From positions 289 through 64,288 of the forward strand of contig JAEUSP010000064.1 of NCBI GenBank assembly GCA_016788565.1: 64,000 nt of DNA, written 5' to 3'. How positions within the stretch are numbered: position 1 is the first letter of the stretch; each line of letters begins with the position of its first letter. Below the pieces are notes generated by a model. The model was not told where the DNA came from. It was given only the letters and a program-made list of their open reading frames with translations, and searched no databases. Positions 1 through 64,000 of the stretch are shown in pieces. The translations under genes and the position numbers were made by a program. This stretch comes from Chlorobiota bacterium. Lineage in GTDB: Bacteria > Bacteroidota > Ignavibacteria > OLB7.

Positions 1-3000
1 CGACAACCAAGCATTTGAGATTCGGGTTGACAATGGAGGCACCGCCACCGAAGGCCGCCGCCGGGTGATGCGGTATGAGCCGAACGTCACCAGCGCGAAC
101 ATCATCGGTGGGTTCAACGGAAACAGCGTGACCAGCGGAGCCGTTGGCGCGGTGATTGCTGGTGGCGGAGGAAATGGGAACACAAACGTAGTGACCGATA
201 ATTATGGAGTAGTAGTTGGCGGGTTCAACAACCGCGCTGGCGATAATGCTGGGCTTACAACCAGTGCAACGCACGCAATAGTGGGGGGTGGCATGAACAA
301 CATTGCATCAGGATTCGCAGCAATGGTTGCTGGCGGTACCGATAACACAGCATCGGGCTTTACTTCGGTTGTGGGTGGTGGCAATTTCAACACTGCATCA
401 ACTGTTTCGGCAACGGTTGGTGGAGGCGCAAGCAACAATGCGTCGGCAATTTTTGGGACGGTTGCTGGCGGAAACAGCAATACCGCATCAGGAAATTATG
501 CAGCGGTAGGAGGAGGCTTAAGCAACATAGCCTCGGCAGAAGGAGCCACGGTAAGTGGTGGTGTGAACAGCGCAGCAGCGGGGATTTCTTCAACGGTAGC
601 TGGTGGCAGTACTAACGAGGCGTTGGGAGATTATGCCACGATCAGCGGTGGTGCAAACCACATAGCAACCGGAAATTCTGCGACGATTGCAGGCGGTCAG
701 GTCAATACGGCATCGGGTCAATACTCTACGGTTGGTGGTGGTCGAGACAACATGGATTCCGGCGATTACTCCACTATTGCTGGTGGTCGCGGCCTAACGT
801 TTACTCCAACTGCCGACCGCAGCTTCGGATTCCATGCCAACAACAGTGGCGGAGGGGTGCCGATGACCATCTCCGCCCCCGATGTCGCCGTCTTTGGCAA
901 CACCGATTTGTGGCTTGCCAACAACGATGGCGCAGCAAGCGAACTCCGTTTCTTTGAAGACTACAGCGGTTCTGGCGCGTTCCCCAACACCGCCAACTAC
1001 ACCGCCTTCAAGGCGCAGGCGCAAACAGGAAATATCACCTACACGCTTCCAGCCTCGGCTGCAGCAAGCAATGGTGATATTCTGACATCAACCACAGGCG
1101 GGGTGATGAGTTGGGCCGACGCAGATTCCATCGTGACCGCCAACGCATGGAGCCTAACCGGCAACAGCATCACCGGAAGCGAATTGCTGGGAACCACCAA
1201 CGCCCAAGACCTGAACATCATTGCTGGCAACACAACCCGCATCACCGTTGATGATGCAACGGGGAATGTTGGCGTTGGCGGAGCGTTCTCAGGAACCGAC
1301 AAACTGAGCGTCACCGGAAATATCAACACCAGCACGCAGTACAACATCGGCGGGGCGCGGGTGCTAAGTGTGCCGGGCACGGCTAACGCATTTGTGGGAG
1401 TGGGAGCAGGCACAGCAAACACCAGCGGCAACAACAATGCCTTTGTTGGCAACAATGCAGGCACAGCAAACACCACTGGTTTCCAGAACTCATCGCTCGG
1501 TTCAGGTGCATTGCAAAGCAACATTGGCGGTAGCACCAACTCCGCAGTTGGATATCAAGCATTGTTCAGTAATAACAGTGGCTCCAGCAACTCGGCACTT
1601 GGGGCAGTTGCCTTGCAAAACAACACTACCGGAGGGAACAACTCTGCGGTTGGTGCCAGTGCATTAGCCAACAACATTGGTGGCAGCAACAACTCAGCAG
1701 TTGGTGCAAACGCATTGCAGGCGAATACTGGCGGCAACAGCAATGCGGCCGTTGGCGCAAACGCATTGCAAGCCAACGTATCTGGGGATGGCAACGCGGC
1801 GTTGGGCGCAAACGCACTGCAAGCAAACACTGCCAGCGACAACACCGCCGTTGGCGCAAGCGCGCTAACCGCAAACACCAGCGGCGTGCGCAACACCGCC
1901 GTTGGGCGCGACGCGCTTGCCGCCACCACCACCGCGGGCGACAACACCGCCGTTGGTTATCACTCACTACAAGCATCAACTGGCGGGTTAAACACAGCGG
2001 TGGGTTCAAACGCATTGGCGGCAAACACCACCGGCACCGATAACGTTGCTGTTGGCGCAGCCGCGCTTGATGCAAACACCACTGGCATCGGCAACATTGC
2101 AATCGGCAAGGATGCGTTGGGGGCAAACATTGGCGGATCGAAGAACACCGCCGTGGGGGATAGCGCGTTGCTACGGAACACCAGCGGCTTCAGCAACACC
2201 GCCGTTGGCGACAGCGCGTTGCTGAACAACACCACCGGCCAGAACAACACCGCCGTTGGCGCGCTAACGCTGGCCAACAATGCTGGCGGGCAATCCAACA
2301 CTGCTGTTGGCGTGGGCGCGTTGCGCGCAAACACCAGCGGCATTGCCAACACCGCTGCCGGCGCAGGGGCATTGGGGGCAAACACAACATCGCTTGGCAA
2401 CACCGCTTTTGGTGTTTTGGCATTGGGAGCCACAACCACCGGGGGGGGCAATACTTCGGTTGGATTCTTTTCGCTGGCAAGCAACAGCACGGGGGCTGGC
2501 AACACCGCCGTTGGGCAAGGGGCGTTGCAATCAACCACCGCAAGCAACAGCACGGCGGTTGGTTTCCACGCATTGAACGCCAACACCACTGGCATTGCCA
2601 ACACAGCCGTTGGCGATAGCGCACTGCTACGCAACACCAGCGGCGTGCGGAACACCGCCATTGGCGATAGCGCGTTAATCAACAGCACCCAGGGCCAGGG
2701 GAACACCGCCGCTGGCGCAATGGCGCTTGCAGCCAACACCACCGGAAGCGGCAACACTGCCATGGGGGTTATGGCGCTTCAGAACGCTGCCAGCAATGTG
2801 AACACTGCGTTCGGTGCGCAAGCCGGTTTGGCCATCACAAGTGGCGGATTCAACACCTTTGTTGGATACCTTGCCAACGCAAGCAGCGGCACGCTAAACA
2901 ACGCAACTGCTATTGGCGCACAAGCGATGGTGGGCCAAAACAACAGCGTGGTGATTGGCTCCATCAACGGAGTAAACGGTGCGGCCGCCGATGCCAGCGT

Positions 3001-6000
3001 TGGCATTGGGACCACCACACCGAACTCAACCAGCCGACTGCACGTTGCTGGCACAGGTGGCACAGCCAACGTTCGGATGGGATCGCTTGGGGGCGCAGCG
3101 GTGGCAACCCCCTACTCACCCGGCGCAAACGATGGCATTGTGGTTTCCGACAACAATGGCGATTTGCTGAAACGTTCCGTTGGCAGCGTCCTGGGGGGAA
3201 GTGCTGTTCTCTACAACGTCAGCGCAACACAAAGCACCGCATCGCCACGCACTAACTACCTCTATGATGTTGCGTACGATGCAGCCGCCCCCGACGCAGC
3301 ATCAGTAGGCGCACGAATCACCTCCAACGCTGGCGCGGCGGGCAACCTGAACGCAACCGCGCTAACGCTGGTGGCAATGCCCACTGGCAGCGGCACAGCA
3401 ACGGCGCTGGAGGCAACCGGAAATATCAACACCAACACCCAATACAACATCGGCACCAACCGTGTGGTAAGCGTCTATGGAACGAACAACGTGTTTGTTG
3501 GCGTGGGCAGCGGCACGGCAAACGATAACTCCGTAACTGGCGGCACAGCCAACACCTTTGTTGGATTCAATGCCGGAACCGCAAACACCACCGGCGACAA
3601 CAACACTGCCGTTGGCAACGGCGCGCTCCACTCCAACACAACAGCGTTTGCCAACACCGCAATCGGCCAAAACGCATTGGGGGGAAACAGCACCGGCACA
3701 CTGAACACCGCTGTTGGCCTGAACTCACTACAATTGAACGTGAGCGGTAGCTCCAACACCGCCGTTGGCGTTGGCGCATTGAACAAAACAACCGTGAATG
3801 GTGGAACCGCTGTTGGGGTGAACACACTGCTGGAAAACACCACCGGCACCGACAACACCGCCGTTGGCGTTAGCGCGCTTCAGAAAAACACAATCGGCTT
3901 CAACAACGTGGCGATGGGGGTGAACACCGTGCAGAAGAACGTAGATGGCAGCAACAACACCGGCATCGGCGCAAGCGCGTTGCTGGAGAACCTCTCGGGA
4001 AGCGGCAACACTGCCGTGGGGACCTCGGCATTGCAAGCCAATTTAGCCAGCAACAACACCGCTGTGGGTTACGGCGCGCTGGATGCAAACACCACCGCAT
4101 TCAACAACACCGCCGTTGGCAAAGATGCCCTTGGCGCAACCAGCATCGGAAACTCGAACACTGCTGTTGGTGCAAGCGCGTTGGCCGTAAACATTGCAAC
4201 GGCAAACACCGCTGTGGGTTCGGCAGCACTGCGGCAGAACACCAACGGCACAAGCAACACCGCCGTTGGCGTGAACTCACTGTTCGTGAATACGGATGGC
4301 ATTAACAACACGGCAATCGGCGTTGGCGCGTTGGGGGGAAACACCTTCGGCAACAACAACACCGCTGTTGGCCTGAACTCCCTTGTTGACAACACCACCG
4401 GAACCGATAACACCGCCGTCGGTGGGGGATCGCTGGGGGATAACACCATCGGCTTCAACAACGTGGCCGTTGGCATCAACGCAATGCAGGACAACATTGA
4501 TGGCGATAACAACGTGGCCGTGGGGGTAAACGCACTGCTGAACAACACCACCGGCGGAGGAAATACCGCGCTTGGCACAGCCGCACTTCAGGCAAATAAT
4601 GCCAGCGATAACACCGCCGTTGGCTACGGCGCATTGGACGCAAACACCACCGGCACAAGCAACACCGCCGTTGGCCGCAACGCGCTTGGCGCAACCAGCA
4701 CTGGCGGATTCAACACTGCGCTTGGCACCAACGCGCTGGCAGCAAACACCGCCAACGATAACACCGCTGTTGGCTACGGCGCATTGAACCTAAACACCAC
4801 TGGCACAAGCAACACCGCCGTTGGCAGCAGCGCGCTTGGCGCAGGCGGCACTGGTGGATTCAACACAGCAGTTGGCGCAAACGCGCTGGCGGCAAACACC
4901 GCCAACGACAACACCGCCGTTGGCTACGGTGCATTGGACGCAAACACCACCGGCACAAGCAACACCGCCGTTGGCCGAAACGCGCTTGGCGCAACCAGCA
5001 CCGGCGGATCCAACACAGCGGTTGGCACCAACGCGCTGGCGGCAAACACCGCCACAGCAAACACCGCCGTTGGCGTGGGGGCATTGGAAGCAAACACCAG
5101 CGGCACAAACAACACAGCGGTTGGGGTGAACAGTCTGTGGGTAAATACCGGCGGCAACAACAACACAGCGATGGGCGTTGGCGCGTTGGGGGGGAACACC
5201 GGCGGCGATAACAACACCGCGATTGGAATAAATGCAATGGTGACCAACAGCACCGGCGACGATAACACCGCCGTTGGCGCAAGCGCGCTAACGGCCAACA
5301 CCATCGGCGTGAACAACGTGGCAATCGGCGTTCACGCAATGAATGCAAACACCGATGGCAACCGAAACACCGTCGTCGGGTCCAGCGCGCTTCTGACCAA
5401 CAGCAACGGCGACGGCAACACCGCTGTTGGCACCGAAGCATTAAAGGTTAGCACCGCCGACAACAACACTGCTGTTGGCGATGCCACCTTGCTGAGCAAC
5501 ACAAGCGGCACGGGGAACACTGCCGTTGGTGCGCGTGCACTGGGTGCAGTTACCACTGCCGGAGCCAACACTGCCGTTGGCCTTGATGCTTTGGCAGCCA
5601 ACACCGCCGCCGGAAACACCGCCGTTGGCGCAGCCGCGCTGGTGACAAACACAACCGGCACGGGGAACACCGCCGTTGGCGTGAATGCCCTGTTTGCAAA
5701 CGTCGTCGGGGCCAACAACACTGCCACTGGCGTGGGATCGTTAGGGGCTACAACGGGGGATAACAACACCGCCACTGGGCACAATGCGTTGGTGGCAAAT
5801 ACATCCGGCGACGGCAACACCGCCGTTGGAACCAGCGCGCTTTCGGCAAACACCACCAGCAGCAACGGGACAGCAGTTGGAGACAACGCACTGCTGCTGG
5901 CAACCGGTGCCGGGAACACTGCCGTTGGTTCGTTTGCTGGTGCGGCCGTTGTGTCGGGATCAAGTAACACCTTTATTGGAGTTGGCAGCAACACCACTGG

Positions 6001-6277
6001 GGGAAGCGCGGCCACATTAACGAACGCCACTGCCGTTGGCGCAAACGCCGTTGTTGGGCAAAGCAACGCAGTGGTGCTTGGCAACAGTGCCGATGTCGGC
6101 ATCGGAACCAGCACCCCACGCGCAGCACTGGATGTGGTCTCCACAGGAGCAATGATTGTTCCAGTAGGGACAACCGCCCAACGCCCCGGAACGCCGGTGC
6201 AGGGGATGATCCGATTCAACACAACCACCGTGAAGTTTGAAGGATACGACGGAACCACGTGGGTGAACCTCAACTAA
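1..6277 (+). CDS. Giant repeat surface protein, truncated at the 5' window edge (>2090 aa). It is built from ~19-20-aa 'NTAVG-x-ALxxNTxGxx' repeats and is YadA-head (Hep_Hag)-like or tail-fibre-like, so probably an adhesin
   Basis: The reading frame of the annotated GTG at 65 stays open back to base 1 with no stop. There are hundreds of periodic NTAVG/NTAIG repeat units. Two super-modules each start with '...TGNINT(S/N)TQYNIG' and end with 'VGIGT(T/S)TP...'. The C-terminus is a non-repeat domain ('GMIRFNTTTVKFEGYDGTTWVNLN'). A strong hairpin terminator follows. Confidence 0.75.
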   Translation, partial: DNQAFEIRVDNGGTATEGRRRVMRYEPNVTSANIIGGFNGNSVTSGAVGAVIAGGGGNGNTNVVTDNYGVVVGGFNNRAGDNAGLTTSATHAIVGGGMNNIASGFAAMVAGGTDNTASGFTSVVGGGNFNTASTVSATVGGGASNNASAIFGTVAGGNSNTASGNYAAVGGGLSNIASAEGATVSGGVNSAAAGISSTVAGGSTNEALGDYATISGGANHIATGNSATIAGGQVNTASGQYSTVGGGRDNMDSGDYSTIAGGRGLTFTPTADRSFGFHANNSGGGVPMTISAPDVAVFGNTDLWLANNDGAASELRFFEDYSGSGAFPNTANYTAFKAQAQTGNITYTLPASAAASNGDILTSTTGGVMSWADADSIVTANAWSLTGNSITGSELLGTTNAQDLNIIAGNTTRITVDDATGNVGVGGAFSGTDKLSVTGNINTSTQYNIGGARVLSVPGTANAFVGVGAGTANTSGNNNAFVGNNAGTANTTGFQNSSLGSGALQSNIGGSTNSAVGYQALFSNNSGSSNSALGAVALQNNTTGGNNSAVGASALANNIGGSNNSAVGANALQANTGGNSNAAVGANALQANVSGDGNAALGANALQANTASDNTAVGASALTANTSGVRNTAVGRDALAATTTAGDNTAVGYHSLQASTGGLNTAVGSNALAANTTGTDNVAVGAAALDANTTGIGNIAIGKDALGANIGGSKNTAVGDSALLRNTSGFSNTAVGDSALLNNTTGQNNTAVGALTLANNAGGQSNTAVGVGALRANTSGIANTAAGAGALGANTTSLGNTAFGVLALGATTTGGGNTSVGFFSLASNSTGAGNTAVGQGALQSTTASNSTAVGFHALNANTTGIANTAVGDSALLRNTSGVRNTAIGDSALINSTQGQGNTAAGAMALAANTTGSGNTAMGVMALQNAASNVNTAFGAQAGLAITSGGFNTFVGYLANASSGTLNNATAIGAQAMVGQNNSVVIGSINGVNGAAADASVGIGTTTPNSTSRLHVAGTGGTANVRMGSLGGAAVATPYSPGANDGIVVSDNNGDLLKRSVGSVLGGSAVLYNVSATQSTASPRTNYLYDVAYDAAAPDAASVGARITSNAGAAGNLNATALTLVAMPTGSGTATALEATGNINTNTQYNIGTNRVVSVYGTNNVFVGVGSGTANDNSVTGGTANTFVGFNAGTANTTGDNNTAVGNGALHSNTTAFANTAIGQNALGGNSTGTLNTAVGLNSLQLNVSGSSNTAVGVGALNKTTVNGGTAVGVNTLLENTTGTDNTAVGVSALQKNTIGFNNVAMGVNTVQKNVDGSNNTGIGASALLENLSGSGNTAVGTSALQANLASNNTAVGYGALDANTTAFNNTAVGKDALGATSIGNSNTAVGASALAVNIATANTAVGSAALRQNTNGTSNTAVGVNSLFVNTDGINNTAIGVGALGGNTFGNNNTAVGLNSLVDNTTGTDNTAVGGGSLGDNTIGFNNVAVGINAMQDNIDGDNNVAVGVNALLNNTTGGGNTALGTAALQANNASDNTAVGYGALDANTTGTSNTAVGRNALGATSTGGFNTALGTNALAANTANDNTAVGYGALNLNTTGTSNTAVGSSALGAGGTGGFNTAVGANALAANTANDNTAVGYGALDANTTGTSNTAVGRNALGATSTGGSNTAVGTNALAANTATANTAVGVGALEANTSGTNNTAVGVNSLWVNTGGNNNTAMGVGALGGNTGGDNNTAIGINAMVTNSTGDDNTAVGASALTANTIGVNNVAIGVHAMNANTDGNRNTVVGSSALLTNSNGDGNTAVGTEALKVSTADNNTAVGDATLLSNTSGTGNTAVGARALGAVTTAGANTAVGLDALAANTAAGNTAVGAAALVTNTTGTGNTAVGVNALFANVVGANNTATGVGSLGATTGDNNTATGHNALVANTSGDGNTAVGTSALSANTTSSNGTAVGDNALLLATGAGNTAVGSFAGAAVVSGSSNTFIGVGSNTTGGSAATLTNATAVGANAVVGQSNAVVLGNSADVGIGTSTPRAALDVVSTGAMIVPVGTTAQRPGTPVQGMIRFNTTTVKFEGYDGTTWVNLN

Positions 6278-6309
6278 AAATTCAGTCCACCCAAAACGGA
6301 ACAACACCA

Positions 6310-6347
6310 AACGCCCTGCCGGTTTCCGGCAGGGCGTTTGAGTTTTG
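6310..6347 (+). terminator. Rho-independent terminator after the giant repeat gene
   Basis: The stem 'cgccctgccgg' pairs with 'ccggcagggcg' across a 'ttt' loop and is followed by 'tttgagttttgtgtt'. Confidence 0.6.
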
Positions 6348-6384
6348 TGTTGGGAACGCACAGAGTAAGGGCTGATAGATTCGC

Positions 6385-6450
6385 GATTCGGTGGCTCCGC
6401 TTCATACTTCGACGGAGCTCAGCATGAGCGGAGGGCTGGATTCGGAGGTT
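6385..6450 (+). repeat. Dispersed ~55-bp hairpin element (module C: 'ttcggtggctccgCTCATACTTCGACGGaGCTCAGCATGAGCGGag'), copy 1
   Basis: The same element recurs at 6626-6690 (+), 18185-18235 (-), 36105-36172 (-) and 41073-41135 (+) with more than 85% identity. It has internal inverted arms 'ccgctcat' and 'atgagcgg'. Confidence 0.8.
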
Positions 6451-6625
6451 GGCGCAGGAGGATTTTTCGGAACTCACCCCCCCCCGTCATTGCGAGGAGT
6501 CTTCGACGAAGCACCGCGAAGCAGCGGCGCAAGCCCATCTCGCGGGTTTCTGAGAGAGTATCGGACACACTGCCAGCCGCGAGATCGCCACGTCGCTATC
6601 GCTCCTCGCGATAACGATTCTTCGC

Positions 6626-6800
6626 CGTTCGGAGGCTCACGCTCATACTTCGACGAAGCTCAGCATGAGCGGAGAGCCGGATTCGTGGTGTAGCGGTCAT
6701 TGGTCATTAGTTATTTCGTGAGTTCCCGGCTCCATCTCCATCTCACTCTTCCCATCTCACTCTTCAATCTTCGCTTCGGCCCCCTCTCCCACCCGCCGAA
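6626..6800 (+). repeat. Composite intergenic element: module C copy 2, then a 'GTCATTGGTCATTAG' heptamer-type run (module A), then a 'CTCACTCTTC' run (module B)
   Basis: Direct sequence match to the modules at 21.69 kb, 36.0-36.3 kb and 40.96-41.27 kb. It lies in the long leader upstream of deaD. Confidence 0.7.
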
Positions 6801-6894
6801 AGTGAGGCAACCAGCTCTATCACATATTTGGGAGAGGGCGGGGGGTGAGGGCAGGCAGCGGCGGCGGCATCCGCTGAAAACTCTATCACTCTCT

Positions 6895-6970
6895 TCTATT
6901 CGACACTCGGCATTCGACATTCGGCATTCCAACCATTTGCCATTTGACATTCGGCATTTGACATTTCTTG
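6895..6970 (+). repeat. Degenerate tandem 'CATT(C/T)GACATTCGGCATT' repeat just upstream of the deaD start
   Basis: The sequence 'ttcgacactcggcattcgacattcggcattcc..ccatttgacattcggcatttgacatttc' shares the 'catttgacattcggc' core with the 94-bp tandem unit at 21.7-22.1 kb. Confidence 0.65.
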
Positions 6971-6995
6971 CGGGGATTCTCCGTAACATGAACCC

Positions 6996-8807
6996 ATGAA
7001 GAACAACCACACGCCAGAAACCGCAACCGAAGCAACCGATTCTTTCGCTGAAATCGGGCTGAGTCTTCCGCTGGTTCAAACGCTTACCGAGCTTGGCTAC
7101 GAAACCCCAACCCCTATCCAGCAGCAATCAATCCCGCTGCTTCTTTCCGGCAAGGACCTGATCGGCCAAGCCCAAACCGGAACCGGAAAAACTGCCGCCT
7201 TCTCACTGCCAATCCTTGACCGCTTGGACCTTAGCCGTGGCGCGTTGCAAGCGTTGATCCTGACCCCAACTCGCGAGCTGGCCATTCAAGTTTCGGAGGC
7301 AATCCACACCTACTCGCGGCATCTTGGCCGCATCCGCGTCACGCCGATTTATGGCGGCGACTCTATCCAGAAACAGATCGTCCGGCTGCGCGGGCCGATG
7401 CACGTTGTGGTTGGCACGCCCGGGCGAATTATGGATCACCTTCGGCGCGGCACACTCACCTTCAGCGCGCTCCGTTTTGTGGTGCTGGACGAAGCCGACG
7501 AGATGCTCCGCATGGGCTTCCTTGACGACGTTGAGTGGATACTTGGCCAAGCCCCAGCCGAGCGGCAAACCGCACTGTTCAGCGCCACCATGCCGCGCGA
7601 AGTCCGCCGCATCAGCGAACGCTACTTGAACCAACCAACATCGGTGGAGATCACCCACAAAACGCTGACGGTCCCTTCGGTGGAGCAGTTCTACTTCCAC
7701 GTTACCGAAAAGCAAAAGCTGAATGTGCTGACCCAACTGTTGGACACCCGCGACAGCGATGCCGAGGCGATGCTGATCTTCACCCGAACAAAAATTGGCG
7801 CGGCAGACCTCACCGAAAAACTTCAAGCACGCGGCTACGAAGCCGAGGCGATGCACGGCGGAATGAGCCAATCGCAGCGGGAAAGTGTGGTGCGCCGGAT
7901 GCGTGCCGGGCAGATTGAAATTGTGGTGGCCACCGACGTTGCCGCGCGTGGGTTGGATATTGAGCAGATTGGGTTGGTGGTGAACTACGACATCCCCGGC
8001 GACCCCGAAGTCTATGTTCACCGGATTGGCCGCACCGGGCGCGCCGGGCGTTCGGGAACCGCGTTCCTGTTCGTCACCCCGCGCGAGGAACGGCTGATGC
8101 GGGAAATCGAACGCTACACCGGGCAGCGGCTTGTTCCCAAAAAAGTCCCTTCCCGCGCCGACGTTGCCGCCCGCCGAATGGCCCTGTTCAAAGAGCGGTT
8201 GCTGAAAGCGTTGGGGGAGGAAGACCTAGACCCGTATCTCACACTGGTGGAGGAACTTGCCGAAGAGAGCGGGCGGGAATTAGCCGAGATTGCCGCCGCC
8301 GCCGCACGGTTAGCGCAAGGAGAAAAACCGATCATGGTTTCGGTTGAGCCAGAACCGCAGAATGTTCCGGGGGCCGAGCGGGGAATGGCACGGTTGTTTA
8401 TCAATGCCGGGCGCAGCGCGGGAATTGGGCCGTCGGATATTGTTGGGGCAATTGCCAACGAGGCTGGGATTCCCGGGCGCGACATTGGGGTGATTGATAT
8501 TTATGATGATTTCACGTTTGTGGAGGTTCCGGCTCACCACCGCAATCAAGTGCTGGAATCGCTGGCGGGTGCCACCATCCGCAACCGCGAAACCAATATC
8601 CGCCCAGCAACCGAGCATGATCTGAAGCCACGTCGAACGTTCAATAACAACGTTGCCGACAAACCAAAAAGGAGAGAGGAGCGGAGAACCGAGGACACTT
8701 CTGGCGGCTGGTACGAGGACATCCCCCGTAAACGGAAAGGAGCAAAACCAATAGCTGCGCACAAAAATGAAAAGCGGAAAAAAGTTGGGGGGAAGAAGCG
8801 GAGATAA
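6996..8807 (+). CDS. deaD: DEAD-box ATP-dependent RNA helicase with a C-terminal DbpA RNA-binding domain and a basic tail (DeaD/CsdA-like)
   Basis: It has the Q-motif, motif I 'AQTGTGKT', 'PTRELA', 'DEAD', 'SAT' and 'HRIGRTGRAG'. The C-terminus carries a DbpA-like domain ('ARLFINAGRSAGIGPSDIVGAIANEAGI') followed by a K/R-rich tail. Confidence 0.9.
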   Translation: MKNNHTPETATEATDSFAEIGLSLPLVQTLTELGYETPTPIQQQSIPLLLSGKDLIGQAQTGTGKTAAFSLPILDRLDLSRGALQALILTPTRELAIQVSEAIHTYSRHLGRIRVTPIYGGDSIQKQIVRLRGPMHVVVGTPGRIMDHLRRGTLTFSALRFVVLDEADEMLRMGFLDDVEWILGQAPAERQTALFSATMPREVRRISERYLNQPTSVEITHKTLTVPSVEQFYFHVTEKQKLNVLTQLLDTRDSDAEAMLIFTRTKIGAADLTEKLQARGYEAEAMHGGMSQSQRESVVRRMRAGQIEIVVATDVAARGLDIEQIGLVVNYDIPGDPEVYVHRIGRTGRAGRSGTAFLFVTPREERLMREIERYTGQRLVPKKVPSRADVAARRMALFKERLLKALGEEDLDPYLTLVEELAEESGRELAEIAAAAARLAQGEKPIMVSVEPEPQNVPGAERGMARLFINAGRSAGIGPSDIVGAIANEAGIPGRDIGVIDIYDDFTFVEVPAHHRNQVLESLAGATIRNRETNIRPATEHDLKPRRTFNNNVADKPKRREERRTEDTSGGWYEDIPRKRKGAKPIAAHKNEKRKKVGGKKRR

Positions 8808-8942
8808 AAAACAACGCCGTATTTGAACGATGCGCTTTGTAAAAGCACCTAAAATAGAGTTGTTCCGGAATAGAGACTCTGACATCACGGAGCCTTGTAG
8901 TTACTGGATTCGCGACTACGGAAAATTTATTCTGGAGCAACT

Positions 8943-9881
8943 CTAATTCACCCAATGTCTTCCTAAAACAACCTTTATTCCGAACTGGTATTGTTTCCAA
9001 TTAGTTTTTGGTATCGTTGAGGTAAAGGGAAAAGAGAGAAAAATTTCTCCCCCACTTATTGCTCCTATATATGCAGTATTCCACCCTAATGAGAGTACAC
9101 AGTTGTAGCGATTTTTGTTCGACTCCTGAAACTCTGTTTCGGTGTCAAATTGAATTGTGTCGGCATTATTGTGATATCTAACCCCATCGTTTTCATTTGC
9201 AATATGAACGAATTGGGATTTCCTGCTTGAAAGCAAATGCTTAGAATCTAATTGAATACCCACATAATAACAAGATGAAATTGATAAAATCTTTGAATTA
9301 AAAAACACTCCATAGACAGGGATAAGAAACCCAATACTTCCTGAGATGAATTTCTCATTTAGATTCAACACATTTACCTCTTTAATTGATCCTATTCTAC
9401 CTGAGTAGAGCAGGTAGGATCGAGTTGTATCAAGTGAGAATAGCATACTTTCTTGATGTTGGAATCCGCCGCCAACAAGAATGATTCCAATTGGAATTTG
9501 CTGCCGAAAAGCAATTCCTACTTCCCAATAGGAAGTTGTTGGAAAATCTGAATTTTTAAATCTTCCGTTAGGTGTAGTAATAAGTTTTTGTTGATCTTGA
9601 TAAGGATTATTTGATGAGAATGCCATTGTAGTTGGGTGAAACGAATTTGCCCGGATAGCATCAGCACAATCAATAACATCACCTCCCGAGAACCAAAACA
9701 GCAATGATTGGGCAGGATCAGGAGCCGGGAACCATCCATGGGAATAATGATCAATAGTATCCGTAAATTGATATTTCTTTGCTTCTTCGTCAATATTTTG
9801 CCATAAAGAATCAATAGACTGCGCATAAGCATCAGATAAAATCACGATGCAGGATAGGAAAAATAATAGATGTATTTGCAT
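8943..9881 (-). CDS. Hypothetical secreted protein encoded in an AT-rich island
   Basis: It has an N-terminal signal peptide (MQIHLLFFLSCIVILSDAYAQ). Local GC is roughly 35%, against about 60% in the flanks. I recognised no conserved domain. Confidence 0.55.
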   Translation of the reverse strand: MQIHLLFFLSCIVILSDAYAQSIDSLWQNIDEEAKKYQFTDTIDHYSHGWFPAPDPAQSLLFWFSGGDVIDCADAIRANSFHPTTMAFSSNNPYQDQQKLITTPNGRFKNSDFPTTSYWEVGIAFRQQIPIGIILVGGGFQHQESMLFSLDTTRSYLLYSGRIGSIKEVNVLNLNEKFISGSIGFLIPVYGVFFNSKILSISSCYYVGIQLDSKHLLSSRKSQFVHIANENDGVRYHNNADTIQFDTETEFQESNKNRYNCVLSLGWNTAYIGAISGGEIFLSFPFTSTIPKTNWKQYQFGIKVVLGRHWVN

Positions 9882-9996
9882 GGTAGCTTATATAAAACTA
9901 TGGCCGTTAGTTAATTAACAGCCATAGTTTGTCTTAAAGTTTATTCAAAAATACTCATATCTAGTTTATATGCAACATACAAGATAGACATTCTGT

Positions 9997-10593
9997 CTAA
10001 ACAACTAATTTGCCGATAGAGTATGTAAATAGGGATGATAGAGCTCCAAATACAACTCCTTGTCCAACTACCTCCCAGCCTGTTAATCCTTCGTCTATAG
10101 CAAGGGCTACTCCAACCGTAACTCCGACAACATCACCAACTGCAACCCCTATAATTGACATATCAGCAGGTGGATAATAATTTGGAGTACTATCACGCCA
10201 GTATTCGCTGCTTCCAAGTGCAACATTGCTAATCACTTTAAAAACAGAATTAACGACATTACTATCAATAGCAGCCGAATCATGGATTGTTTTAATTTGG
10301 GCAGCAAATACTGATAGATTTGTTGTCCCTCGTTCCCAATGATCAGTTGATGAATTATAATAATTATCAAAAACAGAAGCATATTGATATAGGTATGATT
10401 TTTCAGTTGAATTAATCAATCCTTGTGTCAAGAAGCTATCAGCAAATCGTCGGAACTGATTTGGCGATCTTAATTTCTCACCTGAATTTATAGCCGCATT
10501 TAATTGCGAATCCAAAAAATAATTGTGCCAAGCACCAGCTTGATCCAAGCCTTGTTGTGAAAAAAGGCTTCCAGACGGTTTTGGGTAGCTCAT
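9997..10593 (-). CDS. Hypothetical protein with C-terminal glycine-zipper hydrophobic helices. It could be a membrane-active bacteriocin or toxin-like protein; encoded in an AT-rich island
   Basis: There is no signal peptide. The C-terminus reads 'IIGVAVGDVVGVTVGVALA...GWEVVGQGVVFGALSSLF', giving GxxxGxxxGxxxG motifs. It is co-oriented with the gene at 8943..9881. Confidence 0.5.
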   Translation of the reverse strand: MSYPKPSGSLFSQQGLDQAGAWHNYFLDSQLNAAINSGEKLRSPNQFRRFADSFLTQGLINSTEKSYLYQYASVFDNYYNSSTDHWERGTTNLSVFAAQIKTIHDSAAIDSNVVNSVFKVISNVALGSSEYWRDSTPNYYPPADMSIIGVAVGDVVGVTVGVALAIDEGLTGWEVVGQGVVFGALSSLFTYSIGKLVV

Positions 10594-11028
10594 GACGTGT
10601 CTCCTTATGTAGGTCTATTGATGTTTTTCTCAACAATGTTGAGTTGTTTTTTTTCTCTTGCAAATTTTCTCATCTTCTCCATTTTCATTGGAGCAACTAG
10701 AACAATGAGAGAAATATCCCCCTCTTTGTTTTACTCTAGGGGGCTGTGCGGTTTATCTTCCGGTTGTAGTTAGAAGACCCTTTGCTTCATCAAACCCTAC
10801 CCGTGAAAGCTATCGCCCCGTTATAGTATATAACACCACTTTGCTCTGAACGGTCACATTAATTTTCTGTAATGAAGCATCGGGTTGACGATCTGTTATT
10901 GTCAGAATGTTCATTGCTCCGTAAGACGCTTCCCCCCGCTCCGTAAGACCTGGCGGCTACCTTGAATGGAGTTCAATGCAATTCCGCATTGCCAAACCAG
11001 ATATTCAAACCTAGCCGAACAACTAACT

Positions 11029-12300
11029 ATGAACCAGACAACATTACGAAGCACACGCCGCCGCCGTTGGGGGCTTCACCACTTGATCTATCTACTGATG
11101 CTGGCCGTTGCGGCCTTGCACGCCGGGGGCTGCACCCCCACACCAAGCGCGCCGGAAGGAGAAGATTCCTTTGATGTGGTCAACATCGCCGTGTGGGATG
11201 GGGCCTGGAAGGACCCGCAGGTAAAAGCACACAACTTCTTTGGCGGATTGGGCGCGGTTCGGTGCATCCGCCAGTCGCCAGTGAACCCGAATGACCTGTT
11301 GATTGCCGGGAATTTTGGCTTTTTTGAGCATGTTGCAAATAACAATTGGGAGGATGGGAAGGTTAATGGGCTTGTCCTGCTTTCATTACGCGCCGGGTTC
11401 CGTCCGCTTGAGCAAGAGGGGCGCGACCAGAGCACAGCTAATTTCTACACCGCCGAGTTCACCACCGTGAACGTCCCCTACTACTATGCTGGCGGGGTTG
11501 TCACTATGCCGTACCCGGGCAACGATACCGTCACCGGTGCCGGGCGGTTTGCTGATGATGAGCGGTATTGGAGTCAGTTCAATCCCGAATTCCCGCTGGT
11601 TGGCAACGTCTATGCAATGGCGCGGCAGGGGAACACACTCTTCATCGGTGGCGATTTTGCATCCCCCGGGATGATGGAAAACTCCGGCGCGCTTCTCCAG
11701 TATGACCTTGTCTCGCAACAACTGAGCAGCATGGCCACGGGGTATAGTGCTCCGCCTACCTACACGGCTGTTCGGGCACTGGAAGCCGATGGAAACGGGG
11801 TGATAGCTGGAGGGCTGTTTTATCAGATGGGTGGGGTCACGGTCAACAATATCGCCCGCTGGAACGGCAGCAGTTGGGAGGCAATCGGGGATGGAATCCA
11901 GGGGACAGTGTATGATATTATCCGGCACAACGGCACGCTCTACATCGCCGGGATGTTCTACCCCAGCGGCTACGATGGCTACGGAATTTGCGCCCGCTGG
12001 GATGGCAGCACATGGAAGCTGGTTGGCCCCGTGTTCCAGCACGGAAGCGATTACGGAAATGAGGGCTACGCGCTGGCATCGTTCCAGGGGAAGCTGATTA
12101 TTGGGGGGCATTTCAGAAAACTTGGCGGAGTAACCGTGAACAACATTGCGCAGTTATCGCAGTCGGGGAATACGTGGGAACCGCTGGCCGGAGGGGGCAT
12201 TCAAGGCCCTGATGTCGAGGAAGAGCGGGTAAACACTTTGTGCGTTGTCAGCGACCGTTTGTACATCGGTGGGACATTCGATAAGGCGCGTGTTCAGTAG
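11029..12300 (+). CDS. Beta-propeller repeat lipoprotein (delta-60-type repeats)
   Basis: Repeated 'GG.F..(M/L)GGVTVNNIA(R/Q)W(N/D)GS.WE..G.G' units. The likely start is the ATG at 11029, which gives a signal/lipobox-like N-terminus (LMLAVAALHAGGC). The ORF in the track starts at 10966. Confidence 0.55.
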   Translation: MNQTTLRSTRRRRWGLHHLIYLLMLAVAALHAGGCTPTPSAPEGEDSFDVVNIAVWDGAWKDPQVKAHNFFGGLGAVRCIRQSPVNPNDLLIAGNFGFFEHVANNNWEDGKVNGLVLLSLRAGFRPLEQEGRDQSTANFYTAEFTTVNVPYYYAGGVVTMPYPGNDTVTGAGRFADDERYWSQFNPEFPLVGNVYAMARQGNTLFIGGDFASPGMMENSGALLQYDLVSQQLSSMATGYSAPPTYTAVRALEADGNGVIAGGLFYQMGGVTVNNIARWNGSSWEAIGDGIQGTVYDIIRHNGTLYIAGMFYPSGYDGYGICARWDGSTWKLVGPVFQHGSDYGNEGYALASFQGKLIIGGHFRKLGGVTVNNIAQLSQSGNTWEPLAGGGIQGPDVEEERVNTLCVVSDRLYIGGTFDKARVQ

Positions 12301-12367
12301 AAGGTGGTTTGCAATCTGATGCCAGATTTGCGCACGCAGTCGGTATTGGAGTAAGTGTGAGAGAAAT

Positions 12368-12403
12368 ACAACGCCCTGCTGGAAATTTTCAGCAGGGCGT
12401 TGA
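12368..12403. terminator. Hairpin between convergent genes, probably a bidirectional terminator
   Basis: 'aacgccctgctg' pairs with 'cagcagggcgtt' across a 'gaaatttt' loop. The arms nearly match the terminator at 6310-6347. Confidence 0.45.
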
Positions 12404-12424
12404 AATGTACGGCTACCCGTTTCG

Positions 12425-13282
12425 CTACCCCAGTTGCAGTTCCCCGGTCATCATCACTGTGGCATCGCCTTCTAAAAAAACATTCTGGATGGAGTCCTCT
12501 TCTACGGTGAAACCGACGTACAGCGTCGCGCCGCTGGTGGTCGTCACCGCAACCGATTCCGCCAAGCCATAACGTCCGGCCGCAACAATTGCCGAGGCGA
12601 TTGCCCCGGTTCCACACGCTCCAGTTTCCGCCTCGACTCCACGCTCGAACGTCCGAAGCAGAATGCCGGAGCGATCCCCCGTTGCTTGCACAAAGTTTGC
12701 GTTTGCTCCCCCGGGCCGGAACGCTTCGTGGTGCCGCACCGCTTCCCCCCACCGTGCCACATCAAGCTCCGAAAGGTGCGTTGGTTGTTCGCCGGAAAGG
12801 TCCTCCAGAAAAAGGATTGCGTGGGGCGTTCCAACATCAACAAATTGGTAGGGCTGGCTGGTGCCGAACAGAACAAACGATTGATGAAGCCGAACCAACC
12901 CAGGGCTGGGAAACCGAACCAACACGCCACGCTCGGTAAGCCGTGCTTGGTAATTGACCCCAGCATTCGAGAATGTGATAGAGTCAGGATTCTGGACGAA
13001 GCCGTGGTCGGCAGCAAACCGGACTGCGCAGCGTCCGCCATTGCCACACATCATACCGGTTGAGCCATCGCGGTTGAAGTAGAGCATGGTGAAATCAAGG
13101 GGGCTGGAAGGATTGTTGGCGGGGGCAATCGCCATAAAGCCATCGGCACCACCATGGCCTTGTTCTTCCGAGCAGATCAGCGGGGCCAGCAGCCCCAGAT
13201 CGGCATCGGGTGGAAGCTGGCGGCTATCGGCAACGATGAAGGTGTTCCCAGCACCGGACATTTTTTGAAATGGAACGATCAT
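12425..13282 (-). CDS. dapF: Diaminopimelate epimerase
   Basis: N-terminal 'KMSGAGNTFIVAD' and the catalytic 'CGNG.RC' motif. The start was moved to the internal Met (MIVPFQKMSG), by homology with DapF N-termini. Confidence 0.85.
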   Translation of the reverse strand: MIVPFQKMSGAGNTFIVADSRQLPPDADLGLLAPLICSEEQGHGGADGFMAIAPANNPSSPLDFTMLYFNRDGSTGMMCGNGGRCAVRFAADHGFVQNPDSITFSNAGVNYQARLTERGVLVRFPSPGLVRLHQSFVLFGTSQPYQFVDVGTPHAILFLEDLSGEQPTHLSELDVARWGEAVRHHEAFRPGGANANFVQATGDRSGILLRTFERGVEAETGACGTGAIASAIVAAGRYGLAESVAVTTTSGATLYVGFTVEEDSIQNVFLEGDATVMMTGELQLG

Positions 13283-13483
13283 GCCGCAAAATAGCACGAT
13301 TGTGCAGGCGGTGGATTGCCTCACGGATTACCTCACCCGCTCCCTTTCTGCAAGGCTGGTGGCCATATCCTTTTTGCCGTATCTTTTTACTGTGATCCTT
13401 GACCCACGGAACCCGTTCTTGTTATGACTATGCTGTCGCTGTTTTCAACCTTGTTTTCAACCTTCGTCATCGCTACCGATTTC

Positions 13484-14278
13484 ATGCGTTTGTTGGCTGC
13501 TTCCCTCCTCTTCGCAGTGTTGCTGGTCTGCTCTGCCGGGGCGCAAATTGGCGTTGCACAAGATTCTTCCCTGGCCGCCGCCAGCGACCCGTTCGACACC
13601 ATTCTTGTTGATGCCACCTACGTCCCCTGCACCGACACCACCGAGTCGCTGCTGATTTTCACCAGTGGGCGGGGGATTTATGCGCGGGGGAAGGAAGGGG
13701 CACTTTTCTCCATCACAACCGGGCTGGTGGATGACATGAAAGATGCCGTGCAGCAAGCGCAATCGGCAACCGACACGGCGTCGTTGGATAGCTGCACCAC
13801 CGTTGGGGTGATTCTGGCCGGCCCGCGATTTCTGCTGATCAACAACAGTGCCCCCACCAAGCAGACGAAGCCGATTCAGGTGCGATTAGAGCGGTTGCGG
13901 AAGTTTGCGCGGAAAAAATTAGAGAGCGCGATGGAGCGATTATCGGAAACCAGTTCGCAGGAACCGGACACGGCAATCGTGACGTTGCCGGAAGTAGCGA
14001 TGGAGGAACTACGGCGGAACATGAACAACTCACCCATCACCACCGAATGGCGCTGCAAAGGGACAGTGACGGTGCGCGCGTACATTGGCCGTGAAGGTGA
14101 GGCGCGCCGGGCGTTTGTGAGCGATGTGGAGGTGAAAGGGAAATGCGGTGCGTTGCTGGTGACATCGGCACTGCGTGGCGTTTTGCGGACCCGTTTCAAG
14201 CCGGCCACCAAACGGAATGGCCGCCCAACGTCGGCGTGGGTGGATGTTCCGGTGCAATTTCAATACAAGCGGCGGTGA
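13484..14278 (+). CDS. TonB-family energy transducer (C-terminal TonB domain)
   Basis: N-terminal hydrophobic anchor (MRLLAASLLFAVLLVCSAGAQ). The C-terminal ~80 aa resemble TonB_C ('VTVRAYIGREGEA..DVEV...GALLVTSALRGVLRTRFKPA..NGRP...WVDVPVQF'). Confidence 0.55.
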   Translation: MRLLAASLLFAVLLVCSAGAQIGVAQDSSLAAASDPFDTILVDATYVPCTDTTESLLIFTSGRGIYARGKEGALFSITTGLVDDMKDAVQQAQSATDTASLDSCTTVGVILAGPRFLLINNSAPTKQTKPIQVRLERLRKFARKKLESAMERLSETSSQEPDTAIVTLPEVAMEELRRNMNNSPITTEWRCKGTVTVRAYIGREGEARRAFVSDVEVKGKCGALLVTSALRGVLRTRFKPATKRNGRPTSAWVDVPVQFQYKRR

Positions 14279-14389
14279 GCGAAAAAGGCTGCAACGGTGT
14301 GGCGATTGTGCCTGAGTAACAAGCCCTTCCATCCCCAACAAAATCCCTTATCTTCGCGTCAAGTTTTTTTGCAGCAGCAAACACAATCC

Positions 14390-15310
14390 ATGGGCAACCT
14401 TGCGGTGATAGATAACGAGTATGCAGCAACGGTCACGCAGCAATCGCGGACCAGCTTCTACTACTCCTTCTCATTGCTCCCGCGCGACGAGCGGCAGGCG
14501 ATGCACTCGGTGTATGCCTTCTGCCGCTATGCCGATGACATTGTTGATGAAGATGACACCCTGGAATCGGAATCACAGCCCGCCGCGCCGGAGCAACGGA
14601 TTGCCCGCAAACGTGAGCGGCTGAACCGCCTGCGGGCCGAGGTGGAACGATGCTACAACGGCGAATCGCGCCACCCCATCACCCGCTCACTTTCGGCAGT
14701 GGTGAAGCGGTTCAACATCCCCAAACAGTACTTCCTGACGTTGCTGGATGGAGTGGAGATGGACTTGGTGAAAAACCGCTATGAGACGTTCGAGGAATTG
14801 CGGGAATACTGCTACAGCGTAGCATCGGTGGTGGGGCTTATTTGCATCGAGATTTTTGGATATAAGTACGAAGAGACCAAGGAGTATGCCGTCAATCTTG
14901 GAATTGCCTTGCAGCTGACGAACATCCTGCGCGACGTGAAATCAGATGCCGAACGTGGACGCATCTACTTGCCGATGGAGGACCTTCGGGCGTTCGGCTA
15001 CACCGAGCGGGACGTTCTGGAGAACAGCTACAACTTGCCTTTCATCGAACTGATGCGATTCCAGACCCGCCGCGCCCGCCAGTACTACGGGCGCGCCCGC
15101 GCCGCGCTTCGCCCCGACGAACGCCGCACGATGTTCGCTGCCGAGATTATGGACGCTATCTACTACCGAATGCTGGAAAAAATTGAGTTGAACGAGTTCG
15201 ACATCTATCGCCGTAAAATCTCGGTCCGCACGCCGCACAAATTGTGGATTGCGTTCAAGTTGTGGCTTGTCACCCGTGTGCTCACCAACCGGAAATCAGC
15301 GGCAAAGTAG
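14390..15310 (+). CDS. crtB: Phytoene/squalene synthase family (CrtB-like)
   Basis: The first Asp-rich motif is 'YAFCRYADDIVDE'. The second is 'LQLTNILRDVKSDAERGRIYLP'. This is the trans-isoprenyl diphosphate synthase head-to-head fold. Confidence 0.8.
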   Translation: MGNLAVIDNEYAATVTQQSRTSFYYSFSLLPRDERQAMHSVYAFCRYADDIVDEDDTLESESQPAAPEQRIARKRERLNRLRAEVERCYNGESRHPITRSLSAVVKRFNIPKQYFLTLLDGVEMDLVKNRYETFEELREYCYSVASVVGLICIEIFGYKYEETKEYAVNLGIALQLTNILRDVKSDAERGRIYLPMEDLRAFGYTERDVLENSYNLPFIELMRFQTRRARQYYGRARAALRPDERRTMFAAEIMDAIYYRMLEKIELNEFDIYRRKISVRTPHKLWIAFKLWLVTRVLTNRKSAAK

Positions 15311-15404
15311 GAAGTGGCTTCTGCTTCGGTGCTCCTGGCCAGCTTCCCGGTGAGTTGCGTGATTCTCTGTTCCTCCCCTAACTCTATCATCAACCGTTGG
15401 TCGC

Positions 15405-16775
15405 TTGAAATCCAACCGTAACCAGATTCTGCTCATTCTTGGCTGTACGCTTCTGGCGTATGTACTGATTGCGTTTGTGCTGTTCGCCGATATGCCGTTG
15501 CGCTCGGATGCCGCCGGTTACTCCAAACAAGCCATTGCAATCGCCGCCACATTCCCCGGCAACGAAGCCTACTACTGGCCGCCGGCGATGCCGTACATTT
15601 TGGCGGCGGCCTACAATCTGTTTGGGGAGAGCCTTGCGGTTGCAAGAGGGGTCAATATCCTTCTGTGCGTGCTGATGGTTTATGCTGCAATACTGCTAAC
15701 GACCGAAGCCACCAACGATCCACAAAAAGGGAGAATTGCGGGATGGATGGCCGCACTCTATCCAGCATCATTCCTGATGGCGGGACAAACATACAGCCAG
15801 CATCTAACCGCTGCCGGATTGATGCTAACCGGATACTGGTTGCTGATTGCCTACCGGCGCGGAAACGTAGGGTGGTATCTGCTGGCCGGAATCGCGTTGG
15901 GGGGAACGGCGTTGGCGCGGTCGTCGGCCATGAGCTTGCTTCCCGCGCTGGGGATATTGGCTGGCGTTGCCTACTGGCGGCTTCGGCGGAATCCTGAACA
16001 AGCTGTGGTTGCCACACGCAAATCACTGATCCCCGGCTCGCTTCTGTTTCTGGTTGGCACTGCGTTGCTTGTGATTCCGGTGATGCTCCATAACGTGAAG
16101 CATGGTGCTGGCTGGAATATCTCAACCAAGGACGAAAGCAACGTGCTGGTGGGAAATTGCAAGTACACCCACCATTATAAAACCAACCAGTTAGCCGTCC
16201 GCGATTTTTCTTTGATGGAGCCGGAAGTCCGCGAGTACCTGATACGAATGCGGGACCTTCCGAACGCACGAAGCGCGATGATGAAGGAGGCGGTGGAGTA
16301 TGTGATTGCCCACCCGGGCATCACCGCATGGCGGACGCTAAGCCGAATCCGTGCCTTCTGGGGATTCGATTACATGCTTGCGCGCGAGACCCAAAACCAG
16401 TATCAGTTATCGAACCTCCAGATGCTGATTCCGCTATCGCTGGAAGCTGGCGGGTATGTGCTGATGATGATCGGGGTGCTGCTCGGCTTGTTCTTTGCTC
16501 GCCGCCTGCTATCGCCCCCGGCAACCACACTGCTGCTGGTGATGGCCATTGGCTACCAAGTCCCCTACATGTTGGTGTATGCTGCGGGAACCTACCATTT
16601 CCCTGCGGTGTTTCTGCTGCTCCCGATTTCCTGCGTGGGTTGGATTTGGACCTTGCAGCAGTGGCGGCAACGCTGGCCAGTGATTGCCCGGCGACGGTGG
16701 TTCTGGGCTGCGGTCGCGCTGTTCGTGCTGGTGCAAATTGAGTATGGCTACTGGGCGATTACCATGCAGCAGTAG
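15405..16775 (+). CDS. Polytopic membrane glycosyltransferase, GT39/ArnT/PMT-like
   Basis: Ten or more predicted TM helices, a periplasmic-loop-rich architecture and an N-terminal 'D..G' region typical of 4-amino-4-deoxy-L-arabinose/mannosyltransferase-like enzymes. Confidence 0.5.
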   Translation: MKSNRNQILLILGCTLLAYVLIAFVLFADMPLRSDAAGYSKQAIAIAATFPGNEAYYWPPAMPYILAAAYNLFGESLAVARGVNILLCVLMVYAAILLTTEATNDPQKGRIAGWMAALYPASFLMAGQTYSQHLTAAGLMLTGYWLLIAYRRGNVGWYLLAGIALGGTALARSSAMSLLPALGILAGVAYWRLRRNPEQAVVATRKSLIPGSLLFLVGTALLVIPVMLHNVKHGAGWNISTKDESNVLVGNCKYTHHYKTNQLAVRDFSLMEPEVREYLIRMRDLPNARSAMMKEAVEYVIAHPGITAWRTLSRIRAFWGFDYMLARETQNQYQLSNLQMLIPLSLEAGGYVLMMIGVLLGLFFARRLLSPPATTLLLVMAIGYQVPYMLVYAAGTYHFPAVFLLLPISCVGWIWTLQQWRQRWPVIARRRWFWAAVALFVLVQIEYGYWAITMQQ

Positions 16776-16922
16776 AAGGCTTCTGCGTCAGATTTTTCTG
16801 CAACGATCCCTTCGGCCATGTGTTGATTGAACCAACGGCAGTGGTTATACTATCCCTGGTTATACTATCTGCCGAATCCACAATCCTGTTGACCGTTCAA
16901 CTACTTCTACCAACCGACCGCA

Positions 16923-18023
16923 ATGAACACAACCCTTGCCGCCCGATGGATATTTCTTGCATCTCTCACTCTGCTTCTCCTCTCCTGCTCAGGCAAAGGG
17001 GATGATGTGGTTGATCCCAAAAGTGGAGATAGAAAGGAGATGGCATTCGTTGCCGTGGAGGGGAACGGCGGCGACGATCTGACCCGATTTAACGAAGCCG
17101 CCCAAACGGCTGATGTAGGGGAATATGCCAAGTCCAACGGTGCCCCCCTGGGCAAAACGATTGATGCCATATTCGAGGCGAACGAACGGCTGTACTTGCA
17201 TCATCGCGGGCTTGGCGAAATCAGCGTGCTGGATCTGAAAACTCGCAAGCTAATCGGGACGATTACCGGATTCCCCAACGGCACGGCCGGGGCATTGTGC
17301 GGAATGGCGTTCAGCAACGTTTCGCAGGCGTGGGGGATATGCTACGGATCGAACAACCTCTATCTGATTGATGCCATCAACCTCAACATCGCCCGCATCA
17401 TCCCGCTGCCGGGAAATCCCACGGCGGTGGGGACGGTGAAAAACAAAGTATTTGTTGGAATGGTGATGCCCGACGGCAGCGCGAAAGTTGCGGTGTTCAG
17501 CAGCAACGGCGGTGAGTATCCAATCGAGCACCAGCTGGATATGCCGACCGCGCCAATCTACATTTTTGGCAACCCCGATGGCCAGCAAATGGTGGTGCTA
17601 ACCTCCGGCAACCCCGGTACCGATACCGCCATTGCCGATGATGACGTGCGCCCAATGCTCCACTATATCCTTCTTTCCACCATGACTGTGGATGGAGTAT
17701 CAACCATCGAGGTCCCCTCGCTAGATCGCTACATCGGCCAAGAACCAAATTTCGCAGCACGCACAAAGGACTACCTTCTCTACATCGCCACACCGATTGG
17801 TGTCTCACTGGCGGAAACTGCGGGGCGTGGGGTGTTTCCACTTTGGTTGCCTGGCGATTTCCGCGTGTTGGGTGCCGACTATTACAGCAGCATGGTGTAT
17901 ATCTACGACCCCGCAACCGCATCGGTGCGCCGATTGCTGGCCGATGCTACCGAGTACACCCCAACCACCTTTGGTGGTGCGGTTCGTGCGGTTCAGTTCG
18001 TTAATGCTAACGCAGTTCAATAA
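16923..18023 (+). CDS. Hypothetical lipoprotein, possibly a YVTN-type beta-propeller
   Basis: Signal peptide plus lipobox (LLLLSCSGKG). Repeated 'LY..D.....(I/V)..I.LPG.P' segments. Confidence 0.45.
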   Translation: MNTTLAARWIFLASLTLLLLSCSGKGDDVVDPKSGDRKEMAFVAVEGNGGDDLTRFNEAAQTADVGEYAKSNGAPLGKTIDAIFEANERLYLHHRGLGEISVLDLKTRKLIGTITGFPNGTAGALCGMAFSNVSQAWGICYGSNNLYLIDAINLNIARIIPLPGNPTAVGTVKNKVFVGMVMPDGSAKVAVFSSNGGEYPIEHQLDMPTAPIYIFGNPDGQQMVVLTSGNPGTDTAIADDDVRPMLHYILLSTMTVDGVSTIEVPSLDRYIGQEPNFAARTKDYLLYIATPIGVSLAETAGRGVFPLWLPGDFRVLGADYYSSMVYIYDPATASVRRLLADATEYTPTTFGGAVRAVQFVNANAVQ

Positions 18024-18039
18024 AAAAAACCGGCTCATC

Positions 18040-18250
18040 TCAAGTTATACTCGCACGAACGTGGTTTGCGACAAAACCCGCGCTGTCATTCCCGCGAAAG
18101 CGGGAATCCACACCACACCTGGCTGAGTAGAGTTTCGCAAACCAATTTGCGCCGAGTATAGTGTACAACGGCCACCGAATCCTGCCCCCGCTCATGCTGA
18201 GCCCGTCGAAGTATGAGCGGAGCCACCGAATATAGATGCTACGGATGCCC
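18040..18250. repeat. Intergenic repeat cluster: a palindromic 'ATTCCCgcgaaagcGGGAAT' element with flanking repeat arms (related to 29530-29645), then module C copy 3 (18185-18235)
   Basis: 'aacgtggtttgcgacaaaacccgcgctgtcattcccgcgaaagcgggaatcca' matches the reverse complement of 29585-29640. Module C is seen in the reverse orientation. Confidence 0.7.
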
Positions 18251-18341
18251 ACCTACCACGCAGGCTAACTGTAGCTGAGCCAAAACTTCTTGCAAACCAC
18301 TTTGTTTGGAGTAAAATCCGAACAAATAGCCAAACCCAACA

Positions 18342-18767
18342 ATGCCCTCATTTTGCATTACCGAGCGTGTCCGGTGGATTGATTGCGATGCCGCAAAAAT
18401 TATCTATTACGGCGCGTATATTCGGTTTTTTGAAATTGCCGAGACCGAGATGTACCGCTCGGTTGGCCTCCCCTACTCAGCCGCGTTCGATACCTTGAAG
18501 TGCTTCCCAATTCGCGCGGAATATCACTGTAATTACAAAACTCCTGCATTGTTGGATGACCTGATGGAAATTTCTATTTGGGTTAGCCATTGGGGAACAA
18601 CATCGTTCACAATCTCCTTCCGTTTTCTCCGTGCTGAAACTGATGTTGTGCTGGCGGAAGGATACTGCCGGTTGGTCACGGTTGGGATTCACGACAAGAA
18701 AAAAATGCCAATTCCTGATTTGCTTCGCCAGAAATTAGCACGATATTCGGGCGAAGTGGAAGAATAG
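18342..18767 (+). CDS. Acyl-CoA thioesterase, 4HBT/YbgC-FadM family
   Basis: Hot-dog-fold signature 'RVRWIDCDAAKIIYYGAYIRFFEIAETEMYRSVG'. Confidence 0.7.
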   Translation: MPSFCITERVRWIDCDAAKIIYYGAYIRFFEIAETEMYRSVGLPYSAAFDTLKCFPIRAEYHCNYKTPALLDDLMEISIWVSHWGTTSFTISFRFLRAETDVVLAEGYCRLVTVGIHDKKKMPIPDLLRQKLARYSGEVEE

Positions 18768-18773
18768 AAAAAC

Positions 18774-19997
18774 ATGAGTTCAGAGTCTGCAGATAAGACT
18801 ACAATACCGACGCAGATTTTTTTCACTACTCACATCCACACCATAACCACCACACGATTGCTGCGCATTGCTACCATCTGTTTTTCGGGAACTGTTGGCG
18901 GGCTTGAGCTTGCAACGCTTCGGCGTGCGGCGGAGCTTCAGGGAAATGGGCATCATGTCATCTCTATTTTGCCCAACTCCGCTGCAATTCTTGAACAGGC
19001 AAAGCGATTAGGAATCACCGCTACGGCTATCACACCACGCTTCTCCTATCTTGATATCCTTGCTGCGCGGAAGTTGCGTAAAATTTTAGACCGTGAGGAA
19101 ATAGACCTGCTGCTGGTTGCCCGAACTCGTGATCTAAGCACAGCAATGTTAGCTGCTGGCACCGGACGTGCGGTGGTGCTGTACCAACAAATGCAGTTTG
19201 GACAACGCAAAAAAGATGTATTTCACAATTGGGTGTATCGCCGCTTGGATGGATGTGTGGGAATTACTCACCGCCAGCGTGACCAGTTTATTCGATTAAC
19301 AAACTTAGCCCCAGAAAAAATCTCCGTTGTTCCATACGGGATACATGCGGATCATTTTTCACCGACGGTTATTCCTGCATCGGCTGCACGCGCAGAAATG
19401 GGCATACCCGACACTGCATTTTTAGTGGGAATTGTTGGTGGCTTTAATCCGGGAAAAGGGCAGCGGGAATTTCTTGAAGGGGTGAGGCTTGCTTGGCAGG
19501 AAGCCCCCAGCATCCGTGAACATTTATGGGCTGTCCTGGTTGGCGAGCGACCAACGGACGTTGGCCAATACACAACCGATCTGCGCGCCTTGCGTGACTC
19601 ACTCCCTTTCCGTGAGCGAGTACTTTTCCGCCCTTTTCTTAACGACCCCCGAACCGCCTACGCAGGTTTAGATGTATTTATCCTTGCTTCCCACTCCGAA
19701 ACGTTTGGCATGGTGCTGCAGGAAGCAATGGCGATGGGGGTTGCCTGCATCGGAACCGACGCGGGCGGCGTGCCGGAAATTATTGCCCACGAAGAGCGCG
19801 GGTTGCTGATTGCGCCGAATAACCCAAAAGCGATTGCCGATGCAATGTTGCGGCTATTTCACAATCCAGAGCTTCGCCAAACGCTTGCGGCAAATGCGCG
19901 GCAGTTTGTGCTGCGGGCGTATGATTCCCAAAAGCAGTATGTGGCGTTTCAAGAAGCGCTGGAGCAAGCCGCAGCAAGAAGAATCAAACGCCGGTAA
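18774..19997 (+). CDS. Glycosyltransferase family 4 (GT-B, group 1)
   Basis: C-terminal 'SETFGMVLQEAMAMGVACIGTDAGGVPEII' is the E-x7-E region. The N-terminal domain is 'GGLE'-type. The true start may lie downstream of 18774. Confidence 0.7.
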   Translation: MSSESADKTTIPTQIFFTTHIHTITTTRLLRIATICFSGTVGGLELATLRRAAELQGNGHHVISILPNSAAILEQAKRLGITATAITPRFSYLDILAARKLRKILDREEIDLLLVARTRDLSTAMLAAGTGRAVVLYQQMQFGQRKKDVFHNWVYRRLDGCVGITHRQRDQFIRLTNLAPEKISVVPYGIHADHFSPTVIPASAARAEMGIPDTAFLVGIVGGFNPGKGQREFLEGVRLAWQEAPSIREHLWAVLVGERPTDVGQYTTDLRALRDSLPFRERVLFRPFLNDPRTAYAGLDVFILASHSETFGMVLQEAMAMGVACIGTDAGGVPEIIAHEERGLLIAPNNPKAIADAMLRLFHNPELRQTLAANARQFVLRAYDSQKQYVAFQEALEQAAARRIKRR

Positions 19998-20003
19998 ATA
20001 GAT

Positions 20004-21599
20004 TTACTTCCCCCCCGCCACTGGCTGGCGATTGGCCGGATCAAACGGATTGATTGGCATTGGTGTGGAAGCTGTGATGATCCAGATAGCTGAAACTTGC
20101 CGCTCCTTCGCATCATTCGCTAACACTTCTGCAGATAGGTGAGCTTCCCGCAACATCGTTCCGGTGATTGTTGCGCCGTTTCCGCCGCTGGCGGCAAGGG
20201 TGATGCTTCCCTGACCTGCCGGAATTGCAACGTCGCGCAGCCGATAAACGTGATGCCGCTTGCCAAGCTCGGTTGTGGCCAGCACCTCCAGATCAACCGT
20301 GATCGGTTTGCTGGGGTTCTCAACGGTCAAGGTCGGATGCGCCGTTCCCAGCCCTGCAAACCGTAGCCGTGCGGTTGCGCCACCTTCGCGGCAATCCACC
20401 CTGACGTATCCTTCCGGCCCACCAATCGCCATCCCGGCTCCATCCGTTCCCGAATTGAACTCCATTTCTGCCGAGGGCATCGCGCCGCTGTAGAAATATC
20501 CTTCAAACCGCTCCGGCATTTGCGCCGGAACATTCCCGAAGTTGAACCAGGGACTCACCTTCCCAAGCCCGGTGGCCGGGTTCCAATCAATCTGCTTGGT
20601 TCCTTCAACAAACAAGTGGCGACCATTGCCATCGCGAAGCTGAGTGATGCCAACATCGCGGCTTCCCCCTTTGCCCCAAATGAAGACTTTCAGCAGGAGT
20701 GTGGGAAGGCTAAGGCCCATCGAGGAAGGGGTGCGGCCGGTGGGGCCGGCAACCGAAAGTGGAAGCACTACCAGATGCCCTTCGCCAAGCGGGCTTCCGG
20801 CAACGCCATCATCGCCATCGGTTGGCCAGGGGGACATTTTTCCCGCCATCAGGAAGCTCCAGTTGGAGCCGCTGCGTTGGATGAAATTGCTTTGGCTAGT
20901 GTACCACCCCCGGTGGTTTGCGGAAGTATCGGCCCAGATTCGGTTGGGATCCACCACCCAGATTTTTTCGTTGCCCGGGCTTCCGGTAACGTCGTAGGCA
21001 ATCATCGTGTGGCCGCCTTCCTGCGGGTTCCACCCTTTGGTGACGCACACCAGATACGGGCCTTCGCGGCCAATAGTCTCGCGCGAGAGTGTCACCCCGT
21101 AGCTGGCATCTTGCGAGTGGCCCGAGTGTGCTTGCTCGATGTACTCTTGAATGCACGCCAGCGATAATTGGTGGCCGTGCATGATGTTGATTGCAGTGTT
21201 CAAATCGGGATCGCTGGGGCCTGGCCCCGAGCCTGAGCCAACGTATTTGATTGGCGGCGCGCAGTAGCCCAAGTAGCCGCCATACTTGTCCATCATCAGG
21301 CTAAGGCAGCTCATCCCGTAGCAGTTTCCTGCCCCGTTCCCTGTCCCGCCGGGGTCGGGAAGTGTGGTTTTGAACGCGGCTTCGTAGAATAGCTTGTCGA
21401 ACGTGGCCGACAACCAGGAACCGTTGGAATCGGGGGGGATGCCGTAGTAGCTGCGGGCGTAGATATGCCAGCCGAACATCGGCGTGGTGTAATTCTCGAA
21501 GCCCCAGCCGTACCTCTCGGCCGCATGCTGCGCGTTCCCCGCAATCGAAGCCACCAGCAGCAGTGCTGCCGAGCAGGATAGTATGCGTGGTATTATCAT
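20004..21599 (-). CDS. Secreted protein with a papain-like (C1/transglutaminase-like) Cys/His catalytic-core signature; putative cysteine peptidase
   Basis: Signal peptide (MIIPRILSCSAALLLVASIAGNAQ). 'GAGNCYGMSCLSLM' is a nucleophile-Cys-like motif and 'GGHTMIAYDV' a His-like motif. Confidence 0.4.
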   Translation of the reverse strand: MIIPRILSCSAALLLVASIAGNAQHAAERYGWGFENYTTPMFGWHIYARSYYGIPPDSNGSWLSATFDKLFYEAAFKTTLPDPGGTGNGAGNCYGMSCLSLMMDKYGGYLGYCAPPIKYVGSGSGPGPSDPDLNTAINIMHGHQLSLACIQEYIEQAHSGHSQDASYGVTLSRETIGREGPYLVCVTKGWNPQEGGHTMIAYDVTGSPGNEKIWVVDPNRIWADTSANHRGWYTSQSNFIQRSGSNWSFLMAGKMSPWPTDGDDGVAGSPLGEGHLVVLPLSVAGPTGRTPSSMGLSLPTLLLKVFIWGKGGSRDVGITQLRDGNGRHLFVEGTKQIDWNPATGLGKVSPWFNFGNVPAQMPERFEGYFYSGAMPSAEMEFNSGTDGAGMAIGGPEGYVRVDCREGGATARLRFAGLGTAHPTLTVENPSKPITVDLEVLATTELGKRHHVYRLRDVAIPAGQGSITLAASGGNGATITGTMLREAHLSAEVLANDAKERQVSAIWIITASTPMPINPFDPANRQPVAGGK

Positions 21600-21710
21600 C
21601 GGCTTGTTGTTGTTAGTTCATGGTTCGTTGCAAAGAAACGATTGCGGATATTCTTCTTCGTTTGGCATTCCACTGACTGGTGGATTGTGGTCATTAGTCA
21701 TTAGTCATTA

Positions 21711-22087
21711 GTCAGTGGTCAGTGGTCAGTGGCAAGAACACATTCGCCATTTCGGCGGCTGTGCCATTCCCGACTCCCTCACTCTTCCTCATTCGACATT
21801 CGACAGTCAGTGGTCAGTGGCAAGAGCACATTCGCCATTTGACATTCGGCGGCTGTGCCATTCCCGACTCCCTCACTCTTCCTCATTCGACATTCGACAG
21901 TCAGTGGTCAGTGGCAAGAGCACATTCGCCATTTGACATTCGGCGGCTGCGCTATTCCCGACTCCCTCACTCTTCCTCATTCGACATTCGACAGTCAGTG
22001 GTCAGTGGCAAGAGCACATTCGCCATTTGACATTCGGCGGCTGCGCCATTCCCGACTCCCTCACTCTTCCTCATTCGACATTCGACA
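21711..22087. repeat. Tandem array, 4 copies of a 94-bp unit (first copy 96 bp and slightly divergent)
   Basis: The unit 'gtcagtggtcagtggcaagagcacattcgccatttgacattcggcggctg(t/c)gc(c/t)attcccgactccctcactcttcctcattcgacattcgaca' repeats head-to-tail at 21806, 21900 and 21994. The period is not a multiple of 3, which explains the frame-hopping pseudo-ORFs 21715..21936, 21722..22030 and 21855..22286. Confidence 0.85.
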
Positions 22088-22101
22088 TTCGGCATTTCCC
22101 C

Positions 22102-24570
22102 CTACGGGTGCGTCGCGCTTCGTGGTTGGGAGAGTTGCGAGAGCGAGCCGTCGTTGCGGAGGATTGCCACACGGTACCAGTAGGTCCGGTTCCGCGCCAC
22201 CGAGCGATCCGCAAACTCCCCCACCTTCACCACATTCTCCAGTTGGAAATAGCTCCCATCCTCGGTGTTGCTGCGGAAGACAATGAAGCCCCGCATCCGT
22301 GTGGCATCGTAGGCGGGCGACCACTGCACTTGCAACGCGCATGGCCCTTCGGTTGGGGTGATGGAGTTGATTGCCGGAGCATCCTCACGGTTCGATTTGA
22401 ACGTGAACGTGCTGATTGCCAGCGCGCTATCCCGCACCGATTCGTTCCCGTTTTTGTCAATGCCCAGCACCCGATACCAGTAGGTTGCTTTGGGGTTCAC
22501 CTTGTAATCCATGAACGTGCCAGCACTCATGTAGCTTTGGCTGCTGAGCGGAATGGAGTCGCAGACGGGAATTGCGGGCGGGGTGTAAGGGCTGGTGAGG
22601 ATTGCACCCACCAACGGTGGCGGAACAACCGTGCGCCCACCAACAAAGGTGTAGGTTCCGGTGCGGCTTTCGGAACGATAGACGTGGTAAGCCGCGATGT
22701 CCTGGACCGGCGGGCCAATCCACTCCACACGCACCGCGCTATCGCGGGCGTACAGGCCGCTGATGATTGCTGGCTCGGGCGGGGTTTTGTCGCGCAGGCG
22801 TTCGCACACCACAATCTCCTTCGTCAAATCCGGAACTGGCCACGCGCCGCTGATGTTCTGCGAGTGATCTTGCGCTTTCACCAAGTAGGCGTAGCAGAGT
22901 GGCGAGCCTTCGGGGACGGTGTAGTCGTCGAAGTAGGTGATGTTGCCGGTTGCGCGGTTGCGGGCATCGGTGTGGGAAATTTGCCCCACCAGCACAAACG
23001 GCCCGCCGCAATCGCTTGGCTTGTACGGGTTCTTATCCTTGTCGCCGTTTGGGTTTGGCTGGGTGTGCGTTGGTTTTCCGGCGGGCGTTTTGCCACGGGT
23101 GGTGTCGGGGCAGGGAATCCAATCGCCGTAATCGCACAGGGCGCGGTAAATCAGGTAGCCATCAATGTCGCAGTCATCGTTCAGTTCCCACTTCACCCTG
23201 ATGAACTTCTCCTCCCCCTGGGCTGTTGTTCCTTTCACGTTGTTCGGGCGGGTGGTGTCCTTCAGTGCCGCGCCCACCGCTGCCGAGCGTTTGCTGACAA
23301 GGTTTGCCGAGTCAATCGCTTCCACACGGAAGAACCAGCTTTTGTCGCCGCAGTCGCTCCGAAGCCCTGCAGAGCTATCCCCCTTCACCACAAACTGCGT
23401 GGAGTCGGTTGGGTGGTTCACCGTGCCAACCAGCACCGCCCCCACGTTCGGGTTTTCGGCATCTTCGTACCGATAGACTCGGTACGATTTTGTCTTCTCG
23501 CTGTGCCCCTGCTCATCGCGGATCACCTTTGGCCAGGTGATGCGGAAGCTGCTGGAAGTATCCACTGCCGTAACGATTATCCCGGTTGGTGTGGCCGGCG
23601 GGGTGCTATCCACCGGAACTCCATTGACCACCACCGAGAACGAACCTTCGTTCCCCAAGATGTCGCGATGCTTCACCTTGTAGTAGTAGGTCTTGCCGTT
23701 TTCTGGCCCCAAGAATGTTCCGGCCACGCCCGGGATGGAGATGGAAACCGGGTTCCCAGCCGAATCCCAGCGGGTGTAGTCGGTGAAGCCGTGTGCCGCG
23801 GGCGAGACTGATTGCTCCAGAATGTTGGTATCAATATCGCTGCTGATGGTTGCCTCGTTCACCCGACGATAAATGCCAGCCGCAAGATTGGAGCGATAGA
23901 CATTGAACCCGGCGAACCGTGGCGCAGGCTTGTTCCAAAGGATTTGCAGCTTGCGATCGCCAGCCACCACGCCACGCATGGATGGAGTTGGAATCGCCCC
24001 CGGCACACCGGCGGTGATCGTGATATCGCTGGCCCCGGTTGCCGGAAGCACCGTCCCACCGGCGTTCACCCGGCGGACTTGGTACTGGTAGATGGTTCCC
24101 GCAACCATGCTGTTATCCACCCATGCAACCCCCATCACCCGTGCAATCGCGGGGCGGGCGCGGGCAAGAAGCATCCCTTTGTTCCACCCTGCCGAGCCTT
24201 GCGCGTAGCCAGCAACCGCGCAGACGTTACCGAGCGGGGCTTTGGTGGCGGTGTCGGCAAAGGCGTTGGCAAGGTAGTTCCAATCAACCGAGCCTGAAGG
24301 GATGATGGTTTGGAACTGCGGGCAGTTGGTGATGGGCGCAATCGGCGTGGCATTCAGCGGCGCGGCGGGGTACGTTGCGTCGGCGGCCAGCTTCCGGTAG
24401 ATATTGTAGCGATAAACGGCCGTGGTGTCCGCCGGCCATGTCAGGAACACCTGCAGTGGGGCCGCAGTGGTGTAGCCTTCCAACGCCTGCGAGCGGGCCG
24501 GGCTGGGAAACAGAAGGAGGAGGAGAACAACGATTGTTCCCAGATTTATCCAAACCGCACTGTTTCCCAT
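22102..24570 (-). CDS. Secreted protein with multiple fibronectin type III-like domains
   Basis: Signal peptide from the internal Met (MGNSAVWINLGTIVVLLLLLFPSPARSQA). Repeated FN3-like 'L.V.W..P......GY.VYRS...G.Y' modules. Confidence 0.6.
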   Translation of the reverse strand: MGNSAVWINLGTIVVLLLLLFPSPARSQALEGYTTAAPLQVFLTWPADTTAVYRYNIYRKLAADATYPAAPLNATPIAPITNCPQFQTIIPSGSVDWNYLANAFADTATKAPLGNVCAVAGYAQGSAGWNKGMLLARARPAIARVMGVAWVDNSMVAGTIYQYQVRRVNAGGTVLPATGASDITITAGVPGAIPTPSMRGVVAGDRKLQILWNKPAPRFAGFNVYRSNLAAGIYRRVNEATISSDIDTNILEQSVSPAAHGFTDYTRWDSAGNPVSISIPGVAGTFLGPENGKTYYYKVKHRDILGNEGSFSVVVNGVPVDSTPPATPTGIIVTAVDTSSSFRITWPKVIRDEQGHSEKTKSYRVYRYEDAENPNVGAVLVGTVNHPTDSTQFVVKGDSSAGLRSDCGDKSWFFRVEAIDSANLVSKRSAAVGAALKDTTRPNNVKGTTAQGEEKFIRVKWELNDDCDIDGYLIYRALCDYGDWIPCPDTTRGKTPAGKPTHTQPNPNGDKDKNPYKPSDCGGPFVLVGQISHTDARNRATGNITYFDDYTVPEGSPLCYAYLVKAQDHSQNISGAWPVPDLTKEIVVCERLRDKTPPEPAIISGLYARDSAVRVEWIGPPVQDIAAYHVYRSESRTGTYTFVGGRTVVPPPLVGAILTSPYTPPAIPVCDSIPLSSQSYMSAGTFMDYKVNPKATYWYRVLGIDKNGNESVRDSALAISTFTFKSNREDAPAINSITPTEGPCALQVQWSPAYDATRMRGFIVFRSNTEDGSYFQLENVVKVGEFADRSVARNRTYWYRVAILRNDGSLSQLSQPRSATHP

Positions 24571-24627
24571 GCAGGTGTTTTTTATCGTTCTTTCAGTCTT
24601 GTTCATTGGCATCTCCTGTGTGTGAAA

Positions 24628-27600
24628 TCAGTGCATGTAGAATCCATCGGTTCGGTTGTAGCCGCAGGTGATATCTACGCTGCCGCAGAGCACCCAAAGC
24701 ACACACCCTTCCAGGCCAATCGTCCCTTCAAACGCCGGCGGGATGGCCCCGGTGAACTGCAAGTTCCCCCAAGCCGCCGCGCTGACAAGCCCACCAAGAA
24801 TTTCCCCCCAAATCCGCACGCCAACGTTCCCAACAAAGTACGGGAAGGCAAGCCCGGGGACTGATGTCCCGCCGATGAACGGGGAATCGTGGACGAACGC
24901 CCCTATGCCGACGTACAACTGGAATCCACCGGAAGCAAGGAAATAGAAACTGACGGAAGCCTCAACATTCAGGAATGCGTAGAACCCGGTAAGCCGCCCT
25001 GGCAAGCCACCTTTGTTCAGGCCAAACCGCCCGTTGATTCCATCCATCACCCACACCCGTTCTTTGGGAACGTTGTGGCCAAAGAAAATTCCGGTTTGCG
25101 CGCCAAGCCCCCCCAAGTATCCCCAAATCCTGACGGCCACCCGCCCCTGCACCGACTGGTAGTCGGTCCCCAAATGCCAATCGAACTCACCCTCACCTTC
25201 CACTCCCGCAATCACCGCCCCCAAATTGACCGTTCCCCGGAAGTAGCCTTCGGCAAAAATTTCTTCGCCACGCTCAACGGTGAACGATGCCAGCCCGGTG
25301 ACCTCAAGATCAACCGCGCCAACGTTCACGAACATTGCGCCGTTGGCCTCCATCACAAACCGGGTGGGTGAGTAGCTCATAATCATGCTGACCATGTTCC
25401 CACCACGCGCGGCAATGCTGAAGCCAATCCCCAGGCTGCTGGAGATTTCCCCGCCAAGCGCAATTTTTTCCAGCGATTCCCCCACAATGCAGCCGCACCC
25501 CCAGATATTCCCCATTGCCGACATCTGCGCCACCGGGCCAAGCGCAAAAGTGTGCGCGCTTTCCTCCATCACCCGGAAGCAAATCCCTTCGGCGGCGATG
25601 TCAATGGTGGAGTACATCCCGCCGGTGATGTTGAACAGGCTGACCTCCCCCGCTCCGAAAAATCCGTCCTGGCGATCCACGTGGTAGCGGATGCTGTCGT
25701 ACTCCAAGTTGGCGATTCCATCACCCCAGTTCCGTTGCCATTCCAGCTGGCTGGGGGGCGCGCCCATGTAGGTGGTGTCCAGCACCCGCACGTAGCGTCC
25801 GTTGAACGGGTTGTTCAGCTTGGCCGACTTGTAGTCAACGATGGAAAGCCGTTTGGAGCCGAAGAAGTTGATGGCCACCGAGCCATACGCCAAAATGTGG
25901 CCGCTGTCGCTGGGGATGTACGGCGAGAGTTTTACCAGTTCGGGCGAGAATCCAAACCGGTCGAACTTCTGGCCGACGCTGTTGTAGTCGAACGCCAACC
26001 GCCCCATGTTTCCGCTGGCTTTCATCTCACCCCAAACCAAGTAGAACGGTTTTGCGAAGTGGCGCGGCTCGTTGAACCCAGCCGCCGTCAGGTAGATCAC
26101 CCCCAGCTTCACGCAAAGGATTCCCGCCGATTTTGTTGGGTCCTTCGGGACCAAACCAACGCCCCAGTAGGCCATGGTGTCCGGCTGCGAAAGATCTACC
26201 TGGCCACCAGCACACTCGGCGGTGGAGGTGAACATCATCTGCTTGAACGCAATCTCGGCATCAACCGGCATCGGCAGCTTCACCGACCCCATCAGCTCGC
26301 TGTACCACATCGCACTTTCCACAAACTGAAGCCGAACCAGCTTGTTGGTCTGGTCTTTCTTTTTGGGGTCGAACCCAAAGGTGGTTTTGAACGGAGCTTC
26401 GCCGGCGTAGGCGGGTCCGGTTTCCCACACTGGCCCCATCTCCACTTCCCCCATCCTATCTTTCTGCAGGCGGAGGAGTACCTCGGTATGCACACCGGTT
26501 CGGGCAACGTTCATCCAAATTTTCACAACGGTTTCGGCGGGGAACTTCAGTCCGTCGGTTGGGTTTGGGCGGTCGCGCGTGGCAATCATCAGCGGCACGT
26601 TGGCGATGCTGGGGATTGTCACCCCTTGCAGTCGCTGGGTTTCCAGCTGGGCGGTTGCCGGGGCAAACAGTGGCGTGGTAAAGGTGGTGTCGGCCAGTGG
26701 GTAGAACGGCGGCATCCACCGCGCACCCAAGTAAAAATGGGCGGGGACATCGGTGGATGATCCGGTAATCAAGTAGTAGCGTTTTGGGCTGCTGGGCTTG
26801 TTGCTGTACTCACCCCAGGCCAGATTATCCTTCACCGTCAAGTCCGCAAACTGGTCCTGGTCGGCTTGGATTTTTAGCGTGATGTTGTGCACATCTACAC
26901 GGTTCATGCTGCTTTCCGCAGTGCTGATTGCCACGCGCGGAAGCCGCATACTGACGTTGTTGAACTCACCATTCTCGATAGCACTTTTTGCCACGCGAAG
27001 GTAGCCGCCACCGGTTAGGTTAATCTGGTAGCCGAATGGGTCCAGCGCGTGATAGACAAACGCTCCCCCCATGTTCATCCGCGCCGCAAACCCGCTTCCG
27101 GTAATCAGCCCGTTGACGAACGTGTATTTCGCCTGCACATATCCCCGATTGCTGATAACTGAGTCGGAAGGGGAATCGGGTGTGGTTCCGGCGTTCAGCA
27201 CCACCCCTTTCCAGGATGCTGCCAACGGCGGCATTGGCCCGGCGGGGGATTGCGCTGCGGAGAAATCCACGGTGTAGCCTTTCCCATAAACAAGCAACCC
27301 GGTTTCGCCGATATGCCACCGCCCGTAGTCGGCACTGGCAATTTCTTGGTAGAACTCACAGGTGGAGGTGATGGTGGTGGTTGGGAACGGGACCCGCGCA
27401 CGGGTGCAGGTGTCGTTGCTGATGATGCTGGTTGGCAGCAACACCGCCCCTTTCACGCTGGCCGATGCTGGGCGAATAATCAGCGAATCAATGGCAAGCG
27501 TGAACGCGCTGTCCAGCGTGATTTCCGCTGGCGGGGTTGGGATTGGTGAGGAGGATGGATAGATGGCGATGCCGTCGGTCAGCACCTCGGTCCGCTGCGT

Positions 27601-29496
27601 TGGCAAGTCCCATTTCACGTCGCGGAAGGCAACGCGGATTCCGTCGGGAGTGTTCTTTTTGAAAATGTCAATCAGCGCGTTCCGGTTGATGACGGTCTCC
27701 TTCAGCGAGGTGATGGAGCTTGCCGGAAGGTCCAGCGAAATCATGTCGCCAATTTTTGCGGTTGGCTCAACATACACCGCCTCGGCCACGGCCAGCTCGG
27801 TGGCGGAATCGCTGACCGCCCCCACCACATCGAAGTTTTTGCGGATCATCCCAAGCTCCCCAAACCACCAGGGTTTCGGTTTCTTCCCGCCGTTGCAGTC
27901 GAACTTCACTCTGCCGATTCCGCTGGGGCGGCTGGGGTCGGCAGATTTGGAGCTTGCGTCCCAATCTTCCACCACAATCGTGAAGCCGCCAGCAATCAGC
28001 GTGTCGGGAAGTTTTTTGGCGATAATCAGGTCGGGGAATCGCTCGAAAATGCTGGTGGCGCGCTTGTCGGCGCAGGCCGCGCCGTCGTTGCGGATGGTTT
28101 TGCCGTTGAACTCCAGAGTAAACCGCCACGCATAATTCACCCCTTCTTTCGGGGTGAAGCCATCGCTTCCGTTGGCGAACGCAAGCTCGAAATAGGTGCG
28201 GTCGGCCCCTTTCCCTTTTGTGGCAATAATTCCTGCGGCCACGTTCCCTTTCAGCTTCCGGCTGAACACCGGCTGCGATTTGCTCCCAACCAAATCGTAC
28301 GGAAGATTGGCGCGGCGGTCGGAAACAAACACCTCCACTTCCGCCCCCGTCACCGCATCAAGATTGATGCCTGGTTCGGCATATCCGGCAAACTGCATTG
28401 CCCGTTTGCCAACGTCGGTTTGCTTTGCTGCGGTTGGCGTTAGCGCAACACAGCCGAAGGTTTTGCCAAGCTGAATTTCATCGGTCTTGACCAGCGGCAG
28501 CGTATCTGTTTTTTTGGCTCCGATGGTGTCGGGGTTGATGGGAAGCTCCACAAGATCAATCGGCTTGTCGGTGATCTTGATGGGGTTGGTGACCGAGTCG
28601 TTCAGCATTGGGGTGATGTTGTTCCACTGGAAGGAGCAGACATCGCTGAAGCCGTTGTTGCGGAAGGCAAGGTTGCCGGAAGGATCAACCGCCTGGACTT
28701 GCCAGGCATAGCTTGCGCCGGGGGTAAGTGGCGGGTCGGCCGGGCCGTACAGAAGCGTTGGGCCGTTTGCTGTTTGCTCAAAAAATGCGGGGCTGGTGGC
28801 GGCCTTCATCGCCTGCTGCGGCGATTGCCCTTTCACGATTGGGACCATCTTGAAACGGTACTGCGTTGCCGCCGGCGCGCCCGGCGGAATGGTCCATTGG
28901 AACTGCACAAGTTGCGGCTTGGTGGCTTTCACAACTTGGCCGCAGGTTGGCTGCAACGGCTCGGGTTCGTCGGCGGTGCGGACCACAAACGTGGCGCAGC
29001 CGCTTGGCTCCTGGGGCGAAAGCGGGGCCAGCGTCTTGAACTCCAACGCCCGAACGCAAACCCGATAAACCCCTTCCGGCAGCAGCTTGGTTCGGCCAAT
29101 CAAGTCCTTATCGGCCCCTTTGAAGCGAACCGCGTTGCCGTCAAAAATTTTGAAGTCGTTCAGGTTCAGCGTCCGCACCGCCCCTGGCTCGATTCGGAGC
29201 GCGCTAATCGGGTATTCATCTTTCGTCTCGATTCGGGTACTGCCGTCGGTGTTTTCGGCAAAGCCAGCAAGCCGGAAATCGTAGCCCCGAGAAAGGTCTT
29301 GGTTCTGGACGGTGATCAGAATCCGGTTTGGGTTCGCAAGCCAGACGGAAAGATCGGGGGAGTATGGCGGAAGCACCGCAATCGTCACGTTCAGCGGTGA
29401 TTGTGCGCGAAGCCCCGCGCCCCCCGCGCCGGCAAGCATCAACAACAGCAGCGGCAGTGTTCGGCTAAGCCATCGTAGTGTGTAGCGTCGGTTCAT
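24628..29496 (-). CDS. Giant secreted hypothetical protein (1622 aa)
   Basis: Clear signal peptide (LLLLMLAGAGGAGLRAQS). It is co-directional and tightly spaced with its neighbours (16 bp to the FN3 gene). I recognised no catalytic motif. Confidence 0.6.
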   Translation of the reverse strand: MNRRYTLRWLSRTLPLLLLMLAGAGGAGLRAQSPLNVTIAVLPPYSPDLSVWLANPNRILITVQNQDLSRGYDFRLAGFAENTDGSTRIETKDEYPISALRIEPGAVRTLNLNDFKIFDGNAVRFKGADKDLIGRTKLLPEGVYRVCVRALEFKTLAPLSPQEPSGCATFVVRTADEPEPLQPTCGQVVKATKPQLVQFQWTIPPGAPAATQYRFKMVPIVKGQSPQQAMKAATSPAFFEQTANGPTLLYGPADPPLTPGASYAWQVQAVDPSGNLAFRNNGFSDVCSFQWNNITPMLNDSVTNPIKITDKPIDLVELPINPDTIGAKKTDTLPLVKTDEIQLGKTFGCVALTPTAAKQTDVGKRAMQFAGYAEPGINLDAVTGAEVEVFVSDRRANLPYDLVGSKSQPVFSRKLKGNVAAGIIATKGKGADRTYFELAFANGSDGFTPKEGVNYAWRFTLEFNGKTIRNDGAACADKRATSIFERFPDLIIAKKLPDTLIAGGFTIVVEDWDASSKSADPSRPSGIGRVKFDCNGGKKPKPWWFGELGMIRKNFDVVGAVSDSATELAVAEAVYVEPTAKIGDMISLDLPASSITSLKETVINRNALIDIFKKNTPDGIRVAFRDVKWDLPTQRTEVLTDGIAIYPSSSPIPTPPAEITLDSAFTLAIDSLIIRPASASVKGAVLLPTSIISNDTCTRARVPFPTTTITSTCEFYQEIASADYGRWHIGETGLLVYGKGYTVDFSAAQSPAGPMPPLAASWKGVVLNAGTTPDSPSDSVISNRGYVQAKYTFVNGLITGSGFAARMNMGGAFVYHALDPFGYQINLTGGGYLRVAKSAIENGEFNNVSMRLPRVAISTAESSMNRVDVHNITLKIQADQDQFADLTVKDNLAWGEYSNKPSSPKRYYLITGSSTDVPAHFYLGARWMPPFYPLADTTFTTPLFAPATAQLETQRLQGVTIPSIANVPLMIATRDRPNPTDGLKFPAETVVKIWMNVARTGVHTEVLLRLQKDRMGEVEMGPVWETGPAYAGEAPFKTTFGFDPKKKDQTNKLVRLQFVESAMWYSELMGSVKLPMPVDAEIAFKQMMFTSTAECAGGQVDLSQPDTMAYWGVGLVPKDPTKSAGILCVKLGVIYLTAAGFNEPRHFAKPFYLVWGEMKASGNMGRLAFDYNSVGQKFDRFGFSPELVKLSPYIPSDSGHILAYGSVAINFFGSKRLSIVDYKSAKLNNPFNGRYVRVLDTTYMGAPPSQLEWQRNWGDGIANLEYDSIRYHVDRQDGFFGAGEVSLFNITGGMYSTIDIAAEGICFRVMEESAHTFALGPVAQMSAMGNIWGCGCIVGESLEKIALGGEISSSLGIGFSIAARGGNMVSMIMSYSPTRFVMEANGAMFVNVGAVDLEVTGLASFTVERGEEIFAEGYFRGTVNLGAVIAGVEGEGEFDWHLGTDYQSVQGRVAVRIWGYLGGLGAQTGIFFGHNVPKERVWVMDGINGRFGLNKGGLPGRLTGFYAFLNVEASVSFYFLASGGFQLYVGIGAFVHDSPFIGGTSVPGLAFPYFVGNVGVRIWGEILGGLVSAAAWGNLQFTGAIPPAFEGTIGLEGCVLWVLCGSVDITCGYNRTDGFYMH

Positions 29497-29529
29497 AGCG
29501 GCTGTCCATATCTGTGGTTCAAGCGTTTC

Positions 29530-29645
29530 GTGTCGGTTGTTATACTCGGAACATAGTGGCTTGCGAAAAACTCAATCAAGTGCGCTATGGATTCCCGCTT
29601 TCGCGGGAATGACAACGCAGGTGTTTTCGCAAACCACGTTCATCA
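29530..29645. repeat. Inverted copy of the 18040-18160 element, including the palindrome 'ATTCCCgctttcgcGGGAAT'
   Basis: The reverse complement of 29585-29640 reads 'aacgtggtttgcgaaaacacctgcgttgtcattcccgcgaaagcgggaatcca'. The flanking arm 'gagtttttcgcaagccactatgttccgagtat' resembles 18124-18160. Confidence 0.7.
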
Positions 29646-29649
29646 GAGT

Positions 29650-31389
29650 TTATCGGCCTTCTTCTTCGGGGCTATCTGGTTTCCAGGAGAAGGTTCGGCT
29701 GTAGGCCAGGGTGGCCGTTAGCTCGTTGAAATCGCTGCTGGCCGAGATTGTTCCGGCCCCCTGGGTGCGGTACAGCGTGAAGGTGAATTGATCTTCCGTT
29801 GTTGGGCGGAATCCGGCATTTGCCGTCAGGTTTATCACCGTGCCATCGAACGCCTCCATTTGTCCGGTGGCCAAGTTCAGCGCGGTTGTTTCCGTTGCGG
29901 TGTAGCCGGCCGAGGCCCCCACCGAGAGCGTGTTATCGAACAACCCGAGGGAGCCGTTCAGGGTTCCGCCCGTTGTTCCAATATCCAGCGTTCCGGTTTC
30001 GGTGGTCCCGCGCAGCACCGAGAATCCAATGCTGACCGCGCTCTCCACAAAAGTGAGGTTGTAGATCAGCGAAATGTTGTTCCCGCGTGAGTTGGTGAAA
30101 GCGTTGGTGAAGGCGTTCAGATCGCTGAACTCCTGGTAGTTGCCGATGACGGTGATGAAGTGGTTCAACGCCTCCGATTGCAGCAGCAACCGTGGCGCAA
30201 GCGTGGCCGATTGTGAAACGTTCCGCACACGGATGGAGTCGTTGATTGCCACCCGCCCCGCCGATTGGTCGGTGGAGTAGTTGATGTAGTTGGCATCAAT
30301 CCCGAAGGCATCGGTTGGGTACCAGCCAACGTTTGCCGAGCCGATAAGTCGGTTGGTTTCGGCAAAGCGGGTGTCCAGCAAGTTGTCGTGCTGGATTCCC
30401 ACCGATCCCCCAAGCCGCAAGCGGTTATCGAACAAGTCCAACGCAGGGGCAATCGTCCACCGCTCGAAATCGCTTGCCAGATACCACGTTCCCAACGAAG
30501 TGAAGTTCGGCTCCACCCGCTCGTATCCCGCACGGATTTTGAACGTGGGGATTGCAAAACTTAGCCCAGCCTTGCTGGCCAAATTCAGCGCGGTGGAGTT
30601 GTGAATCGGCTGGACGCTGGAGAAGAAATCAAGGTCACTGCTGTCAAGGTCGGTCAGTGGGGCGCGGGTGTCGCGGGTGTGAAGGCTTCCGGCAACGTCG
30701 GCATCCAACGTCAGTTCGGGGGTGATGTTGGTTTTCAGCGTCAGCCCCAGCACACTGTTTTCGGCGGGATAGAGTTCGTTCTGCGTTGGTGCTTTTTTCA
30801 GCGACGCGCTGTCGTCGTTGGCATGGAACCAGATAACATCGAAGTAGCTTTCCTGGCTGCCGAACCCAACTTTCAGCGCGTAGCCGTTCCGCTGGTAGGC
30901 GGGGATGTTGTAGAACTGCGTGGTGTCTTCCTCAACCGCCCGTTGCAGCCGCCCAATCATCCCAGCAAACCGGAACTTCCCCGGGTTGAACTCCATCCCG
31001 GCTCCCAAGAACGTCACTCCATCCAACGTGTAGGGGGACATGGTCATGGCGCGGTAGCCGAAGTATCCGGTCAGCGATTTGTAGCGTGGCGAAATTCCGA
31101 ACTGATTGAACGGCTGGCGGAAGTCCCGCTCCTGCTCGCTGAAGATGAAGTCAATCGGAAGCTGAAGGCTGTAGATTGTTGGGTTGAAGGTCCCGTTCAC
31201 AGTCCAGCTGAACGGTTCGCGGCGTTCGGGAATTCCGCTTGCCGAGTACCCCACCACCGAAGCACCCACCGACCCGCTGAAGGAGAACGGAGGTGCCTCG
31301 GTGATTTTTTCAACATCCGTTTGGGCAACGGCTTGCTGTGCTGCAATCAGCAGCAGCAGAATCGGGATATGTGTCCGCAGCCTTGCCAT
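29650..31389 (-). CDS. Predicted outer-membrane beta-barrel protein
   Basis: Signal peptide (ILLLLIAAQQAVAQ). Alternating amphipathic beta-strand pattern. C-terminal aromatic residue ('...TLAYSRTFSW'). It sits at the head of an operon-like block of secreted proteins. Confidence 0.5.
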   Translation of the reverse strand: MARLRTHIPILLLLIAAQQAVAQTDVEKITEAPPFSFSGSVGASVVGYSASGIPERREPFSWTVNGTFNPTIYSLQLPIDFIFSEQERDFRQPFNQFGISPRYKSLTGYFGYRAMTMSPYTLDGVTFLGAGMEFNPGKFRFAGMIGRLQRAVEEDTTQFYNIPAYQRNGYALKVGFGSQESYFDVIWFHANDDSASLKKAPTQNELYPAENSVLGLTLKTNITPELTLDADVAGSLHTRDTRAPLTDLDSSDLDFFSSVQPIHNSTALNLASKAGLSFAIPTFKIRAGYERVEPNFTSLGTWYLASDFERWTIAPALDLFDNRLRLGGSVGIQHDNLLDTRFAETNRLIGSANVGWYPTDAFGIDANYINYSTDQSAGRVAINDSIRVRNVSQSATLAPRLLLQSEALNHFITVIGNYQEFSDLNAFTNAFTNSRGNNISLIYNLTFVESAVSIGFSVLRGTTETGTLDIGTTGGTLNGSLGLFDNTLSVGASAGYTATETTALNLATGQMEAFDGTVINLTANAGFRPTTEDQFTFTLYRTQGAGTISASSDFNELTATLAYSRTFSWKPDSPEEEGR

Positions 31390-31446
31390 TGGTGTTCCCT
31401 CTGGTTTGATCGAATGATCCTTGTGTTGTGTGAGTAGGCTACGGCA

Positions 31447-33945
31447 TCACCGCGCCACCACAATGCTGTTGCTCACCATTCCTTGCTCCGTTTGCATCCG
31501 CAGAAAGTAGAGGCCTGCCGGAAGCCCGGTAAGATCGTAGTTGATCTGGGTTGAACCAGCCTCCATCGCGCCGTTGTACACGGTGGCAACGGTGGTTCCC
31601 AGGGCATCAACCAGCCGCAGTTGAACCAGCCCGGCGCGCCGCACTGTGGCGGTGAATTGCGTTTGGCCGTTTGCGGGGTTTGGCTGTGCGGCAACCCACA
31701 TTCCTGATGTTTCTTCGGTGGCATCCACGCTGGCCGATGCGGTGGTGAGGCTCCAGGTTTCCGACCACGGCCCAACGCCTGCATTGCTTTCGGCACGGAC
31801 GCGCCAGTGCAGGGTTTTCAAGTTCGGCAACACCCCTACGTTCAGCGTTGTGCCCTGGATATTTCTGATCCCTTTCACCAGGGTGCTGAAGCCGGGGTCG
31901 GTGGCAATCTGAAGCAGATAGTACTGGGTTCCGGGAACCTCGCTCCACTGGAAGTCGAGCACCGTCCAAAGGTTTGGCGATTTGTTGGCTGGGGCAATCA
32001 GCGTTGGCGCGGCAAGCGTTGGCGGTTGTGTGTTGAAGCTGCGGGTTTGGGACCAATCGCTAACCCCAACGTTGTTCCGCGACTGCACGCGCCAGTGGTA
32101 GGTGGTTGCCGTGTTCAGGTCGGGGATGGAGATGGAGGTTGTGGTCACGCCCGTGACCTCGGTCAGCACCGTGTTGAAATCGGACGTTGTGGAAAGCTGC
32201 ACGCGATAGCTTCCGGCAGCCGGGGCCGCGCTCCATTGCAACACTGGGCTGATGGAAATGCCGTTTTCTTTATCAAGCGGATAGATCAAACTTGGTGCCG
32301 AGGGGGCGATTGGCTGAACAGAAACGCCGCTGAATGCCCCGGGTGAGTTTGCCGCAGGGCGGTGCCCGCCGGAGAAATCAAGCGGGGTCCCGTTGCTGAT
32401 TGAGCCGGAAGGAACTGGCGGATTTTTTGGGGCATCCACCCAGGAAAAATCCGAGGCGATGAAGGTCCGTGCGCTGATCAGATTTCCCCCCGGTTTTGGC
32501 GCGTAGTTGTTGTTGGCGGGGTCAATCAATTCCGGCGCAAACTCGTTGATGCTGTTGTCCTGCTTCAGCTGGATTTCGTTGCAGTCAATGTTCTGCGGGT
32601 CGCAGCCTGGCTCGCGCCCGTCGGCGGAAACCATCATCAAAATTCCATGCTGTCCGCTTCCGCCATTCCAGATCACGTTCCCTTTTATCCGCACGTTTTG
32701 GTCGGCGCGGGAAGGGCTGGGGATGTTGGTTCCTTCGGTGGTGGTCATCGGGGCATCCACCGCAAAGTGGCTTACCAGCGTGCGGGTTGGCAGCGGATTG
32801 AAGAAGACGTTGTTGTACAGATAGACGTTCCGGTTGGGGATCGGGGCCGCTTGCCCCAGAACGGAATCGGCCCCCCAACCACCCAAAGCAAGATAGGTTG
32901 CGCACAGGCTGTCGTTTGTGCAGTGGCGCGTCCCATGCACGGCTTGGAACAGGGGCGCGGCTTCGGTCTCATCGGTGGCAACGCGGTACAGGGTGTTCCA
33001 GGCAATCAGCACGTTGTAGCCACCGGCAACGTTCAACGGAGTGCCGGTAACGTCGTGCAGAAGATTGTTCACCACGCGGGCATCGTAGATTTCGTAGTGG
33101 AGCCAGGGTGCGGTCATTAAGCTGAACAGCGACCCACCCCCCAGCGAGATGCCGCGCCGGCAATCTCGGACAGTATTTGCTTCGGCCTTCAGGTACGCAG
33201 TGCCAGCAAACGTCATCACCCCCCAGTTCGTGGCTCCTGCAATATCATTCTTCAGCAGCTCGACATGCTGTGAACCAACCACAACCACTCCGTTCTCCGA
33301 TTGCCCTTGCAACTGGCACTGCTCCACGTGGAGATTGGTGCTGTTCAGGATTCCAATGCCGGCATCTACGTCGCTGTTTTCGGGATACTGGGCTGGGTCA
33401 GGAGCAATCAGGCGGAGGTTGCGAAGCAGGATGTTCTGGCCAGAAAACACCGCCAAGAGTGCCTCGGAAGGAGGCTTCTGGCCGGGGATGGAACGGATGG
33501 AAAAATCCATTAAATAAACGTTGCTGGGATTCCGCAGCGTTAGCCCGCCAACCAGCGTTGCCGAGCCAGCCCCATCAACAGCGCGGATGATGATGGGATG
33601 CTGGCGGGTGGTCGCAACGGTTTGGGTCAAAATTGGGGTGCAGTCGGGAAGGTCGCAGGTGTGGTCGCCGTTCATCAGGTTAATCCGGAAGCCGAAGTTG
33701 GCAAGCAGTGTGTTGTTCATCAGGCTCCATGCCGTGCTTACACTGCGCAGCGGAGTTTGGCGGGTCAAACCATTGTTCGTATCGCTTCCGGTTGGCGAAA
33801 CATAGACATCCACAAACGGCCCTGGCTCCCCAAGATCCCAAGCGCGTGGGTCCAGCGTTTGGGCAACTGTGGGGATTGTGCCAAGCAGCAGAAACAGGGC
33901 AATTGCCCGCAACATCTGTGGGAACGACCGTCCGTTTTTCATCAT
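31447..33945 (-). CDS. T9SS-sorted secreted protein with a right-handed parallel beta-helix domain, FN3-like domains and a Por_Secre_tail C-terminal domain
   Basis: The C-terminal ~80 aa read '...VQLRLVDALGTTVATVYNGAMEAGSTQINYDLTGLPAGLYFLRMQTEQGMVSNSIVVAR'. The beta-helix has 'NN..HD' repeats. The start was set at the internal Met (MMKNGRSFPQMLRAIALFLLLGTIPTVAQ) to avoid a 150-bp overlap with the upstream gene. Confidence 0.7.
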   Translation of the reverse strand: MMKNGRSFPQMLRAIALFLLLGTIPTVAQTLDPRAWDLGEPGPFVDVYVSPTGSDTNNGLTRQTPLRSVSTAWSLMNNTLLANFGFRINLMNGDHTCDLPDCTPILTQTVATTRQHPIIIRAVDGAGSATLVGGLTLRNPSNVYLMDFSIRSIPGQKPPSEALLAVFSGQNILLRNLRLIAPDPAQYPENSDVDAGIGILNSTNLHVEQCQLQGQSENGVVVVGSQHVELLKNDIAGATNWGVMTFAGTAYLKAEANTVRDCRRGISLGGGSLFSLMTAPWLHYEIYDARVVNNLLHDVTGTPLNVAGGYNVLIAWNTLYRVATDETEAAPLFQAVHGTRHCTNDSLCATYLALGGWGADSVLGQAAPIPNRNVYLYNNVFFNPLPTRTLVSHFAVDAPMTTTEGTNIPSPSRADQNVRIKGNVIWNGGSGQHGILMMVSADGREPGCDPQNIDCNEIQLKQDNSINEFAPELIDPANNNYAPKPGGNLISARTFIASDFSWVDAPKNPPVPSGSISNGTPLDFSGGHRPAANSPGAFSGVSVQPIAPSAPSLIYPLDKENGISISPVLQWSAAPAAGSYRVQLSTTSDFNTVLTEVTGVTTTSISIPDLNTATTYHWRVQSRNNVGVSDWSQTRSFNTQPPTLAAPTLIAPANKSPNLWTVLDFQWSEVPGTQYYLLQIATDPGFSTLVKGIRNIQGTTLNVGVLPNLKTLHWRVRAESNAGVGPWSETWSLTTASASVDATEETSGMWVAAQPNPANGQTQFTATVRRAGLVQLRLVDALGTTVATVYNGAMEAGSTQINYDLTGLPAGLYFLRMQTEQGMVSNSIVVAR

Positions 33946-34027
33946 GGTAGTTGGGTAGCTAATCATCATTTCATTGTTGGTTGTTGGTGAGTTGGGAAGC
34001 CCAATTGCTAAACGGCAAACCTTCCCT

Positions 34028-35896
34028 TCACCGGATAACCAGCAGCGGCAGCGTTGTGGTTCCCATGTTGCTGAACATGGTGCAAAAAAAATGTCCAGAA
34101 GGAAGAGCGGGGAGCAGAAGCTGAAGGCTTGTGGCCCCGGGTTGGATGGCGTTGGCACAAAGCTGCTTGCCGGAAGCATCGCTCACCACAATGCGTTGGC
34201 CTGCCGGTTGCGGTTCTGCGAACGCAATCACCACCACTCCGCTGGCGGCGTTGTAGCTGGCGCGAAATTGCCGTGTGGCAGCGGGGCCGCTCTGCTGAAC
34301 TTCTTCCTGAACTCCACTGGTTGCGGTGTTCCCAAACGCCCCGGGTGGTTGGTTCCCGTTTCGGAGCGCGCCGGTGTAATCGCGGGCCACGCTGTTGCTG
34401 AAATTTCCCGGCGGAGCTTCTGGGCGCGCGGGGCGGTCGCCGCCGGGGAAATCGGGGATGGGATAGGCGGTGATGCTCCGCAAAGGGCTTGCCGCCGGAA
34501 GCCGAAAATCCAGTTTGGAAGGATCAAGAAAATCTGGCTGCACGGTGTTGATGCTGTTCTGGGCCAGCAGCTGCGCTTGGTTGCACGTTGGGTTGCTGTT
34601 TTGGCATCCGGATTCATCCCCCAGCCCCAGCGAGTGTTCCGGCGGGCCGTTCCAGATCACGTTTCCACGGATGTTCAATCTGTCGTCGGCCAGCGCTGGG
34701 TTTGGCGCGTTCGATTCGGCAGGGTTCCCCGCAAACGGGCCGAAGATGGTGAAGTGCTGATATTGGCTTTGCACACCGGGCGGATTGCAGAAAATGTTGT
34801 TGAACAAATAGACGTTCCGGTTTGGGATGCGGATGTAGTTGTTTCCGTCGTCCACCACGGTGGTTCCCCAGCCGCCGGCGGCCAGGTAATCGGCGCAGTT
34901 TCCGCGCCCGTTGTCGCCCGGCTGGCCATCGCAACTTCTTCCGCCAAACACCGCCTCGAACAGGTGGCTTCGCACGCCGATTCGGTAGCAGGTGTTGTGG
35001 GCCATCAGAATGTTGTATCCCCCCTGAACTCCCAATGCCGCCCCTTCGGTATCGTGGATGATGTTGTTGATGACTTTCAGATCGTAGGCTTCGTAGTGAA
35101 TCCAGGGTGAGGTCATAAACTGGAATCCGGTCCCTTGCCCTGCGGTGAAGCCGCCGGTTCCTCCGTCGTAAATTTCGTTCGACTCCACGCGGAAATATGC
35201 CGAGCCGCCTTTCAGATAGATGCACCAATCGTTGGCGCGGTGGATTTTGGAATCAATGATGTGGCCATGCTGAACTCCAACAAAATCCACAGCATTATCG
35301 GTGGCCCCGCTGATGTCGCACCCTTCCAGATAGACGTGCTGTGATTGATTGATTTTCAGCCCTTCCTGCGGCCCTTGGTAATCGCGGATGTTGCCCGTGC
35401 CAATCACCGTCACGCCACGCAGCAGCAGATGGTTGCAGGCCTCGAAATGGAGTACATCGCCACCGCCGCCGGTGATGATGAGGTTCATCAGATAGAGGTA
35501 GCGGCAATCATACAAGTTCATATTTGGAAGGGTGACGGGGGGATAGCCCGGCGCGGTGGAAATCACCACAGGATGCTGCGCGCTGCCGTGGCGCGACTCC
35601 CAGTAGGTGGGCAACGTTTCTTCTGGATAATCCCCCGGCAGCAGCATAATTGCAAAGCCACGAGTAAGGGGAATGCTGCTGGGGATTCGGTTCCATGCTT
35701 CGCGCACCGTGCGGAGCGGCGCAACTTGGGTGGCGTTCGGGCTGGCATCGTTGCCGTTGGCGGGGCTCACCCACAGCGTATCCAATTCCGGGGTGCCGAT
35801 TTGGTAGCTGCGTGGCTCCATCTGCTGCGCGCTGGCGGCGGCCAGAGCAAGCAGCAGAAGAAGCATGGTGCAGCAGAAAATTCGGCGTAGAATCAT
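34028..35896 (-). CDS. T9SS-sorted secreted beta-helix protein, a paralog of 31447..33945
   Basis: Shared motifs with the neighbouring gene ('NNIIHDTEGAALGVQGGYNILMAHNTCYRIG' vs 'NNLLHDVTGTPLNVAGGYNVLIAWNTLYRV'). C-terminal domain ends '...SGHFFCTMFSNMGTTTLPLLVIR'. Signal peptide from the internal Met (MILRRIFCCTMLLLLLALAAASAQ). Confidence 0.7.
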   Translation of the reverse strand: MILRRIFCCTMLLLLLALAAASAQQMEPRSYQIGTPELDTLWVSPANGNDASPNATQVAPLRTVREAWNRIPSSIPLTRGFAIMLLPGDYPEETLPTYWESRHGSAQHPVVISTAPGYPPVTLPNMNLYDCRYLYLMNLIITGGGGDVLHFEACNHLLLRGVTVIGTGNIRDYQGPQEGLKINQSQHVYLEGCDISGATDNAVDFVGVQHGHIIDSKIHRANDWCIYLKGGSAYFRVESNEIYDGGTGGFTAGQGTGFQFMTSPWIHYEAYDLKVINNIIHDTEGAALGVQGGYNILMAHNTCYRIGVRSHLFEAVFGGRSCDGQPGDNGRGNCADYLAAGGWGTTVVDDGNNYIRIPNRNVYLFNNIFCNPPGVQSQYQHFTIFGPFAGNPAESNAPNPALADDRLNIRGNVIWNGPPEHSLGLGDESGCQNSNPTCNQAQLLAQNSINTVQPDFLDPSKLDFRLPAASPLRSITAYPIPDFPGGDRPARPEAPPGNFSNSVARDYTGALRNGNQPPGAFGNTATSGVQEEVQQSGPAATRQFRASYNAASGVVVIAFAEPQPAGQRIVVSDASGKQLCANAIQPGATSLQLLLPALPSGHFFCTMFSNMGTTTLPLLVIR

Positions 35897-35999
35897 TGGG
35901 CCAGTTCGGAAGCAGTGAATTGTTGATGAAGCCACATCCAGAATATGGCGTGCAGCGGTCACGTTTTTGGGGGGAAGTGGTGACGGGAAAATGGGGATT

Positions 36000-36295
36000 G
36001 CCAAATTTCCGCACGGAAGAGTGAAGAGTGAGGTGTGAAGAGTGAAATAAAGCCAAAGCGGGAAACCCACCAATGACTAACGACTAATGACTAATGACCA
36101 CCGCGAACGCAGCCCTCCGCTCATGCTGAGCCCCGTCGAAGTATGAGCGGAGCCACCGAACCGAGCCGATTTCACTACCTGCCCTCTCCGAAGCAAAGAG
36201 TGAAGAGTGAGGTGTGAAGAGTGAAATAAAGCCAAAGCGGGAAACCCCCCAATGACTAATGACTAACGACCAATGACCGTCCCCCAACTGTGGCA
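36000..36295. repeat. Composite intergenic element in a divergent promoter region: two direct copies of [module B + 'aaataaagccaaagcgggaaaccc' + module A heptamer run] flanking module C copy 4
   Basis: 'gaagagtgaagagtgaggtgtgaagagtgaaataaagccaaagcgggaaaccc..aatgactaa(c/t)gactaa...' occurs at 36018-36098 and at 36196-36290. Module C lies at 36105-36172. Confidence 0.8.
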
Positions 36296-36427
36296 TGTGA
36301 GTTCGGACACCGAGCGTCCGGTGTTGAAATTGGTGGGTGGTAGATTTGGCATACTTTCACTGCAACGCAATGCAGTTGGGCAACAAGCAGTTATTTTCCA
36401 TCAACTACTTCATCAGCAACACCGACC

Positions 36428-38401
36428 ATGAGCACCACTGAAACCACACTAACCACCAACGACATTCCCCTACACCGGCTACGCGAAATTGAGCGGATGT
36501 CGGTACGGGCATGGAATGTTTGCCAGAACAACAACCTCACCACGCTATCGGCATTGCTTCACCACTACCAGGCTCACGGAACGTTTGCCAAGTTCCGCCA
36601 CGCGGGCCGCCTAACCGAAACTGAGCTTATCAACATCTGCCGCAAATACTTGCAGGAAGCGAATGTTCAGCGATTGCAGAGCATCCAGAAAAAATTAGAT
36701 CGGCTTGATCTGAACGTCCCATCGCCCGATTGGTCCCTGTGGTCCCAGACTGACCTGACCAGCCTGAACAACGAACTGCACCAGCGGATTGAAAATTTCT
36801 CGACGGGGGCGAAAGACTTACTGCGGTTTATTGTTCCACCAGTGCACGCCAACATCCGCGCTTTTGATGACTATGTTAGCGCGCTTCAGCAGAAAGTGGG
36901 GTTCACCCCAGCCGACAAATTGACCTTGCAAGAACTGCAAGCAGCAAGGGCTGAGGTCATTCAGTTATCAAAGCAGTTCAGCACCTTTTTACCGGAGGAG
37001 GAATCGTTCCAGCAATTCGCCACACTCTGGCGCGAGCGTTTCGGGTTTACGGCAGAGGAGTTATCGGGCTATCGCCAGGCCTTTATTGCACGGCAATTTC
37101 CGCTATTCCATTTTTTGAACGACCTGCTGTTTGTGCGTGGCAAGGGGTTGCCCGATCACATCCAGAAAACGATGACAGGCCGCTACTCATTCCGGTTAGG
37201 CGACCAGCAACGGCAACTGGAAAGCATTGCCAATGAAGTTGGATTAACACGCGAACGGATTCGCCAGATTGCGGGAACAATCCCCGGGCGTATCCAAACG
37301 GTTGTTGCATCGCTTGGGCCAATAGCTGAGTACCTCTGCTACCAACCACTGTTCTACAAAGGGCGCGACCTGCTGATTATTGATGATGCCTACGCCCAAT
37401 ATGTCAATGCCAGCGAAAGCGTCTCCTTCACCCCAGCGTTCATCGCGGTTGTTCTGGAGACGTTCTTGAAGGAACATTACGACCGGTTGGAAGAAGACTT
37501 CGACGGAGCCACCGACTACTTGGTAAGCAGCGAACTTACCGAGGCGTTTGACTTCGACGCATTTTTGCGGCGGATGGCCGAGCGGCTGGAGCAACGAATA
37601 ACCCAGCCATATAAACTGAACTTGATGCAAGAGGTTGAAGCGAATCTGAAAACTGCTTCGCGGCTTCAGTTGCGGCGGGTGGTTGCTGTCTGCGAACTGT
37701 TGGCAGGTAAGGAGTTTGGGCTTGCGGCAACCGCTGCTGGCGAAATACTGTTCCAGCGGAACACAAAAAAGCGGCTGGATGAGCATATCGCTGATTTGTT
37801 GTTAGAGGTTGGGACCCCGCTGCATGTGGAAGAATTATCGGCACGATTGAACCAAGCGTTCCCCGAGCTGGAAACCACTCCCGAATCTGTACGCGGCACA
37901 ATGCTGCGGTTCCCCGAACGCTTTGCCCGATACAACACCGGCAGCACCTACGGCCTTAGCGAATGGGAAACAGCGGGGGAAGGGCTTAAAAGAGGGACGT
38001 TTGCTGATATTGCCGAAGAATTTTTAGCAGCAAGCGATTGCCCCCGCCATTGGACCGATATTGCCCAGCATGTGATGCGATACCGCACAACAACCGAGCG
38101 GACAGTGTTCGGCACCCTGAAAGCCGACATGACGGGGCGGTTCCATTTTTACAATGGTGGGATGGTGGGATTATCGCAAAAGCAGTACGAAGGGATTGAC
38201 ACAAACTACCGCGTGATTGGCGGCCCCACCTACCAGAATTTGCGCACAGTCATTCAGGATATGGGGGGGAATGTGGAGACTTCCAAGTTGGTGGTCTATT
38301 GTATGCTCCATTATCGCCTGCCGGAGCAGCAAGCAGTGCATTTTGTCCATCGCGTTTTGGCGGGGGATCGGCAAGAATCTGAGGCGGGGGTGGAGAGTTA
38401 G
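36428..38401 (+). CDS. Hypothetical 657-aa protein with an N-terminal RNA-polymerase alphaCTD-like HhH domain and an internal sigma-70 region-4-like HTH; putative transcription-associated regulator
   Basis: 'LREIERMSVRAWNVCQNNNLTTLSALL....FAKFRHAGRLTETELINI' resembles alphaCTD ('[23 protein letters not shown]...LGKKSLTEIKDV'). 'LESIANEVGLTRERIRQIAG' resembles the sigma region 4.2 core 'VTRERIRQIE'. Confidence 0.5.
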   Translation: MSTTETTLTTNDIPLHRLREIERMSVRAWNVCQNNNLTTLSALLHHYQAHGTFAKFRHAGRLTETELINICRKYLQEANVQRLQSIQKKLDRLDLNVPSPDWSLWSQTDLTSLNNELHQRIENFSTGAKDLLRFIVPPVHANIRAFDDYVSALQQKVGFTPADKLTLQELQAARAEVIQLSKQFSTFLPEEESFQQFATLWRERFGFTAEELSGYRQAFIARQFPLFHFLNDLLFVRGKGLPDHIQKTMTGRYSFRLGDQQRQLESIANEVGLTRERIRQIAGTIPGRIQTVVASLGPIAEYLCYQPLFYKGRDLLIIDDAYAQYVNASESVSFTPAFIAVVLETFLKEHYDRLEEDFDGATDYLVSSELTEAFDFDAFLRRMAERLEQRITQPYKLNLMQEVEANLKTASRLQLRRVVAVCELLAGKEFGLAATAAGEILFQRNTKKRLDEHIADLLLEVGTPLHVEELSARLNQAFPELETTPESVRGTMLRFPERFARYNTGSTYGLSEWETAGEGLKRGTFADIAEEFLAASDCPRHWTDIAQHVMRYRTTTERTVFGTLKADMTGRFHFYNGGMVGLSQKQYEGIDTNYRVIGGPTYQNLRTVIQDMGGNVETSKLVVYCMLHYRLPEQQAVHFVHRVLAGDRQESEAGVES

Positions 38402-38482
38402 GGAGACGGATTATTTGGAGATTTCGGAATTTGCATCAGCAACAGCAATGCCATGGTGGTGATTGTGGAGTTGGTGTAAGCA

Positions 38483-38522
38483 CAAAAAAAAGCCAGCACA
38501 CTTTTGTCTGCTGGCTTTTGTT
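38483..38522. terminator. Bidirectional rho-independent terminator
   Basis: 'aaaaaaaagccagca' and 'tgctggcttttgtt' flank a 'cacttttgtc' loop. An A-run lies upstream and a T-run downstream, between convergent genes. Confidence 0.6.
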
Positions 38523-38545
38523 AACGTAGGATTTTGCATTCTACG

Positions 38546-39280
38546 TCAATCAATCTTTGCTTGTTCTATTACTCGGTCATCAATAATCGCATTGTTGGTT
38601 TTTAAATCAGCATCATTCATTCCTGTTGCCAGTATTCTCAATTTTATTTTGACTTGCTTATCTGTGAATTTGCTATTGCTTCTGGCGCGGATCAGAATGT
38701 TCTTTTGTTCGTTAAACTTCACCGTTGAGTCTTGATTCTTGAAGTCAAAATGAATCTTCGCTAATGTGCTTAGAGTTGCAAATGTTGGAGGGAAAAGGGC
38801 GTAAGTCAAAGGAAAGTCTTCCTGATTTTCAGAATCAGGAACTAAGCTAACAACAACGGATAGCATACCTCCATTAGGTGAGTTTGGGGATGTTAGATTC
38901 TTTGCATAGTACGTCCCTGACACATCCAAATTCATTGATAAAGTGTCATCAATACTGAGTTGAAATGGCTGGCTATAGCAATAAAAAATTTCTGGATTTT
39001 TTTTATGATGAATAAGCTGAGGTTCAATTGGTATGGACTGCTGAACACCAGAAGAAGTAGTAATCACAACAGAGCCTACTTCTGTTGTGAAATTGAATTT
39101 TACCTCTTTTTTATCAAAGAAGTGATGGTATGCTCCTGCTACTGTCACTCCATTTGTAAATTTTGTAGAAGTAGTCTGACCGAAGCAAAGGGTCACTCCT
39201 AAAAATATAGAAGCAACGCTCACGATGGAGCAAAGAGTTGTTTTCATTGATCGTTCAGTTGTGTTTTGAAGATTCATCAC
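38546..39280 (-). CDS. Hypothetical secreted protein (AT-rich island; paralog of 39277..39990)
   Basis: Signal peptide. Local GC is roughly 38%. It shares 'VQ(Q/R)SI..(E/Q)P', 'F(Y/S)(C/W)YS(Q/E)PF(Q/E)L', 'SG(T/S)YY' and 'KI(K/R)LR(I/L)' blocks with the adjacent gene. Confidence 0.6.
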   Translation of the reverse strand: MMNLQNTTERSMKTTLCSIVSVASIFLGVTLCFGQTTSTKFTNGVTVAGAYHHFFDKKEVKFNFTTEVGSVVITTSSGVQQSIPIEPQLIHHKKNPEIFYCYSQPFQLSIDDTLSMNLDVSGTYYAKNLTSPNSPNGGMLSVVVSLVPDSENQEDFPLTYALFPPTFATLSTLAKIHFDFKNQDSTVKFNEQKNILIRARSNSKFTDKQVKIKLRILATGMNDADLKTNNAIIDDRVIEQAKID

Positions 39281-39990
39281 TGCAAATCTTCATCTACTTT
39301 GTTGTCAGTATGAAATGGGTTTACGTTCTGAATTTTCAAATCGGAAGTGTGTATTTTGCTGGAATACACGCCTAAGCGAAGCCTAATTTTTTTAGAAGAA
39401 AGGCCTTTTCTCATTTTTGAATTATCTATAACAATAGGCTTTGTTTGATTGAATGCTATTGGTTGTGCATTGTGAAACTTCACAACATATTCTTCCCTAG
39501 TGCTCAAAACATGATCTTGCTGAGTTTCACTACTTTTACGTAGGGGATTGTCTTCGATTAAGTTGACATAAACAAGAAACTCATCTCCGTTCAAAATATC
39601 TGAAGATTTAGGGAGTGTACTGGTGTTGTAGTAGCTTCCCAAAATGTGCATATCAGCCTTAACGGTGTCAGTAGTGAATAATTCAAATGGCTCACTATAC
39701 CAATAGGAAAGCTCTGAATCTGTACTTCCAACAGGTTTAGGCTCTGGCTGCATTGTGATGGAGCGTTGTACTCCATCAGGGCTTGCTATTTGAATTTTTC
39801 CAAATTCAATCTCAAATGTGAATGTACAGTTCTTTGTACTATGTTCCCCTTTTATTAAAAGGCTATTAGCAATCTCCTTGCTTGTGGTATTTATACCAGT
39901 ATTGCCACTTACCCCGAGTACCAGAAAAATGGCCGGTATAAAACTGAGTAATTGTTGGAATTGGGGGAACGTCTGCATGGTAATCCGCAA
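39277..39990 (-). CDS. Hypothetical secreted protein (AT-rich island; tandem paralog)
   Basis: Signal peptide (IFLVLGVSG). It overlaps the downstream paralog by 4 bp and has the same conserved blocks. Confidence 0.6.
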   Translation of the reverse strand: MRITMQTFPQFQQLLSFIPAIFLVLGVSGNTGINTTSKEIANSLLIKGEHSTKNCTFTFEIEFGKIQIASPDGVQRSITMQPEPKPVGSTDSELSYWYSEPFELFTTDTVKADMHILGSYYNTSTLPKSSDILNGDEFLVYVNLIEDNPLRKSSETQQDHVLSTREEYVVKFHNAQPIAFNQTKPIVIDNSKMRKGLSSKKIRLRLGVYSSKIHTSDLKIQNVNPFHTDNKVDEDLQ

Positions 39991-40267
39991 TGATGAAATG
40001 ATTGATGGACAGTGTTGGGTTCATCTCGTAGCGCAAAGGTAATATAAAAGCAATCATACAACAGTGCTTGATAGATATTTCGGTTTTGGCGGGAGAGCAG
40101 CAAGAATCTGAGGCGGGGGCGGAATAAGCCAGCCAACAATTCGGGCGCGGGGCCAGCTGGCTCCGCGCCCGATTCCCACAATGCCGGACCGGATTGTTCC
40201 GGCATCATACTGCCGCACAACGTGGCGCGGCCATTGGATGTTAGCGGCCAGGGGTGGCCGCTATCTG

Positions 40268-40783
40268 TTAGTTCCGCAGCGTAACTGGGGCGGAGGTTTT
40301 CTCGGTGTTCAGCCGGTAGAACCACTCCCCTGCTGGCATTTTGCTGGCATCGAATTTCACGGTGTGGTCGCCGGCGTTCAACACGCCATCGTAGGCCGTG
40401 GCAATGTACCGCCCGTTGGCATCCACCAGCGTCACCGTCACCCGCGAACGCTCATCAATGTGGACGCTGACGCTTGCTTGCTCATGCTGGCTAACCGGCT
40501 TGGTGCTGACTTTGTAGAACCATTCTCCGGCAGGCAGCGTTGCTCCGTCGAACGCGATGGTGTGATCTCCAGCATCTAAAATCCCATCATGGACGGTCGC
40601 GATCTCCTTCCCCTGTGCGTCGGTGATTATCACCCGAACATCCGAGCGTTCCTCCACCGAGACATAAACAACTTCTTTGCCAGCCCCTTTGGCGGCTGTG
40701 TTTGCTTGTGCATAGCCCGGTGCGGTGCTTGCAACGGTGGCCGATAGCAACAGCATCGGCAGTAGTAGTTTCGAAAATTTCAT
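40268..40783 (-). CDS. Small secreted protein made of two tandem T9SS-CTD/FlgD-Ig-like ~57-aa repeats and no other domain
   Basis: Signal peptide (LLPMLLLSATVASTAPGYAQA). The repeats are 'VRVIITDAQGKEIATVHDGILDAGDHTIAFDGATLPAGEWFYKV' and 'VTVTLVDANGRYIATAYDGVLNAGDHTVKFDASKMPAGEWFYRL'. Confidence 0.6.
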   Translation of the reverse strand: MKFSKLLLPMLLLSATVASTAPGYAQANTAAKGAGKEVVYVSVEERSDVRVIITDAQGKEIATVHDGILDAGDHTIAFDGATLPAGEWFYKVSTKPVSQHEQASVSVHIDERSRVTVTLVDANGRYIATAYDGVLNAGDHTVKFDASKMPAGEWFYRLNTEKTSAPVTLRN

Positions 40784-40959
40784 AGCAATCCTCTCCCTGG
40801 TTAAAAGGCTGTGGTTAGTGAAAACGGTGGTTAATGAATTCGCTGGGTGCGGGCGGCCCTACGCCAGCAGCATAGGTGGGTTGCAGAAGGCCGCAGAAAA
40901 AAAAATTAAGCAAGAATGGAGTGGGTGGGAAGAACAACGGGGGATCAGCATGAGGGGAG

Positions 40960-41270
40960 GGCCGGGGCAGTGGTCAGTGGTCAGTGGTCAGTAGTCAGTG
41001 GTGGGTGGTTGGTTTCCGACTTTGGCTTCATTTCACTTTTCGCTTGGGTGAGGGCCGGCGGTGAAAGCGGCTTGGTTCGGTGGCTCACGCTCATACTTCG
41101 ACGGGGCTCAGCATGAGCGGAGGGCGGGATTCGGTGGCCTCATCTCTCACCTCTATTTCCTACTTCCTTAGTCAGTAGTCATTAGTCATTGGTCATTAGT
41201 GAGTTTCCGGCTTTGGCTTCATTTCACTCTTCACACTTCACACTTCACTCTTCGCTTGGAAGCAGCTTGG
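40960..41270. repeat. Composite intergenic element: module A run (40969-41005), module B ('ttcatttcacttttcgcttgg'), module C copy 5 (41073-41135), a second module A run (41168-41205) and a second module B (41215-41262)
   Basis: Direct matches to the 36.0-36.3 kb and 6.6-6.8 kb elements. Confidence 0.8.
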
Positions 41271-41274
41271 TTCG

Positions 41275-43530
41275 TCAGAACCTCACATCAATCTGCACGG
41301 CTATCGAGCTGCTGAGTTGGCCGTTGATTTCTTGCAGGCTGCCTTCGCTGATTACTGTGCGGTCGCGGTACCAGGTCTCGCCATACTTGGCCGCGATTGT
41401 TCCCCACACGGTTGGCGACCACTGCGCAAACAGATATACCCGTTGCCCTTGGCCGTACAGCGCAAGGTTGGAGAATTTTCCCGCGACATCTTGCTCGAAC
41501 TCACGCAGGGCAACGTCAAAATTATCGGCATTGAACAGGGCGATGCGCCCGCCAAACGATAGCCCCGTGGTTGGCCGCCAGCGCAGATCCAGAAAGGTGA
41601 GTACGCCGTTAGCCGCTGGGCGGAGCGTGGTATACCCCACATACTTCCGCTCGAACCGCGCACGCAGCTGCACGCGCCCACCAACCGAAGCGTAGCCCGC
41701 CTCAATTCTTCCCGATGCTGTGGTTTTGTCGAACAATGCGCGGGGGGCGCGTCCGGGCGCGTCGGATGGTGTCGTCGCATCGCCTTTCACCTCCTGCTGG
41801 AATCGGCAGGAGAGGCTGAACCGCGGGGAGAGCGACCAATCGAATTGCAGCATCCCGTCGGCCCCGCTGATGGGGAAGGGGATGGAGTAGCTTCGTTGCG
41901 GGAAACGGTACAGGTCGAAGTATGCCGAAAAAATCCCCTGCGGAATCACCGGAACTTTCACCCCAATGTAGATTCCCCGCTCGTTCTGCTGCTGGCGCGC
42001 GGATTCCCCAAACCCGATGCCATGCGGCGTGTAAAATCCCGGATCAACGTTGCGCCCGGCAATCACAATCGCGGCGTTGTCAATGGTTCCACCAATTCCT
42101 GCAATCATCCCGATGTTGGCGTTCGCCCCGTGCGCGGCTTCGCCAAACAGGTAGAAATCCCCGAACAAATAGCGTCCATCCAAACTAAAAAGCTGGAAAT
42201 TTTGGCCGGAGAAATCGTACGGGAGATCGGGCTGGATTGCGACGCTGTACCGAGCATCGTAGCCGGTGATCCCAACGTGTCCTTGCTCAAACCCGTACCG
42301 TGCCGAAGCTCCAACCACCCGCTCGTCCAGCCCGCCGCTGCGGCGCAGCTCGGTGCGGGTGCGGTGGTAGCCGTCGGTTCGGATGGAAGTGACCTCCTCG
42401 GCAAGCGTATCCCCCCCAGCATTTGGGAATTGGCCAAACCCCGGCTGGCCAAACAGAGCATCGAACGAGCGATACGAGCCGAACACGCTTCCGCTGAACC
42501 CTTTGCGGGCGCGCCCCGATTCGTTGAAGCTGACGGCGCCGCCACGGAAAAACGCCACCTCACCCGATGAGCGGTACGGGGTGATCCCACGCCCGGCTTT
42601 GAACGGAGCATCAATCACCGCACCATTTTTTGCCCCGCCAAAGCTGCTCCAGAGTGCCAAGCCTTGCCCGTACTCGGCGGTGAAATCGCCAACTATCAAC
42701 CGAACTGGCCCAACCGTTGCCGTCCCGCTTCCGCTGATGAATGTTCCCAGCTTCTGCTCAACGGAGCCGGCCGGCTGGGCCGGGTCCACAAGCTCGTAGT
42801 TGGCGTAGCTGCGCGCAACCGTGTCGCTGAACATGAACGGCTCGCCAGCATCTTTCTCGAACGTGAGGTTCAGCTCGTTATCGCCGTACTTCAGGTTCAA
42901 TCGGGTCAGCAGCGCGTCGCGGGGTCCAAGGTAGGAAGGGCCAAGTGAGATGGTGTCCACCGCAAGCGAATCGCCGGTTGCGGGGTCGCGGCGGGTGACA
43001 CGGCGGAACAGGTCATCGCCATATCCACGGCGCGGCTGAAGGTCGCGGAACCACGAAGAACGGATATCAACCTGCAGCGGAAGGCCGGGGTGGTCAAGCT
43101 CACTCATTGGCCGGGCAAGCGTGGTGTAGGTTCGCAGCATCAGCCATTGTTGTGCCGATAGCAACGCCGGCAGCTCCTCCTCAAACTGCTCGAACTCTAC
43201 CGGGTTCAGGCTATCCACAGCGGTCAGGATTGCCACAGCATCGGGGAGTGTGATCCCGGGAAGCCGCGTCAGAATATCGGCAGTGGTGGTGTACAGGTTG
43301 ATCGGGTTGTGGCGGTAGTGTTCTAACTCATCCAAAAAATCTGGGGCACTGCTCTCCTCCTCGCTGGCCGACTCTACCGTGCGTTCAATCTCAATTTCTA
43401 ATCCATCCGGAACCCCTTCATCGGCCTGGGCCAGCGCTTGATTGCACAGGCAGGCAATCAACAGTATGGCGCACAGCCCATGCTTCACCACTGGGAAAAT
43501 AGATGCAGGGAAAATAGATTCGGCTACCAT
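41275..43530 (-). CDS. Predicted outer-membrane beta-barrel protein with an N-terminal HhH-like segment
   Basis: Signal peptide (ILLIACLCNQALAQ). 'ILTRLPGITLPDAVAIL' is helix-hairpin-helix-like. The long barrel region ends in a terminal Phe ('VQIDVRF'). The start was chosen at the internal Met (MVAESIF...) to minimise overlap with the upstream gene. Confidence 0.5.
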   Translation of the reverse strand: MVAESIFPASIFPVVKHGLCAILLIACLCNQALAQADEGVPDGLEIEIERTVESASEEESSAPDFLDELEHYRHNPINLYTTTADILTRLPGITLPDAVAILTAVDSLNPVEFEQFEEELPALLSAQQWLMLRTYTTLARPMSELDHPGLPLQVDIRSSWFRDLQPRRGYGDDLFRRVTRRDPATGDSLAVDTISLGPSYLGPRDALLTRLNLKYGDNELNLTFEKDAGEPFMFSDTVARSYANYELVDPAQPAGSVEQKLGTFISGSGTATVGPVRLIVGDFTAEYGQGLALWSSFGGAKNGAVIDAPFKAGRGITPYRSSGEVAFFRGGAVSFNESGRARKGFSGSVFGSYRSFDALFGQPGFGQFPNAGGDTLAEEVTSIRTDGYHRTRTELRRSGGLDERVVGASARYGFEQGHVGITGYDARYSVAIQPDLPYDFSGQNFQLFSLDGRYLFGDFYLFGEAAHGANANIGMIAGIGGTIDNAAIVIAGRNVDPGFYTPHGIGFGESARQQQNERGIYIGVKVPVIPQGIFSAYFDLYRFPQRSYSIPFPISGADGMLQFDWSLSPRFSLSCRFQQEVKGDATTPSDAPGRAPRALFDKTTASGRIEAGYASVGGRVQLRARFERKYVGYTTLRPAANGVLTFLDLRWRPTTGLSFGGRIALFNADNFDVALREFEQDVAGKFSNLALYGQGQRVYLFAQWSPTVWGTIAAKYGETWYRDRTVISEGSLQEINGQLSSSIAVQIDVRF

Positions 43531-44303
43531 GCCACCCCCACGCCAACCGAGTGCCGCAGCCCCAGCGGATCCACCCACGCGCCCCCATACTCCACCATGA
43601 AATCACTGAAGCGATAGCCAAACCCCAGCGCAAGGTTTGTGGGATAATGCCCAACCCCGCCACGCACCACCAGCTCCGGCAGCAGCCACGTAGAAAACCC
43701 CAACGAGGTGGTGATGGAGTGCCCAACTTGGTTGCTCATATCAACCGAGAGTGTGGTGGATTTGGAAAGATCGAACGCAAAACCAAACGCCAGTGTTTGG
43801 GGAAGAGGTTCATCGGCAAGCTCGGCCCGGGTGATGTTGGTTGCCGCGCCCCCGATGCGGATACCAGCTGCCGGGCGCGCCAGCACGCCAACATCAACCG
43901 TTGGCGCGGTGGCCGAACCGTAGCCATCCACGCTGACGGAGTTCAACCAGACGGCGGCCCCCACGGTGATAAACCAATCAGGCTGGAAGGCGACCATCCC
44001 GCCGCCCTGAACTTGCCGGTACGATGCAGCGCTCAACCCCTGGATACTTACCCCGATGCTGAGTGCCGAATCAATCGGCAATGTGGCAACCGCGCCGCCG
44101 TCAACATAGCTGGTGATGCCAAGTGAGGAAGGGGAAGCACTGGCATACGCCCGCCGCCCAACCGTTCCAACCAGTGCTGGGTTCAATCGGGCAAACGGAA
44201 GCTCGCCCGCGCGCGCAACCCCGGCTCCCGAAAGTGCGGTTTCGGCAGGGCCAGGCGCGATTGATGATTGAGCAAGGGCTATCTTGCCAGCAAGAAACAA
44301 CAT
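43524..44303 (-). CDS. PorP/SprF-like T9SS-associated outer-membrane protein (tentative)
   Basis: ~260 aa with signal peptide (MLFLAGKIALAQSS). N-terminal 'LPFARLNPALVG' resembles the PorP/SprF 'FSQY..NP..LNPA' motif. The C-terminal residue is aromatic ('GVGVAW'). The upstream 243 codons of the 502-aa ORF were rejected as overlap artefact. Confidence 0.4.
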   Translation of the reverse strand: MLFLAGKIALAQSSIAPGPAETALSGAGVARAGELPFARLNPALVGTVGRRAYASASPSSLGITSYVDGGAVATLPIDSALSIGVSIQGLSAASYRQVQGGGMVAFQPDWFITVGAAVWLNSVSVDGYGSATAPTVDVGVLARPAAGIRIGGAATNITRAELADEPLPQTLAFGFAFDLSKSTTLSVDMSNQVGHSITTSLGFSTWLLPELVVRGGVGHYPTNLALGFGYRFSDFMVEYGGAWVDPLGLRHSVGVGVAW

Positions 44304-44468
44304 GGCAACAATCCACCCCTTTCTCTGGTGAGGGAGCTTCAGTAGATTCGGAGGTCGGAAATTGGGCATGAGGAAATGATGAAAAAAAAGATGGGAGGCA
44401 CGTTGGTTCAGCACCGTTGGCACTCTGGCAACAAACAACAAGACTAATCTACAAACTTCAATCTGGCA

Positions 44469-45377
44469 ATGACGCAACGCACAGCAATTTTGGGAGCATT
44501 TTTCTTGGCAACGCTTGCCTGGGGAATCATGCCCGCCGCCGCCCAGGAAATAGAAGCAACCGTAAGTGTGAACGTGGATCAGATCGCTTCGGCCGATCAA
44601 CAGGAGCTTTCCGGGTTTGCCGAGGAGATGAAACGCTACATTGATGAAATGAAATGGACAGGGGAAGATTGGAGCGGAGAAAAAGCAACGATGAACGTGA
44701 GCGTGGTGGTGACGGGCGGCGGAAATGGATACTACACTGCCAAGTTCTTGGTGGGAAGCCAGCGCAAGGTAGCGGGTTCGGGAAACCTTACGCCGATGAT
44801 GAAAGTTCTGGATGAAAACTGGGAGTTCCGCTACACCCGCAACCAGCCGTTCCAGCACGACCCCACCAGCTACGACCACCTGAGCGGCCCGATTGATTTC
44901 TACGCCTACGTTGCGCTTGGCCTTGAGCTTGACAGCCGGACGCTCTACGGCGGCAACACCATGTACGAGCGCGCCAGCGAGCTTGCCCAGCGCGCCCAAC
45001 TCCGTTCCGACAGCAAAGGCTGGACCACCCAAGCCGTCACCGGAAGCTACTCACGCGTTGGGTTTATTCGCGAGCTTACCAACGCACGGTTTGCGCCGTT
45101 GCGCGCCTTCATTTTCAACTACCACAAAAACGGGCTTGACCTTCTGGCCCAGAATCGCGCCGCCGCGCTTGACTCGGTCAACAACCACCTTACCAGCCTT
45201 GTGTTTGCGATTGATAAATTAGTGGAATCCAGCACCATCGTCCGTGTGCTGAACGACACCAAATACCGCGAGTATGCCGAGTTATTCGCCGGCTCGCGCG
45301 ACCCAATGGTCTGGCGGAAACTGATGTTCATTGACCCCATCCACCAAGCGATTTATGAGGAAGCGAAGAATAAGTGA
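44469..45377 (+). CDS. Hypothetical secreted protein
   Basis: Signal peptide (ILGAFFLATLAWGIMPAAAQE). No recognised catalytic motif. Confidence 0.55.
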   Translation: MTQRTAILGAFFLATLAWGIMPAAAQEIEATVSVNVDQIASADQQELSGFAEEMKRYIDEMKWTGEDWSGEKATMNVSVVVTGGGNGYYTAKFLVGSQRKVAGSGNLTPMMKVLDENWEFRYTRNQPFQHDPTSYDHLSGPIDFYAYVALGLELDSRTLYGGNTMYERASELAQRAQLRSDSKGWTTQAVTGSYSRVGFIRELTNARFAPLRAFIFNYHKNGLDLLAQNRAAALDSVNNHLTSLVFAIDKLVESSTIVRVLNDTKYREYAELFAGSRDPMVWRKLMFIDPIHQAIYEEAKNK

Positions 45378-45434
45378 GTTGGGAAAATTTTCTGCGGCTA
45401 TCCAAAATGATTTCTGGCACCGAGAAGAACAACA

Positions 45435-46070
45435 ATGCGCACACTTTCCTTTGGCCTTCCCATTCTCCTTTTTGCAATCCTGACGGGTTGGTTTGCTGGT
45501 TGCGGAGCTTCGGTATCTGAGCCAAGCGCCGGAATTTCTGGAGTAGTGAAAGAGATTGCTGGCGTGGCTGTTCCAAACGCAACAGTAGAAATTGTGCGGT
45601 TGAATGGGGAGAGTGCCGGGGTGGCTACTTGCAACAGCAAGGGGCAGTTCAGTTTTCCAGAAGCGTTTGCTCCTTCCGAGCAATTCATCGTTCATGTTCG
45701 CCATCCTGAGTTCAAGCCATTTTCCAAAAATTTAGCCGAGGCAATCCGCGCTTCGGGAAGCGTGAATAGCCTTCAACTTCTGATAGAGCCTGTCGAAGGG
45801 AATTGCGTTGGTATTTCTGTGGCGGTGGTGTACGAAGAGGAGAATGCCTACAAGGCTAAAGATGCGACTGGCGCAGAAATTCGATTGTACAGCCAGGGGA
45901 GGCTTCGCGCCACAGCCATTTCTGGCACCGACTTCGTAGCGTTCCCCTCCCTTCCACCAGGAACATTTCGGCTTGAAATCCGCAAGCCAGGCTTCCGGTT
46001 GGGTGAGGAAGATTTTTCACTGACGGAGTGTGGAAGCTATCCAATCACGTTTTGGATTTATCGGGAGTGA
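45435..46070 (+). CDS. Lipoprotein with a carboxypeptidase-regulatory-like (CarbopepD_reg/transthyretin-like) beta-sandwich domain
   Basis: Lipobox (LTGWFAGCG). 'GISGVVKEIAGVAVPNATVEIVRLNGESAGVATCNSKGQFSF' is a typical CarbopepD_reg signature. Confidence 0.5.
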   Translation: MRTLSFGLPILLFAILTGWFAGCGASVSEPSAGISGVVKEIAGVAVPNATVEIVRLNGESAGVATCNSKGQFSFPEAFAPSEQFIVHVRHPEFKPFSKNLAEAIRASGSVNSLQLLIEPVEGNCVGISVAVVYEEENAYKAKDATGAEIRLYSQGRLRATAISGTDFVAFPSLPPGTFRLEIRKPGFRLGEEDFSLTECGSYPITFWIYRE

Positions 46071-46166
46071 GTAATTACGCGCCTTCTCCTCGCTTGAATT
46101 TTATTTTTCTTCACTCTAAATTTGCCGCAGCACCCGCAACACTAAAACTGTTTCGAATGGGAGGTC

Positions 46167-48080
46167 TTGATGAGCCGCACGTTGTTCGCCTGCCTGTTGC
46201 TTCCGTTGTCGCTGTTTTCTGGGGTTATCCTGGTTTCCTGCGGCAGCAATCCAGTTGACGCTGTTTCCAACAAAATCATTGCTGGCGAAAGCCGTGCGGT
46301 GGTCGTAAGCACTGTTCCGCCCTCGGGAGGAACCATGGTTGTGAATGTGCAGGGGGATTCGTTGAATGGGATGGAACTAACCGTCCCCAGCGGTGCATAT
46401 TCTGATGCCCGCACCTTCCGTATCTCTGCTGCACCAATCCAAAGCCACCAGTTGGGAAGCAACTGCAATCCGGTTACTCCATTAATCACCATCGAAAATG
46501 GGGGAGGATATGCTGATGAATTTATGACCCTCACCATCCCCATCTCCGTTCCCGACAACCACTTTGCAATGGCGTTCCTGTTCGATGACGTAACGGGCGA
46601 AATGGAAGGACTGCCGTTGGTGGAATCCACCAGCGATCACGTGAAAATTTTCACCGCAAATTTTGCCCATTCTGATATTACCGCGCTGAAACGGCGGTTG
46701 GCTTCCGGCAGTGCCAGCAGCGGGCCAAGCCGCTCCAGAATTTTTGTTTCATCCATCGAAAAAAATCTGCTTGAAGGGGCCAACGAATCCACCTTCCGCC
46801 CGGGTCTGGACGACTGGCAGTTCACCAACTACGGCTCGTATGCTGCCCCGGACGGGCATTGTGCTGGGCAAAGCCTTGCGGCAATGTGGTATCATAACAA
46901 GAAACGAATAAACGGCAGATTATATGGGCGATACGATAACGATGGCACGCGGAAAACTCCCACAATTTGGCAAGATGATGTTGGCGGCTACAAGTTCTGC
47001 TCGGTGCTGCAAAACGATATGGAATGGAATTCGTTAAGCCGAAAATTATTTTCTACAGTGCAGAGTACAATCCCAGATGTTATTACCTACTACGCTGCAT
47101 CCTACAGTTTTTTGCTGTTGCACCGCCCTCAGTTCATTGGAATTGCGAACGATACTGCAGGACATGCGGTGATTGGATATGCCATTGGTGATGGCAATAT
47201 CTATGTTGCTGACCCGAACTACCCGGGCGATGTCACGCGCCGTATTCCCTACGCGAACGGCAAATTCGGAACCTATTTTTCTGGCAGTAACGCGGCACAA
47301 ACTGGTGTGCCATTTCCCGTTATTCGTTTTTTTGGTGAGAGCGCGTTGATTGATTACTCCACCATTGAATCACGCTGGGCTGAGGTTGCTTCTGGCGAGA
47401 TCGGCAATGGGCAGTTTCCCGAATACACCGTAAAGGGGATGAACGACGCTGGAACATTTGTGCCGCTGACCAATGGTTTTACTATCAAAGGGAACACGCT
47501 GAATTTTGATATTTCTTCCACCACCTCATTGAAAATTGCAACGGTTTTTGATGAATCGGAACGTGTTCTACCAATCATCAAAGAGGCAGTTCAGCTTCCG
47601 CAGGGAATGCAGCGTGTTGGATTTTATGTCACTAATAGAACGAACGATTGGACTGGCTTTACATGGGTGCAAGTAAAAGTAGAAGGCACGGATAATCCAG
47701 CACCGCCGCCACCCACAACCGGATTATCCTTTAACGGCGAACCTTACGTTATTGGGTTAATTAACTATACGCTTGACTCTGGGCTGAGTCTCATCTTCTA
47801 TCCAAGTTTTGATGTCTTAACGTGGTTCCAGATTGGGGTAAAGCCATTTGTTGGGGTTGGGGCGTACACTGCTACCCGAGGAGATAATTACGTGGCATAT
47901 TTTGATACTCGTGGAGCCACGCCAAGCTTTAACTACAGGACAGACGAACAGCACACAGCAAAGGTAGAAATTACTCAGTTTGATGATAATTTTATTGTGG
48001 GCAAAGCAACTGGATCAATGAAAGATTTAGTCACCTTAGAAGTGCGGACATTCACGTTTGTTTTTCGAATTGAACGTTAA
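46167..48080 (+). CDS. Hypothetical lipoprotein (637 aa)
   Basis: Signal/lipobox (LLLPLSLFSGVILVSCGSNP). No recognised domain. Confidence 0.55.
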   Translation: MMSRTLFACLLLPLSLFSGVILVSCGSNPVDAVSNKIIAGESRAVVVSTVPPSGGTMVVNVQGDSLNGMELTVPSGAYSDARTFRISAAPIQSHQLGSNCNPVTPLITIENGGGYADEFMTLTIPISVPDNHFAMAFLFDDVTGEMEGLPLVESTSDHVKIFTANFAHSDITALKRRLASGSASSGPSRSRIFVSSIEKNLLEGANESTFRPGLDDWQFTNYGSYAAPDGHCAGQSLAAMWYHNKKRINGRLYGRYDNDGTRKTPTIWQDDVGGYKFCSVLQNDMEWNSLSRKLFSTVQSTIPDVITYYAASYSFLLLHRPQFIGIANDTAGHAVIGYAIGDGNIYVADPNYPGDVTRRIPYANGKFGTYFSGSNAAQTGVPFPVIRFFGESALIDYSTIESRWAEVASGEIGNGQFPEYTVKGMNDAGTFVPLTNGFTIKGNTLNFDISSTTSLKIATVFDESERVLPIIKEAVQLPQGMQRVGFYVTNRTNDWTGFTWVQVKVEGTDNPAPPPPTTGLSFNGEPYVIGLINYTLDSGLSLIFYPSFDVLTWFQIGVKPFVGVGAYTATRGDNYVAYFDTRGATPSFNYRTDEQHTAKVEITQFDDNFIVGKATGSMKDLVTLEVRTFTFVFRIER

Positions 48081-48119
48081 TAACAATTTTAGTGCATCCA
48101 CCATGAATCAGTAAAAACG

Positions 48120-49274
48120 ATGAAACAATCCTCCTCTAAAAACAAATCACGGGAAGCATCAGCTTCACTCCATGAAGTCTTGCATGACGCTACTGGCCAA
48201 TTTTCAGTGATAGATATTCTGTCGGCTATTAATGACCTTCTGAAAAAGCAATCATGGAGTGAAGCGTTAAAAGAAATCATTCAAGAGGCTGAAACCATTG
48301 AGCCAGTTCATATTGACCTTGCGTTGCGTGCGCTCATTGATAAGCCAGACCACGAACGCGCTGAAAAATTAAACGGACTAACAGGCTATTTGCGTAGCCG
48401 AATATCTAACCCGACCCGCTGTGCGATTATTACCACTATTGCTCATTACCCTCCTATTTTCAGCGCACAGGAGCTGCTCCGTATTGCCAGTGACCAAAAT
48501 GATGATCGTGAGGTTCGGCTAACAGCATTGCGTGCATTGGCAAACAGCATTGCTGATTCGACAGTGTTCATCAGCCTGCACAATCTTATTGATCCTGAGT
48601 TATTCCGGACAAAAAACTTTTCAGAACAGGATGTCATCTGGGCGATTGCGGTGCTAAATGTTCTGGAGGCTCATCCAGCACAAATTTCTGGAAAGGCATT
48701 AACCATTGTGGAGTCGCTTGTTTATGCCCAAGACTTACGGTTGTGCCGCCGTGCTTTAGAAGTCGCTGGAACGTTGGGTGAAATTGATGCTATCGAACGG
48801 TTGTGCATGGCGGTACTTAGAAGACCTGAGTTGCAGAAATCGCTTGCCACAGCAATACAGCGGATCAGCAACAAGCCGATCAGCCTGCGCCATCTGCGTT
48901 GGGAAAATTTTGAAGAGTTGATGCGGCAGATGCTGCGAGGAATGGGGCATTTTGCAGTAGAGGTGACGCAAGCCTCGTATGATAACGGCGTAGATGTCAT
49001 TTCTAAAAGAAGCGATGGCGACGGAGAGGAGGCAGTAGTTGTGGTGCAATGCAAGTTGCGCTATCAAGGGAATATCAGCAGAGAAGATGTTGAGCATTTA
49101 CGAGATGCAATGCAGCAGCATAAAGCAAAAGAAGGAATCCTGATTACGACAGGAGGATTCTCGCGGGATGCCAAGGAGTATCAAGAGCAAAATAAATTCA
49201 TTCGGTTGTTCGACAAGAAAGAATTGCTACAACGGCTTGACAAAGTTTTTGGAGAAGGAAGGTATAAAATCTAA
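48120..49274 (+). CDS. HEAT-like repeat protein fused to a C-terminal Mrr-type restriction endonuclease catalytic domain (PD-(D/E)xK)
   Basis: The C-terminal ~120 aa read 'LMRQMLRGMGHFAVEVTQASYDNGVDVISKR...VVVVQCKLRYQGNISREDVEHLRDAMQQHKAKEGILITTGGFSRDAKEY', which matches the Mrr_cat topology (..D...D/E.VQCK.. then 'G.lvTTs.Ft..A'). The N-terminal region is leucine-rich HEAT/PBS-lyase-like helical repeats. Confidence 0.6.
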   Translation: MKQSSSKNKSREASASLHEVLHDATGQFSVIDILSAINDLLKKQSWSEALKEIIQEAETIEPVHIDLALRALIDKPDHERAEKLNGLTGYLRSRISNPTRCAIITTIAHYPPIFSAQELLRIASDQNDDREVRLTALRALANSIADSTVFISLHNLIDPELFRTKNFSEQDVIWAIAVLNVLEAHPAQISGKALTIVESLVYAQDLRLCRRALEVAGTLGEIDAIERLCMAVLRRPELQKSLATAIQRISNKPISLRHLRWENFEELMRQMLRGMGHFAVEVTQASYDNGVDVISKRSDGDGEEAVVVVQCKLRYQGNISREDVEHLRDAMQQHKAKEGILITTGGFSRDAKEYQEQNKFIRLFDKKELLQRLDKVFGEGRYKI

Positions 49275-50207
49275 TTACGGCGAGGGCCTGTAATTTCTTG
49301 ATTTATGCTCCCGCCGAGTTCTCCCCACAACCAGCCTAACTTTATCCATAATTCCCAACGTTGGGCGCGCGGCCAGCGTGTTGAAGCCTGCTTGGCGAAT
49401 TTTCTGGGCGATTGCTAATCCGCCACGCACCGTCAGTGTTAGTTCCCACCGCAATCGGCGGTGCGGAATTATCGGCAGCAGTTTGCTCCCTTCCCGCAAA
49501 AATTCTTCTGCATGCTCGGTTAGATGCTGCATCATTCGCTGGCAGTTTGGGGTGAATTTTCCGCTACGCAACTGTTCCGGCGGGCAGTCAAAGGATTGCA
49601 TGATTTCTTGCGGGATATTCACGCGGCCGCCAGGAAGATCAACCGAAATATCCTGCCAGAAATTCACCAATTGCAGCCCGGTGCAGATCATGTCGGCAAG
49701 CTGCACACGCTCCGGTGTGGCCAAGCCGAACAGATGCAGCACCAACCGCCCAATCGGGTTGGCGGAATGGCGGCAGTAGAAGAGCAGGTCATCCATTGTG
49801 TGGTAGCCACCGTTGCGGGCATCCATCCGAAACGCCGTCAGCAAATCGCGCAGCAATTGGGCCGGGATGGAGTGCTGGCTGATGGTGGCGGCAAGGGCGG
49901 TAAAAATCGGGCCAGTAGGTTTCCCGCTGCACGCATCATCAAGGTGATGTTCCCATTCATCCAGCCGCCGCAACCGTTCTTCCACAGAAAAATTTCCTTC
50001 ATCGGCAATGTCATCTGCGGCGCGGCTGAAGGCGTAGATGGCCGCCACGTGGGGCCGCAACGATTTCGGGATCAGCACCGAGGCCACGGGGAAATTTTCG
50101 TAATGCTGGCGTGCCACCCGCTGGCAGTGGGCGAACGCTTCGGCCACCCCCCATTGCTCGGTTTGGAGTGAGGTTGCGGCTCTGTTCGTTGGTTCTATCA
50201 GTTCCAT
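49275..50207 (-). CDS. Squalene/phytoene synthase family paralog (HpnC/HpnD/CrtM-like)
   Basis: 'YAFSRAADDIADEG' is the first Asp-rich motif. 'GLQLVNFWQDISVDLPGGRVNIPQE' is the second motif region. Confidence 0.75.
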   Translation of the reverse strand: MELIEPTNRAATSLQTEQWGVAEAFAHCQRVARQHYENFPVASVLIPKSLRPHVAAIYAFSRAADDIADEGNFSVEERLRRLDEWEHHLDDACSGKPTGPIFTALAATISQHSIPAQLLRDLLTAFRMDARNGGYHTMDDLLFYCRHSANPIGRLVLHLFGLATPERVQLADMICTGLQLVNFWQDISVDLPGGRVNIPQEIMQSFDCPPEQLRSGKFTPNCQRMMQHLTEHAEEFLREGSKLLPIIPHRRLRWELTLTVRGGLAIAQKIRQAGFNTLAARPTLGIMDKVRLVVGRTRREHKSRNYRPSP

Positions 50208-50476
50208 TGCTGGGGCAAACTACAATGGGGCTGCTGATATTTACTTCATCAATGCTGGAAAATTGACTCATCTAAGAGTGGGCGGCGATCCTCTCTCTTC
50301 TCTCTTCTCTCTTCTCTTTCCTCTGTGCTCTCTGTGTCTCTGTGGTTCATTCTCTTCTTTGCTTCTAAAAAGAAGGGAAACCCAAAATGGATGATCCAGA
50401 AGAATTCTGCAATCATCGGTTGCGGCCTTTCCCTACTTTGCGGTAAGTTCCGCCGAACAAATTTTGCACAACCTCT

Positions 50477-53400
50477 ATGCACTTCTTGCTCCTCTCCGCT
50501 GTCCTTGCTGGTCTTCTTCTCCCTTCTTTTTGTGCTTCTGCCCAATCGGGAAAAGTGGCATCCAACAAAGGGCAATCCAACAAGGGGAAATCCAACAACA
50601 ACACCCTGCTTTGGCGCATCAGCGGGAAGGGGTTACGGCAACAATCGTACTTGTTCGGAACCTACCACACCCGCGACCCCCGCGCATTTCAGTTCACCGA
50701 TTCGATGGTGAAAGCGTTCAGAACATCCGCCGCTTTTTTTGGCGAACTCCATCTTGACTCAGCCGCACGCGACTACTACCAACACCACCTTTCCGAAGCC
50801 CCGATTGATATTGCCGCGCTGTTCGCTTCGGCTCTCTCGGGCAATATCTATCCCACCCGGCAAACCCCTCTGCCGTGGGGAGCAACCCCATTCGGCGGGG
50901 AAGATGACACGGTTGTTTCCAGCCCTTATCCGGTTTTTCTTGATGCTTGGTTGTTCCGCCACGCACAGTTGCAGGGGAAACAGGTTGGCGGGCTGGAAGA
51001 ACTATCGGCGCAACTGGGCATTTTCACTCCCGACCCAAAATTCCTGCGCCGCGACACGGAGGCCACGGAGGAAAATGCCGGGTTGGCCACCACCTTCCTA
51101 CGCTACATGCGGGAAGGGCAGATGGAGTTCTACCAAAACCAAGACCTTGAAAGCATCGAGCAAACGATGAACTGGATGAAAGAATTGCAGGGGGGAAAAA
51201 GGGTGATGGAGAAGATGCTGGACGACCGAAATGTTGGGATGGTGGCGCGGATTGATTCGCTTGTTCGGCTTGCCCCCAGTTTCATCACCCTGGGGTGTGC
51301 GCACCTGCTGGGAAAAAAAGGGGTGGTTGCGTTGCTGCGGAAAAAAGGCTACACCATTACCCCGATTCACTCACCCAAATCTGGGGCCACCGTTGCGGCC
51401 AGCTCCACCAGCCTAACCCGCCCCGATTGGAATGCGTACTCACTGTTCGGTGGGGAAACCAGTGCCGAGCTTCCGATTGAGCCAGTGGCGTTTGCGCCCG
51501 GCACGCGGCCGATGGGTGCATGGAGCAGCCAACTGACGATTGCCCCCGATGTTGGGGCCGGCATCAACTATTTCCTGGCGAAGCTCACCCTCCCTCCACA
51601 TCAGCTTGTGACCAACTGGCCAACACTGATGCGTGCCTGCTTGGCAATCCTTTCCGACAGCAGTAACCAGCTTGTTGTTGGCCAGGTGATTCCTGCCGAC
51701 ACCGCTGACGGGCAAAACGCGATGGCGAACGTGGTGGCCGTGACCGCAGCCAGCCAACGGCTTCGCGCACGGTTGCTGATGCGGGGCGATCAACTCTATC
51801 TGCTTGCTGCTGGTTCCGATGTTGACCTACCCAGCGACAGCGGTGTGGAGCGTCTCTTCCGTTCGTTCCGGCTTGCCCCAATTCCGGAAAGCCGTTGGGA
51901 AACTCTAACGTTCGACACTGGGCGTTGTGCGGTGCGGTTCCCCAGCAATCGCCATTCTTTTTCGGTTGCATTGGGGACCACAACCACACCGCAGCAAGGG
52001 GCGGCGGCCCAGCATGACGGGACAACTTTCACGATAACGGTTGAGCATCTGCCAAACTACGTGCCGTATCAAGGCGACTTGGCCAACATGGTGTGGACAA
52101 TTTTGGGGTTGCGGGGAAGCAATCACCTTGCCGTTCCTGAGATAGTTCACGATTCTGGCCAGTCTGGCACCGGCATTGCCCAGCTTTGGTTTTCCATGCA
52201 GGTCCCCGGCGGAAGCGGTGGGATGCGGGGAACAGTTCTGCGCGATGGCACCTTTGAATATCTGCTGACAGCAAGCCACCCAACAGCAATGCCAGTGCAA
52301 TCAAGCGTGGATAGCTTCTTCAGCTCTTTCCAGAGTTTACCGCTGGCTCCGCTTCCGTGGCAAACGTTTTCCAGCTACGTGCTTGGGTTCAAAGTGAATA
52401 TGCCGGGGAAGGCCAGCATTAGCGATAAATCGGAGAGTAGATTACAGCATGACGAAGCCACAATAGTTGCCTTGGACGACACGCTGAATGGTGGTGAGTA
52501 TGAGGTCCGTTCGCTGCTGCTGAATCCATATCTGCAGCTGCCGAACTTGGACTCGCTGTTCCAACGTGAGGTGTCCTATTCTTTCACCAGGGATATGGTG
52601 CTATCAAGCGGAGCGGTTGCCACCAGCAGTGGGGTTGCGGGGGAGTATATCTATGGCAAGCCACAAGGCGTAGCGGCCACTCGCTATCGGTTGGTGCAGC
52701 AGGGGCGGCGCGCGTTTCTGCTCTCCTATTTTGGTAATCAGGGGCGATTGCGTGATTCATCGGTGGAGCGTTTCTTCAGCTCCTTCCAGCCACTTGGCGA
52801 AACCGAACAATGGGAACTTTCCGCCGACAAGGTGCCGCAACTGTTGGCCGATATTTTCCTTGAAACAGAGGCCGGGGGCCGTGCGCGTGACTTGATGAAC
52901 AAATACAAGGCAACCACGCTGTTGGCCGTGCAGCCCCGCCACCTTCCGCTTGTGTATGGGATCATAGATTCCTTGCTGGCCGTTGGTGATTTTGTTGATG
53001 ATGCTGATTCCGTTGGCGATGCCATTGCCGTTGATGATGAAAACGAAGTGGAAGAAGATGCGTTGGGCGGTTTGGTGAGTTGGTTGCAGGAAGTTCACGA
53101 CACGCTAACACCGCAATTCCTGAAGGAGCGGTACGGCAAGTTCCCAAGCAATTCAACAAAAGGCGCACTGATATCTACGCTGCTCCAGATCGGTTCGGAG
53201 GAATCGCTGCACGCTGCGGCGGAGCTGCTGCAACAGCATCAACAAGACTCCATCACGCTTGAATCGCTTGCATGGGCCGGCATTGATAGCGGAACAACGG
53301 GGGCGATGTACCCTGGCATTTTGAGCTTGGCAGAAATGAAGATTTATCAGGAAGACTTGTACGTGCTGACATCCAGAGCGTTGGGCAAAAAACTTATCTC

Positions 53401-54094
53401 AGCCAACGCACTGCTCCCCCATCGCGAAATTCTGGTGAGCAATTTTTGCAGCCATATCCAGGAGCTTGCAACGCTGGACAACAGCCAGGAGAAGGATGAA
53501 AACCAGCGGTGGGATTTGCGGTGGAAACTGCTGCAACTCATGGATTGTCTGGGATACCTGCCCGCGGCGGCTGATCTGGATTCATTGCTGCGGCAATGCG
53601 CAGCAACGGACGACATCCGGCTTTCGGTGGCCGCATCCATCGCGCTGCTGCGGCATGGCGAAGAAGTACACGACACGGTGCTCCAGGCGTATGCGGCTGC
53701 GCCAGAAAATCGGCTATGGTTATACCGCCAGATGGAGGGGTATGGGATTGCCAATCACTTCCCCGCAAAATTCCAAAACCGGGCATCGTTTGCCGAAAGC
53801 AGCCTTGCGGAGTGGTTTGAAATGGAGGATGGCGTGCCCACGATTATTGAGTTGCTTGGCGAGCGAGCTATCCGTTGGAAAGAATCGGAATCCACGTGCT
53901 ATCTGTTCCGCTACACTTGGGACAGCACCGCCGCCGATGCCACGTGGGGAAGCGGCGTTGTGATTGTGAACCCCGCAACACAACCCGATCTTGAACCCAC
54001 AGTCAGCACCGACTACGACAGCCTGGAAGAGCTAACCGACGATGAGAAAATCCGATATTTTTTGATGAGAGAATCGCCACCATATTCCAGGTAG
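50477..54094 (+). CDS. Large secreted protein (1205 aa) with an N-terminal TraB/GumN-family domain and a long C-terminal helical extension
   Basis: Signal peptide (LLLSAVLAGLLLPSFCASAQ). 'LWRISGKGLRQQSYLFGTYHTRDPRAF' matches the GumN/TraB 'LW.v...g..yLfGTiH' N-terminal signature. Confidence 0.55.
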   Translation: MHFLLLSAVLAGLLLPSFCASAQSGKVASNKGQSNKGKSNNNTLLWRISGKGLRQQSYLFGTYHTRDPRAFQFTDSMVKAFRTSAAFFGELHLDSAARDYYQHHLSEAPIDIAALFASALSGNIYPTRQTPLPWGATPFGGEDDTVVSSPYPVFLDAWLFRHAQLQGKQVGGLEELSAQLGIFTPDPKFLRRDTEATEENAGLATTFLRYMREGQMEFYQNQDLESIEQTMNWMKELQGGKRVMEKMLDDRNVGMVARIDSLVRLAPSFITLGCAHLLGKKGVVALLRKKGYTITPIHSPKSGATVAASSTSLTRPDWNAYSLFGGETSAELPIEPVAFAPGTRPMGAWSSQLTIAPDVGAGINYFLAKLTLPPHQLVTNWPTLMRACLAILSDSSNQLVVGQVIPADTADGQNAMANVVAVTAASQRLRARLLMRGDQLYLLAAGSDVDLPSDSGVERLFRSFRLAPIPESRWETLTFDTGRCAVRFPSNRHSFSVALGTTTTPQQGAAAQHDGTTFTITVEHLPNYVPYQGDLANMVWTILGLRGSNHLAVPEIVHDSGQSGTGIAQLWFSMQVPGGSGGMRGTVLRDGTFEYLLTASHPTAMPVQSSVDSFFSSFQSLPLAPLPWQTFSSYVLGFKVNMPGKASISDKSESRLQHDEATIVALDDTLNGGEYEVRSLLLNPYLQLPNLDSLFQREVSYSFTRDMVLSSGAVATSSGVAGEYIYGKPQGVAATRYRLVQQGRRAFLLSYFGNQGRLRDSSVERFFSSFQPLGETEQWELSADKVPQLLADIFLETEAGGRARDLMNKYKATTLLAVQPRHLPLVYGIIDSLLAVGDFVDDADSVGDAIAVDDENEVEEDALGGLVSWLQEVHDTLTPQFLKERYGKFPSNSTKGALISTLLQIGSEESLHAAAELLQQHQQDSITLESLAWAGIDSGTTGAMYPGILSLAEMKIYQEDLYVLTSRALGKKLISANALLPHREILVSNFCSHIQELATLDNSQEKDENQRWDLRWKLLQLMDCLGYLPAAADLDSLLRQCAATDDIRLSVAASIALLRHGEEVHDTVLQAYAAAPENRLWLYRQMEGYGIANHFPAKFQNRASFAESSLAEWFEMEDGVPTIIELLGERAIRWKESESTCYLFRYTWDSTAADATWGSGVVIVNPATQPDLEPTVSTDYDSLEELTDDEKIRYFLMRESPPYSR

Positions 54095-54140
54095 CGTTGG
54101 GTTGCCAAATATTGGATAAGCCTTTCGTCATCGCCTAGGT

Positions 54141-57100
54141 TCACTGCAACTCTTCCTCCAACTCATCTTCCGGAACCCGCCCCGTCCATTCTTCCAGAAG
54201 GGTTGCGGCCCCTTCGGGGTCGGATTCGCGGCGCAGTGCGGCAACGGTTCCAATCACGGCTTGGCGTAGTCGGGATTCAAACTCGTCGCGCAGTGTCTCG
54301 AATAATTCATCATACAGTGCTGGGAAAGGAACGCGCCCAGCCGCAATCCGAACCGCCCCAAGAAGCGACTCGTGTGCGGCCACCAACCGCCCACGCCGCA
54401 GCGCGGACTCGGCTTGTTTCAGCAACTCCCACGCTTCTATCAGATCAATTCTCACCACCTCCATTGCCAACTCTGGAACTTCATCGCCGCTGATGATGGC
54501 GTTGTGGCCAATGGCTTCGCGCAGGCGCATCACCGCAACGTTGGTGGCCACCCGCGCCCGCTCTGGGTCGGTATCAATTCCGCTGGCAAGCGTGGTGAAG
54601 GTCAGTTTATCTAACGGTTTGCGGAGCATTCGCATGGCCACCAGCAGCCCCAGCAGAGCCTGGTTCCGCCCGCCGCGCAGCCGTGTTGGTTCCTGCTGGC
54701 CGGGCTGCTGCATGGTGATGGTATCAATCATGCTGATTGCCAAGCCGGCATGATGCTCCGCCGGTTTCTGCTGATTGCGCCGCTCCTGTTCAATTACTCC
54801 TTCCCGCTTCCGCCATTCTTTCATTTCGCGCGCCGAAAGCCAGCCGCCGTGGTAGCGTAGCAATCCCGAAATTGGTGCTGGCAAGTTCCGCTGGGCATAC
54901 CAATCGAACAAGCGAAGTACCAGCACGCTAGCCCCGCGTTGGATGTGCGCTGGAATTGCCACGCTGTTGGTGCGCTGGGCATGTGCCAGCAACTCCAACA
55001 CCGGATAGATTGCACGGAGTTGCAGCAGTGAGATCACCGGCTCATCCAGAAATCGCGCAAGCGTTTCCCAAAACTCCGCCCCCCCCTGCTCCGCACCGCT
55101 GCAGATGCTGAAGAGTTGAAAAATATCCGGCTTGCTGTTTGGTGGGATTGCGGGCAGTTGCGATTCCGCTGCCGCATGGTCGCCACGGCGGAGGGCAAGC
55201 GCAAGCTCAATCGGTGGGTCGCCAGCACCGCGTGGGAAGCAATGCTCGGCAGCAAATTCGGCAAGCTGGGGGGTGTTGCAGTACAGGGCAATCTGCATCA
55301 GGCTTTCGCCAACCATTCGGTGGCAGCGGTCTTCGGTAAGCCACCCGGCATATTCTTTCTGCTTGGCTTCGGCCAGCAGTTCGGTGGCGGTTCGGAGTAG
55401 GTGTTGCGGGTTGGTTCCGGTCATTCCTTCTGCAATCAGTTGGTGCATCCGGGTGGCGTAGTAGGGGCCGAACAATCCGCGTTGGCGCAGCGCCGGAAGC
55501 AGTTGGGCCGCTTGCTGAAGCATTGCATCGGAGCAATCGGTGGCGTACAAGAATGTCCCTTTTCGGACCTGCAGATCAAGGTCGGTGGGGTTGGCGCGCT
55601 CCAGTCTATCAAGCAGTTGCTGGCGGTGGGCAAGCTCTTCGGGGGTGTTGAACAGCATCAGTGTGGAGCGCATCAGCCGAACAAACACCGTGTGCCGGAA
55701 CCCTTCGCTGAAAGCGGTGGTGTTCACCAAGCCAAGAATCACTTCCTCCAGCTCCCTCATCTGCTGGCTGTTTTGGGTGTTGTGGGCGTGCACCGTCAGG
55801 TCCCCGAGGAACCGGACGTACTCGTAGCTTCCGCGCAGTTCGGGGTGGTTGGCCACCAGCATCTGCGCCTGCTCGGCAAACTCTTGTTCTTCCCCTTTTC
55901 CATTTCCAACAGCGTAGCGGTACAAGTGGTTCAGTGCCACCAGATGGAGTTGCAGCATCGGAAGCCGTGTGCCGGATTCCGCAAGTTGAAGAAGCTGCCG
56001 GGCGGTTTGTTGATATTGATCCGAAGTTGTGTTTCGGTTCCGAAGCTCTAAGTGTCGGGCAATCAATAATCCCCGCTGCTCGGCCTGTTGTTCGGGGGGA
56101 AGCAGTTGTTCGGAAGCCAGCCGGATCAAGGCTTCCAGCGATTCCAGAATTTCCGCGCTTCTTGGCCAGTCGGGGGTTCCGTCCACGTAGCGCGTGGCTA
56201 AGTGCATCTGGTCGGCGCAGGCAATGGCTTCGGCGGCGGTGCACCCTTCCAGCGTCTGGGCCGTGCGGAATTGCAGCAGCGGGAGGAAGGAGTAAATCGG
56301 GAGATTCAGCCCAATGGCCCGCACCAAACCAACAATGGCTGCCGGCATAATTGCAGGCGCAGACGTTGCAGCGGTGATGAACCCTTGATGGAGCAACGTG
56401 TGGGTGAAGGCTATCGGCAGCCCGCCGCTTTGCTTGCTGTTCAACGCTGCCACCGGCGTTGTGGAGTGCGCCAGCAGCCCCTTAAAAATCAAAGCGTTGA
56501 TAACGTTGCGGGCGTTTGGCAGCATCTGGACGGCGGCTTCTTCGGAGAAAACCTCACCCAGCAGTGCCAGCTTGCTTGCTTCCTCCAATTGCTCCGGCGT
56601 AAGGTCGGCGGTCATTCCTTGCACCACGCCACTGGTGCTTAGTTCGGCCACTTGCCGGAACGCCCCCAGGTTCACCTGCACGGTTCGGTTCCGGTCGTAC
56701 TCCTGCTGTGTGATGCTTCCCCAGCGAACCCCAGCGCGAACGGCTGCCCGGATTGCCAGAACGTTCCCTTGCGTTGCGGCCATCAGAACATCCAACGCTT
56801 GCGGCGGCGGTGGGGCGGAAAACAGCGCGCCCCACAGCAATGCCACGTGGTTGTTGGGAAGCCCCTCCAATGTCAGTTCGTCGGTCAGATAGCTTTCGAT
56901 AAGCCCACGTGCGGGAAGCTCAAGTGGGCGCGCGGCAACCAGCAGTGCAATCGGCTCATCATTCAGCGAATCCACCAGCATCGCAAACTCGCGCAGTGTC
57001 CCCCCTTCCAGCAAATGGATATCCTCGATAATCAGCAACGTGCGCCGCAACGCACACAGCCGCCGAAGGATGCTGATGCAGCCCGGCAACGCAGGCGGAA

Positions 57101-57416
57101 CAACGCGCGGGGCCAGTTTGCTTGCCGTGGCCGAGCGTTCAATCCCGGCAGCAAGCAGCGGCCCCAGCGATACCGAACCTTCCGGGCGCAACCGCAGGTG
57201 GATCACCGCCCCCTGGGCCTGCTCCACTTGTGGGATTACTTCTTCAATCAGGCGGCTTTTTCCAATCCCCGCTTCCCCCCGCAGCAGCATTGCCCGCAGC
57301 TCCGTTTGGTTTGGGTTGCGCTGATGCCAGAAACGGAGAATGGCCGCAATTTCTTCGGCACGTCCGGTGAACGGAAGCGTGCCGTGGTTCAGAAAATCAA
57401 CAAATGATTCGTGCAT
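54141..57416 (-). CDS. STAND-type P-loop NTPase (AAA_16-like ATPase followed by long helical/TPR-like repeats), with no obvious effector or DNA-binding domain
   Basis: Walker A 'LLRGEAGIGKSRLIEEV' near the N-terminus. Walker B 'LLIIEDIHLLEGGT', which corresponds to the 'DDLHWAD' family signature. The remaining ~800 aa are alpha-helical. Confidence 0.6.
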   Translation of the reverse strand: MHESFVDFLNHGTLPFTGRAEEIAAILRFWHQRNPNQTELRAMLLRGEAGIGKSRLIEEVIPQVEQAQGAVIHLRLRPEGSVSLGPLLAAGIERSATASKLAPRVVPPALPGCISILRRLCALRRTLLIIEDIHLLEGGTLREFAMLVDSLNDEPIALLVAARPLELPARGLIESYLTDELTLEGLPNNHVALLWGALFSAPPPPQALDVLMAATQGNVLAIRAAVRAGVRWGSITQQEYDRNRTVQVNLGAFRQVAELSTSGVVQGMTADLTPEQLEEASKLALLGEVFSEEAAVQMLPNARNVINALIFKGLLAHSTTPVAALNSKQSGGLPIAFTHTLLHQGFITAATSAPAIMPAAIVGLVRAIGLNLPIYSFLPLLQFRTAQTLEGCTAAEAIACADQMHLATRYVDGTPDWPRSAEILESLEALIRLASEQLLPPEQQAEQRGLLIARHLELRNRNTTSDQYQQTARQLLQLAESGTRLPMLQLHLVALNHLYRYAVGNGKGEEQEFAEQAQMLVANHPELRGSYEYVRFLGDLTVHAHNTQNSQQMRELEEVILGLVNTTAFSEGFRHTVFVRLMRSTLMLFNTPEELAHRQQLLDRLERANPTDLDLQVRKGTFLYATDCSDAMLQQAAQLLPALRQRGLFGPYYATRMHQLIAEGMTGTNPQHLLRTATELLAEAKQKEYAGWLTEDRCHRMVGESLMQIALYCNTPQLAEFAAEHCFPRGAGDPPIELALALRRGDHAAAESQLPAIPPNSKPDIFQLFSICSGAEQGGAEFWETLARFLDEPVISLLQLRAIYPVLELLAHAQRTNSVAIPAHIQRGASVLVLRLFDWYAQRNLPAPISGLLRYHGGWLSAREMKEWRKREGVIEQERRNQQKPAEHHAGLAISMIDTITMQQPGQQEPTRLRGGRNQALLGLLVAMRMLRKPLDKLTFTTLASGIDTDPERARVATNVAVMRLREAIGHNAIISGDEVPELAMEVVRIDLIEAWELLKQAESALRRGRLVAAHESLLGAVRIAAGRVPFPALYDELFETLRDEFESRLRQAVIGTVAALRRESDPEGAATLLEEWTGRVPEDELEEELQ

Positions 57417-57527
57417 TGTGGAACTGTTATCAGGGGGCTATTGGTTCTGTTATCGGCGGCGGGTAGATTTGATTGCAGGCTGCATGGCGGGCAATGATAC
57501 CACAGAAGCACGCCGCAGCAATCGCCA

Positions 57528-58070
57528 ATGATTGACCGGAACAACCATCTTGATGTCCCGTTTGTTCCCACCCCGTTTGAAGTGGTGCGGGGGATGCTGA
57601 GCGTTGCCAACCTGAAACCTGACGATCGGGTGTGGGACATCGGCTGCGGCGATGGAAGGCTGGTGATTGCGGCGGCATTGCAACATGGCGTGCATGGCGT
57701 TGGTGTGGAGTTGGACCCAACGCTTGCCCAGCAAGCACGCAACGAAGTGGAGTGGGCCGGCGTTGGGCATTTGGTGAGGATTGTTGAAGCTGATTTGCTG
57801 AACGTAGATTTCGGCGAAGCAACCGTGGTGATGCTGTTTTTACTGACGGCGATCAACCTGAAGCTGCGGCCAGCGCTGCTGGCAATGCCCCCCGGAACAC
57901 GAATTATCAGCCACCGATTTGCTATGGGGAATTGGATACCCGAAGCCGCGTGGACGCTGGGAAGCACACCAATCTACCGCTGGGTGGTTCCCCCAAACGG
58001 CCCCGAACTACTGCGCCAGTTGGAGCAAGAACCAACCGCGCCAAATGGCAACCCCGCCACCTTACCGTAA
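57528..58070 (+). CDS. Small class I SAM-dependent methyltransferase
   Basis: Motif I 'VWDIGCGDGRLV' and post-I 'GVGVELD' with an acidic residue. Rossmann-fold spacing. Confidence 0.6.
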   Translation: MIDRNNHLDVPFVPTPFEVVRGMLSVANLKPDDRVWDIGCGDGRLVIAAALQHGVHGVGVELDPTLAQQARNEVEWAGVGHLVRIVEADLLNVDFGEATVVMLFLLTAINLKLRPALLAMPPGTRIISHRFAMGNWIPEAAWTLGSTPIYRWVVPPNGPELLRQLEQEPTAPNGNPATLP

Positions 58071-58139
58071 CGCAACAATGGAAATCTATCACGGCCACAA
58101 TGTGGCAAAACCATAACCAACACCGAAAGGGGAGCTACG

Positions 58140-58622
58140 ATGCACAAGCCAATTTTGACAACGCTGACGGTTGCTGCCGCGCTTGCAGCAACATCGGCCA
58201 ACGCCGCGCCGCCACTGGTTCCAATCGCCATCACCAGCAACTGGCTGAACAGCACGTTGTGGAGCGACCCGCATACCCAGAAAGCAATAAAGCAGTTGCA
58301 AAGCCGATTCAACGCCTTCCTAAAAATCTACGAAGCGAAAGGGCTGGAAAAAGCACTGGCATCGCAGGAGTTGAAGTTGCTGGATGACGCAATCGTTGAC
58401 CTGAACGATGCGATTGCCGCGCTGGGGGATGGCTCGGTACGGAAAGGGGATGAATCGGAAGCAGTGATCCAAAAAGTGCGGACTGATCTTCAGCAGCTGA
58501 TGGAGCCAATCGGGAAATCATTCGGCGAACTGAAAATTTCCCCCAGCCGCTCGGCTGCCGACGGAAGCGTCCGGACGCTAAAAATCAGCATCCGCAATCT
58601 GGTGGATTCGTACGCCAAGTAG
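58140..58622 (+). CDS. Hypothetical small secreted protein
   Basis: Signal peptide (ILTTLTVAAALAATSANAAP). A terminator hairpin follows at 58645-58691. Confidence 0.5.
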   Translation: MHKPILTTLTVAAALAATSANAAPPLVPIAITSNWLNSTLWSDPHTQKAIKQLQSRFNAFLKIYEAKGLEKALASQELKLLDDAIVDLNDAIAALGDGSVRKGDESEAVIQKVRTDLQQLMEPIGKSFGELKISPSRSAADGSVRTLKISIRNLVDSYAK

Positions 58623-58644
58623 GCAACCGCAGGAACAAACCACA

Positions 58645-58691
58645 GCACCGGCGCAGAAGGATTCCCCTTTCCGCGCCGGTGCTTGTTTTTT
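58645..58691 (+). terminator. Rho-independent terminator
   Basis: 'gcaccggcgc' pairs with 'gcgccggtgc' and is followed by 'ttgtttttt'. Confidence 0.6.
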
Positions 58692-58834
58692 GGGGGGGCT
58701 ATCGGTTTTCCGGTGGCGCGTTGGCAGGTTCAAGTATCGGCAAGGTGGACATTTTCTGGACATGGCTTGATTGGCAAGCTCGGCTATTCCATCTTTGCTC
58801 ACGCATTCCACAAAAACCGATCCGTTCCCTCCGC

Positions 58835-60826
58835 ATGGCAACCACTGATAGCACCAACCTTGAACCCGTTACCGCCGCCGAGCTGCAACGCATTCTATCG
58901 AACCATAGGCTTCGGAACAAAGGGGCTGCGGTAGCCGAGTTGTTCCGCCATCGCGAAATTGCAATGCAGGATGCCACGCCAGTGTTGGAAATGATTATCC
59001 CGCTGGCCACGCTGCTTCACCAAACACTCCAGTCTCCGAAAAATCCGGCGGCCCAACGGAGCGCGCAACGCGACTACGCATTCCTGATGTGTGTAATCCA
59101 CTATCTGAAATTATGGGGAGGGCAAAGCTCGCAAGCGATGCTGGAGGAAAGCCAGCAAACGGAGGAGTTGGCCGAACGGGCGGAAGACTGGAGAAGCGTG
59201 GTATTCGCCATCAGCAATCAGGCCTGGATACTGGGGCAACTTGGGCAGATAGATGAATCGCTTGCCGTTGGGCGCAAGTCGCTATCAATCGCGCAGACGC
59301 GGGGGCTGCCCGCTATCACGATCGTGCATAATCTGAACAACATTGCGCAACGGCTGTACATCAATTTTAAGCAGCCAGAAAAAGCGCTGGAGCTTTCGGA
59401 TCAAGCGTTGGAGCTTCTTGCAACTGGCGGATATTCCAGCGTGGCCATCTGCAACACCTTCGACCTGCGCGGAAGAATTCTTTTGCAGCTACGGCGGATT
59501 GAGGAAGGGATGCGGATGCTATCCACCGCCCAGCAACTTGCCTTTGAAGCGGGGCAGGATGATCTGGGCATCCGTTCGGCGTTGGAGGTTATCGGGCAGT
59601 GGTTCGCCACCGAGGAATACACGTTGGCACTGGAGCACTCGCGGCGGATGGAGTCGTTTAATCCGGCAGTAGTTTCCCGCACACGAGCCGCCGAGCTGGC
59701 CTGCGCCGTGGGGCGAATAATGATAAAGCTGGGCGAACTTCCCATTGCCCGCGACAAACTGACCAAAGCCGAAGAACTTGCCCAAGATATCAACCGCTCG
59801 GGGCTGCGATTCCAAGTTGAAATGGCAATCGGAAGGCTGCATATTGCCGAGGGCGAGGGGGGCAAAGGGGAGCAGAGAACAAAAGCTGCGCTGGCGATTG
59901 TTGAACATCACAAGCTGCGCCCCGCAGCAGAGTGCGCGGCGTTGGTCCAGCTTGGCGAAGCGCACCAAGCGCAGGGGAATACAGAGGATGCCGAACGGAA
60001 CTACCAACAAGCATTAGGGCTGGCAATACAGCACCAACATATCGGCAGCATTATTGCTGCGCACCGGTTATTGGGAAACCTGAAAGAAGCATTGGGCCGG
60101 ATTGATGAGGCAAAATCCCACTACCACCACGTGCTGGAAACACCACGCGCTATTCAAGCTCACGAAAACGCCATGCTGGCCGCCGAACGCCTTGCCGAAA
60201 TTGCTAAATCGGAGGGAAATTTTTCTGAGGCACTGGAACACTACGAACGCTACCACGCCATCTGCCGCCAGATTGATGAGCGGAAGCAAAACAACCGCAT
60301 CACCATGCTGCGGGTGTATTACCGGATTGACGAATTAGAAGACCAAGCCGAACAGGAACGCGCCGCAAAAGAACACGCCCACAGCATTTTGAACTCCACC
60401 CAAACCGACCTTGATGGCTTGCGTGTGGCATTAATCGAACACCAGCACCAAGTGAAAATGCTGCGTGGGCGGCTGCAAACAATTATGGGAAATATGGAGC
60501 GGGAAAAAGGGGAGCAAACCTTTGGAGAATTGCGTTCGCTTGCGCGCGAAATTGACGGAAGCAGCGCAACCGGGCAAGCACAATGGCAGGCCAATCTGCG
60601 AAGCACCAACAAGGAATTTCACCAGCGGTTGCTGAAAAAACATCCGGCACTTTCGCCCGCCTTGGCGTTGCTGTGCGATTGCATCCACTCCGGCATGACC
60701 ACCGATGCAATTCTTGCTGTGCTGCATATTTCATCCGACGCGTTAAACAAACGCCGGCATCGCTTGCGGAAAGTATTGCTGCTATCCCCCAATCAAAAAT
60801 TGGATGAGTATTTGCAAGGGCTGTAA
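58835..60826 (+). CDS. TPR-repeat protein with a C-terminal LuxR/GerE-type HTH; putative transcriptional regulator
   Basis: Multiple TPR-like 'A...Y..AL.L' repeats. C-terminal 'LSPALALLCDCIHSGMTTDAILAVLHISSDALNKRRHRLRKVL' has the LuxR-type HTH pattern. The start was set at 'MATTDSTNLEP' (the ATG at 58835). Confidence 0.55.
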   Translation: MATTDSTNLEPVTAAELQRILSNHRLRNKGAAVAELFRHREIAMQDATPVLEMIIPLATLLHQTLQSPKNPAAQRSAQRDYAFLMCVIHYLKLWGGQSSQAMLEESQQTEELAERAEDWRSVVFAISNQAWILGQLGQIDESLAVGRKSLSIAQTRGLPAITIVHNLNNIAQRLYINFKQPEKALELSDQALELLATGGYSSVAICNTFDLRGRILLQLRRIEEGMRMLSTAQQLAFEAGQDDLGIRSALEVIGQWFATEEYTLALEHSRRMESFNPAVVSRTRAAELACAVGRIMIKLGELPIARDKLTKAEELAQDINRSGLRFQVEMAIGRLHIAEGEGGKGEQRTKAALAIVEHHKLRPAAECAALVQLGEAHQAQGNTEDAERNYQQALGLAIQHQHIGSIIAAHRLLGNLKEALGRIDEAKSHYHHVLETPRAIQAHENAMLAAERLAEIAKSEGNFSEALEHYERYHAICRQIDERKQNNRITMLRVYYRIDELEDQAEQERAAKEHAHSILNSTQTDLDGLRVALIEHQHQVKMLRGRLQTIMGNMEREKGEQTFGELRSLAREIDGSSATGQAQWQANLRSTNKEFHQRLLKKHPALSPALALLCDCIHSGMTTDAILAVLHISSDALNKRRHRLRKVLLLSPNQKLDEYLQGL

Positions 60827-60871
60827 AAATGGCAGAAAAAGTATTTTCTGAATAAAGTGATTTGCGGAAAC

Positions 60872-62017
60872 TCACTTGTTGCTACTTCCCAAAAACCATT
60901 TTTTCACAACCGCCTCGGCTGGCGTGCGGCGGAAGGTGAAACCGATGTCTTCGCCGTGGCGGGCGGCGCGGTCGGGCGCGGTGAAGGCTTTCCAGAGAAA
61001 AAGGCCTTTGAACCACGGGCGCGCTGTGGCGGCGCGGAACATTGCTTCGTAGGCGCGTTGCTGCGCGCCGTAATCCAGCGTGCCGCCATCGTACCGCCAG
61101 GGTTCGCGAAAAATCCCGGTTGCCGGGCGGTATCCAATTTCCATAAACAACACTGGGCGGTTGGTGGCTTTTGCCAATCGCCCAATCCGCTCCAGATGTG
61201 GTCCCCATGCTTCGGCAAGTTGCCCAACCGTGGCGGTGTCGGGAACGTTCAGCGGGAAGTAGGCGGTGATGCCGATGTACTCCAGCGCGTCCCAAAACGG
61301 GATGCTGTCGAACTCACGTTCCCAATGCGCAGCATACGTCAGCGGGCCGTGATAGACCTTGCGGACATCCGCAATCAGCGTGCGCCATTCTTCGGGATAG
61401 GTGGTGGTCATTTTCACCAACTCGGTGCCGATGCAGAACAAGTCGGCCCTGCTCCCTTCGGCAAGGTTGGCATAGTGGAGGGTCATTGCGCGGTAGCTGT
61501 TCCACCACCGTGCATGTGCTTGCGGGGTGGGTTGCTGCACGGTTCCGTGCCACTGGCCACCGTTCCAAAAATCGTGGGACCAGATATGCGGTTTCAGTGC
61601 CACGTGGATTCCCCGCTGGTGGGCGAACTCTATTTCTGCTTTCAGGTCATCGGTCTCCATGCTGGGGTCCAATTCTTTCGGCTCCGATTCCGCAAAACCA
61701 ACAATCTGATCGGCGCTTGCGCTTTGCTGAAAACCGAACGGTGTGATTGCCGTCCAGTTCACCCCGATTGCTTTCAGCGAATCCAATTCTTGCACCGATG
61801 CCGCCGAGCCATACCCCAACCCGCGCCGATGGATGTGTGCATAATTCACCCCACGAAACTCAATCGGGCGAGGAAGAATTGTGTCGGCAAAAACTGTTGA
61901 AGAAGCGGTGCTGTTGGAGTCGGCGGGCAAGTGGCCAGCTTGCGTGCGCGCATCGCGGCAGCAAAGCTGGGAACCCAACAGAAGCAGAACCACCAACGGA
62001 AAAAAACGATCCGGCAT
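60872..62017 (-). CDS. Putative secreted glycoside hydrolase (TIM-barrel, GH5/GH26/GH113-like)
   Basis: Signal peptide from the internal Met (MPDRFFPLVVLLLLGSQLCC). 'GVNYAHI...LDSLKAIGVNWTAITPFG' and 'FAHQRGIHVALKPHIW' are typical of (beta/alpha)8 glycanases. Confidence 0.4.
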   Translation of the reverse strand: MPDRFFPLVVLLLLGSQLCCRDARTQAGHLPADSNSTASSTVFADTILPRPIEFRGVNYAHIHRRGLGYGSAASVQELDSLKAIGVNWTAITPFGFQQSASADQIVGFAESEPKELDPSMETDDLKAEIEFAHQRGIHVALKPHIWSHDFWNGGQWHGTVQQPTPQAHARWWNSYRAMTLHYANLAEGSRADLFCIGTELVKMTTTYPEEWRTLIADVRKVYHGPLTYAAHWEREFDSIPFWDALEYIGITAYFPLNVPDTATVGQLAEAWGPHLERIGRLAKATNRPVLFMEIGYRPATGIFREPWRYDGGTLDYGAQQRAYEAMFRAATARPWFKGLFLWKAFTAPDRAARHGEDIGFTFRRTPAEAVVKKWFLGSSNK

Positions 62018-62412
62018 ACCGATAGTGTGAGTTGTTGATGAGCAACCGATGACCGCCACAACATACGTGTGAAATGTGCTACCCAGCACACCCCATCTAC
62101 TTGTGCGAATTTCTGCCGAAGCGGCGCAATCTGAAAAAAGTCGGCTTCTATTTTTTTGCGTCTGCCAGGCTAATTATTTGCGCGTAAGTTTCCACCTTAT
62201 TTCACTAAGTTGCCGCCGCTTGAGGAACGAAATATGGTTGGTGTTTCATCATGGTGAAATGCTGAGAATACTGCTGCCTATGCCTGCCTGCTTTTGCCGC
62301 GCTGGTTCCTTAATGTGCTCCTCCCTTCCTGCTCCGATTGTTCCCTTTCACAAAATGGTTTGGCCACTTGCCCAGAGTGGGCAGATTGTGGTTTCACGCT
62401 GTGCTGTCCAAA

Positions 62413-64000
62413 ATGAAATGCGATTCTTGTGGAACTGAAAACGTTGCGGATGCCCGCTTTTGCAACGGCTGCGGGAAGCATCTTGGCGTTGTTTGCGCCC
62501 AGTGCAATCATCCAAATACGGCCAACGCGCACTACTGCAATTACTGTGGGGCCACGCTGCAGACGTTGATTGAACCGGCTGCGCACTTAGTCCACCACAC
62601 GCCAGAACGCCGCCACATGACGGTGATGTTCAGCGATTTGGCTGGCTCGACTGAGTTATCGGAGCAGCTTGATCCCGAAGAAATGCGGGAACTGCTGCGC
62701 CGCTATCACTCCATCTGCTCTAAATGGATACGCCACTACGAAGGCTACTTAGCAAAATTTTTGGGCGATGGCGTGTTGGCCTATTTCGGCTACCCGCACT
62801 CGCACGAGGACGATGCGCGCCGTGCGGTACGCGCCGGTTTAGCGATTGTGGAAGAAGCAAAACGCACCACCATTACCCTTGCAGATCACGACGATCTTGC
62901 TATTTCCGTGCGGGTCGGAATCCACACCGGGTTGGTGATTGTGGGGGACCTTGATTTTGATGATGGCGTGGAGACCAACGCGGTTGTTGGGCGAACCCCC
63001 AACCTTGCCGCCCGTGTGCAAACGGTTGCGCAACCGAACTCCGTTGTTATCACCGGCGACACCGCACGGCTTGTTGGCGGCTACGTGCTGCATAAAGATA
63101 TTGGCTTGCACACGCTAAAAGGGATCAGTAAACCGCTTCCCCTGTTCCAAGCCATTTCCGAAAGCCGAGCGCAAGGGCGGCTGGACGTTGCGGCCCAAGC
63201 CGGATTATCCCCATTTGTTGGGCGCGAAACAGAATGGCAGCAGTTGCAGCAACGCTGGCAAGAAGCCCAACAGGGGAACGGAACGATGATAACAATCATG
63301 GGTGAGGCGGGGATTGGGAAATCACGGCTGCTGTACAAGTTGGCCAGCAGCGTAGCGGAAACCGGGGCTGCCGAAATTTTGGAATGCCGCTGCTCGCAGT
63401 ATCACCAAAACAGTGCTTTTCATCCAATCATCGAACTGCTGGAACGCTCCGTGTTGCAGTACAGCGATGCCGATAAGCCCCAAGAAAAATTTCAGAAACT
63501 GGAGGCGTTTCTTCTTAGCCGTGGTGGCAACTGGGCCATGAAGACACCGCTCCTCTGCTCGCTTCTTTCCCTTCCCGTTGCCGATTCCTACCCGCCGCTA
63601 ACAAGCTCCCCTGACCGGCAAAAGCAGGAGACAATCCAGGCGTTAGCCGCATTGCTGTTGCAGCAGTCGGCCACAATCCCGGTGCTGCTTACCATCGAGG
63701 ACCTTCATTGGGCCGACCCCTCCACACGTGAGTTTATCAGCATCCTTGCCGAGGTGGTTTCCACCACTCCGCTGTGTTGTGTGCTGACCACGCGCCCGGA
63801 AGAATCGGTGGCCGCGTGGTGGGATCACGCTTGGCATTCGGCAATCAGTTTATCGCGGCTGGGGGCGGAAGAAACCGAATTGCTGGTGCAGAAATTGGTG
63901 CAGCGAAGTGCCATCCCCGAAACCATTGCCCAAGAAATTGCTCGGCGCACCGATGGCGTGCCGCTGTTTATTGAGGAAGTGACAAAAGCGGTGGTGGAAA
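62413..64000 (+). CDS. Double zinc ribbon + class III adenylate/guanylate cyclase domain + AAA_16 ATPase (STAND) protein, truncated at the 3' window edge
   Basis: N-terminal 'CDSCGTEN..CNGCGK..CAQCNHPN..CNYCG'. Cyclase core 'RRHMTVMFSDLAGSTEL...FLGDGVLAYFGYP...VRVGIHTGLVIVGDL...VVGRTPNLAARVQ'. Walker A 'MGEAGIGKSRLL' and Walker B 'LLTIEDLHWADPSTREF'. The ORF is not in the supplied track because it runs off the window. Confidence 0.75.
   Translation, partial: MKCDSCGTENVADARFCNGCGKHLGVVCAQCNHPNTANAHYCNYCGATLQTLIEPAAHLVHHTPERRHMTVMFSDLAGSTELSEQLDPEEMRELLRRYHSICSKWIRHYEGYLAKFLGDGVLAYFGYPHSHEDDARRAVRAGLAIVEEAKRTTITLADHDDLAISVRVGIHTGLVIVGDLDFDDGVETNAVVGRTPNLAARVQTVAQPNSVVITGDTARLVGGYVLHKDIGLHTLKGISKPLPLFQAISESRAQGRLDVAAQAGLSPFVGRETEWQQLQQRWQEAQQGNGTMITIMGEAGIGKSRLLYKLASSVAETGAAEILECRCSQYHQNSAFHPIIELLERSVLQYSDADKPQEKFQKLEAFLLSRGGNWAMKTPLLCSLLSLPVADSYPPLTSSPDRQKQETIQALAALLLQQSATIPVLLTIEDLHWADPSTREFISILAEVVSTTPLCCVLTTRPEESVAAWWDHAWHSAISLSRLGAEETELLVQKLVQRSAIPETIAQEIARRTDGVPLFIEEVTKAVVE

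Follow-up and report, generated by a model that had tools for sequence, protein, structure and literature searches.

A Chlorobiota protein combining alpha-CTD-like, sigma region 4 and HARE-HTH-type domains, and its family in FCB-group bacteria

The DNA analysed here (the window) is a stretch of 64,000 nucleotides from a Chlorobiota bacterium. It contains a gene whose product combines an alpha-CTD-like helix-hairpin-helix (HhH) domain, a degenerate second alpha-CTD, a sigma-70 region 4 module, a family-specific alpha/beta domain, two HARE-HTH-type winged helices (W1 and W2) and a helical tail (Table 1). This architecture was derived from family profiles and an AlphaFold model with a pLDDT of 87.6; no enzymatic domain was detected with family and Pfam profiles. 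Comparison of orthologs indicates purifying selection on the gene and on every domain (dN/dS 0.08-0.20), with the lowest dN/dS in the central domain, and the C-terminal tail is the least conserved part (33-66% identity between orthologs). Close homologues of the protein form five clusters, and a further homologue search with the family alignment recovered these same five alone.

Table 1. Features of the locus, with positions in the window
Feature	Position	Strand	Remarks
Secreted-protein block	22102-35896	-	about 13.8 kb; Beta_helix, fn3 and Por_Secre_tail proteins and a 1622-aa protein; divergently upstream of the gene
Candidate (auto)regulatory palindrome CGGACA-N5-CGTCCG	36304..36320	+	about -33 position
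Candidate Bacteroidota-type -7 promoter box TAGATTTG	36341..36348	+	TA..TTT invariant in five orthologous upstream regions
CDS, alphaCTD-sigma4-HARE-HTH family ('solo' clade)	36428..38401	+	657 aa, ATG start; from ORF list
Alpha-CTD-like HhH domain 1	36455..36673	+	aa 10-82
Second alpha-CTD-like domain, degenerate	36725..36997	+	aa 100-190; profile and four model helices
Sigma-70 region 4 (4.1+4.2) HTH	37148..37315	+	aa 241-296; recognition helix T274-R-E-R-I-R-Q280
Family-specific alpha/beta central domain	37316..37765	+	aa 297-446; pLDDT mostly >90
Winged helix 1 (W1), HARE-HTH type	37766..37981	+	aa 447-518; motif STYGLSEWE
Winged helix 2 (W2), HARE-HTH-like duplicate	37982..38203	+	aa 519-592
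C-terminal three-helix tail	38204..38377	+	aa 593-650; helices 599-611, 618-628 and 633-650 in the model

An earlier note on this DNA, made from the letters alone, had likened the N-terminus to the C-terminal domain of the RNA polymerase (RNAP) alpha-subunit and an internal segment to sigma-70 region 4, and comparison of profiles and structures has now revealed similarity to both. A profile of residues 10-82 (A3) matches almost exclusively RpoA alpha-CTD chains in the PDB (best E-value 5.4e-7), RNA_pol_A_CTD (PF03118) is matched by 27 of 62 family members in Pfam, and the domain has the alpha-CTD fold; the window protein alone gives no match to this Pfam family. The segment MSVRAWNVCQNNNLTTLSALL is located at residues 24-44. 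Residues R27, N30, G60 and T63 correspond to R265, N268, G296 and S299 of E. coli RpoA, and the position equivalent to K298 is Leu62. In the family alignment, R27, N30, G60 and E66 are at least 90% conserved, and the consensus over the domain reads LSVRxxNxC...NCGxKTxxEL. The profile of the second alpha-CTD (A4) also matches RpoA CTD chains (best E-value 3.9e-4); in the clade of the window protein this copy has lost the R, N and G-x-K motif positions of the family, FSTGAKDLL...FTPADKLTLQEL standing in place of the family pattern LSxRxxNxL...NxGxKTxxEL. In contrast to the CTD of RpoA, the two copies stand without an alpha N-terminal domain, the first having Leu for K298 and the second being degenerate. 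The protein is not RpoA itself: RNA_pol_A_bac and RNA_pol_L do not match it in Pfam or NCBIfam, and its alpha-CTD-like domains are N-terminal.

Within the sigma module, the segment GLTRERIRQIAG is found at residues 272-283. A profile of the full-length family alignment (62 sequences) retrieves sigma region 4 chains from the PDB with an E-value of 3.7e-8, Sigma70_r4 (PF04545) is matched by 47 of the 62 members in Pfam, and a Foldseek search with the model of the window protein finds sigma4 of 6ido_A (probability 0.99, TM-target 0.51). The module thus has the helix-turn-helix of sigma-70 factor region 4: both 4.1 and 4.2 align, and the TRERIRQ recognition helix is conserved, R277 being invariant and E276, R279 and Q280 being at least 90% conserved (family consensus LTRERVRQI). 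Unlike in sigma factors, regions 1-3 are absent and region 4 is internal. Because regions 1-3 are missing, the protein cannot be a sigma factor; its sigma matches in Pfam, NCBIfam and the PDB are confined to region 4, and Sigma70_r2 is matched by none of the 62 members, so that a true sigma factor could be ruled out for want of region 2. Identity with MzaA, the sigma-like protein of the MZA system (NF041931), was rejected as well, since the match (11.3 bits compared with a cutoff of 800) covers a 25-residue sigma4 motif alone.

The fold of the HARE-HTH-type domains was confirmed to be that of a winged helix. Both copies are homologous to each other (hhalign of profiles A5 and A6, probability 96%, E-value 2.6e-9). 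PF05066 (HARE-HTH) is matched by 19 of 32 W1 segments of homologues, with a best E-value of 1.5e-5, and by two of 34 W2 segments; one member, P0010, attains the gathering score (26.9 vs 25.9). The winged-helix segments of the window protein itself do not match PF05066, and sequence-profile searches of the PDB placed neither of them. HARE-HTH is a domain type proposed to read modified DNA. The different architecture excludes that the protein is the RNAP delta subunit. For the central domain, no relatives were found by PDB sequence-profile search, and a Pfam scan of family members yielded scattered noise. The degenerate second alpha-CTD, the two winged helices and the central domain had been overlooked in the earlier note.

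The window protein alone stays below the Pfam thresholds of all three domain families (alpha-CTD, sigma4 and HARE-HTH). Sigma70_r4, for example, covers residues 241-281 with an E-value of 0.0014 and 18.5 bits, compared with a gathering score of 24.1 in Pfam, and the matches to region 4 of RpoS and RpoD in NCBIfam and the PDB are weak. At the single-sequence level the resemblance is no more than suggestive, since such matches are weak or sub-threshold, and it becomes significant once family profiles are used. As judged from the alignments, the residues conserved in the family are those that contact DNA in RpoA alpha-CTD and sigma4, and the members are predicted from their domains to bind DNA.

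The family was defined operationally by a profile (A2) seeded with the window protein. Independent members at 21-30% identity align end to end in the same domain order, and hmmsearch of the family profile against 39 loci gave full-length matches. Clustered at 50% identity, it has 1,888 representatives, nearly all of them from Bacteroidota and allied bacteria of the FCB group; its members carry domain-level names alone in public records. The combination of domains, which the earlier note had considered foreign to standard regulators, is indeed neither that of a sigma factor nor that of a one-component regulator, but in view of a family of this size it is not unique. In longer members the added length consists of more modules related to DNA (extra alpha-CTD copies, HA, HNH_repeat and pentapeptide repeats). 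The window protein falls in a solo clade that has diverged to about 25% identity with typical Bacteroidota members.

Genomic context tracks phylogeny within the family. DndD-like and DndE::HerA genes are found near the family gene in 18 of 34 loci. In 15 of the 34 reference genomes (about 44%, not an unbiased frequency, because the sample was drawn with two narrow peptide patterns from a 10-sequence W1-W2 alignment) the family gene is the first cistron of a co-directional, overlapping four-gene cassette, in which genes for a small protein (60-65 aa), a DndD-like ABC ATPase and a DndE::HerA/FtsK fusion follow it. In each of the 15 cassettes the ORF of the small protein overlaps the genes on either side, and in many genomes the family gene is translationally coupled to the ATPase and the translocase. 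The ATPase matches DndD of PADLOC at 1.4e-88 and TIGR03185 with 243.3 bits (cutoff 245.85); the fusion protein matches Pfam DndE at 4e-13, together with DUF87/AAA_10. Another clade of the family adjoins type I restriction genes. The clade of the window protein is a separate deep branch of solo members, and since the contexts of solo members are mixed, many of them housekeeping, its role may be unrelated to defence. No cassette partner and no copy of the small protein was found by tblastn within the window, and the partner genes are likewise missing at the loci of the relatives L007 and L009-L011. In PADLOC-DB v2 the window protein gave only a spurious match to DrmMII (E-value 0.0018), and three Bacteroidota members gave none.

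Aravind and Iyer (2012, Cell Cycle 11:119) reportedly described, by computation, HARE-HTH proteins of bacteria that share features with both the alpha-subunit of RNA polymerase and sigma factors. Like the window protein, these are reported to unite an alpha-CTD, a sigma region 4 HTH and HARE-HTH winged helices in one polypeptide lacking an enzymatic domain; the likeness concerns this combination of domains, and they may belong to the same family. BREX offers a comparison by module type alone: PglW contains an alpha-CTD-like domain and three wHTH domains and BrxL a sigma-HTH, all of them DNA-binding modules, so that RNAP-derived alpha-CTD-like and sigma-HTH-like parts occur with winged helices there too, but these proteins carry kinase, ATPase or protease domains whereas the window protein has none (PMC12839542). 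A DndD-related ABC ATPase paired with a DndE-fused HerA/FtsK has been described (Krishnan et al. 2020, as summarised in PMC10853773); exactly the same pair, with the small protein, lies downstream of the family gene in the cassettes, in contrast to the window, where these genes are absent. In the accessible text of PMC10853773 no mention of an alpha-CTD-sigma4-HARE-HTH partner was found, and its supplements contain no relevant term.

The region between the gene and the divergent block contains repeats, as the earlier note had stated, namely two 92-nt copies that are 91% identical. These are not particular to a shared promoter but belong to a dispersed REP-like element with further copies at about 41.0/41.2 kb, 6.7 kb and 21.7 kb, and they are lacking in the promoters of relatives. 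The unit folds no better than shuffled sequence (z -1.3), and Rfam has no match anywhere in the window. A mobile element carrying the gene and bounded by the inverted REP pairs at 36.0-36.3 and 41.0-41.2 kb was ruled out, because L009 and L010 retain the gene and its 171-aa neighbour without REP copies. Upstream of the gene, TAGATTTG fits TAnnTTTG, the consensus of -7 boxes in Bacteroidetes promoters, and is a candidate promoter box of the gene. In a comparison of five orthologous promoters with different upstream neighbours, two of them from close relatives, the CGGACA arm of the palindrome does not vary, and most of the right arm is conserved.

It had been proposed that the gene encodes a local transcription factor dedicated to the divergent block of T9SS cargo, outer-membrane and giant proteins, acting through binding of the intergenic region common to both and through alpha-CTD and sigma4 modules that recruit RNAP or mimic its contacts. 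The divergent arrangement is kept in L007 and L009 despite a dS of 0.7-1.8; a second conserved motif (GGTCACGTTTT...GGTGAC, 35957-35990) is situated 61-94 nt upstream of the first gene of the block in the window, L007 and L009; and one Kapaibacterium homologue also adjoins a Por_Secre_tail protein. However, the entire region is syntenic on both sides in L007 and L009, and the gene (77% identity) is less conserved than its neighbours (79-90%), so that the linkage reflects relatedness. L009 moreover lacks the adjacent 612-aa Beta_helix gene, and in L011, an ortholog of 56% identity, both neighbours are unrelated and the T9SS linkage is lost. Nor does co-conservation with the block extend across genomes, the family-wide partners being DndD/DndE::HerA or type I R-M rather than T9SS cargo. 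The promoter palindrome occurs only once in the window, and the repeats are dispersed insertions that the relatives do not have. A dedicated regulator of the block is therefore improbable.

The modules could also serve RNAP itself: sigma4 would dock to the beta-flap tip, the alpha-CTDs would add UP-element-like contacts and HARE-HTH would act like delta, yielding a hybrid subunit that redirects RNAP, for instance to modified or foreign DNA. Each of the three module types is otherwise typical of an RNAP subunit (alpha, sigma or delta), one member shows a weak match to the delta subunit (TIGR04567, NCBIfam), the complete region 4.1+4.2 aligns to sigma70, and the proteins of the 2012 study are said to join alpha and sigma features. 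Yet without sigma region 2 or 3 neither core-binding nor -10 function is to be expected, the conserved residues are DNA-contacting ones, which do not distinguish RNAP docking, BREX PglW and BrxL use the same module types as plain DNA-binding parts, and the tight operon coupling is to DndD/DndE::HerA, not to transcription genes; we regard such an accessory or initiation factor as unlikely. Alpha-CTD and sigma4 are also the surfaces of RNAP that phage proteins hijack most often, for example anti-sigma factors acting on region 4 and enzymes modifying R265 of alpha-CTD. The displayed copies might accordingly be decoys of the RNAP surface that trap phage factors and trigger DndD/DndE::HerA effectors, the window copy being an orphan remnant or working with unlinked effectors. 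The defence-type operon context of much of the family, the multiple alpha-CTD copies and pentapeptide (DNA-mimic-type) repeats of some members and the retention of R265- and region-4-equivalent residues would fit a decoy. The idea is purely inferential, though; DNA binding explains the conservation pattern equally, and the solo clade is under purifying selection with no effectors nearby, which makes a decoy very improbable. Searches of plasmid, phage and IMG/VR collections yielded no member of the family, and this absence from phage, plasmid and viral contigs neither helps nor excludes a decoy.

On balance, we favour by a little the reading that the window protein is an orphan, multi-headed, non-enzymatic DNA-binding protein of the FCB group, which descends from a defence-type module, serves as adaptor or regulator and is probably not tied specifically to the T9SS block. 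Sigma4 would insert into the major groove, alpha-CTD-1 into an A/T-rich minor groove, and HARE-HTH would bind duplex DNA. In the cassette systems, the family protein may be the subunit that recognises or targets DNA, possibly distinguishing modified DNA; alternatively, it may regulate a defence-type machine that scans DNA and to which it is tightly coupled. The window copy, whose cassette partners may have been lost or may never have been present, probably works by itself, binding DNA in a manner sensitive to sequence or modification, and its gene is probably autoregulated through the conserved palindrome in its own -33 region.

A bolder version, which we consider quite improbable, would give the family the role of sensing or targeting subunit in a Bacteroidota defence system of four genes, as yet uncharacterised, with modules that read promoter-like or modified invader DNA or decoy RNAP-hijacking phage proteins; the solo copy in the window would then be a domesticated, stand-alone chromosomal regulator. 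Taken alone, the window gene adds another uncharacterised member to a family already labelled by domain in databases. The interest of the family lies in the presence of both promoter-reading RNAP modules and two HARE-HTH winged helices in one non-enzymatic protein, and it bears on the target choice of DndD/DndE-type machines and on whether immunity uses modules derived from RNAP to read DNA or as decoys. Culturable hosts such as Flavobacterium piscis and Filimonas zeae make the cassette accessible to experiment.

The gene and both peptides quoted from its product in the earlier note are present. In the 657-aa protein taken singly, Pfam returns Sigma70_r4 at aa 241-281 below threshold (E 0.0014, 18.5 bits; gathering score 24.1) and no alpha-CTD, NCBIfam and PDB give weak matches to RpoS/RpoD region 4 only, and a PADLOC search yields nothing meaningful. 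On the protein by itself, the proposed likeness to the RNA polymerase alpha-CTD and sigma region 4 would be a sensible lead, reasonable but unproven.

At the level of the family, both likenesses are borne out. A word-indexed search found five clusters of close homologs (56-100% identity). HMMER, run exhaustively from the alignment of these, retrieved 1,888 cluster representatives (clusters at 50% identity; E<=1e-3), 405 of which reach E<=1e-30; many representatives are ~650 aa long and aligned end to end. Against the PDB, the full-length family profile matches sigma region 4 chains (E 3.7e-8, with 4.1 and 4.2 both aligned), and the profile of aa 10-82 matches RpoA alpha-CTD chains almost exclusively (E 5.4e-7), as does, more weakly, that of aa 100-190 (E 3.9e-4). 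HARE-HTH is matched by 19 of the 32 homologous segments of aa 447-518 (best 1.5e-5), which is duplicated in aa 519-592 (hhalign probability 96%, E 2.6e-9); the central domain, aa 297-446, has no known relative in the PDB sequence-profile search or the Pfam scan. Among 62 members, Pfam recognizes Sigma70_r4 in 47 (best 2e-8), RNA_pol_A_CTD in 27 (best 9e-10), HA in six and HARE-HTH in five. The order is thus alphaCTD, degenerate alphaCTD, sigma4, a novel alpha/beta domain, two HARE-HTH-type domains and a helical tail. Domain searches of this architecture found neither sigma region 2 nor an enzymatic domain, and longer members are extended by additional alpha-CTDs or by HA, HNH-associated or pentapeptide repeats, in no case by an enzyme domain. 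The combination, noted earlier as unusual, is indeed not that of a standard sigma factor, for want of region 2, or of a one-component regulator, but with 1,888 family representatives it is not unique.

The full-length alignment of the 62 sequences has the consensus LSVRxxNxC...LRNCGxKTxxEL in the first alpha-CTD and LSxRxxNxL...NxGxKTxxEL in the second, with LTRERVRQI, FGRxSTYGLKxWE and KGGTIRDIxEEYL as further motifs. By alignment and in E. coli numbering, R27, N30, G60 and T63 correspond to alpha R265, N268, G296 and S299, Leu62 to K298, and T274-Q280 to sigma70 T583-Q589. The positions aligned with DNA-contacting residues of alpha-CTD and sigma4 are those conserved family-wide; in the second alpha-CTD of the window's clade, the R, N and GxK positions are gone.

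With one genome scanned per species, 34 loci were found, nearly all in Bacteroidota, beside one Kapaibacterium and one Chlorobiota MAG; among the cultured carriers are Filimonas zeae, Pinibacter aurantiacus, Flavobacterium piscis, Ancylomarina longa and Maribellus maritimus. Family members were not found in plasmid, phage and IMG/VR collections. A few MAG carriers are labelled Patescibacteria, Bacilli or Hyphomicrobiales, which probably reflects binning. The closest named relative (locus L007, GCA_020850315.1) bears the NCBI label 'Armatimonadetes bacterium'; its locus carries Por_Secre_tail (T9SS) cargo genes together with a TAnnTTTG promoter box of the Bacteroidota type, the family otherwise occurs in FCB-group bacteria, and the organism may have been misclassified. 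Public records name members for their domains at most, for instance "sigma factor-like helix-turn-helix DNA-binding protein", "RNA polymerase sigma-70 region 4 domain-containing protein" or just "hypothetical protein". Aravind and Iyer reportedly described, in 2012, bacterial HARE-HTH proteins combining alpha-subunit and sigma-factor features; the studied gene is a fresh member of a family already known by its domains and experimentally uncharacterised.

The genomic context of family genes tracks phylogeny. Neighbour clustering over 39 loci revealed two conserved partners, a ~700-aa ATPase (18 loci) and a ~540-aa protein (17 loci), both directly downstream on the same strand in 15 loci. The former is DndD/PbeC-like (PADLOC DndD 1.4e-88; TIGR03185 243.3 bits, cutoff 245.85); the latter fuses an N-terminal DndE domain (PF08870, 4e-13) to a HerA/FtsK/VirB4-type ATPase. 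In RefSeq the two are called DndD and "DndE family protein". Accession numbering pointed to a further gene, and the ~170-nt gap holds a conserved ORF of 60-65 aa (motif LLE[AS]xKTKKLLKRN), which overlaps the family-gene stop codon and the DndD-like gene start in 15/15 cassettes and was found nowhere else among the loci searched. Given these overlaps and conserved partners, the family gene stands first in a cassette of four tightly coupled genes. PADLOC has no model for this first protein. PMC10853773 mentions the pair of DndD-related ATPase and DndE-fused HerA/FtsK; a mention of the alpha-CTD-sigma4-HARE-HTH partner was found neither there nor in other accessible literature. In a Flavobacteriales clade (L037, L040-L043), the family gene directly adjoins type I restriction R-subunit genes (HSDR_N/SWI2_SNF2 or EcoEI_R_C/ResIII) instead; at L040, L041 and L043 an ORF of ~235-256 aa lies immediately upstream. 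The remaining solo loci, without the cassette, have mixed neighbours: at some, housekeeping genes (TrmD, RF-2, GldD, methylmalonyl-CoA mutase) or defence-like ones (a C5 methylase with a HATPase_c_3 protein; DUF3644), and at one a T9SS cargo protein. The window gene itself is of moderate interest, and the cassette seen in related genomes promises more.

The window's copy falls into a deep, separate solo clade, and DndD-like, DndE::HerA and small-protein genes are absent from the 64-kb window. Purifying selection acts on all of its domains; whole-gene dN/dS is 0.20, 0.08 and 0.13 against the relatives at L007, L009 and L010 (dS 0.7-2.0). On the best-supported account, the protein would be an adaptor or regulator that binds DNA through several heads and has no enzymatic function. 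The family at large may cooperate with DNA-scanning machinery of the DndD/DndE::HerA or type I R-M kind, or be a component of it; the copy in the window would be a functional orphan that acts alone.

The earlier proposal of a dedicated regulator of the divergent T9SS block is quite improbable. The divergent layout is retained in L007 and L009, where a motif upstream of the block is also conserved; however, these regions are syntenic throughout, on both sides, with neighbours 79-90% conserved against 77% for the gene (L009 is without the block's adjacent 612-aa gene). At L010, whose contig begins at the family gene, only the downstream 171-aa gene is kept, and at L011 (56% identity) the flanking genes are unrelated on both sides. 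The palindrome upstream of the gene occurs once in the window (chance expectation 3.1 at two mismatches), so there is no sign of a local regulon. A role as an RNAP accessory factor is unlikely, and one as an RNAP-surface decoy very unlikely. In BREX, RNAP-derived modules of this kind serve defence proteins simply for binding DNA: an alpha-CTD-like module with wHTHs in PglW, a sigma-HTH in BrxL (PMC12839542).

The repeats of the divergent promoter region are real, but are copies of a dispersed element rather than operators: each has a ~60-nt core (AGAGTGAAGAGTGAGGTGTGAAGAGTGAAATAAAGCCAAAGCGGGAAACC) and, after it, 3-4 AATGACT heptamers, without Rfam match or unusual folding. Since copy number and spacing vary among strains with the identical protein (L003, L004) and L007 and L009-L011 (56-77% identity) have no copies, they are REP/MITE-like insertions. 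The intergenic region (35897-36427) differs by ~149 nt from that of the NCBI MAG contig L001 (9291-10000) despite identical proteins, which fits REP copies varying among assemblies or strains. The promoter box agrees with the Bacteroidota -7 consensus. Judged by sequence, the palindrome is a candidate autoregulatory site and the motif before the block a candidate promoter or operator of the cargo genes.

Positions of the features discussed (window coordinates unless a locus is named)
Feature	Positions	Strand	Remark
Studied gene	36428-38401	+	657 aa
Beta_helix/Por_Secre_tail block	22102-35896	-	divergent from studied gene
92-nt direct repeats, two	36008-36099, 36187-36278	+	intergenic, upstream of studied gene
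Further repeat copies	~40990-41036, ~41171-41227	-	
AATGACT heptamer runs	6696-6715, 21690-21716		
Candidate promoter box TAnnTTT(G)	36341-36348		common to five orthologous promoters
Palindrome CGGACA-N5-CGTCCG	36304-36320		~-33 position; common to five orthologous promoters
Motif GGTCACGTTTT-N-GGGG...GGTGAC	35957-35990		inverted GTCAC/GTGAC arms; window, L007, L009; 61-94 nt upstream of first block gene; once in window
Paralogous gene pair	38546-39990	-	244 and 237 aa
637-aa ORF and Mrr_cat/NA-iREase1 gene	46167-49274	+	384-aa second gene at 48120-49274
Four-gene cassette	e.g. L017:6663-12513		L012, L014-L018, L025-L029, L031, L034, L036, L044

Between the studied gene and the 171-aa FlgD_ig/Por_Secre_tail gene sit two paralogs with signal-peptide-like N-termini and no Pfam match, in a region of GC 0.41 (vs ~0.58); they are missing in L009 and L010, occur as length variants (225 aa vs 243 aa) on strain contigs and were probably inserted recently by horizontal transfer. 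The restriction-endonuclease-like Mrr_cat/NA-iREase1 gene and the preceding ORF, which has no Pfam match, lie some 10 kb away from the studied gene, are of lower GC (0.49 at 46-50 kb) and may form a small defence islet.

Follow-up and report, generated by a model that had tools for sequence, protein, structure and literature searches.

CIMEs are integrase-less derivatives of tyrosine-recombinase islands, and AT-rich ORFans are often ascribed to phages. The ORFans of bacterial genomes, as described in E. coli, are AT-rich and are real genes with elevated nonsynonymous diversity (PMC3514957). Hotspots of horizontal gene transfer without mobile-element genes have also been described (Oliveira et al. 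2017, PMC5635113). The window analysed here, a 64,000-nucleotide stretch of a Chlorobiota bacterium genome (GenBank assembly GCA_016788565.1, contig JAEUSP010000064.1), contains a low-GC segment with the marks of an ORFan islet in such a hotspot: its genes are AT-rich, short and narrowly distributed, they are under coding constraint with elevated dN, and the occupancy of the site varies. The preferred reading, to which we assign a probability of about 0.6, is that a small cassette from a thiolase locus was inserted at the end of a 657-aa gene, and that it encodes exported beta-sandwich paralogs.

The insertion site is made up of the following features, in window coordinates:

36428..38401, plus strand: 657-aa gene, the target of the insertion in its last codons, with a weak sigma-70 region-4-like HTH
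38354..38394, plus strand: left copy of a 41-nt direct repeat, now forming the 3' end of the 657-aa gene, whose product ends in VLAGDRQESEAGVES
38395..40082, no strand: inserted low-GC segment, 1,688 nt from one repeat copy to the other (1,729 nt with one copy), delimited by the GC profile, the direct repeat and empty sites
40083..40127, plus strand: right copy of the repeat (40083-40123) with an in-frame TAA, a detached relic reading VLAGEQQESEAGAE and stop
40141..40172, no strand: perfect palindrome TCGGGCGCGGGGCCAG/CTGGCTCCGCGCCCGA, a conserved terminator that serves both the 657-aa gene and the convergent FlgD_ig gene in genomes where the site is empty
40268..40783, minus strand: gene of a 171-aa FlgD_ig / T9SS-tail protein, the conserved right-hand flank of the site

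The GC content is 0.34–0.42 from about 38450 to 40050 and 0.51–0.64 on either side. The GC3 of the two inserted genes, A and B, is 0.33 and 0.35, as opposed to 0.62–0.70 in the neighbouring genes, and the bias therefore lies at the nucleotide level and is not an effect of amino-acid composition. The strong AT-richness noted in the initial annotation of this DNA is thus borne out by the computed values. The direct repeat is unique; its copies are located exactly at the GC boundaries and are identical in 37 of 41 positions (90%), with a perfect core of 20 nt. The related loci L009 and L010 have an empty site, in which the gene end, the terminator and the FlgD gene are contiguous, so that the window carries the segment as an insertion absent from these relatives, as the initial annotation had suspected; loci L001–L005 belong to the same organism as the window and are uninformative on the empty site. 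The population is also contained in public runs, for example SRR30296910, ERR14790712, ERR14790709 and ERZ27258528. The right repeat copy is what is left of the 657-aa gene's ancestral 3' end: it is in frame, its GAATAA ending matches that of L009, its stop is placed as in the outgroup gene ends, and beyond it come the terminator and FlgD gene that are also seen at the empty sites. The palindrome is conserved in L009, L010 and L019. A search of positions 35800-41500 against Rfam gave no match. Another AT-rich island of the window (8.85-10.95 kb) has no flanking repeats.

Between the repeat copies, the insert contains:

38402..38479, plus strand: degraded 3' end of a thiolase gene, reading GDGLFGDFGICISNSNAMVVIVELV and stop, apparently carried along with the cassette
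38485..38522, no strand: hairpin between an A-run and a T-run, a putative intrinsic terminator for the B-A operon that would act in both directions at the source locus
38546..39247, minus strand: ORF A, 233 aa (stop included in the coordinates), an A-type family member with a probable Sec signal peptide followed by a predicted jelly-roll beta-sandwich
39277..39978, minus strand: ORF B, 233 aa (stop included in the coordinates), B-type, with an N-terminal hydrophobic segment and an uncharged n-region
40034..40061, minus strand: candidate Bacteroidota-type promoter of B-A (TTG, 17 nt, TAccTTTG), inside the insert

The two adjacent minus-strand ORFs of 244 and 237 aa reported in the initial annotation are present as the longest open frames (38546..39280 for A and 39277..39990 for B). 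The 4-bp overlap given for them requires an upstream GTG without support. The start of A is the ATG at 39247 (MKTTL), backed by the orthologs P0009 and P0010 and by the NCBI annotation MBL7987810.1 (233 aa), and the start of B is the ATG at 39978 (MQTFPQ; P0002/MBL7987811.1), which leaves a spacer of 29 nt between the genes. A and B are paralogs, as had been proposed, with 28% identity over 222 aa in BLASTP (E=6e-20), and the previously quoted blocks VQ.SI..P, YxYSxPFxL, GxYY and KIxLRL are all visible in their alignment. The idea that the pair duplicated and diverged on the island is not supported in that form. The split is, by comparison of the sequences, ancient, because dS between A and B is saturated and A-type and B-type orthologs occur in separate genomes. 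A conserved motif spanning the stop of B and the leader of A is also found in L006 and L015. The candidate promoter, located by a motif search 55 nt upstream of the start codon of B, resembles the Bacteroidota-type consensus TAnnTTTG; a simple sigma-70 promoter scan, using a model ill-suited to this phylum, gave nothing above the shuffled expectation. The hairpin at 38485..38522 was missed by a simple terminator scan because its loop is about 10 nt long.

Judged from database and locus searches, the A/B family is undescribed, very rare and clade-restricted, and is divided into A-type and B-type subfamilies. It comprises about seven sequence clusters among billions of proteins, none of them viral, and wherever its members have any name in public data it is 'hypothetical'. 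For A and B, Pfam and NCBIfam returned 0 families, PADLOC no family match, PHROGs a best E of 0.079 and a PDB sequence profile search a best E of 0.31, which is not significant; Pfam, NCBIfam, PADLOC and PHROGs gave no informative matches when the neighbours were included. Neither the viral contigs, searched with the A-type and B-type alignments, nor the JGI metagenome contigs, scanned twice, yielded relatives. For the locus search, the combined alignment of the family (A6) proved too divergent. All detected members are encoded in related FCB-type metagenomic genomes next to T9SS-type genes, and none lies in a low-GC genome or a viral contig. The family occupies at least four genomic contexts. 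Most of the related loci are known from metagenome contigs (MAGs, Logan), in which misassembly is possible. The GC3 of the family is 0.26–0.35 in every member and every host, so low GC persists as a family characteristic within a single clade.

The AlphaFold (AF2) model of A is an all-beta jelly-roll beta-sandwich (pLDDT 70.8, pTM 0.71) with residues 1-29 disordered; of the two folds considered in the initial annotation, lipocalin and beta-sandwich, the model thus favours the latter. Its structural matches are generic: TNF-like, lectin and capsid folds. The signal peptides claimed earlier are putative and read from the sequence. All members have a hydrophobic core (maximum KD 2.5–2.9). A-type N-termini have a K/R n-region with a net charge of +1 to +3, the hydrophobic core, and then C-F-G or C-L-A ahead of the mature protein, which gives a C-x-G/A pattern in the c-region. 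B-type N-termini have the core but an uncharged n-region that lacks the usual positive charge of signal peptides. A and B are probably exported, and the mature proteins are predicted to be Sec-exported jelly-roll beta-sandwiches of about 205 residues, a component of the preferred reading that shares its probability. From the fold class and the export signals, they are most likely extracytoplasmic ligand- or carbohydrate-binding modules. Several other assignments were rejected. A and B have no Por_Secre_tail / TIGR04183 match that would mark them as T9SS cargo, whereas the neighbouring 171-aa protein does. Inspection revealed no lipobox: in A-type proteins the Cys is preceded by L, I or M (VTLC, VMIC, IIMC), and B-type proteins have no Cys in the N-terminal region. 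A polymorphic toxin or toxin-immunity pair does not fit paralogs of equal size that both carry export signals and contain no toxin domain.

The origin of the cassette can be traced through the thiolase remnant, which is the only thiolase sequence in the window. At the remnant, 21 of 22 nt match the end of the L006 thiolase gene, and the insert is collinear with the locus L012 of the MAG SJ842, which carries P0009 and the thiolase gene (69% over 863 nt); a four-way alignment also supports the remnant. Family members adjoin an intact thiolase gene in both SJ842 and L006, which argues that the source of the copied cassette was a locus next to a thiolase gene in this very clade. SJ842 also has the left junction and the thiolase remnant of the window at the insertion site, including the ending GAGAGTTAG of the left repeat copy, but with different cargo and without the right-hand repeat; the contigs L007 and L019 stop within this site. 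The remnant and left junction differ between the window and SJ842 about as much as the flanking gene does, and the two genomes are sisters at synonymous sites relative to L009.

Based on these comparisons, a course of events can be proposed. The cassette would have consisted of its own candidate promoter, the two genes (B then A) and a terminator. In the source locus the family genes would have been convergent to the thiolase gene, about 78 nt of whose 3' end was presumably taken along. Insertion would have fallen in the short spacer that separates the 657-aa gene from the convergent FlgD_ig/T9SS gene, two to three codons ahead of the former's stop. Duplication of 41 nt of the target would have let the 657-aa gene keep a near-identical C-terminus, while its old 3' end persisted as a relic beyond the insert. 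The insertion most likely dates to the common ancestor of the window organism and SJ842; since the right-hand repeat is missing from SJ842, one event in that ancestor implies that the cargo was replaced there later. The most likely mechanism is short-homology recombination, either through a single crossover of Campbell type with a small circular copy or through a trans-acting recombinase, and it is favoured because there is no recombinase gene inside the insert. It is an inferred mechanism, as no recombinase, transposase or circular form was seen. Against the proposal, transposases do not typically duplicate as much as 41 nt of target, and the copies differ by four mismatches. The site appears to behave as a gene-turnover hotspot, empty in two outgroups and with different cargo in SJ842, a label based on five available genomes with three or four site states.

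Ortholog dN/dS of about 0.3 (0.31 for A and its SJ842 ortholog; 0.28 for B and the 60% identical P0003 of L006) shows that A and B are real genes. That they are chance open frames in AT-rich non-coding DNA, a notion encouraged by the lack of a database family, is refuted by these ratios and deserves next to no credence: AT-rich DNA is rich in stops and long ORFs are unexpected there, the frames are kept at 42–61% amino-acid identity in four other genomes, the core of the AF2 model is confident, and the terminator and candidate promoter are in place. The initial annotation had taken the low GC content as the sign of a foreign donor. Recent transfer from a distant AT-rich donor, which would make the pair an imported module of the effector, adhesin or immunity type, would account for the sharp trough in GC and GC3, the insertion relative to L009 and L010, and the family's multiple genomic contexts. 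We regard it as distinctly unlikely. Every family member belongs to the related FCB-type genomes with T9SS-type neighbours, the thiolase fragment is homologous to the clade's own gene, collinear with a locus of the clade and shared with SJ842, and the low GC3 extends throughout the family. The dS of A orthologs is 0.86, close to the host values of 0.5–0.7, and GC3 has not risen; no evidence for a distant AT-rich donor was found. A GC3 of about 0.3 held over about 0.9 synonymous substitutions per site in hosts with a GC3 of about 0.65 cautions against reading low GC as recent foreign origin. Descent from a decayed prophage, with A and B as jelly-roll kin of capsid, tail-fibre or receptor-binding modules, is very improbable, even though small viral jelly-roll capsids and domains of phage fibres or needles rank among the best structural matches.

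A CIME-like, non-autonomous site-specific element remains unlikely but is not far-fetched. The 41-nt repeats would be attL and attR, the integrase would be encoded elsewhere, and the C-terminus of the target would be restored, as it is by many elements that target 3' ends. The direct repeats with their 20-nt identical core at both ends, the insertion into last codons that are restored in frame, the unoccupied sites of L009 and L010, the alternative cargo in SJ842 and the HicAB-like pair that lies 3' of the ortholog in L011 all agree with such an element. Only A and B lie between the repeats, however, and neither they nor the adjacent genes encode an integrase or any recombinase domain. The absence of the right-hand repeat from SJ842 also speaks against it, and the thiolase remnant indicates capture of ordinary chromosomal DNA. 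The islands of L006 and L012 have no comparable att-like repeat, with only chance-level 12-nt matches around that of L006. Among other mobile elements, an integron cassette was rejected, as the inverted repeats found are two terminators only and there is no attC and no intI or other integrase. An IS, transposon or MITE was rejected because the insert ends lack terminal inverted repeats, the duplication measures 41 nt as opposed to 2-14 bp, and there is no transposase. Little weight is given to a more ambitious idea, that the spacer after the 657-aa HTH gene is a dedicated cassette-exchange site and, separately, that the AT-richness of the family is actively maintained, for example for silencing. 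If the exchange site were real, small AT-rich cassettes would enter it by an unrecognised mechanism, either integrase-free or trans-acting, that duplicates the target gene's 3' end; the conserved 657-aa DNA-binding protein might itself take part, and the site would be an integron-like platform in an uncultured Chlorobiota-type clade.

What is gained in practice is modest: a previously unannotated family with a predicted jelly-roll fold is defined in a poorly known uncultured lineage. The movement of the cassette is unusually legible, since the thiolase fragment points to the source, the 41-nt duplication to the target and the outgroups to the empty site. Like the ORFans described earlier (PMC3514957), A and B are short, AT-richer than the host and very narrowly distributed, with conserved coding capacity and a dN of 0.23–0.26 compared with 0.12–0.14 in the neighbours; there is an excess of nonsynonymous polymorphism in A, loops are polymorphic at residues 94, 118 and 120, and some lineages have pseudogenised or truncated family copies. 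Unlike ORFans, they have a source locus that can be traced through the thiolase remnant, and they are an ancient paralog pair kept in tandem. The site shares with the hotspots (PMC5635113) a fixed position between two conserved genes, empty or with other cargo in relatives, and the lack of an integrase or transposase, whereas the 41-nt duplication of the flanking gene end is a scar not general in that class. As in 3'-end integrative elements (tyrosine-recombinase islands and CIMEs), the insertion is flanked by direct repeats and located in the last codons, with in-frame replacement of the C-terminus here; in contrast to them, it is tiny (1.7 kb), has no recombinase, holds a fragment of an unrelated chromosomal gene, and its repeat is absent from the sister genome. 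The predicted all-beta topology, the probable extracytoplasmic location and the core-domain size of A and B would be similar to those of TNF/C1q-like and lectin/CBM jelly-roll domains. The locus is a well-documented case of ordinary accessory-gene turnover, an ORFan-type islet, and not a new kind of system.

Genes A and B are an inserted, AT-rich pair of paralogous genes, whose products are predicted beta-sandwich proteins that are probably exported. A 200-nt sliding profile shows a GC content of 0.34–0.42 from ~38450 to ~40050, compared with 0.51–0.64 on both sides, and the GC content at third codon positions (GC3) is 0.33 in A and 0.35 in B, compared with 0.62–0.70 in the four neighbouring genes. 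Since GC3 is also low, the AT bias is a nucleotide-level property and not a by-product of amino-acid content, and both measures bear out the initial annotation, in which the pair was placed far below the GC content of the surrounding DNA. All members of the family lie in GC troughs (GC3 of 0.26–0.35, with 0.5–0.7 in their hosts). The features of the locus are:

36428–38401, plus strand: 657-aa gene, HTH-like
38354–38394: left copy of the 41-nt direct repeat
38402–38479: degraded thiolase C-terminus (GDGLFGDFGICISNSNAMVVIVELV, then stop), directly past the new stop of the 657-aa gene
38485–38522: hairpin between an A-run and a T-run, downstream of A
38546–39280, minus strand: longest open reading frame of A, 244 aa
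39277–39990, minus strand: longest open reading frame of B, 237 aa
40061–40034: promoter-like motif (TTG, 17 nt, TAccTTTG), within the insert, 55 nt upstream of B
40083–40123: right copy of the 41-nt direct repeat
40141–40172: perfect palindrome (16+16), after the right repeat copy
40268–40783, minus strand: 171-aa FlgD_ig gene with a T9SS tail (FlgD gene)

The two copies of the direct repeat fall on both GC transitions. A repeat search showed that they are identical at 37 of 41 positions, lie 1729 nt apart (start to start) and are the sole such pair for their sequence within the 64-kb window (family D16). The left copy forms the current 3' end of the 657-aa gene (…VLAGDRQESEAGVES, then stop), and the right copy encodes VLAGEQQESEAGAE in the same frame, followed by a stop. 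Only five clusters of the 657-aa protein occur in a collection of 5.8 billion proteins, and their contigs supplied the loci compared here. In the related locus L009, its ortholog (77% identity) is followed by ~145 nt with the same palindromic terminator and by the convergent 171-aa FlgD_ig/T9SS-tail gene, without an island. The locus L010 (ortholog of 66% identity) has the same 3' side, and the island is also absent. In the window, the island follows the 657-aa gene, and the terminator and FlgD gene are arranged as in L009 from 40124 rightward. The right repeat copy closes with GAATAA, as does the gene end in L009. Together with the comparison to L009 and L010, this ending shows that the right copy is the ancestral gene end, now detached, and that the 1,688 nt enclosed by the repeats are inserted DNA. 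The insertion relative to related genomes is thus well documented by two empty sites.

The site is also occupied in the sister MAG SJ842 (GCA_020850315.1). The SJ842 left junction agrees with that of the window in its gene end (…VES, then stop), its 12-nt filler and its thiolase remnant, which has an 11-nt deletion; the match runs to GCACAAAAAAGCCAG, beyond which SJ842 contains unrelated AT-rich DNA. On the right side, conservation covers the FlgD gene and the terminator as far as …CGCGCCCGAATTGTTG; different AT-rich cargo follows, and no copy of the 41-nt repeat is present there. The SJ842 cargo between the 657-aa and FlgD genes is incomplete, because contigs L019 and L007 both stop in it. 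Their ends carry a 31-nt inverted repeat (L019 11016–11046 and 11112–11142, and the end of L007), which may reflect misassembly or else a genuine hairpin or MITE. Nei-Gojobori dS values between the window and SJ842 are 0.67 for the 657-aa gene and 0.53 for the FlgD gene, compared with 1.8 and 0.98 between the window and L009, so the window and SJ842 are sisters and L009 is more distant. The simplest history, which is our best reading and not a proven one, is that the common ancestor of the window organism and SJ842 received a single insertion, whose cargo was later replaced in SJ842. The alternative is that related elements inserted independently at the same site in the two lineages. The window MAG is filed as Chlorobi/Chlorobiota bacterium, with locus tags JNJ94_07095 to 07105 each annotated as "hypothetical protein", and SJ842 (IT211_* tags) is filed under Armatimonadota. 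One of the two phylum labels is probably wrong, because the flanking syntenic proteins are 77–79% identical and SJ842 has T9SS-type neighbours.

The thiolase remnant points to the source of the insert. Intact thiolases in L006 and in the SJ842 contig L012 end in GLAGICIGGGEATAVIVEMV, the counterpart of the remnant, which matches the thiolase stop region of L006 at 21 of 22 nt; a four-way alignment confirms the homology. In SJ842, an A-type ortholog (P0009, 58% identical) is convergent to the 3' end of the intact thiolase gene, and window positions 39251–38425, comprising A, the terminator and the remnant, are collinear with L012 7997–8846 (69% over 863 nt). A B-type ortholog (P0003; 60% identical, 75% at the nucleotide level over 756 nt) occupies the same position in L006, and L021 has the same arrangement as L006. 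Because the remnant matches this layout, the cassette at the 657-aa gene appears to be a copy of the thiolase-adjacent locus. The copying would have carried along ~78 nt from the 3' end of the thiolase gene, together with the shared terminator. The dS between the A orthologs at the two loci (0.86) is close to host divergence, which fits a duplicative copy around that time within the lineage. The evidence therefore favours a copy within the clade over import from a distant AT-rich donor. The A-type gene of L012 lies between the intact thiolase and, at 7131–7577 (JADZEY010000017.1), a mosaic thiolase fragment, in which 97–99% identical copies of the neighbour's codons 1–52 and 239–295 are fused to unrelated sequence. 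Because this fragment duplicates the neighbouring gene, the L012 island is also bracketed by direct repeats of a host gene.

The insert contains no gene besides A and B between the repeats, and no recombinase or transposase domains were found in it or in neighbouring genes. The repeat search revealed neither terminal inverted repeats nor an attC-like structure at the insert, and a target duplication made by a transposase would be shorter than 41 nt. Direct repeats on both flanks could arise from a Campbell-type event, in which one crossover joins the chromosome to a small circle of DNA bearing a host gene segment, or from a trans-acting integrase that uses att sites sharing the 20-nt identical core; insertion by a replication template switch is a third option. 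Sequence alone gives no preference among the three.

Pairwise comparison of A and B yields 28% identity across 222 residues (E=6e-20), and the conserved motif blocks listed initially are present in the alignment. Orthologs P0009, P0010 and P0003 and the NCBI annotation of the same MAG place the starts at MKTTL (A, ATG 39247) and MQTFPQ (B, ATG 39978), giving two proteins of 233 aa each and a 29-nt gap. The two adjacent minus-strand genes described previously thus stand, but their 4-bp overlap does not, as it needs an upstream GTG without support in any ortholog. Both are protein-coding genes under purifying selection, as indicated by dN/dS ratios of 0.31 (A, window versus SJ842), 0.31 (A versus L015, a third lineage) and 0.28 (B versus L006). 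Across the same split, the flanking genes have a dN of 0.12–0.14, about half that of A and B (0.23–0.26). Synonymous sites between A and B are saturated, and A-type (window A, P0009, P0010, P0012) and B-type (window B, P0003, P0011) proteins form separate orthologous groups. The duplication is therefore ancient and long predates the island, a point on which the initial annotation needs correction. The motif TGATGAATC[T/C]TTCAAAAC, spanning the B stop and A leader, is retained after the lone B gene of L006 and before the lone A gene of L015, which argues that B–A is the ancestral arrangement and that partners were later lost.

Members of the family are rare: among 5.8 billion proteins, a word-indexed profile search recovered three clusters, and HMMER, run exhaustively over 1.84 billion representatives, recovered five. 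Viral contigs and JGI metagenomes were also scanned and yielded none. An A-type copy in a fourth genomic context is broken by a frameshift in three independent contigs (L022–L024). In L015 (1184–2083), two further small signal-peptide, Cys-containing open reading frames (152 and 138 aa) come after the A-type gene within its AT-rich pocket and match no known family. Within the window population, B is almost invariant (singletons only). In A, several nonsynonymous polymorphisms (V48I, P94S, N118D, T120K and others) segregate and are combined in many ways (metagenome alleles P0027–P0040). At least the four named here are common, and most of their possible pairings are seen among metagenomes, indicating recombination or recurrent mutation inside the 700-nt gene. 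Relative to strain contigs, nonsynonymous to synonymous differences number 4:2 in A and 3:15 in the 657-aa gene (Fisher p=0.04; small numbers), an excess that reflects either relaxed constraint or diversifying selection, inseparable on such counts.

A and B have no matches in Pfam, NCBIfam, PADLOC, PHROGs or PDB sequences. The N-termini of family members contain a hydrophobic core. A-type proteins combine a basic n-region with a C-F-G or C-L-A c-region, in which the L, I or M before Cys rules out a lipobox. Export is less certain for B-type proteins, because their n-region is uncharged. The C-terminal domain of T9SS cargo, present in the neighbouring FlgD_ig protein, is absent from both. An AlphaFold2 model calculated from seven family sequences is all-beta, with 13 strands (mean pLDDT 70.8, pTM 0.71, core blocks 79–90, residues 1–29 disordered); an earlier four-sequence model agreed but was weaker. 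Of the lipocalin and beta-sandwich folds considered initially, the model points to the latter, and it settles the fold class only. Nothing ties the family to effectors, adhesin repeats or immunity, the roles first proposed; judged from fold class and export signals, the chance that the proteins are extracytoplasmic modules binding carbohydrate or another ligand is roughly one in three. The motif at 40061–40034 is a candidate Bacteroidota-type promoter. Because it precedes B and a hairpin follows A, the cassette appears to be a self-contained transcription unit.

Other regions of the window are repetitive or AT-rich. Composite repeat blocks of ~270 nt at 36008–36278 and 40960–41262 are inverted copies (84–93% complementary), each ~150–180 nt upstream of one convergent gene (657-aa or FlgD_ig), with further units at 6380–6444, 6621–6685 and 18184–18230. 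They consist of heptamer arrays (GTCAGTG/TCATTAG), a AAAGCCAAAGCGGGAAAC unit and the hairpin unit CGCTCATACTTCGACGGGGCTCAGCATGAGCG, have no match in Rfam, and might represent REP/MITE-like elements or else a regulatory leader that the two genes share; three strain assemblies break inside one block, at 36249. Heptamer arrays of this type also occur at 21677–22090, with a 94-nt unit repeated three times in tandem (97–99% identical; D8/D9). A very long coding region at ~1300–6000, which has a period of 51 nt (17 codons) and dozens of diverged repeats of the NTAVG type (D1–D7), probably encodes a giant repeat or adhesin-like surface protein. The first AT-rich island (~8850–10950) contains two minus-strand open reading frames, of 312 aa (signal-like N-terminus; GC3 0.30) and 198 aa (GC3 0.24); it is unrelated to A/B, without matches in Pfam, NCBIfam, PADLOC or PHROG and without a flanking direct repeat. 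Milder GC dips (0.45–0.49) at 47000–49000 and 18000–19000 may be further accessory segments.

The insertion site is empty in L009 and L010, holds A and B in the window and carries other cargo in SJ842; in L011, a HicA/HicB-like pair lies directly 3' of a 56% identical ortholog of the 657-aa gene. A specialised cassette site that works without an integrase and is coupled to the 657-aa HTH gene is a very improbable reading. With its varying occupancy, the site matches the behaviour described for hotspots of horizontal gene transfer without mobile-element genes (PMC5635113), and the profile of A and B in constraint, age, rarity, composition and polymorphism matches the published properties of ORFans (PMC3514957). 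In kind, the locus belongs to the known phenomenon of ORFan-type accessory islets at turnover hotspots; the protein family that it carries is previously undescribed.

What the first reader, a model, noticed from the sequence alone, without database searches (positions are those of the whole stretch)
48120..49274. HEAT-repeat protein fused to an Mrr-type restriction-endonuclease domain
The C-terminal 120 aa carry a clear Mrr_cat (PD-(D/E)xK) signature. The N-terminal two thirds are HEAT-like helical repeats. There is no adjacent methyltransferase or specificity subunit. Mrr_cat domains fused to sensor-like repeat domains are a recurring theme in phage-defence effectors, so this may be a single-gene nucleic-acid-targeting defence or sensing protein. 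HEAT-Mrr is not a standard restriction-enzyme layout.
Basis: partly seen in the sequence, partly recalled or inferred. Interest (0 to 1): 0.6.

Follow-up and report, generated by a model that had tools for sequence, protein, structure and literature searches.

The report
Stand-alone HEAT-repeat–Mrr nuclease gene cassette
This gene encodes a rare, horizontally mobile protein that joins an acidic HEAT-repeat domain to an intact Mrr-type DNA-cutting domain, and because its relatives sit among anti-phage genes it is a credible but untested one-gene candidate defence nuclease.

Summary

The fusion defines a small family with a fixed architecture, about 30 clusters among 1.84 billion representatives. 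No member was found in 72,556 plasmid records, 50,697 phage records, the viral contigs or a narrow-pattern scan of GTDB species genomes.

The window copy is a ~1.2-kb low-GC cassette (GC3 0.44 against 0.65-0.69). It is absent from a sister genome and sits at a different intergenic site in two others. It is under purifying selection (dN/dS 0.11-0.16).

Six of seven independent contexts of distant members are defence, toxin-antitoxin or mobile islands (DISARM twice, DruE/UvrD, BrxL/GmrSD, TIR/integrase, MNT-HepT). No partner gene or methyltransferase is conserved.

Best reading: a stand-alone immune nuclease whose acidic HEAT domain senses or regulates. It is a new architectural variant of Mrr-effector defence proteins. 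The function itself is untested.

The parts
48120..49274 (+). Complete HEAT-Mrr gene (384 aa; ATG start, TAA stop)
   Evidence: ORF list. Orthologues at 99%, 78% and 78% identity. dN/dS 0.11-0.16.
48168..48869 (+). N-terminal HEAT_PBS-type alpha-solenoid (aa ~17-250, about 6 helical hairpins). It is acidic and its first 200 aa are poorly conserved.
48726..48887 (+). Last HEAT repeat plus linker helix (aa 203-256). This is the best-conserved part of the N-domain, with the signature R.RA.E..G.LGEID.IER.C ... KP. It probably forms the interface with the nuclease domain.
   Evidence: A212, G217 and P253 are invariant; D223 and E226 are 97% conserved; C229 is 86% conserved. Block conservation is 0.51-0.53 against 0.19-0.38 for aa 1-200. 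The interface role is inferred.
48888..49235 (+). Mrr_cat PD-(D/E)xK nuclease domain (aa 257-372), basic
48912..48914 (+). Codon for E265 (helix-1 glutamate of the FE motif)
   Evidence: F264 and E265 are invariant in 29 sequences.
48981..49055 (+). Catalytic core: D288-N-G290-V-D292 ... V-V-Q310-C311-K312 (Mrr-type D...QxK)
   Evidence: D288, G290, D292, Q310, C311 and K312 are 100% conserved among the members that have the domain. Codon coordinates checked.
48084..49285 (+). Extent of the mobile cassette shared with L002 and L003 (about 36 bp upstream of the ATG to about 10 bp past the stop)
   Evidence: blastn: window 48084/48090-49284/49285 matches L002 1549-2748 and L003 277-1472, which lie in a different flanking context. 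No flanking repeats beyond chance.
48081..49329 (.). Segment present in the window but absent from the sister genome L005 ('Armatimonadota' MAG SJ842), where the p637 and hpnC stop codons lie ~14 bp apart
   Evidence: blastn and tblastn of the window against L005. Junction sequences. L005 ORFs.
49275..49329 (-). Remodelled 3' end of hpnC: its last ~15 codons have no counterpart in L005, and its stop codon abuts the HEAT-Mrr stop codon with 0 bp between them
   Evidence: tblastn aligns hpnC aa 3-295 only. Window hpnC is 310 aa against 297 aa in L005. Sequence.

Best explanation
The gene encodes a cytoplasmic, single-polypeptide, stand-alone nuclease of the immune or anti-mobile-element kind. 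An acidic HEAT_PBS-type alpha-solenoid (aa ~17-250) is joined by a conserved last repeat and linker to a catalytically competent Mrr-type PD-(D/E)xK nuclease (aa 257-384).

Proposed mechanism. The nuclease cuts DNA. The HEAT domain does not clamp the DNA backbone. It acts as the sensing or regulatory module, most likely by binding a protein ligand (a phage or plasmid protein, or a host complex) and/or by holding the basic nuclease domain inactive until triggered. Activation would involve oligomerisation, as in other Mrr-like enzymes. No methyltransferase or partner gene is needed.

The gene moves horizontally as a ~1.2-kb cassette and is kept by selection where present.

Shown: domain identities, intact active site, fixed family architecture, mobility, purifying selection, defence-island association, absence of a conserved partner.

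Inferred: defence function, DNA as substrate, protein sensing or autoinhibition by the HEAT domain, oligomerisation.

For: Active site: F264, E265, D288, G290, D292, Q310, C311 and K312 are 100% conserved among the members that have the nuclease domain. Mrr_cat scores 98 bits against 61 bits for the 'inactive' NA-iREase1 model.

Fixed architecture: 28/29 members carry Mrr_cat and 22/29 hit HEAT_2.

Accessory and mobile: absent from L005, at a different site in L002/L003; GC3 0.44 against 0.65-0.69, and lower GC than the rest of the locus in 7/8 loci; a frameshifted copy lies beside a DDE transposase.

Selection: dN/dS 0.08-0.23 in every domain.

Defence contexts: DISARM DrmMI/DrmA/DrmB/DrmC at 246-1312 bits in L006; DrmD 928 bits and DrmMI 1103 bits in L012; DruE-like plus GajB-like UvrD in L017; BrxL 632 bits in L001; TIR plus integrase; a toxin-antitoxin islet.

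No conserved neighbour.

HEAT as sensor rather than DNA clamp: the N-domain is acidic or near-neutral in all 27 members (median pI 5.7, net charge 0 to -16), while the nuclease domain is basic (median pI 8.6). Its first 200 aa are the most variable part. Its nearest sequence relatives outside the family include the HEAT arrays of nSTAND1 and NACHT NTPases.

The literature shows Mrr_cat as a recurrent defence effector in Lamassu, Avs, NLR-like systems and Epona (bioRxiv 10.1101/2024.07.02.601686; PMC9122126).
Against: There is no experimental evidence for defence, nuclease activity or substrate. The window copy is flanked by envelope and hopanoid-pathway genes, not defence genes, and none of its neighbours hits PADLOC. 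Only seven independent contexts could be read, one of them (L019) beside recBCD with no recognised defence gene, and I did not compute a background rate for defence-gene proximity. Net charge is a crude proxy, since a local basic groove on the solenoid cannot be excluded without coordinates. No full-length relative was found on plasmids, phages or viral contigs, so any link to known mobile vehicles is indirect. The PADLOC models match only the nuclease part.
Confidence: 0.55

Rival explanations
1. It is a Type IV (modification-dependent) restriction endonuclease in which the HEAT-like solenoid replaces the usual winged-helix or SRA reader and itself recognises modified DNA. HEAT-like-repeat glycosylases of the AlkD type scan DNA for alkylated bases in a comparable way (from my own knowledge).
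For: Mrr_cat is the catalytic domain of Mrr-type Type IV enzymes. PADLOC mREase_IV models hit 27/29 members. The nuclease domain resembles MspJI and AspBHI, both modification-dependent. No cognate methyltransferase is present.
Confidence: 0.2
2. It is an accessory nuclease that docks through its HEAT scaffold onto helicase or translocase defence machines (DISARM, ARMADA, Druantia, RecBCD-like). It would supply or supplement their cutting activity, much as the HEAT protein INTS4 scaffolds the INTS9/11 nuclease.
Against: The window, L002/L003, L015/16 and L020 copies have no helicase neighbour. No partner family is conserved. The DISARM and ARMADA gene sets are defined without such a component, and the ARMADA/YprA census paper mentions neither Mrr nor a HEAT protein in its main text. 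Adjacency inside defence islands is expected by chance clustering.
Confidence: 0.15
3. It is a non-defence protein: a housekeeping repair or recombination nuclease, a selfish addiction-type element, or a catalytically dead adaptor of the NA-iREase1 type.
For: The window copy lies among housekeeping-type genes. One relative lies beside recBCD. PF22722 NA-iREase1 matches at E=1.5e-16.
Against: The distribution is extremely sparse (about 30 clusters in 1.84 billion representatives). The gene is present or absent among sister genomes. Its GC is foreign to the genome. The catalytic residues are invariant and Mrr_cat outscores NA-iREase1. No NACHT or STAND domain is present in the protein.
Confidence: 0.07

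Closest known systems
Mrr-family Type IV restriction endonucleases (E. coli Mrr) and MspJI/AspBHI modification-dependent enzymes
   Same: They share the C-terminal Mrr-type PD-(D/E)xK nuclease with a D...QxK active site. Each is a single polypeptide with an N-terminal non-catalytic domain and a C-terminal nuclease. None needs a cognate methyltransferase.
   Different: The N-terminal domain here is an acidic HEAT solenoid, not a winged-helix (Mrr_N) or SRA-like reader of modified DNA. No Mrr_N hit was obtained. Dependence on DNA modification is untested.
PADLOC candidate PDC-S02 (DUF8426 + Mrr_cat single-gene candidate)
   Same: It is a single-gene Mrr_cat protein found in defence islands. A true PDC-S02 gene lies right next to a HEAT-Mrr gene in Nannocystis.
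   Different: Only the Mrr part matches (about 97 of 390 model positions). The true PDC-S02 matches its model end to end (5-330 of 334, 254 bits) and has a DUF8426 N-domain, not HEAT.
Avs/AVAST and other STAND/NLR-like defence NTPases with Mrr-like or REase effectors and repeat (TPR/HEAT) sensor arms
   Same: Both combine a helical-repeat domain with an Mrr-type nuclease. The nearest non-family sequence relatives of the N-domain include nSTAND1-HEAT and NACHT-HEAT proteins. The second-best Pfam hit of the C-domain is a NACHT-associated REase. Mrr_cat effectors in STAND proteins are described in PMC9122126.
   Different: There is no NTPase domain at all. The domain order is inverted (repeats N-terminal, nuclease C-terminal). 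The protein is far smaller (384 aa against more than 1,000 aa).
Epona and other integron-cassette Mrr_cat fusions (bioRxiv 10.1101/2024.07.02.601686)
   Same: These are compact single-gene cassettes with Mrr_cat fused to a non-nuclease domain, and they were validated as anti-phage.
   Different: Epona fuses Mrr_cat to a holin-like transmembrane domain. The protein here is soluble with a HEAT solenoid. No integron attC-like or other flanking repeats were found.

Membership tests
Pfam Mrr_cat (PF04471) nuclease superfamily | Significant match to the Mrr_cat model above the gathering score | tested here: met
   98.1 bits against a cut-off of 21, E=4.6e-28, aa 257-372 covering model positions 2-114 of 115.
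Pfam Mrr_cat (PF04471) nuclease superfamily | Conserved E ... D ... (Q/E)xK active-site residues (Bujnicki & Rychlewski 2001, as cited in PMC3424549) | tested here: met
   E265, D288, D292 and Q310-C-K312 are conserved in every family member that has the domain.
Pfam Mrr_cat (PF04471) nuclease superfamily | PD-(D/E)xK alpha/beta fold | tested here: met
Mrr-type Type IV restriction enzyme (E. coli Mrr-like) | N-terminal winged-helix (Mrr_N) DNA-binding domain | tested here: not met
   No Mrr_N hit in Pfam at E<=0.1. The N-domain is a HEAT solenoid.
Mrr-type Type IV restriction enzyme (E. coli Mrr-like) | Cleavage dependent on DNA modification | not testable with these tools
   This needs biochemistry or restriction assays with modified and unmodified DNA.
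HEAT repeat proteins (Pfam HEAT_2/HEAT_PBS clan) | Significant match to a HEAT repeat model | tested here: inconclusive
   The window protein alone scores 17.5 bits, below the 27.7 cut-off. However, 22/29 family members hit HEAT_2 at E<1e-3, and the family profile hits alphaRep at E=2.5e-12.
HEAT repeat proteins (Pfam HEAT_2/HEAT_PBS clan) | Alpha-solenoid of stacked helical hairpins | tested here: met
PADLOC PDC-S02 | Full-length match to a PDC-S02 model | tested here: not met
   Only model positions 240-336 of 390 (or 195-305 of 334) align, which is the Mrr part. A genuine member aligns 5-330 of 334.
NA-iREase1 (PF22722, NACHT-associated inactive REase) | Loss of catalytic residues and association with a NACHT NTPase | tested here: not met
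   The catalytic residues are invariant. There is no NACHT or STAND domain in the protein. Mrr_cat outscores PF22722 by 98 to 61 bits.
Avs/STAND (NLR-like) defence proteins | Central STAND NTPase domain between effector and sensor | tested here: not met
   No P-loop or STAND hit in Pfam or PADLOC. The linker between the domains is about 10 residues.
Classical restriction-modification system | Cognate methyltransferase (and specificity subunit) in the locus | tested here: not met
   The window has none within ~10 kb. Across lineages no family, methyltransferase or other, is conserved within 4 kb. DrmMI in L006 and L012 belongs to DISARM.
DISARM class 1 | Being one of the core genes drmD, drmMI, drmA, drmB or drmC | tested here: not met
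   HEAT-Mrr hits none of the Drm models. It lies next to or inside DISARM loci in only 2 of 7 contexts.

The most novel reading that the evidence does not exclude
HEAT-Mrr is a minimal innate-immune receptor without an NTPase. A short HEAT sensor arm directly recognises a phage protein, and ligand binding alone drives assembly of the fused Mrr nuclease into an active oligomer. It would be a 384-aa equivalent of an Avs/NLR protein lacking the STAND switch. Its recurrent placement beside DISARM/ARMADA-type helicase systems would then reflect functional synergy.
Probability: 0.2. Interest if true: 0.7.

Novelty: new variant of a known kind. Interest (0 to 1): 0.45.

Why it matters
Mrr-type nucleases are among the most reused killing modules in prokaryotic immunity, but how each is switched on depends on the domain fused to it. 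If this is a defence protein, it would add a compact one-gene system whose trigger module is a simple HEAT solenoid, a designable protein-binding scaffold on which the alphaRep binders are built. That makes it attractive for working out how repeat sensors gate a nuclease without an NTPase, and possibly for engineering. The three sister-genome arrangements also show, at base-level resolution, a single-gene cassette hopping between intergenic sites without recognisable recombination signals.

Tried and rejected
- **GTDB species genomes:** a scan with family alignment A1 found no relative. The patterns came from close relatives and were narrow, so this is weak evidence of absence. The second scan, with the DUF4835 neighbour, found the sister MAG L005.
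- **Viral and metagenome scans:** scans with A3 failed because the alignment was too divergent. With subgroup A4 the viral scan found nothing, and the metagenome scan gave only three short contigs.
- **Word-indexed protein searches:** these saturate on generic Mrr_cat candidates and returned only 6-7 members. The exhaustive profile search with the N-domain was what revealed the family.
- **AFDB fold search:** afdb50 was unavailable.
- **Flanking repeats:** I looked for att or attC sites, target-site duplications and terminal inverted repeats. Only short matches at chance level turned up.
- **Promoters and terminators:** the sigma-70 and terminator scan found nothing on the + strand. The promoter type of this organism may not be covered.
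- **'ARMADA' lead:** I followed it as a possible ARM/HEAT-repeat system. It is a DISARM-related helicase and methyltransferase array with no HEAT or Mrr component.
- **Literature:** searches for a HEAT + Mrr fusion found no description.
- **PHROGs:** only the nuclease part matches.
- **Cysteine contact:** I considered a contact or redox link between C229 and C311. It could not be tested because model coordinates are not exposed. C311 is invariant while C229 varies, so there is no covariation.
- **p637 as a partner:** rejected, because p637 is present without HEAT-Mrr in L005 and looks like a secreted lipoprotein.

Full report
**1. The observation**

The ORF is exactly where stated: 48120-49274, + strand, 384 aa.

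Pfam gives Mrr_cat (PF04471) at aa 257-372 with E=4.6e-28 (98 bits, cut-off 21). Weaker overlapping hits go to NA-iREase1 (61 bits) and Mrr_cat_2.

The HEAT claim is not carried by the protein's own Pfam score (HEAT_2 17.5 bits against a cut-off of 27.7). It holds on other evidence:
- An AlphaFold2 model (pLDDT 86.9, pTM 0.80) shows about twelve paired helices over aa 17-250, followed by an alpha/beta domain.
- A profile of the family hits consensus HEAT_PBS alphaRep proteins at E=2.5e-12, and the nuclease domains of LlaBIII and MspJI.
- 22 of 29 relatives hit HEAT_2 at E<1e-3.
- A second model, of a ~27%-identical member (P0030), gives the same architecture at pLDDT 92.7 and pTM 0.85.

No methyltransferase or specificity gene is nearby. 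The neighbours are DUF4835, a CarboxypepD_reg protein, a 637-aa lipoprotein-like protein with no family hit, convergent squalene synthase HpnC (TIGR03464, 315 bits) and a TraB/GumN-family protein. None hits PADLOC.

**2. The family**

Word-indexed searches found only six or seven relatives. An exhaustive HMMER search of 1.84 billion cluster representatives with the N-terminal domain alone found 55 proteins at E<=1e-3.

About 30 of these are 370-420 aa proteins in which the N-domain ends at residue ~240-260. Of the 29 aligned, 28 carry Mrr_cat. The rest are long HEAT_2/HEAT_PBS arrays, and three of them are nSTAND1 or NACHT NTPases.

At ~25% identity the family keeps F264, E265, D288, G290, D292, Q310, C311 and K312 in every member that has the nuclease domain. 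This is the Mrr-type E...D...QxK site. In the last HEAT repeat and linker, A212, G217 and P253 are invariant and D223 and E226 are 97% conserved.

The first 200 residues are the most variable (mean column identity 0.19-0.38, against 0.5-0.6 for the rest).

The HEAT domain is acidic or near-neutral in all 27 members scored (median pI 5.7). The nuclease domain is basic (median pI 8.6).

The fusion is absent from several collections:
- 72,556 plasmid records and 50,697 phage records, where only nuclease-only matches appear, at most 39% coverage.
- IMG/VR contigs.
- BFVD viral structures as a whole architecture.
- The GTDB species genomes, searched with narrow patterns.

One named member exists, annotated 'restriction endonuclease', in Nannocystis sp. 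SCPEA4.

**3. The gene is a mobile accessory cassette under selection**

Three related genomes show three arrangements:
- The closest public genome (L005, a MAG labelled Armatimonadota SJ842, ~83% nt identity) has up767 - DUF4835 - CarbPepReg - p637 - hpnC, with the p637 and hpnC stop codons ~14 bp apart and no HEAT-Mrr gene.
- Two other relatives (L002 and L003, ~78-80% nt identity) have DUF4835 - HEAT-Mrr - p637, without CarbPepReg.
- The window has DUF4835 - CarbPepReg - p637 - HEAT-Mrr - hpnC.

The shared block runs from ~36 bp upstream of the ATG to ~10 bp past the stop (window ~48084-49285). No flanking repeats were found.

In the window the last ~15 codons of hpnC are not homologous to L005, and the two stop codons abut.

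GC3 is 0.44 against 0.65-0.69 for the housekeeping neighbours. The gene is GC-poorer than the rest of its locus in 7 of 8 loci.

dN/dS is 0.11-0.16 overall and below 0.25 in each domain, so the protein is maintained by selection.

A fourth lineage (L001) carries a frameshifted, N-terminally truncated copy beside a DDE transposase.

**4. Contexts of distant members**

| Locus | Member | Neighbouring genes |
|---|---|---|
| L006 | P0038, Nannocystis | Inside a DISARM class-1 locus between DrmMI (1312 bits) and DrmA/DrmB/DrmC (963/246/294 bits), next to a genuine PDC-S02 gene |
| L012-14 | P0030 | Immediately upstream of DrmD (928 bits) and DrmMI (1103 bits), then TerB and NOV_C; WD40, FHA and kinase conflict-type genes upstream |
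| L017/18 | P0020 | After a 2193-aa DruE-like DEAD-MZB helicase and a GajB-like UvrD helicase; this resembles the ArmC-ArmD pair of ARMADA (bioRxiv 10.1101/2025.09.15.676423; PMC13463889) |
| L015/16 | P0065 | Between a TIR-RHS protein and a phage-type integrase |
| L001 | P0006 | BrxL (632 bits) and GmrSD_C |
| L020 | P0060 | After MNT/HepT, BrnA and DUF4258 toxin-antitoxin genes |
| L019 | P0023 | Beside recBCD, with no recognised defence gene |

So six of seven independent contexts are defence, toxin-antitoxin or mobile islands. An all-against-all comparison of ORFs within 4 kb found no neighbour family shared between lineages.

**5. Mechanism**

Shown:
- an intact Mrr-type active site in a basic nuclease domain;
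- an acidic HEAT solenoid with a variable distal part and a conserved proximal repeat and linker;
- a fixed two-domain architecture;
- no conserved partner and no methyltransferase;
- horizontal mobility, purifying selection and defence-island association.

Inferred: the protein is a stand-alone immune nuclease that cuts DNA. The HEAT domain is the sensing or regulatory module, more likely binding a protein or masking the nuclease than clamping DNA, given its charge. Activation would involve oligomerisation, as in other Mrr-like enzymes (from my own knowledge of Mrr and MspJI tetramers). I put ~0.55 on this package. That it is a real HEAT-Mrr nuclease fusion I put above 0.9.

Rivals:
- A Type IV enzyme whose solenoid reads modified DNA (0.2). 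The Type IV kinship of the nuclease favours it. The acidic, variable N-domain and the absence of any reader-like fold match count against it.
- An accessory nuclease docking onto DISARM/ARMADA/Druantia/RecBCD-type helicases (0.15). Helicase neighbours in four of seven contexts favour it. The helicase-free window, L002/3, L015 and L020 copies, and the lack of any conserved partner, count against it.
- A non-defence or inactive role (0.07). Sparse distribution, presence/absence polymorphism and the invariant catalytic residues count against it.

**6. Comparison with known systems**

It works like a single-chain sensor-plus-Mrr effector. It is a member of the Mrr_cat superfamily (score, residues and fold all met). 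Its N-domain is a HEAT-type solenoid (fold met; its own sequence score is below threshold, but the family-level score is met).

It is not any of the following:
- **An Mrr-type Type IV enzyme in the strict sense.** It has no Mrr_N reader domain.
- **PDC-S02.** Only the nuclease part aligns, and a real PDC-S02 with a DUF8426 N-domain lies next to it in Nannocystis.
- **NA-iREase1.** The catalytic residues are kept and there is no NACHT domain.
- **An Avs/STAND protein.** It has no NTPase.
- **A classical R-M system or a DISARM core gene.**

Full-text searches found no description of the fusion. Papers in subscription journals are not covered by that library.

**7. Verdict**

The finding is a new architectural variant of a known kind (Mrr-effector defence proteins). 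It is rare and uncharacterised, and the window gives a tidy natural experiment in cassette mobility.

A specialist would find it plausible rather than startling, so I score interest at 0.45. The most novel reading not excluded is a minimal NLR-like receptor without an NTPase (probability ~0.2).

Noticed in passing
window 49275-49329 (- strand, 3' end of hpnC): The last ~15 codons of the squalene synthase gene hpnC (310 aa) have no counterpart in the sister genome's hpnC (297 aa). Its stop codon directly abuts the HEAT-Mrr stop codon. The cassette insertion appears to have re-made the C-terminal tail of a housekeeping enzyme.
   Followed up: partly
window 8943-9881 (-), 38546-39280 (-), 39277-39990 (-): Three ORFs (312, 244 and 237 aa) lie in sharp low-GC islets (GC 36-38% against a window mean of 55%). 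None has a Pfam or PADLOC hit. They are probably other foreign or accessory genes.
   Followed up: partly
window 46167-48080 (+): A 637-aa protein with a lipoprotein-like N-terminus (…LVSCGS) has no Pfam, NCBIfam, PADLOC or PHROG hit and a GC3 of 0.50. It lies next to HEAT-Mrr in three genomes, in either order, but is present without it in L005.
   Followed up: partly
window 50477-54094 (+) versus L005 9332-13541: The 1205-aa TraB/PrgY/GumN-family protein of the window is replaced in the sister genome by three unrelated ORFs (467, 444 and 457 aa). This is a second variable spot just beyond hpnC.
   Followed up: no
L006 10001-12248 (Nannocystis sp. SCPEA4, JAPNJX010000021.1): Two different Mrr_cat single-gene proteins sit convergently inside one DISARM class-1 locus, between DrmMI and DrmA: HEAT-Mrr and a full-length PDC-S02 (DUF8426-Mrr_cat). 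TerB, NOV_C and four unannotated genes lie there too.
   Followed up: partly
L006 4335-6252 and L012 19578-21125: TerB and NOV_C genes follow DrmMI in two unrelated DISARM-like loci that also carry HEAT-Mrr. Neither hits a PADLOC model. They may be unrecognised accessory components of this DISARM subtype.
   Followed up: no
window 48804-48806 (C229) and 49050-49052 (C311): A cysteine in the last HEAT repeat (86% conserved) and the cysteine inside the catalytic QCK (100% conserved) are both retained across the family. Whether they are close in space could not be checked, because model coordinates are not exposed.
   Followed up: no
window 54141-57416 (-) and 58679-60826 (+): A 1091-aa AAA_16/AAA_22 ATPase and a 715-aa TPR/MalT-like repeat protein lie a few kb downstream. 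The ATPase has no PADLOC hit and the repeat protein only a generic TPR hit. I did not examine whether they are STAND-type regulators.
   Followed up: no
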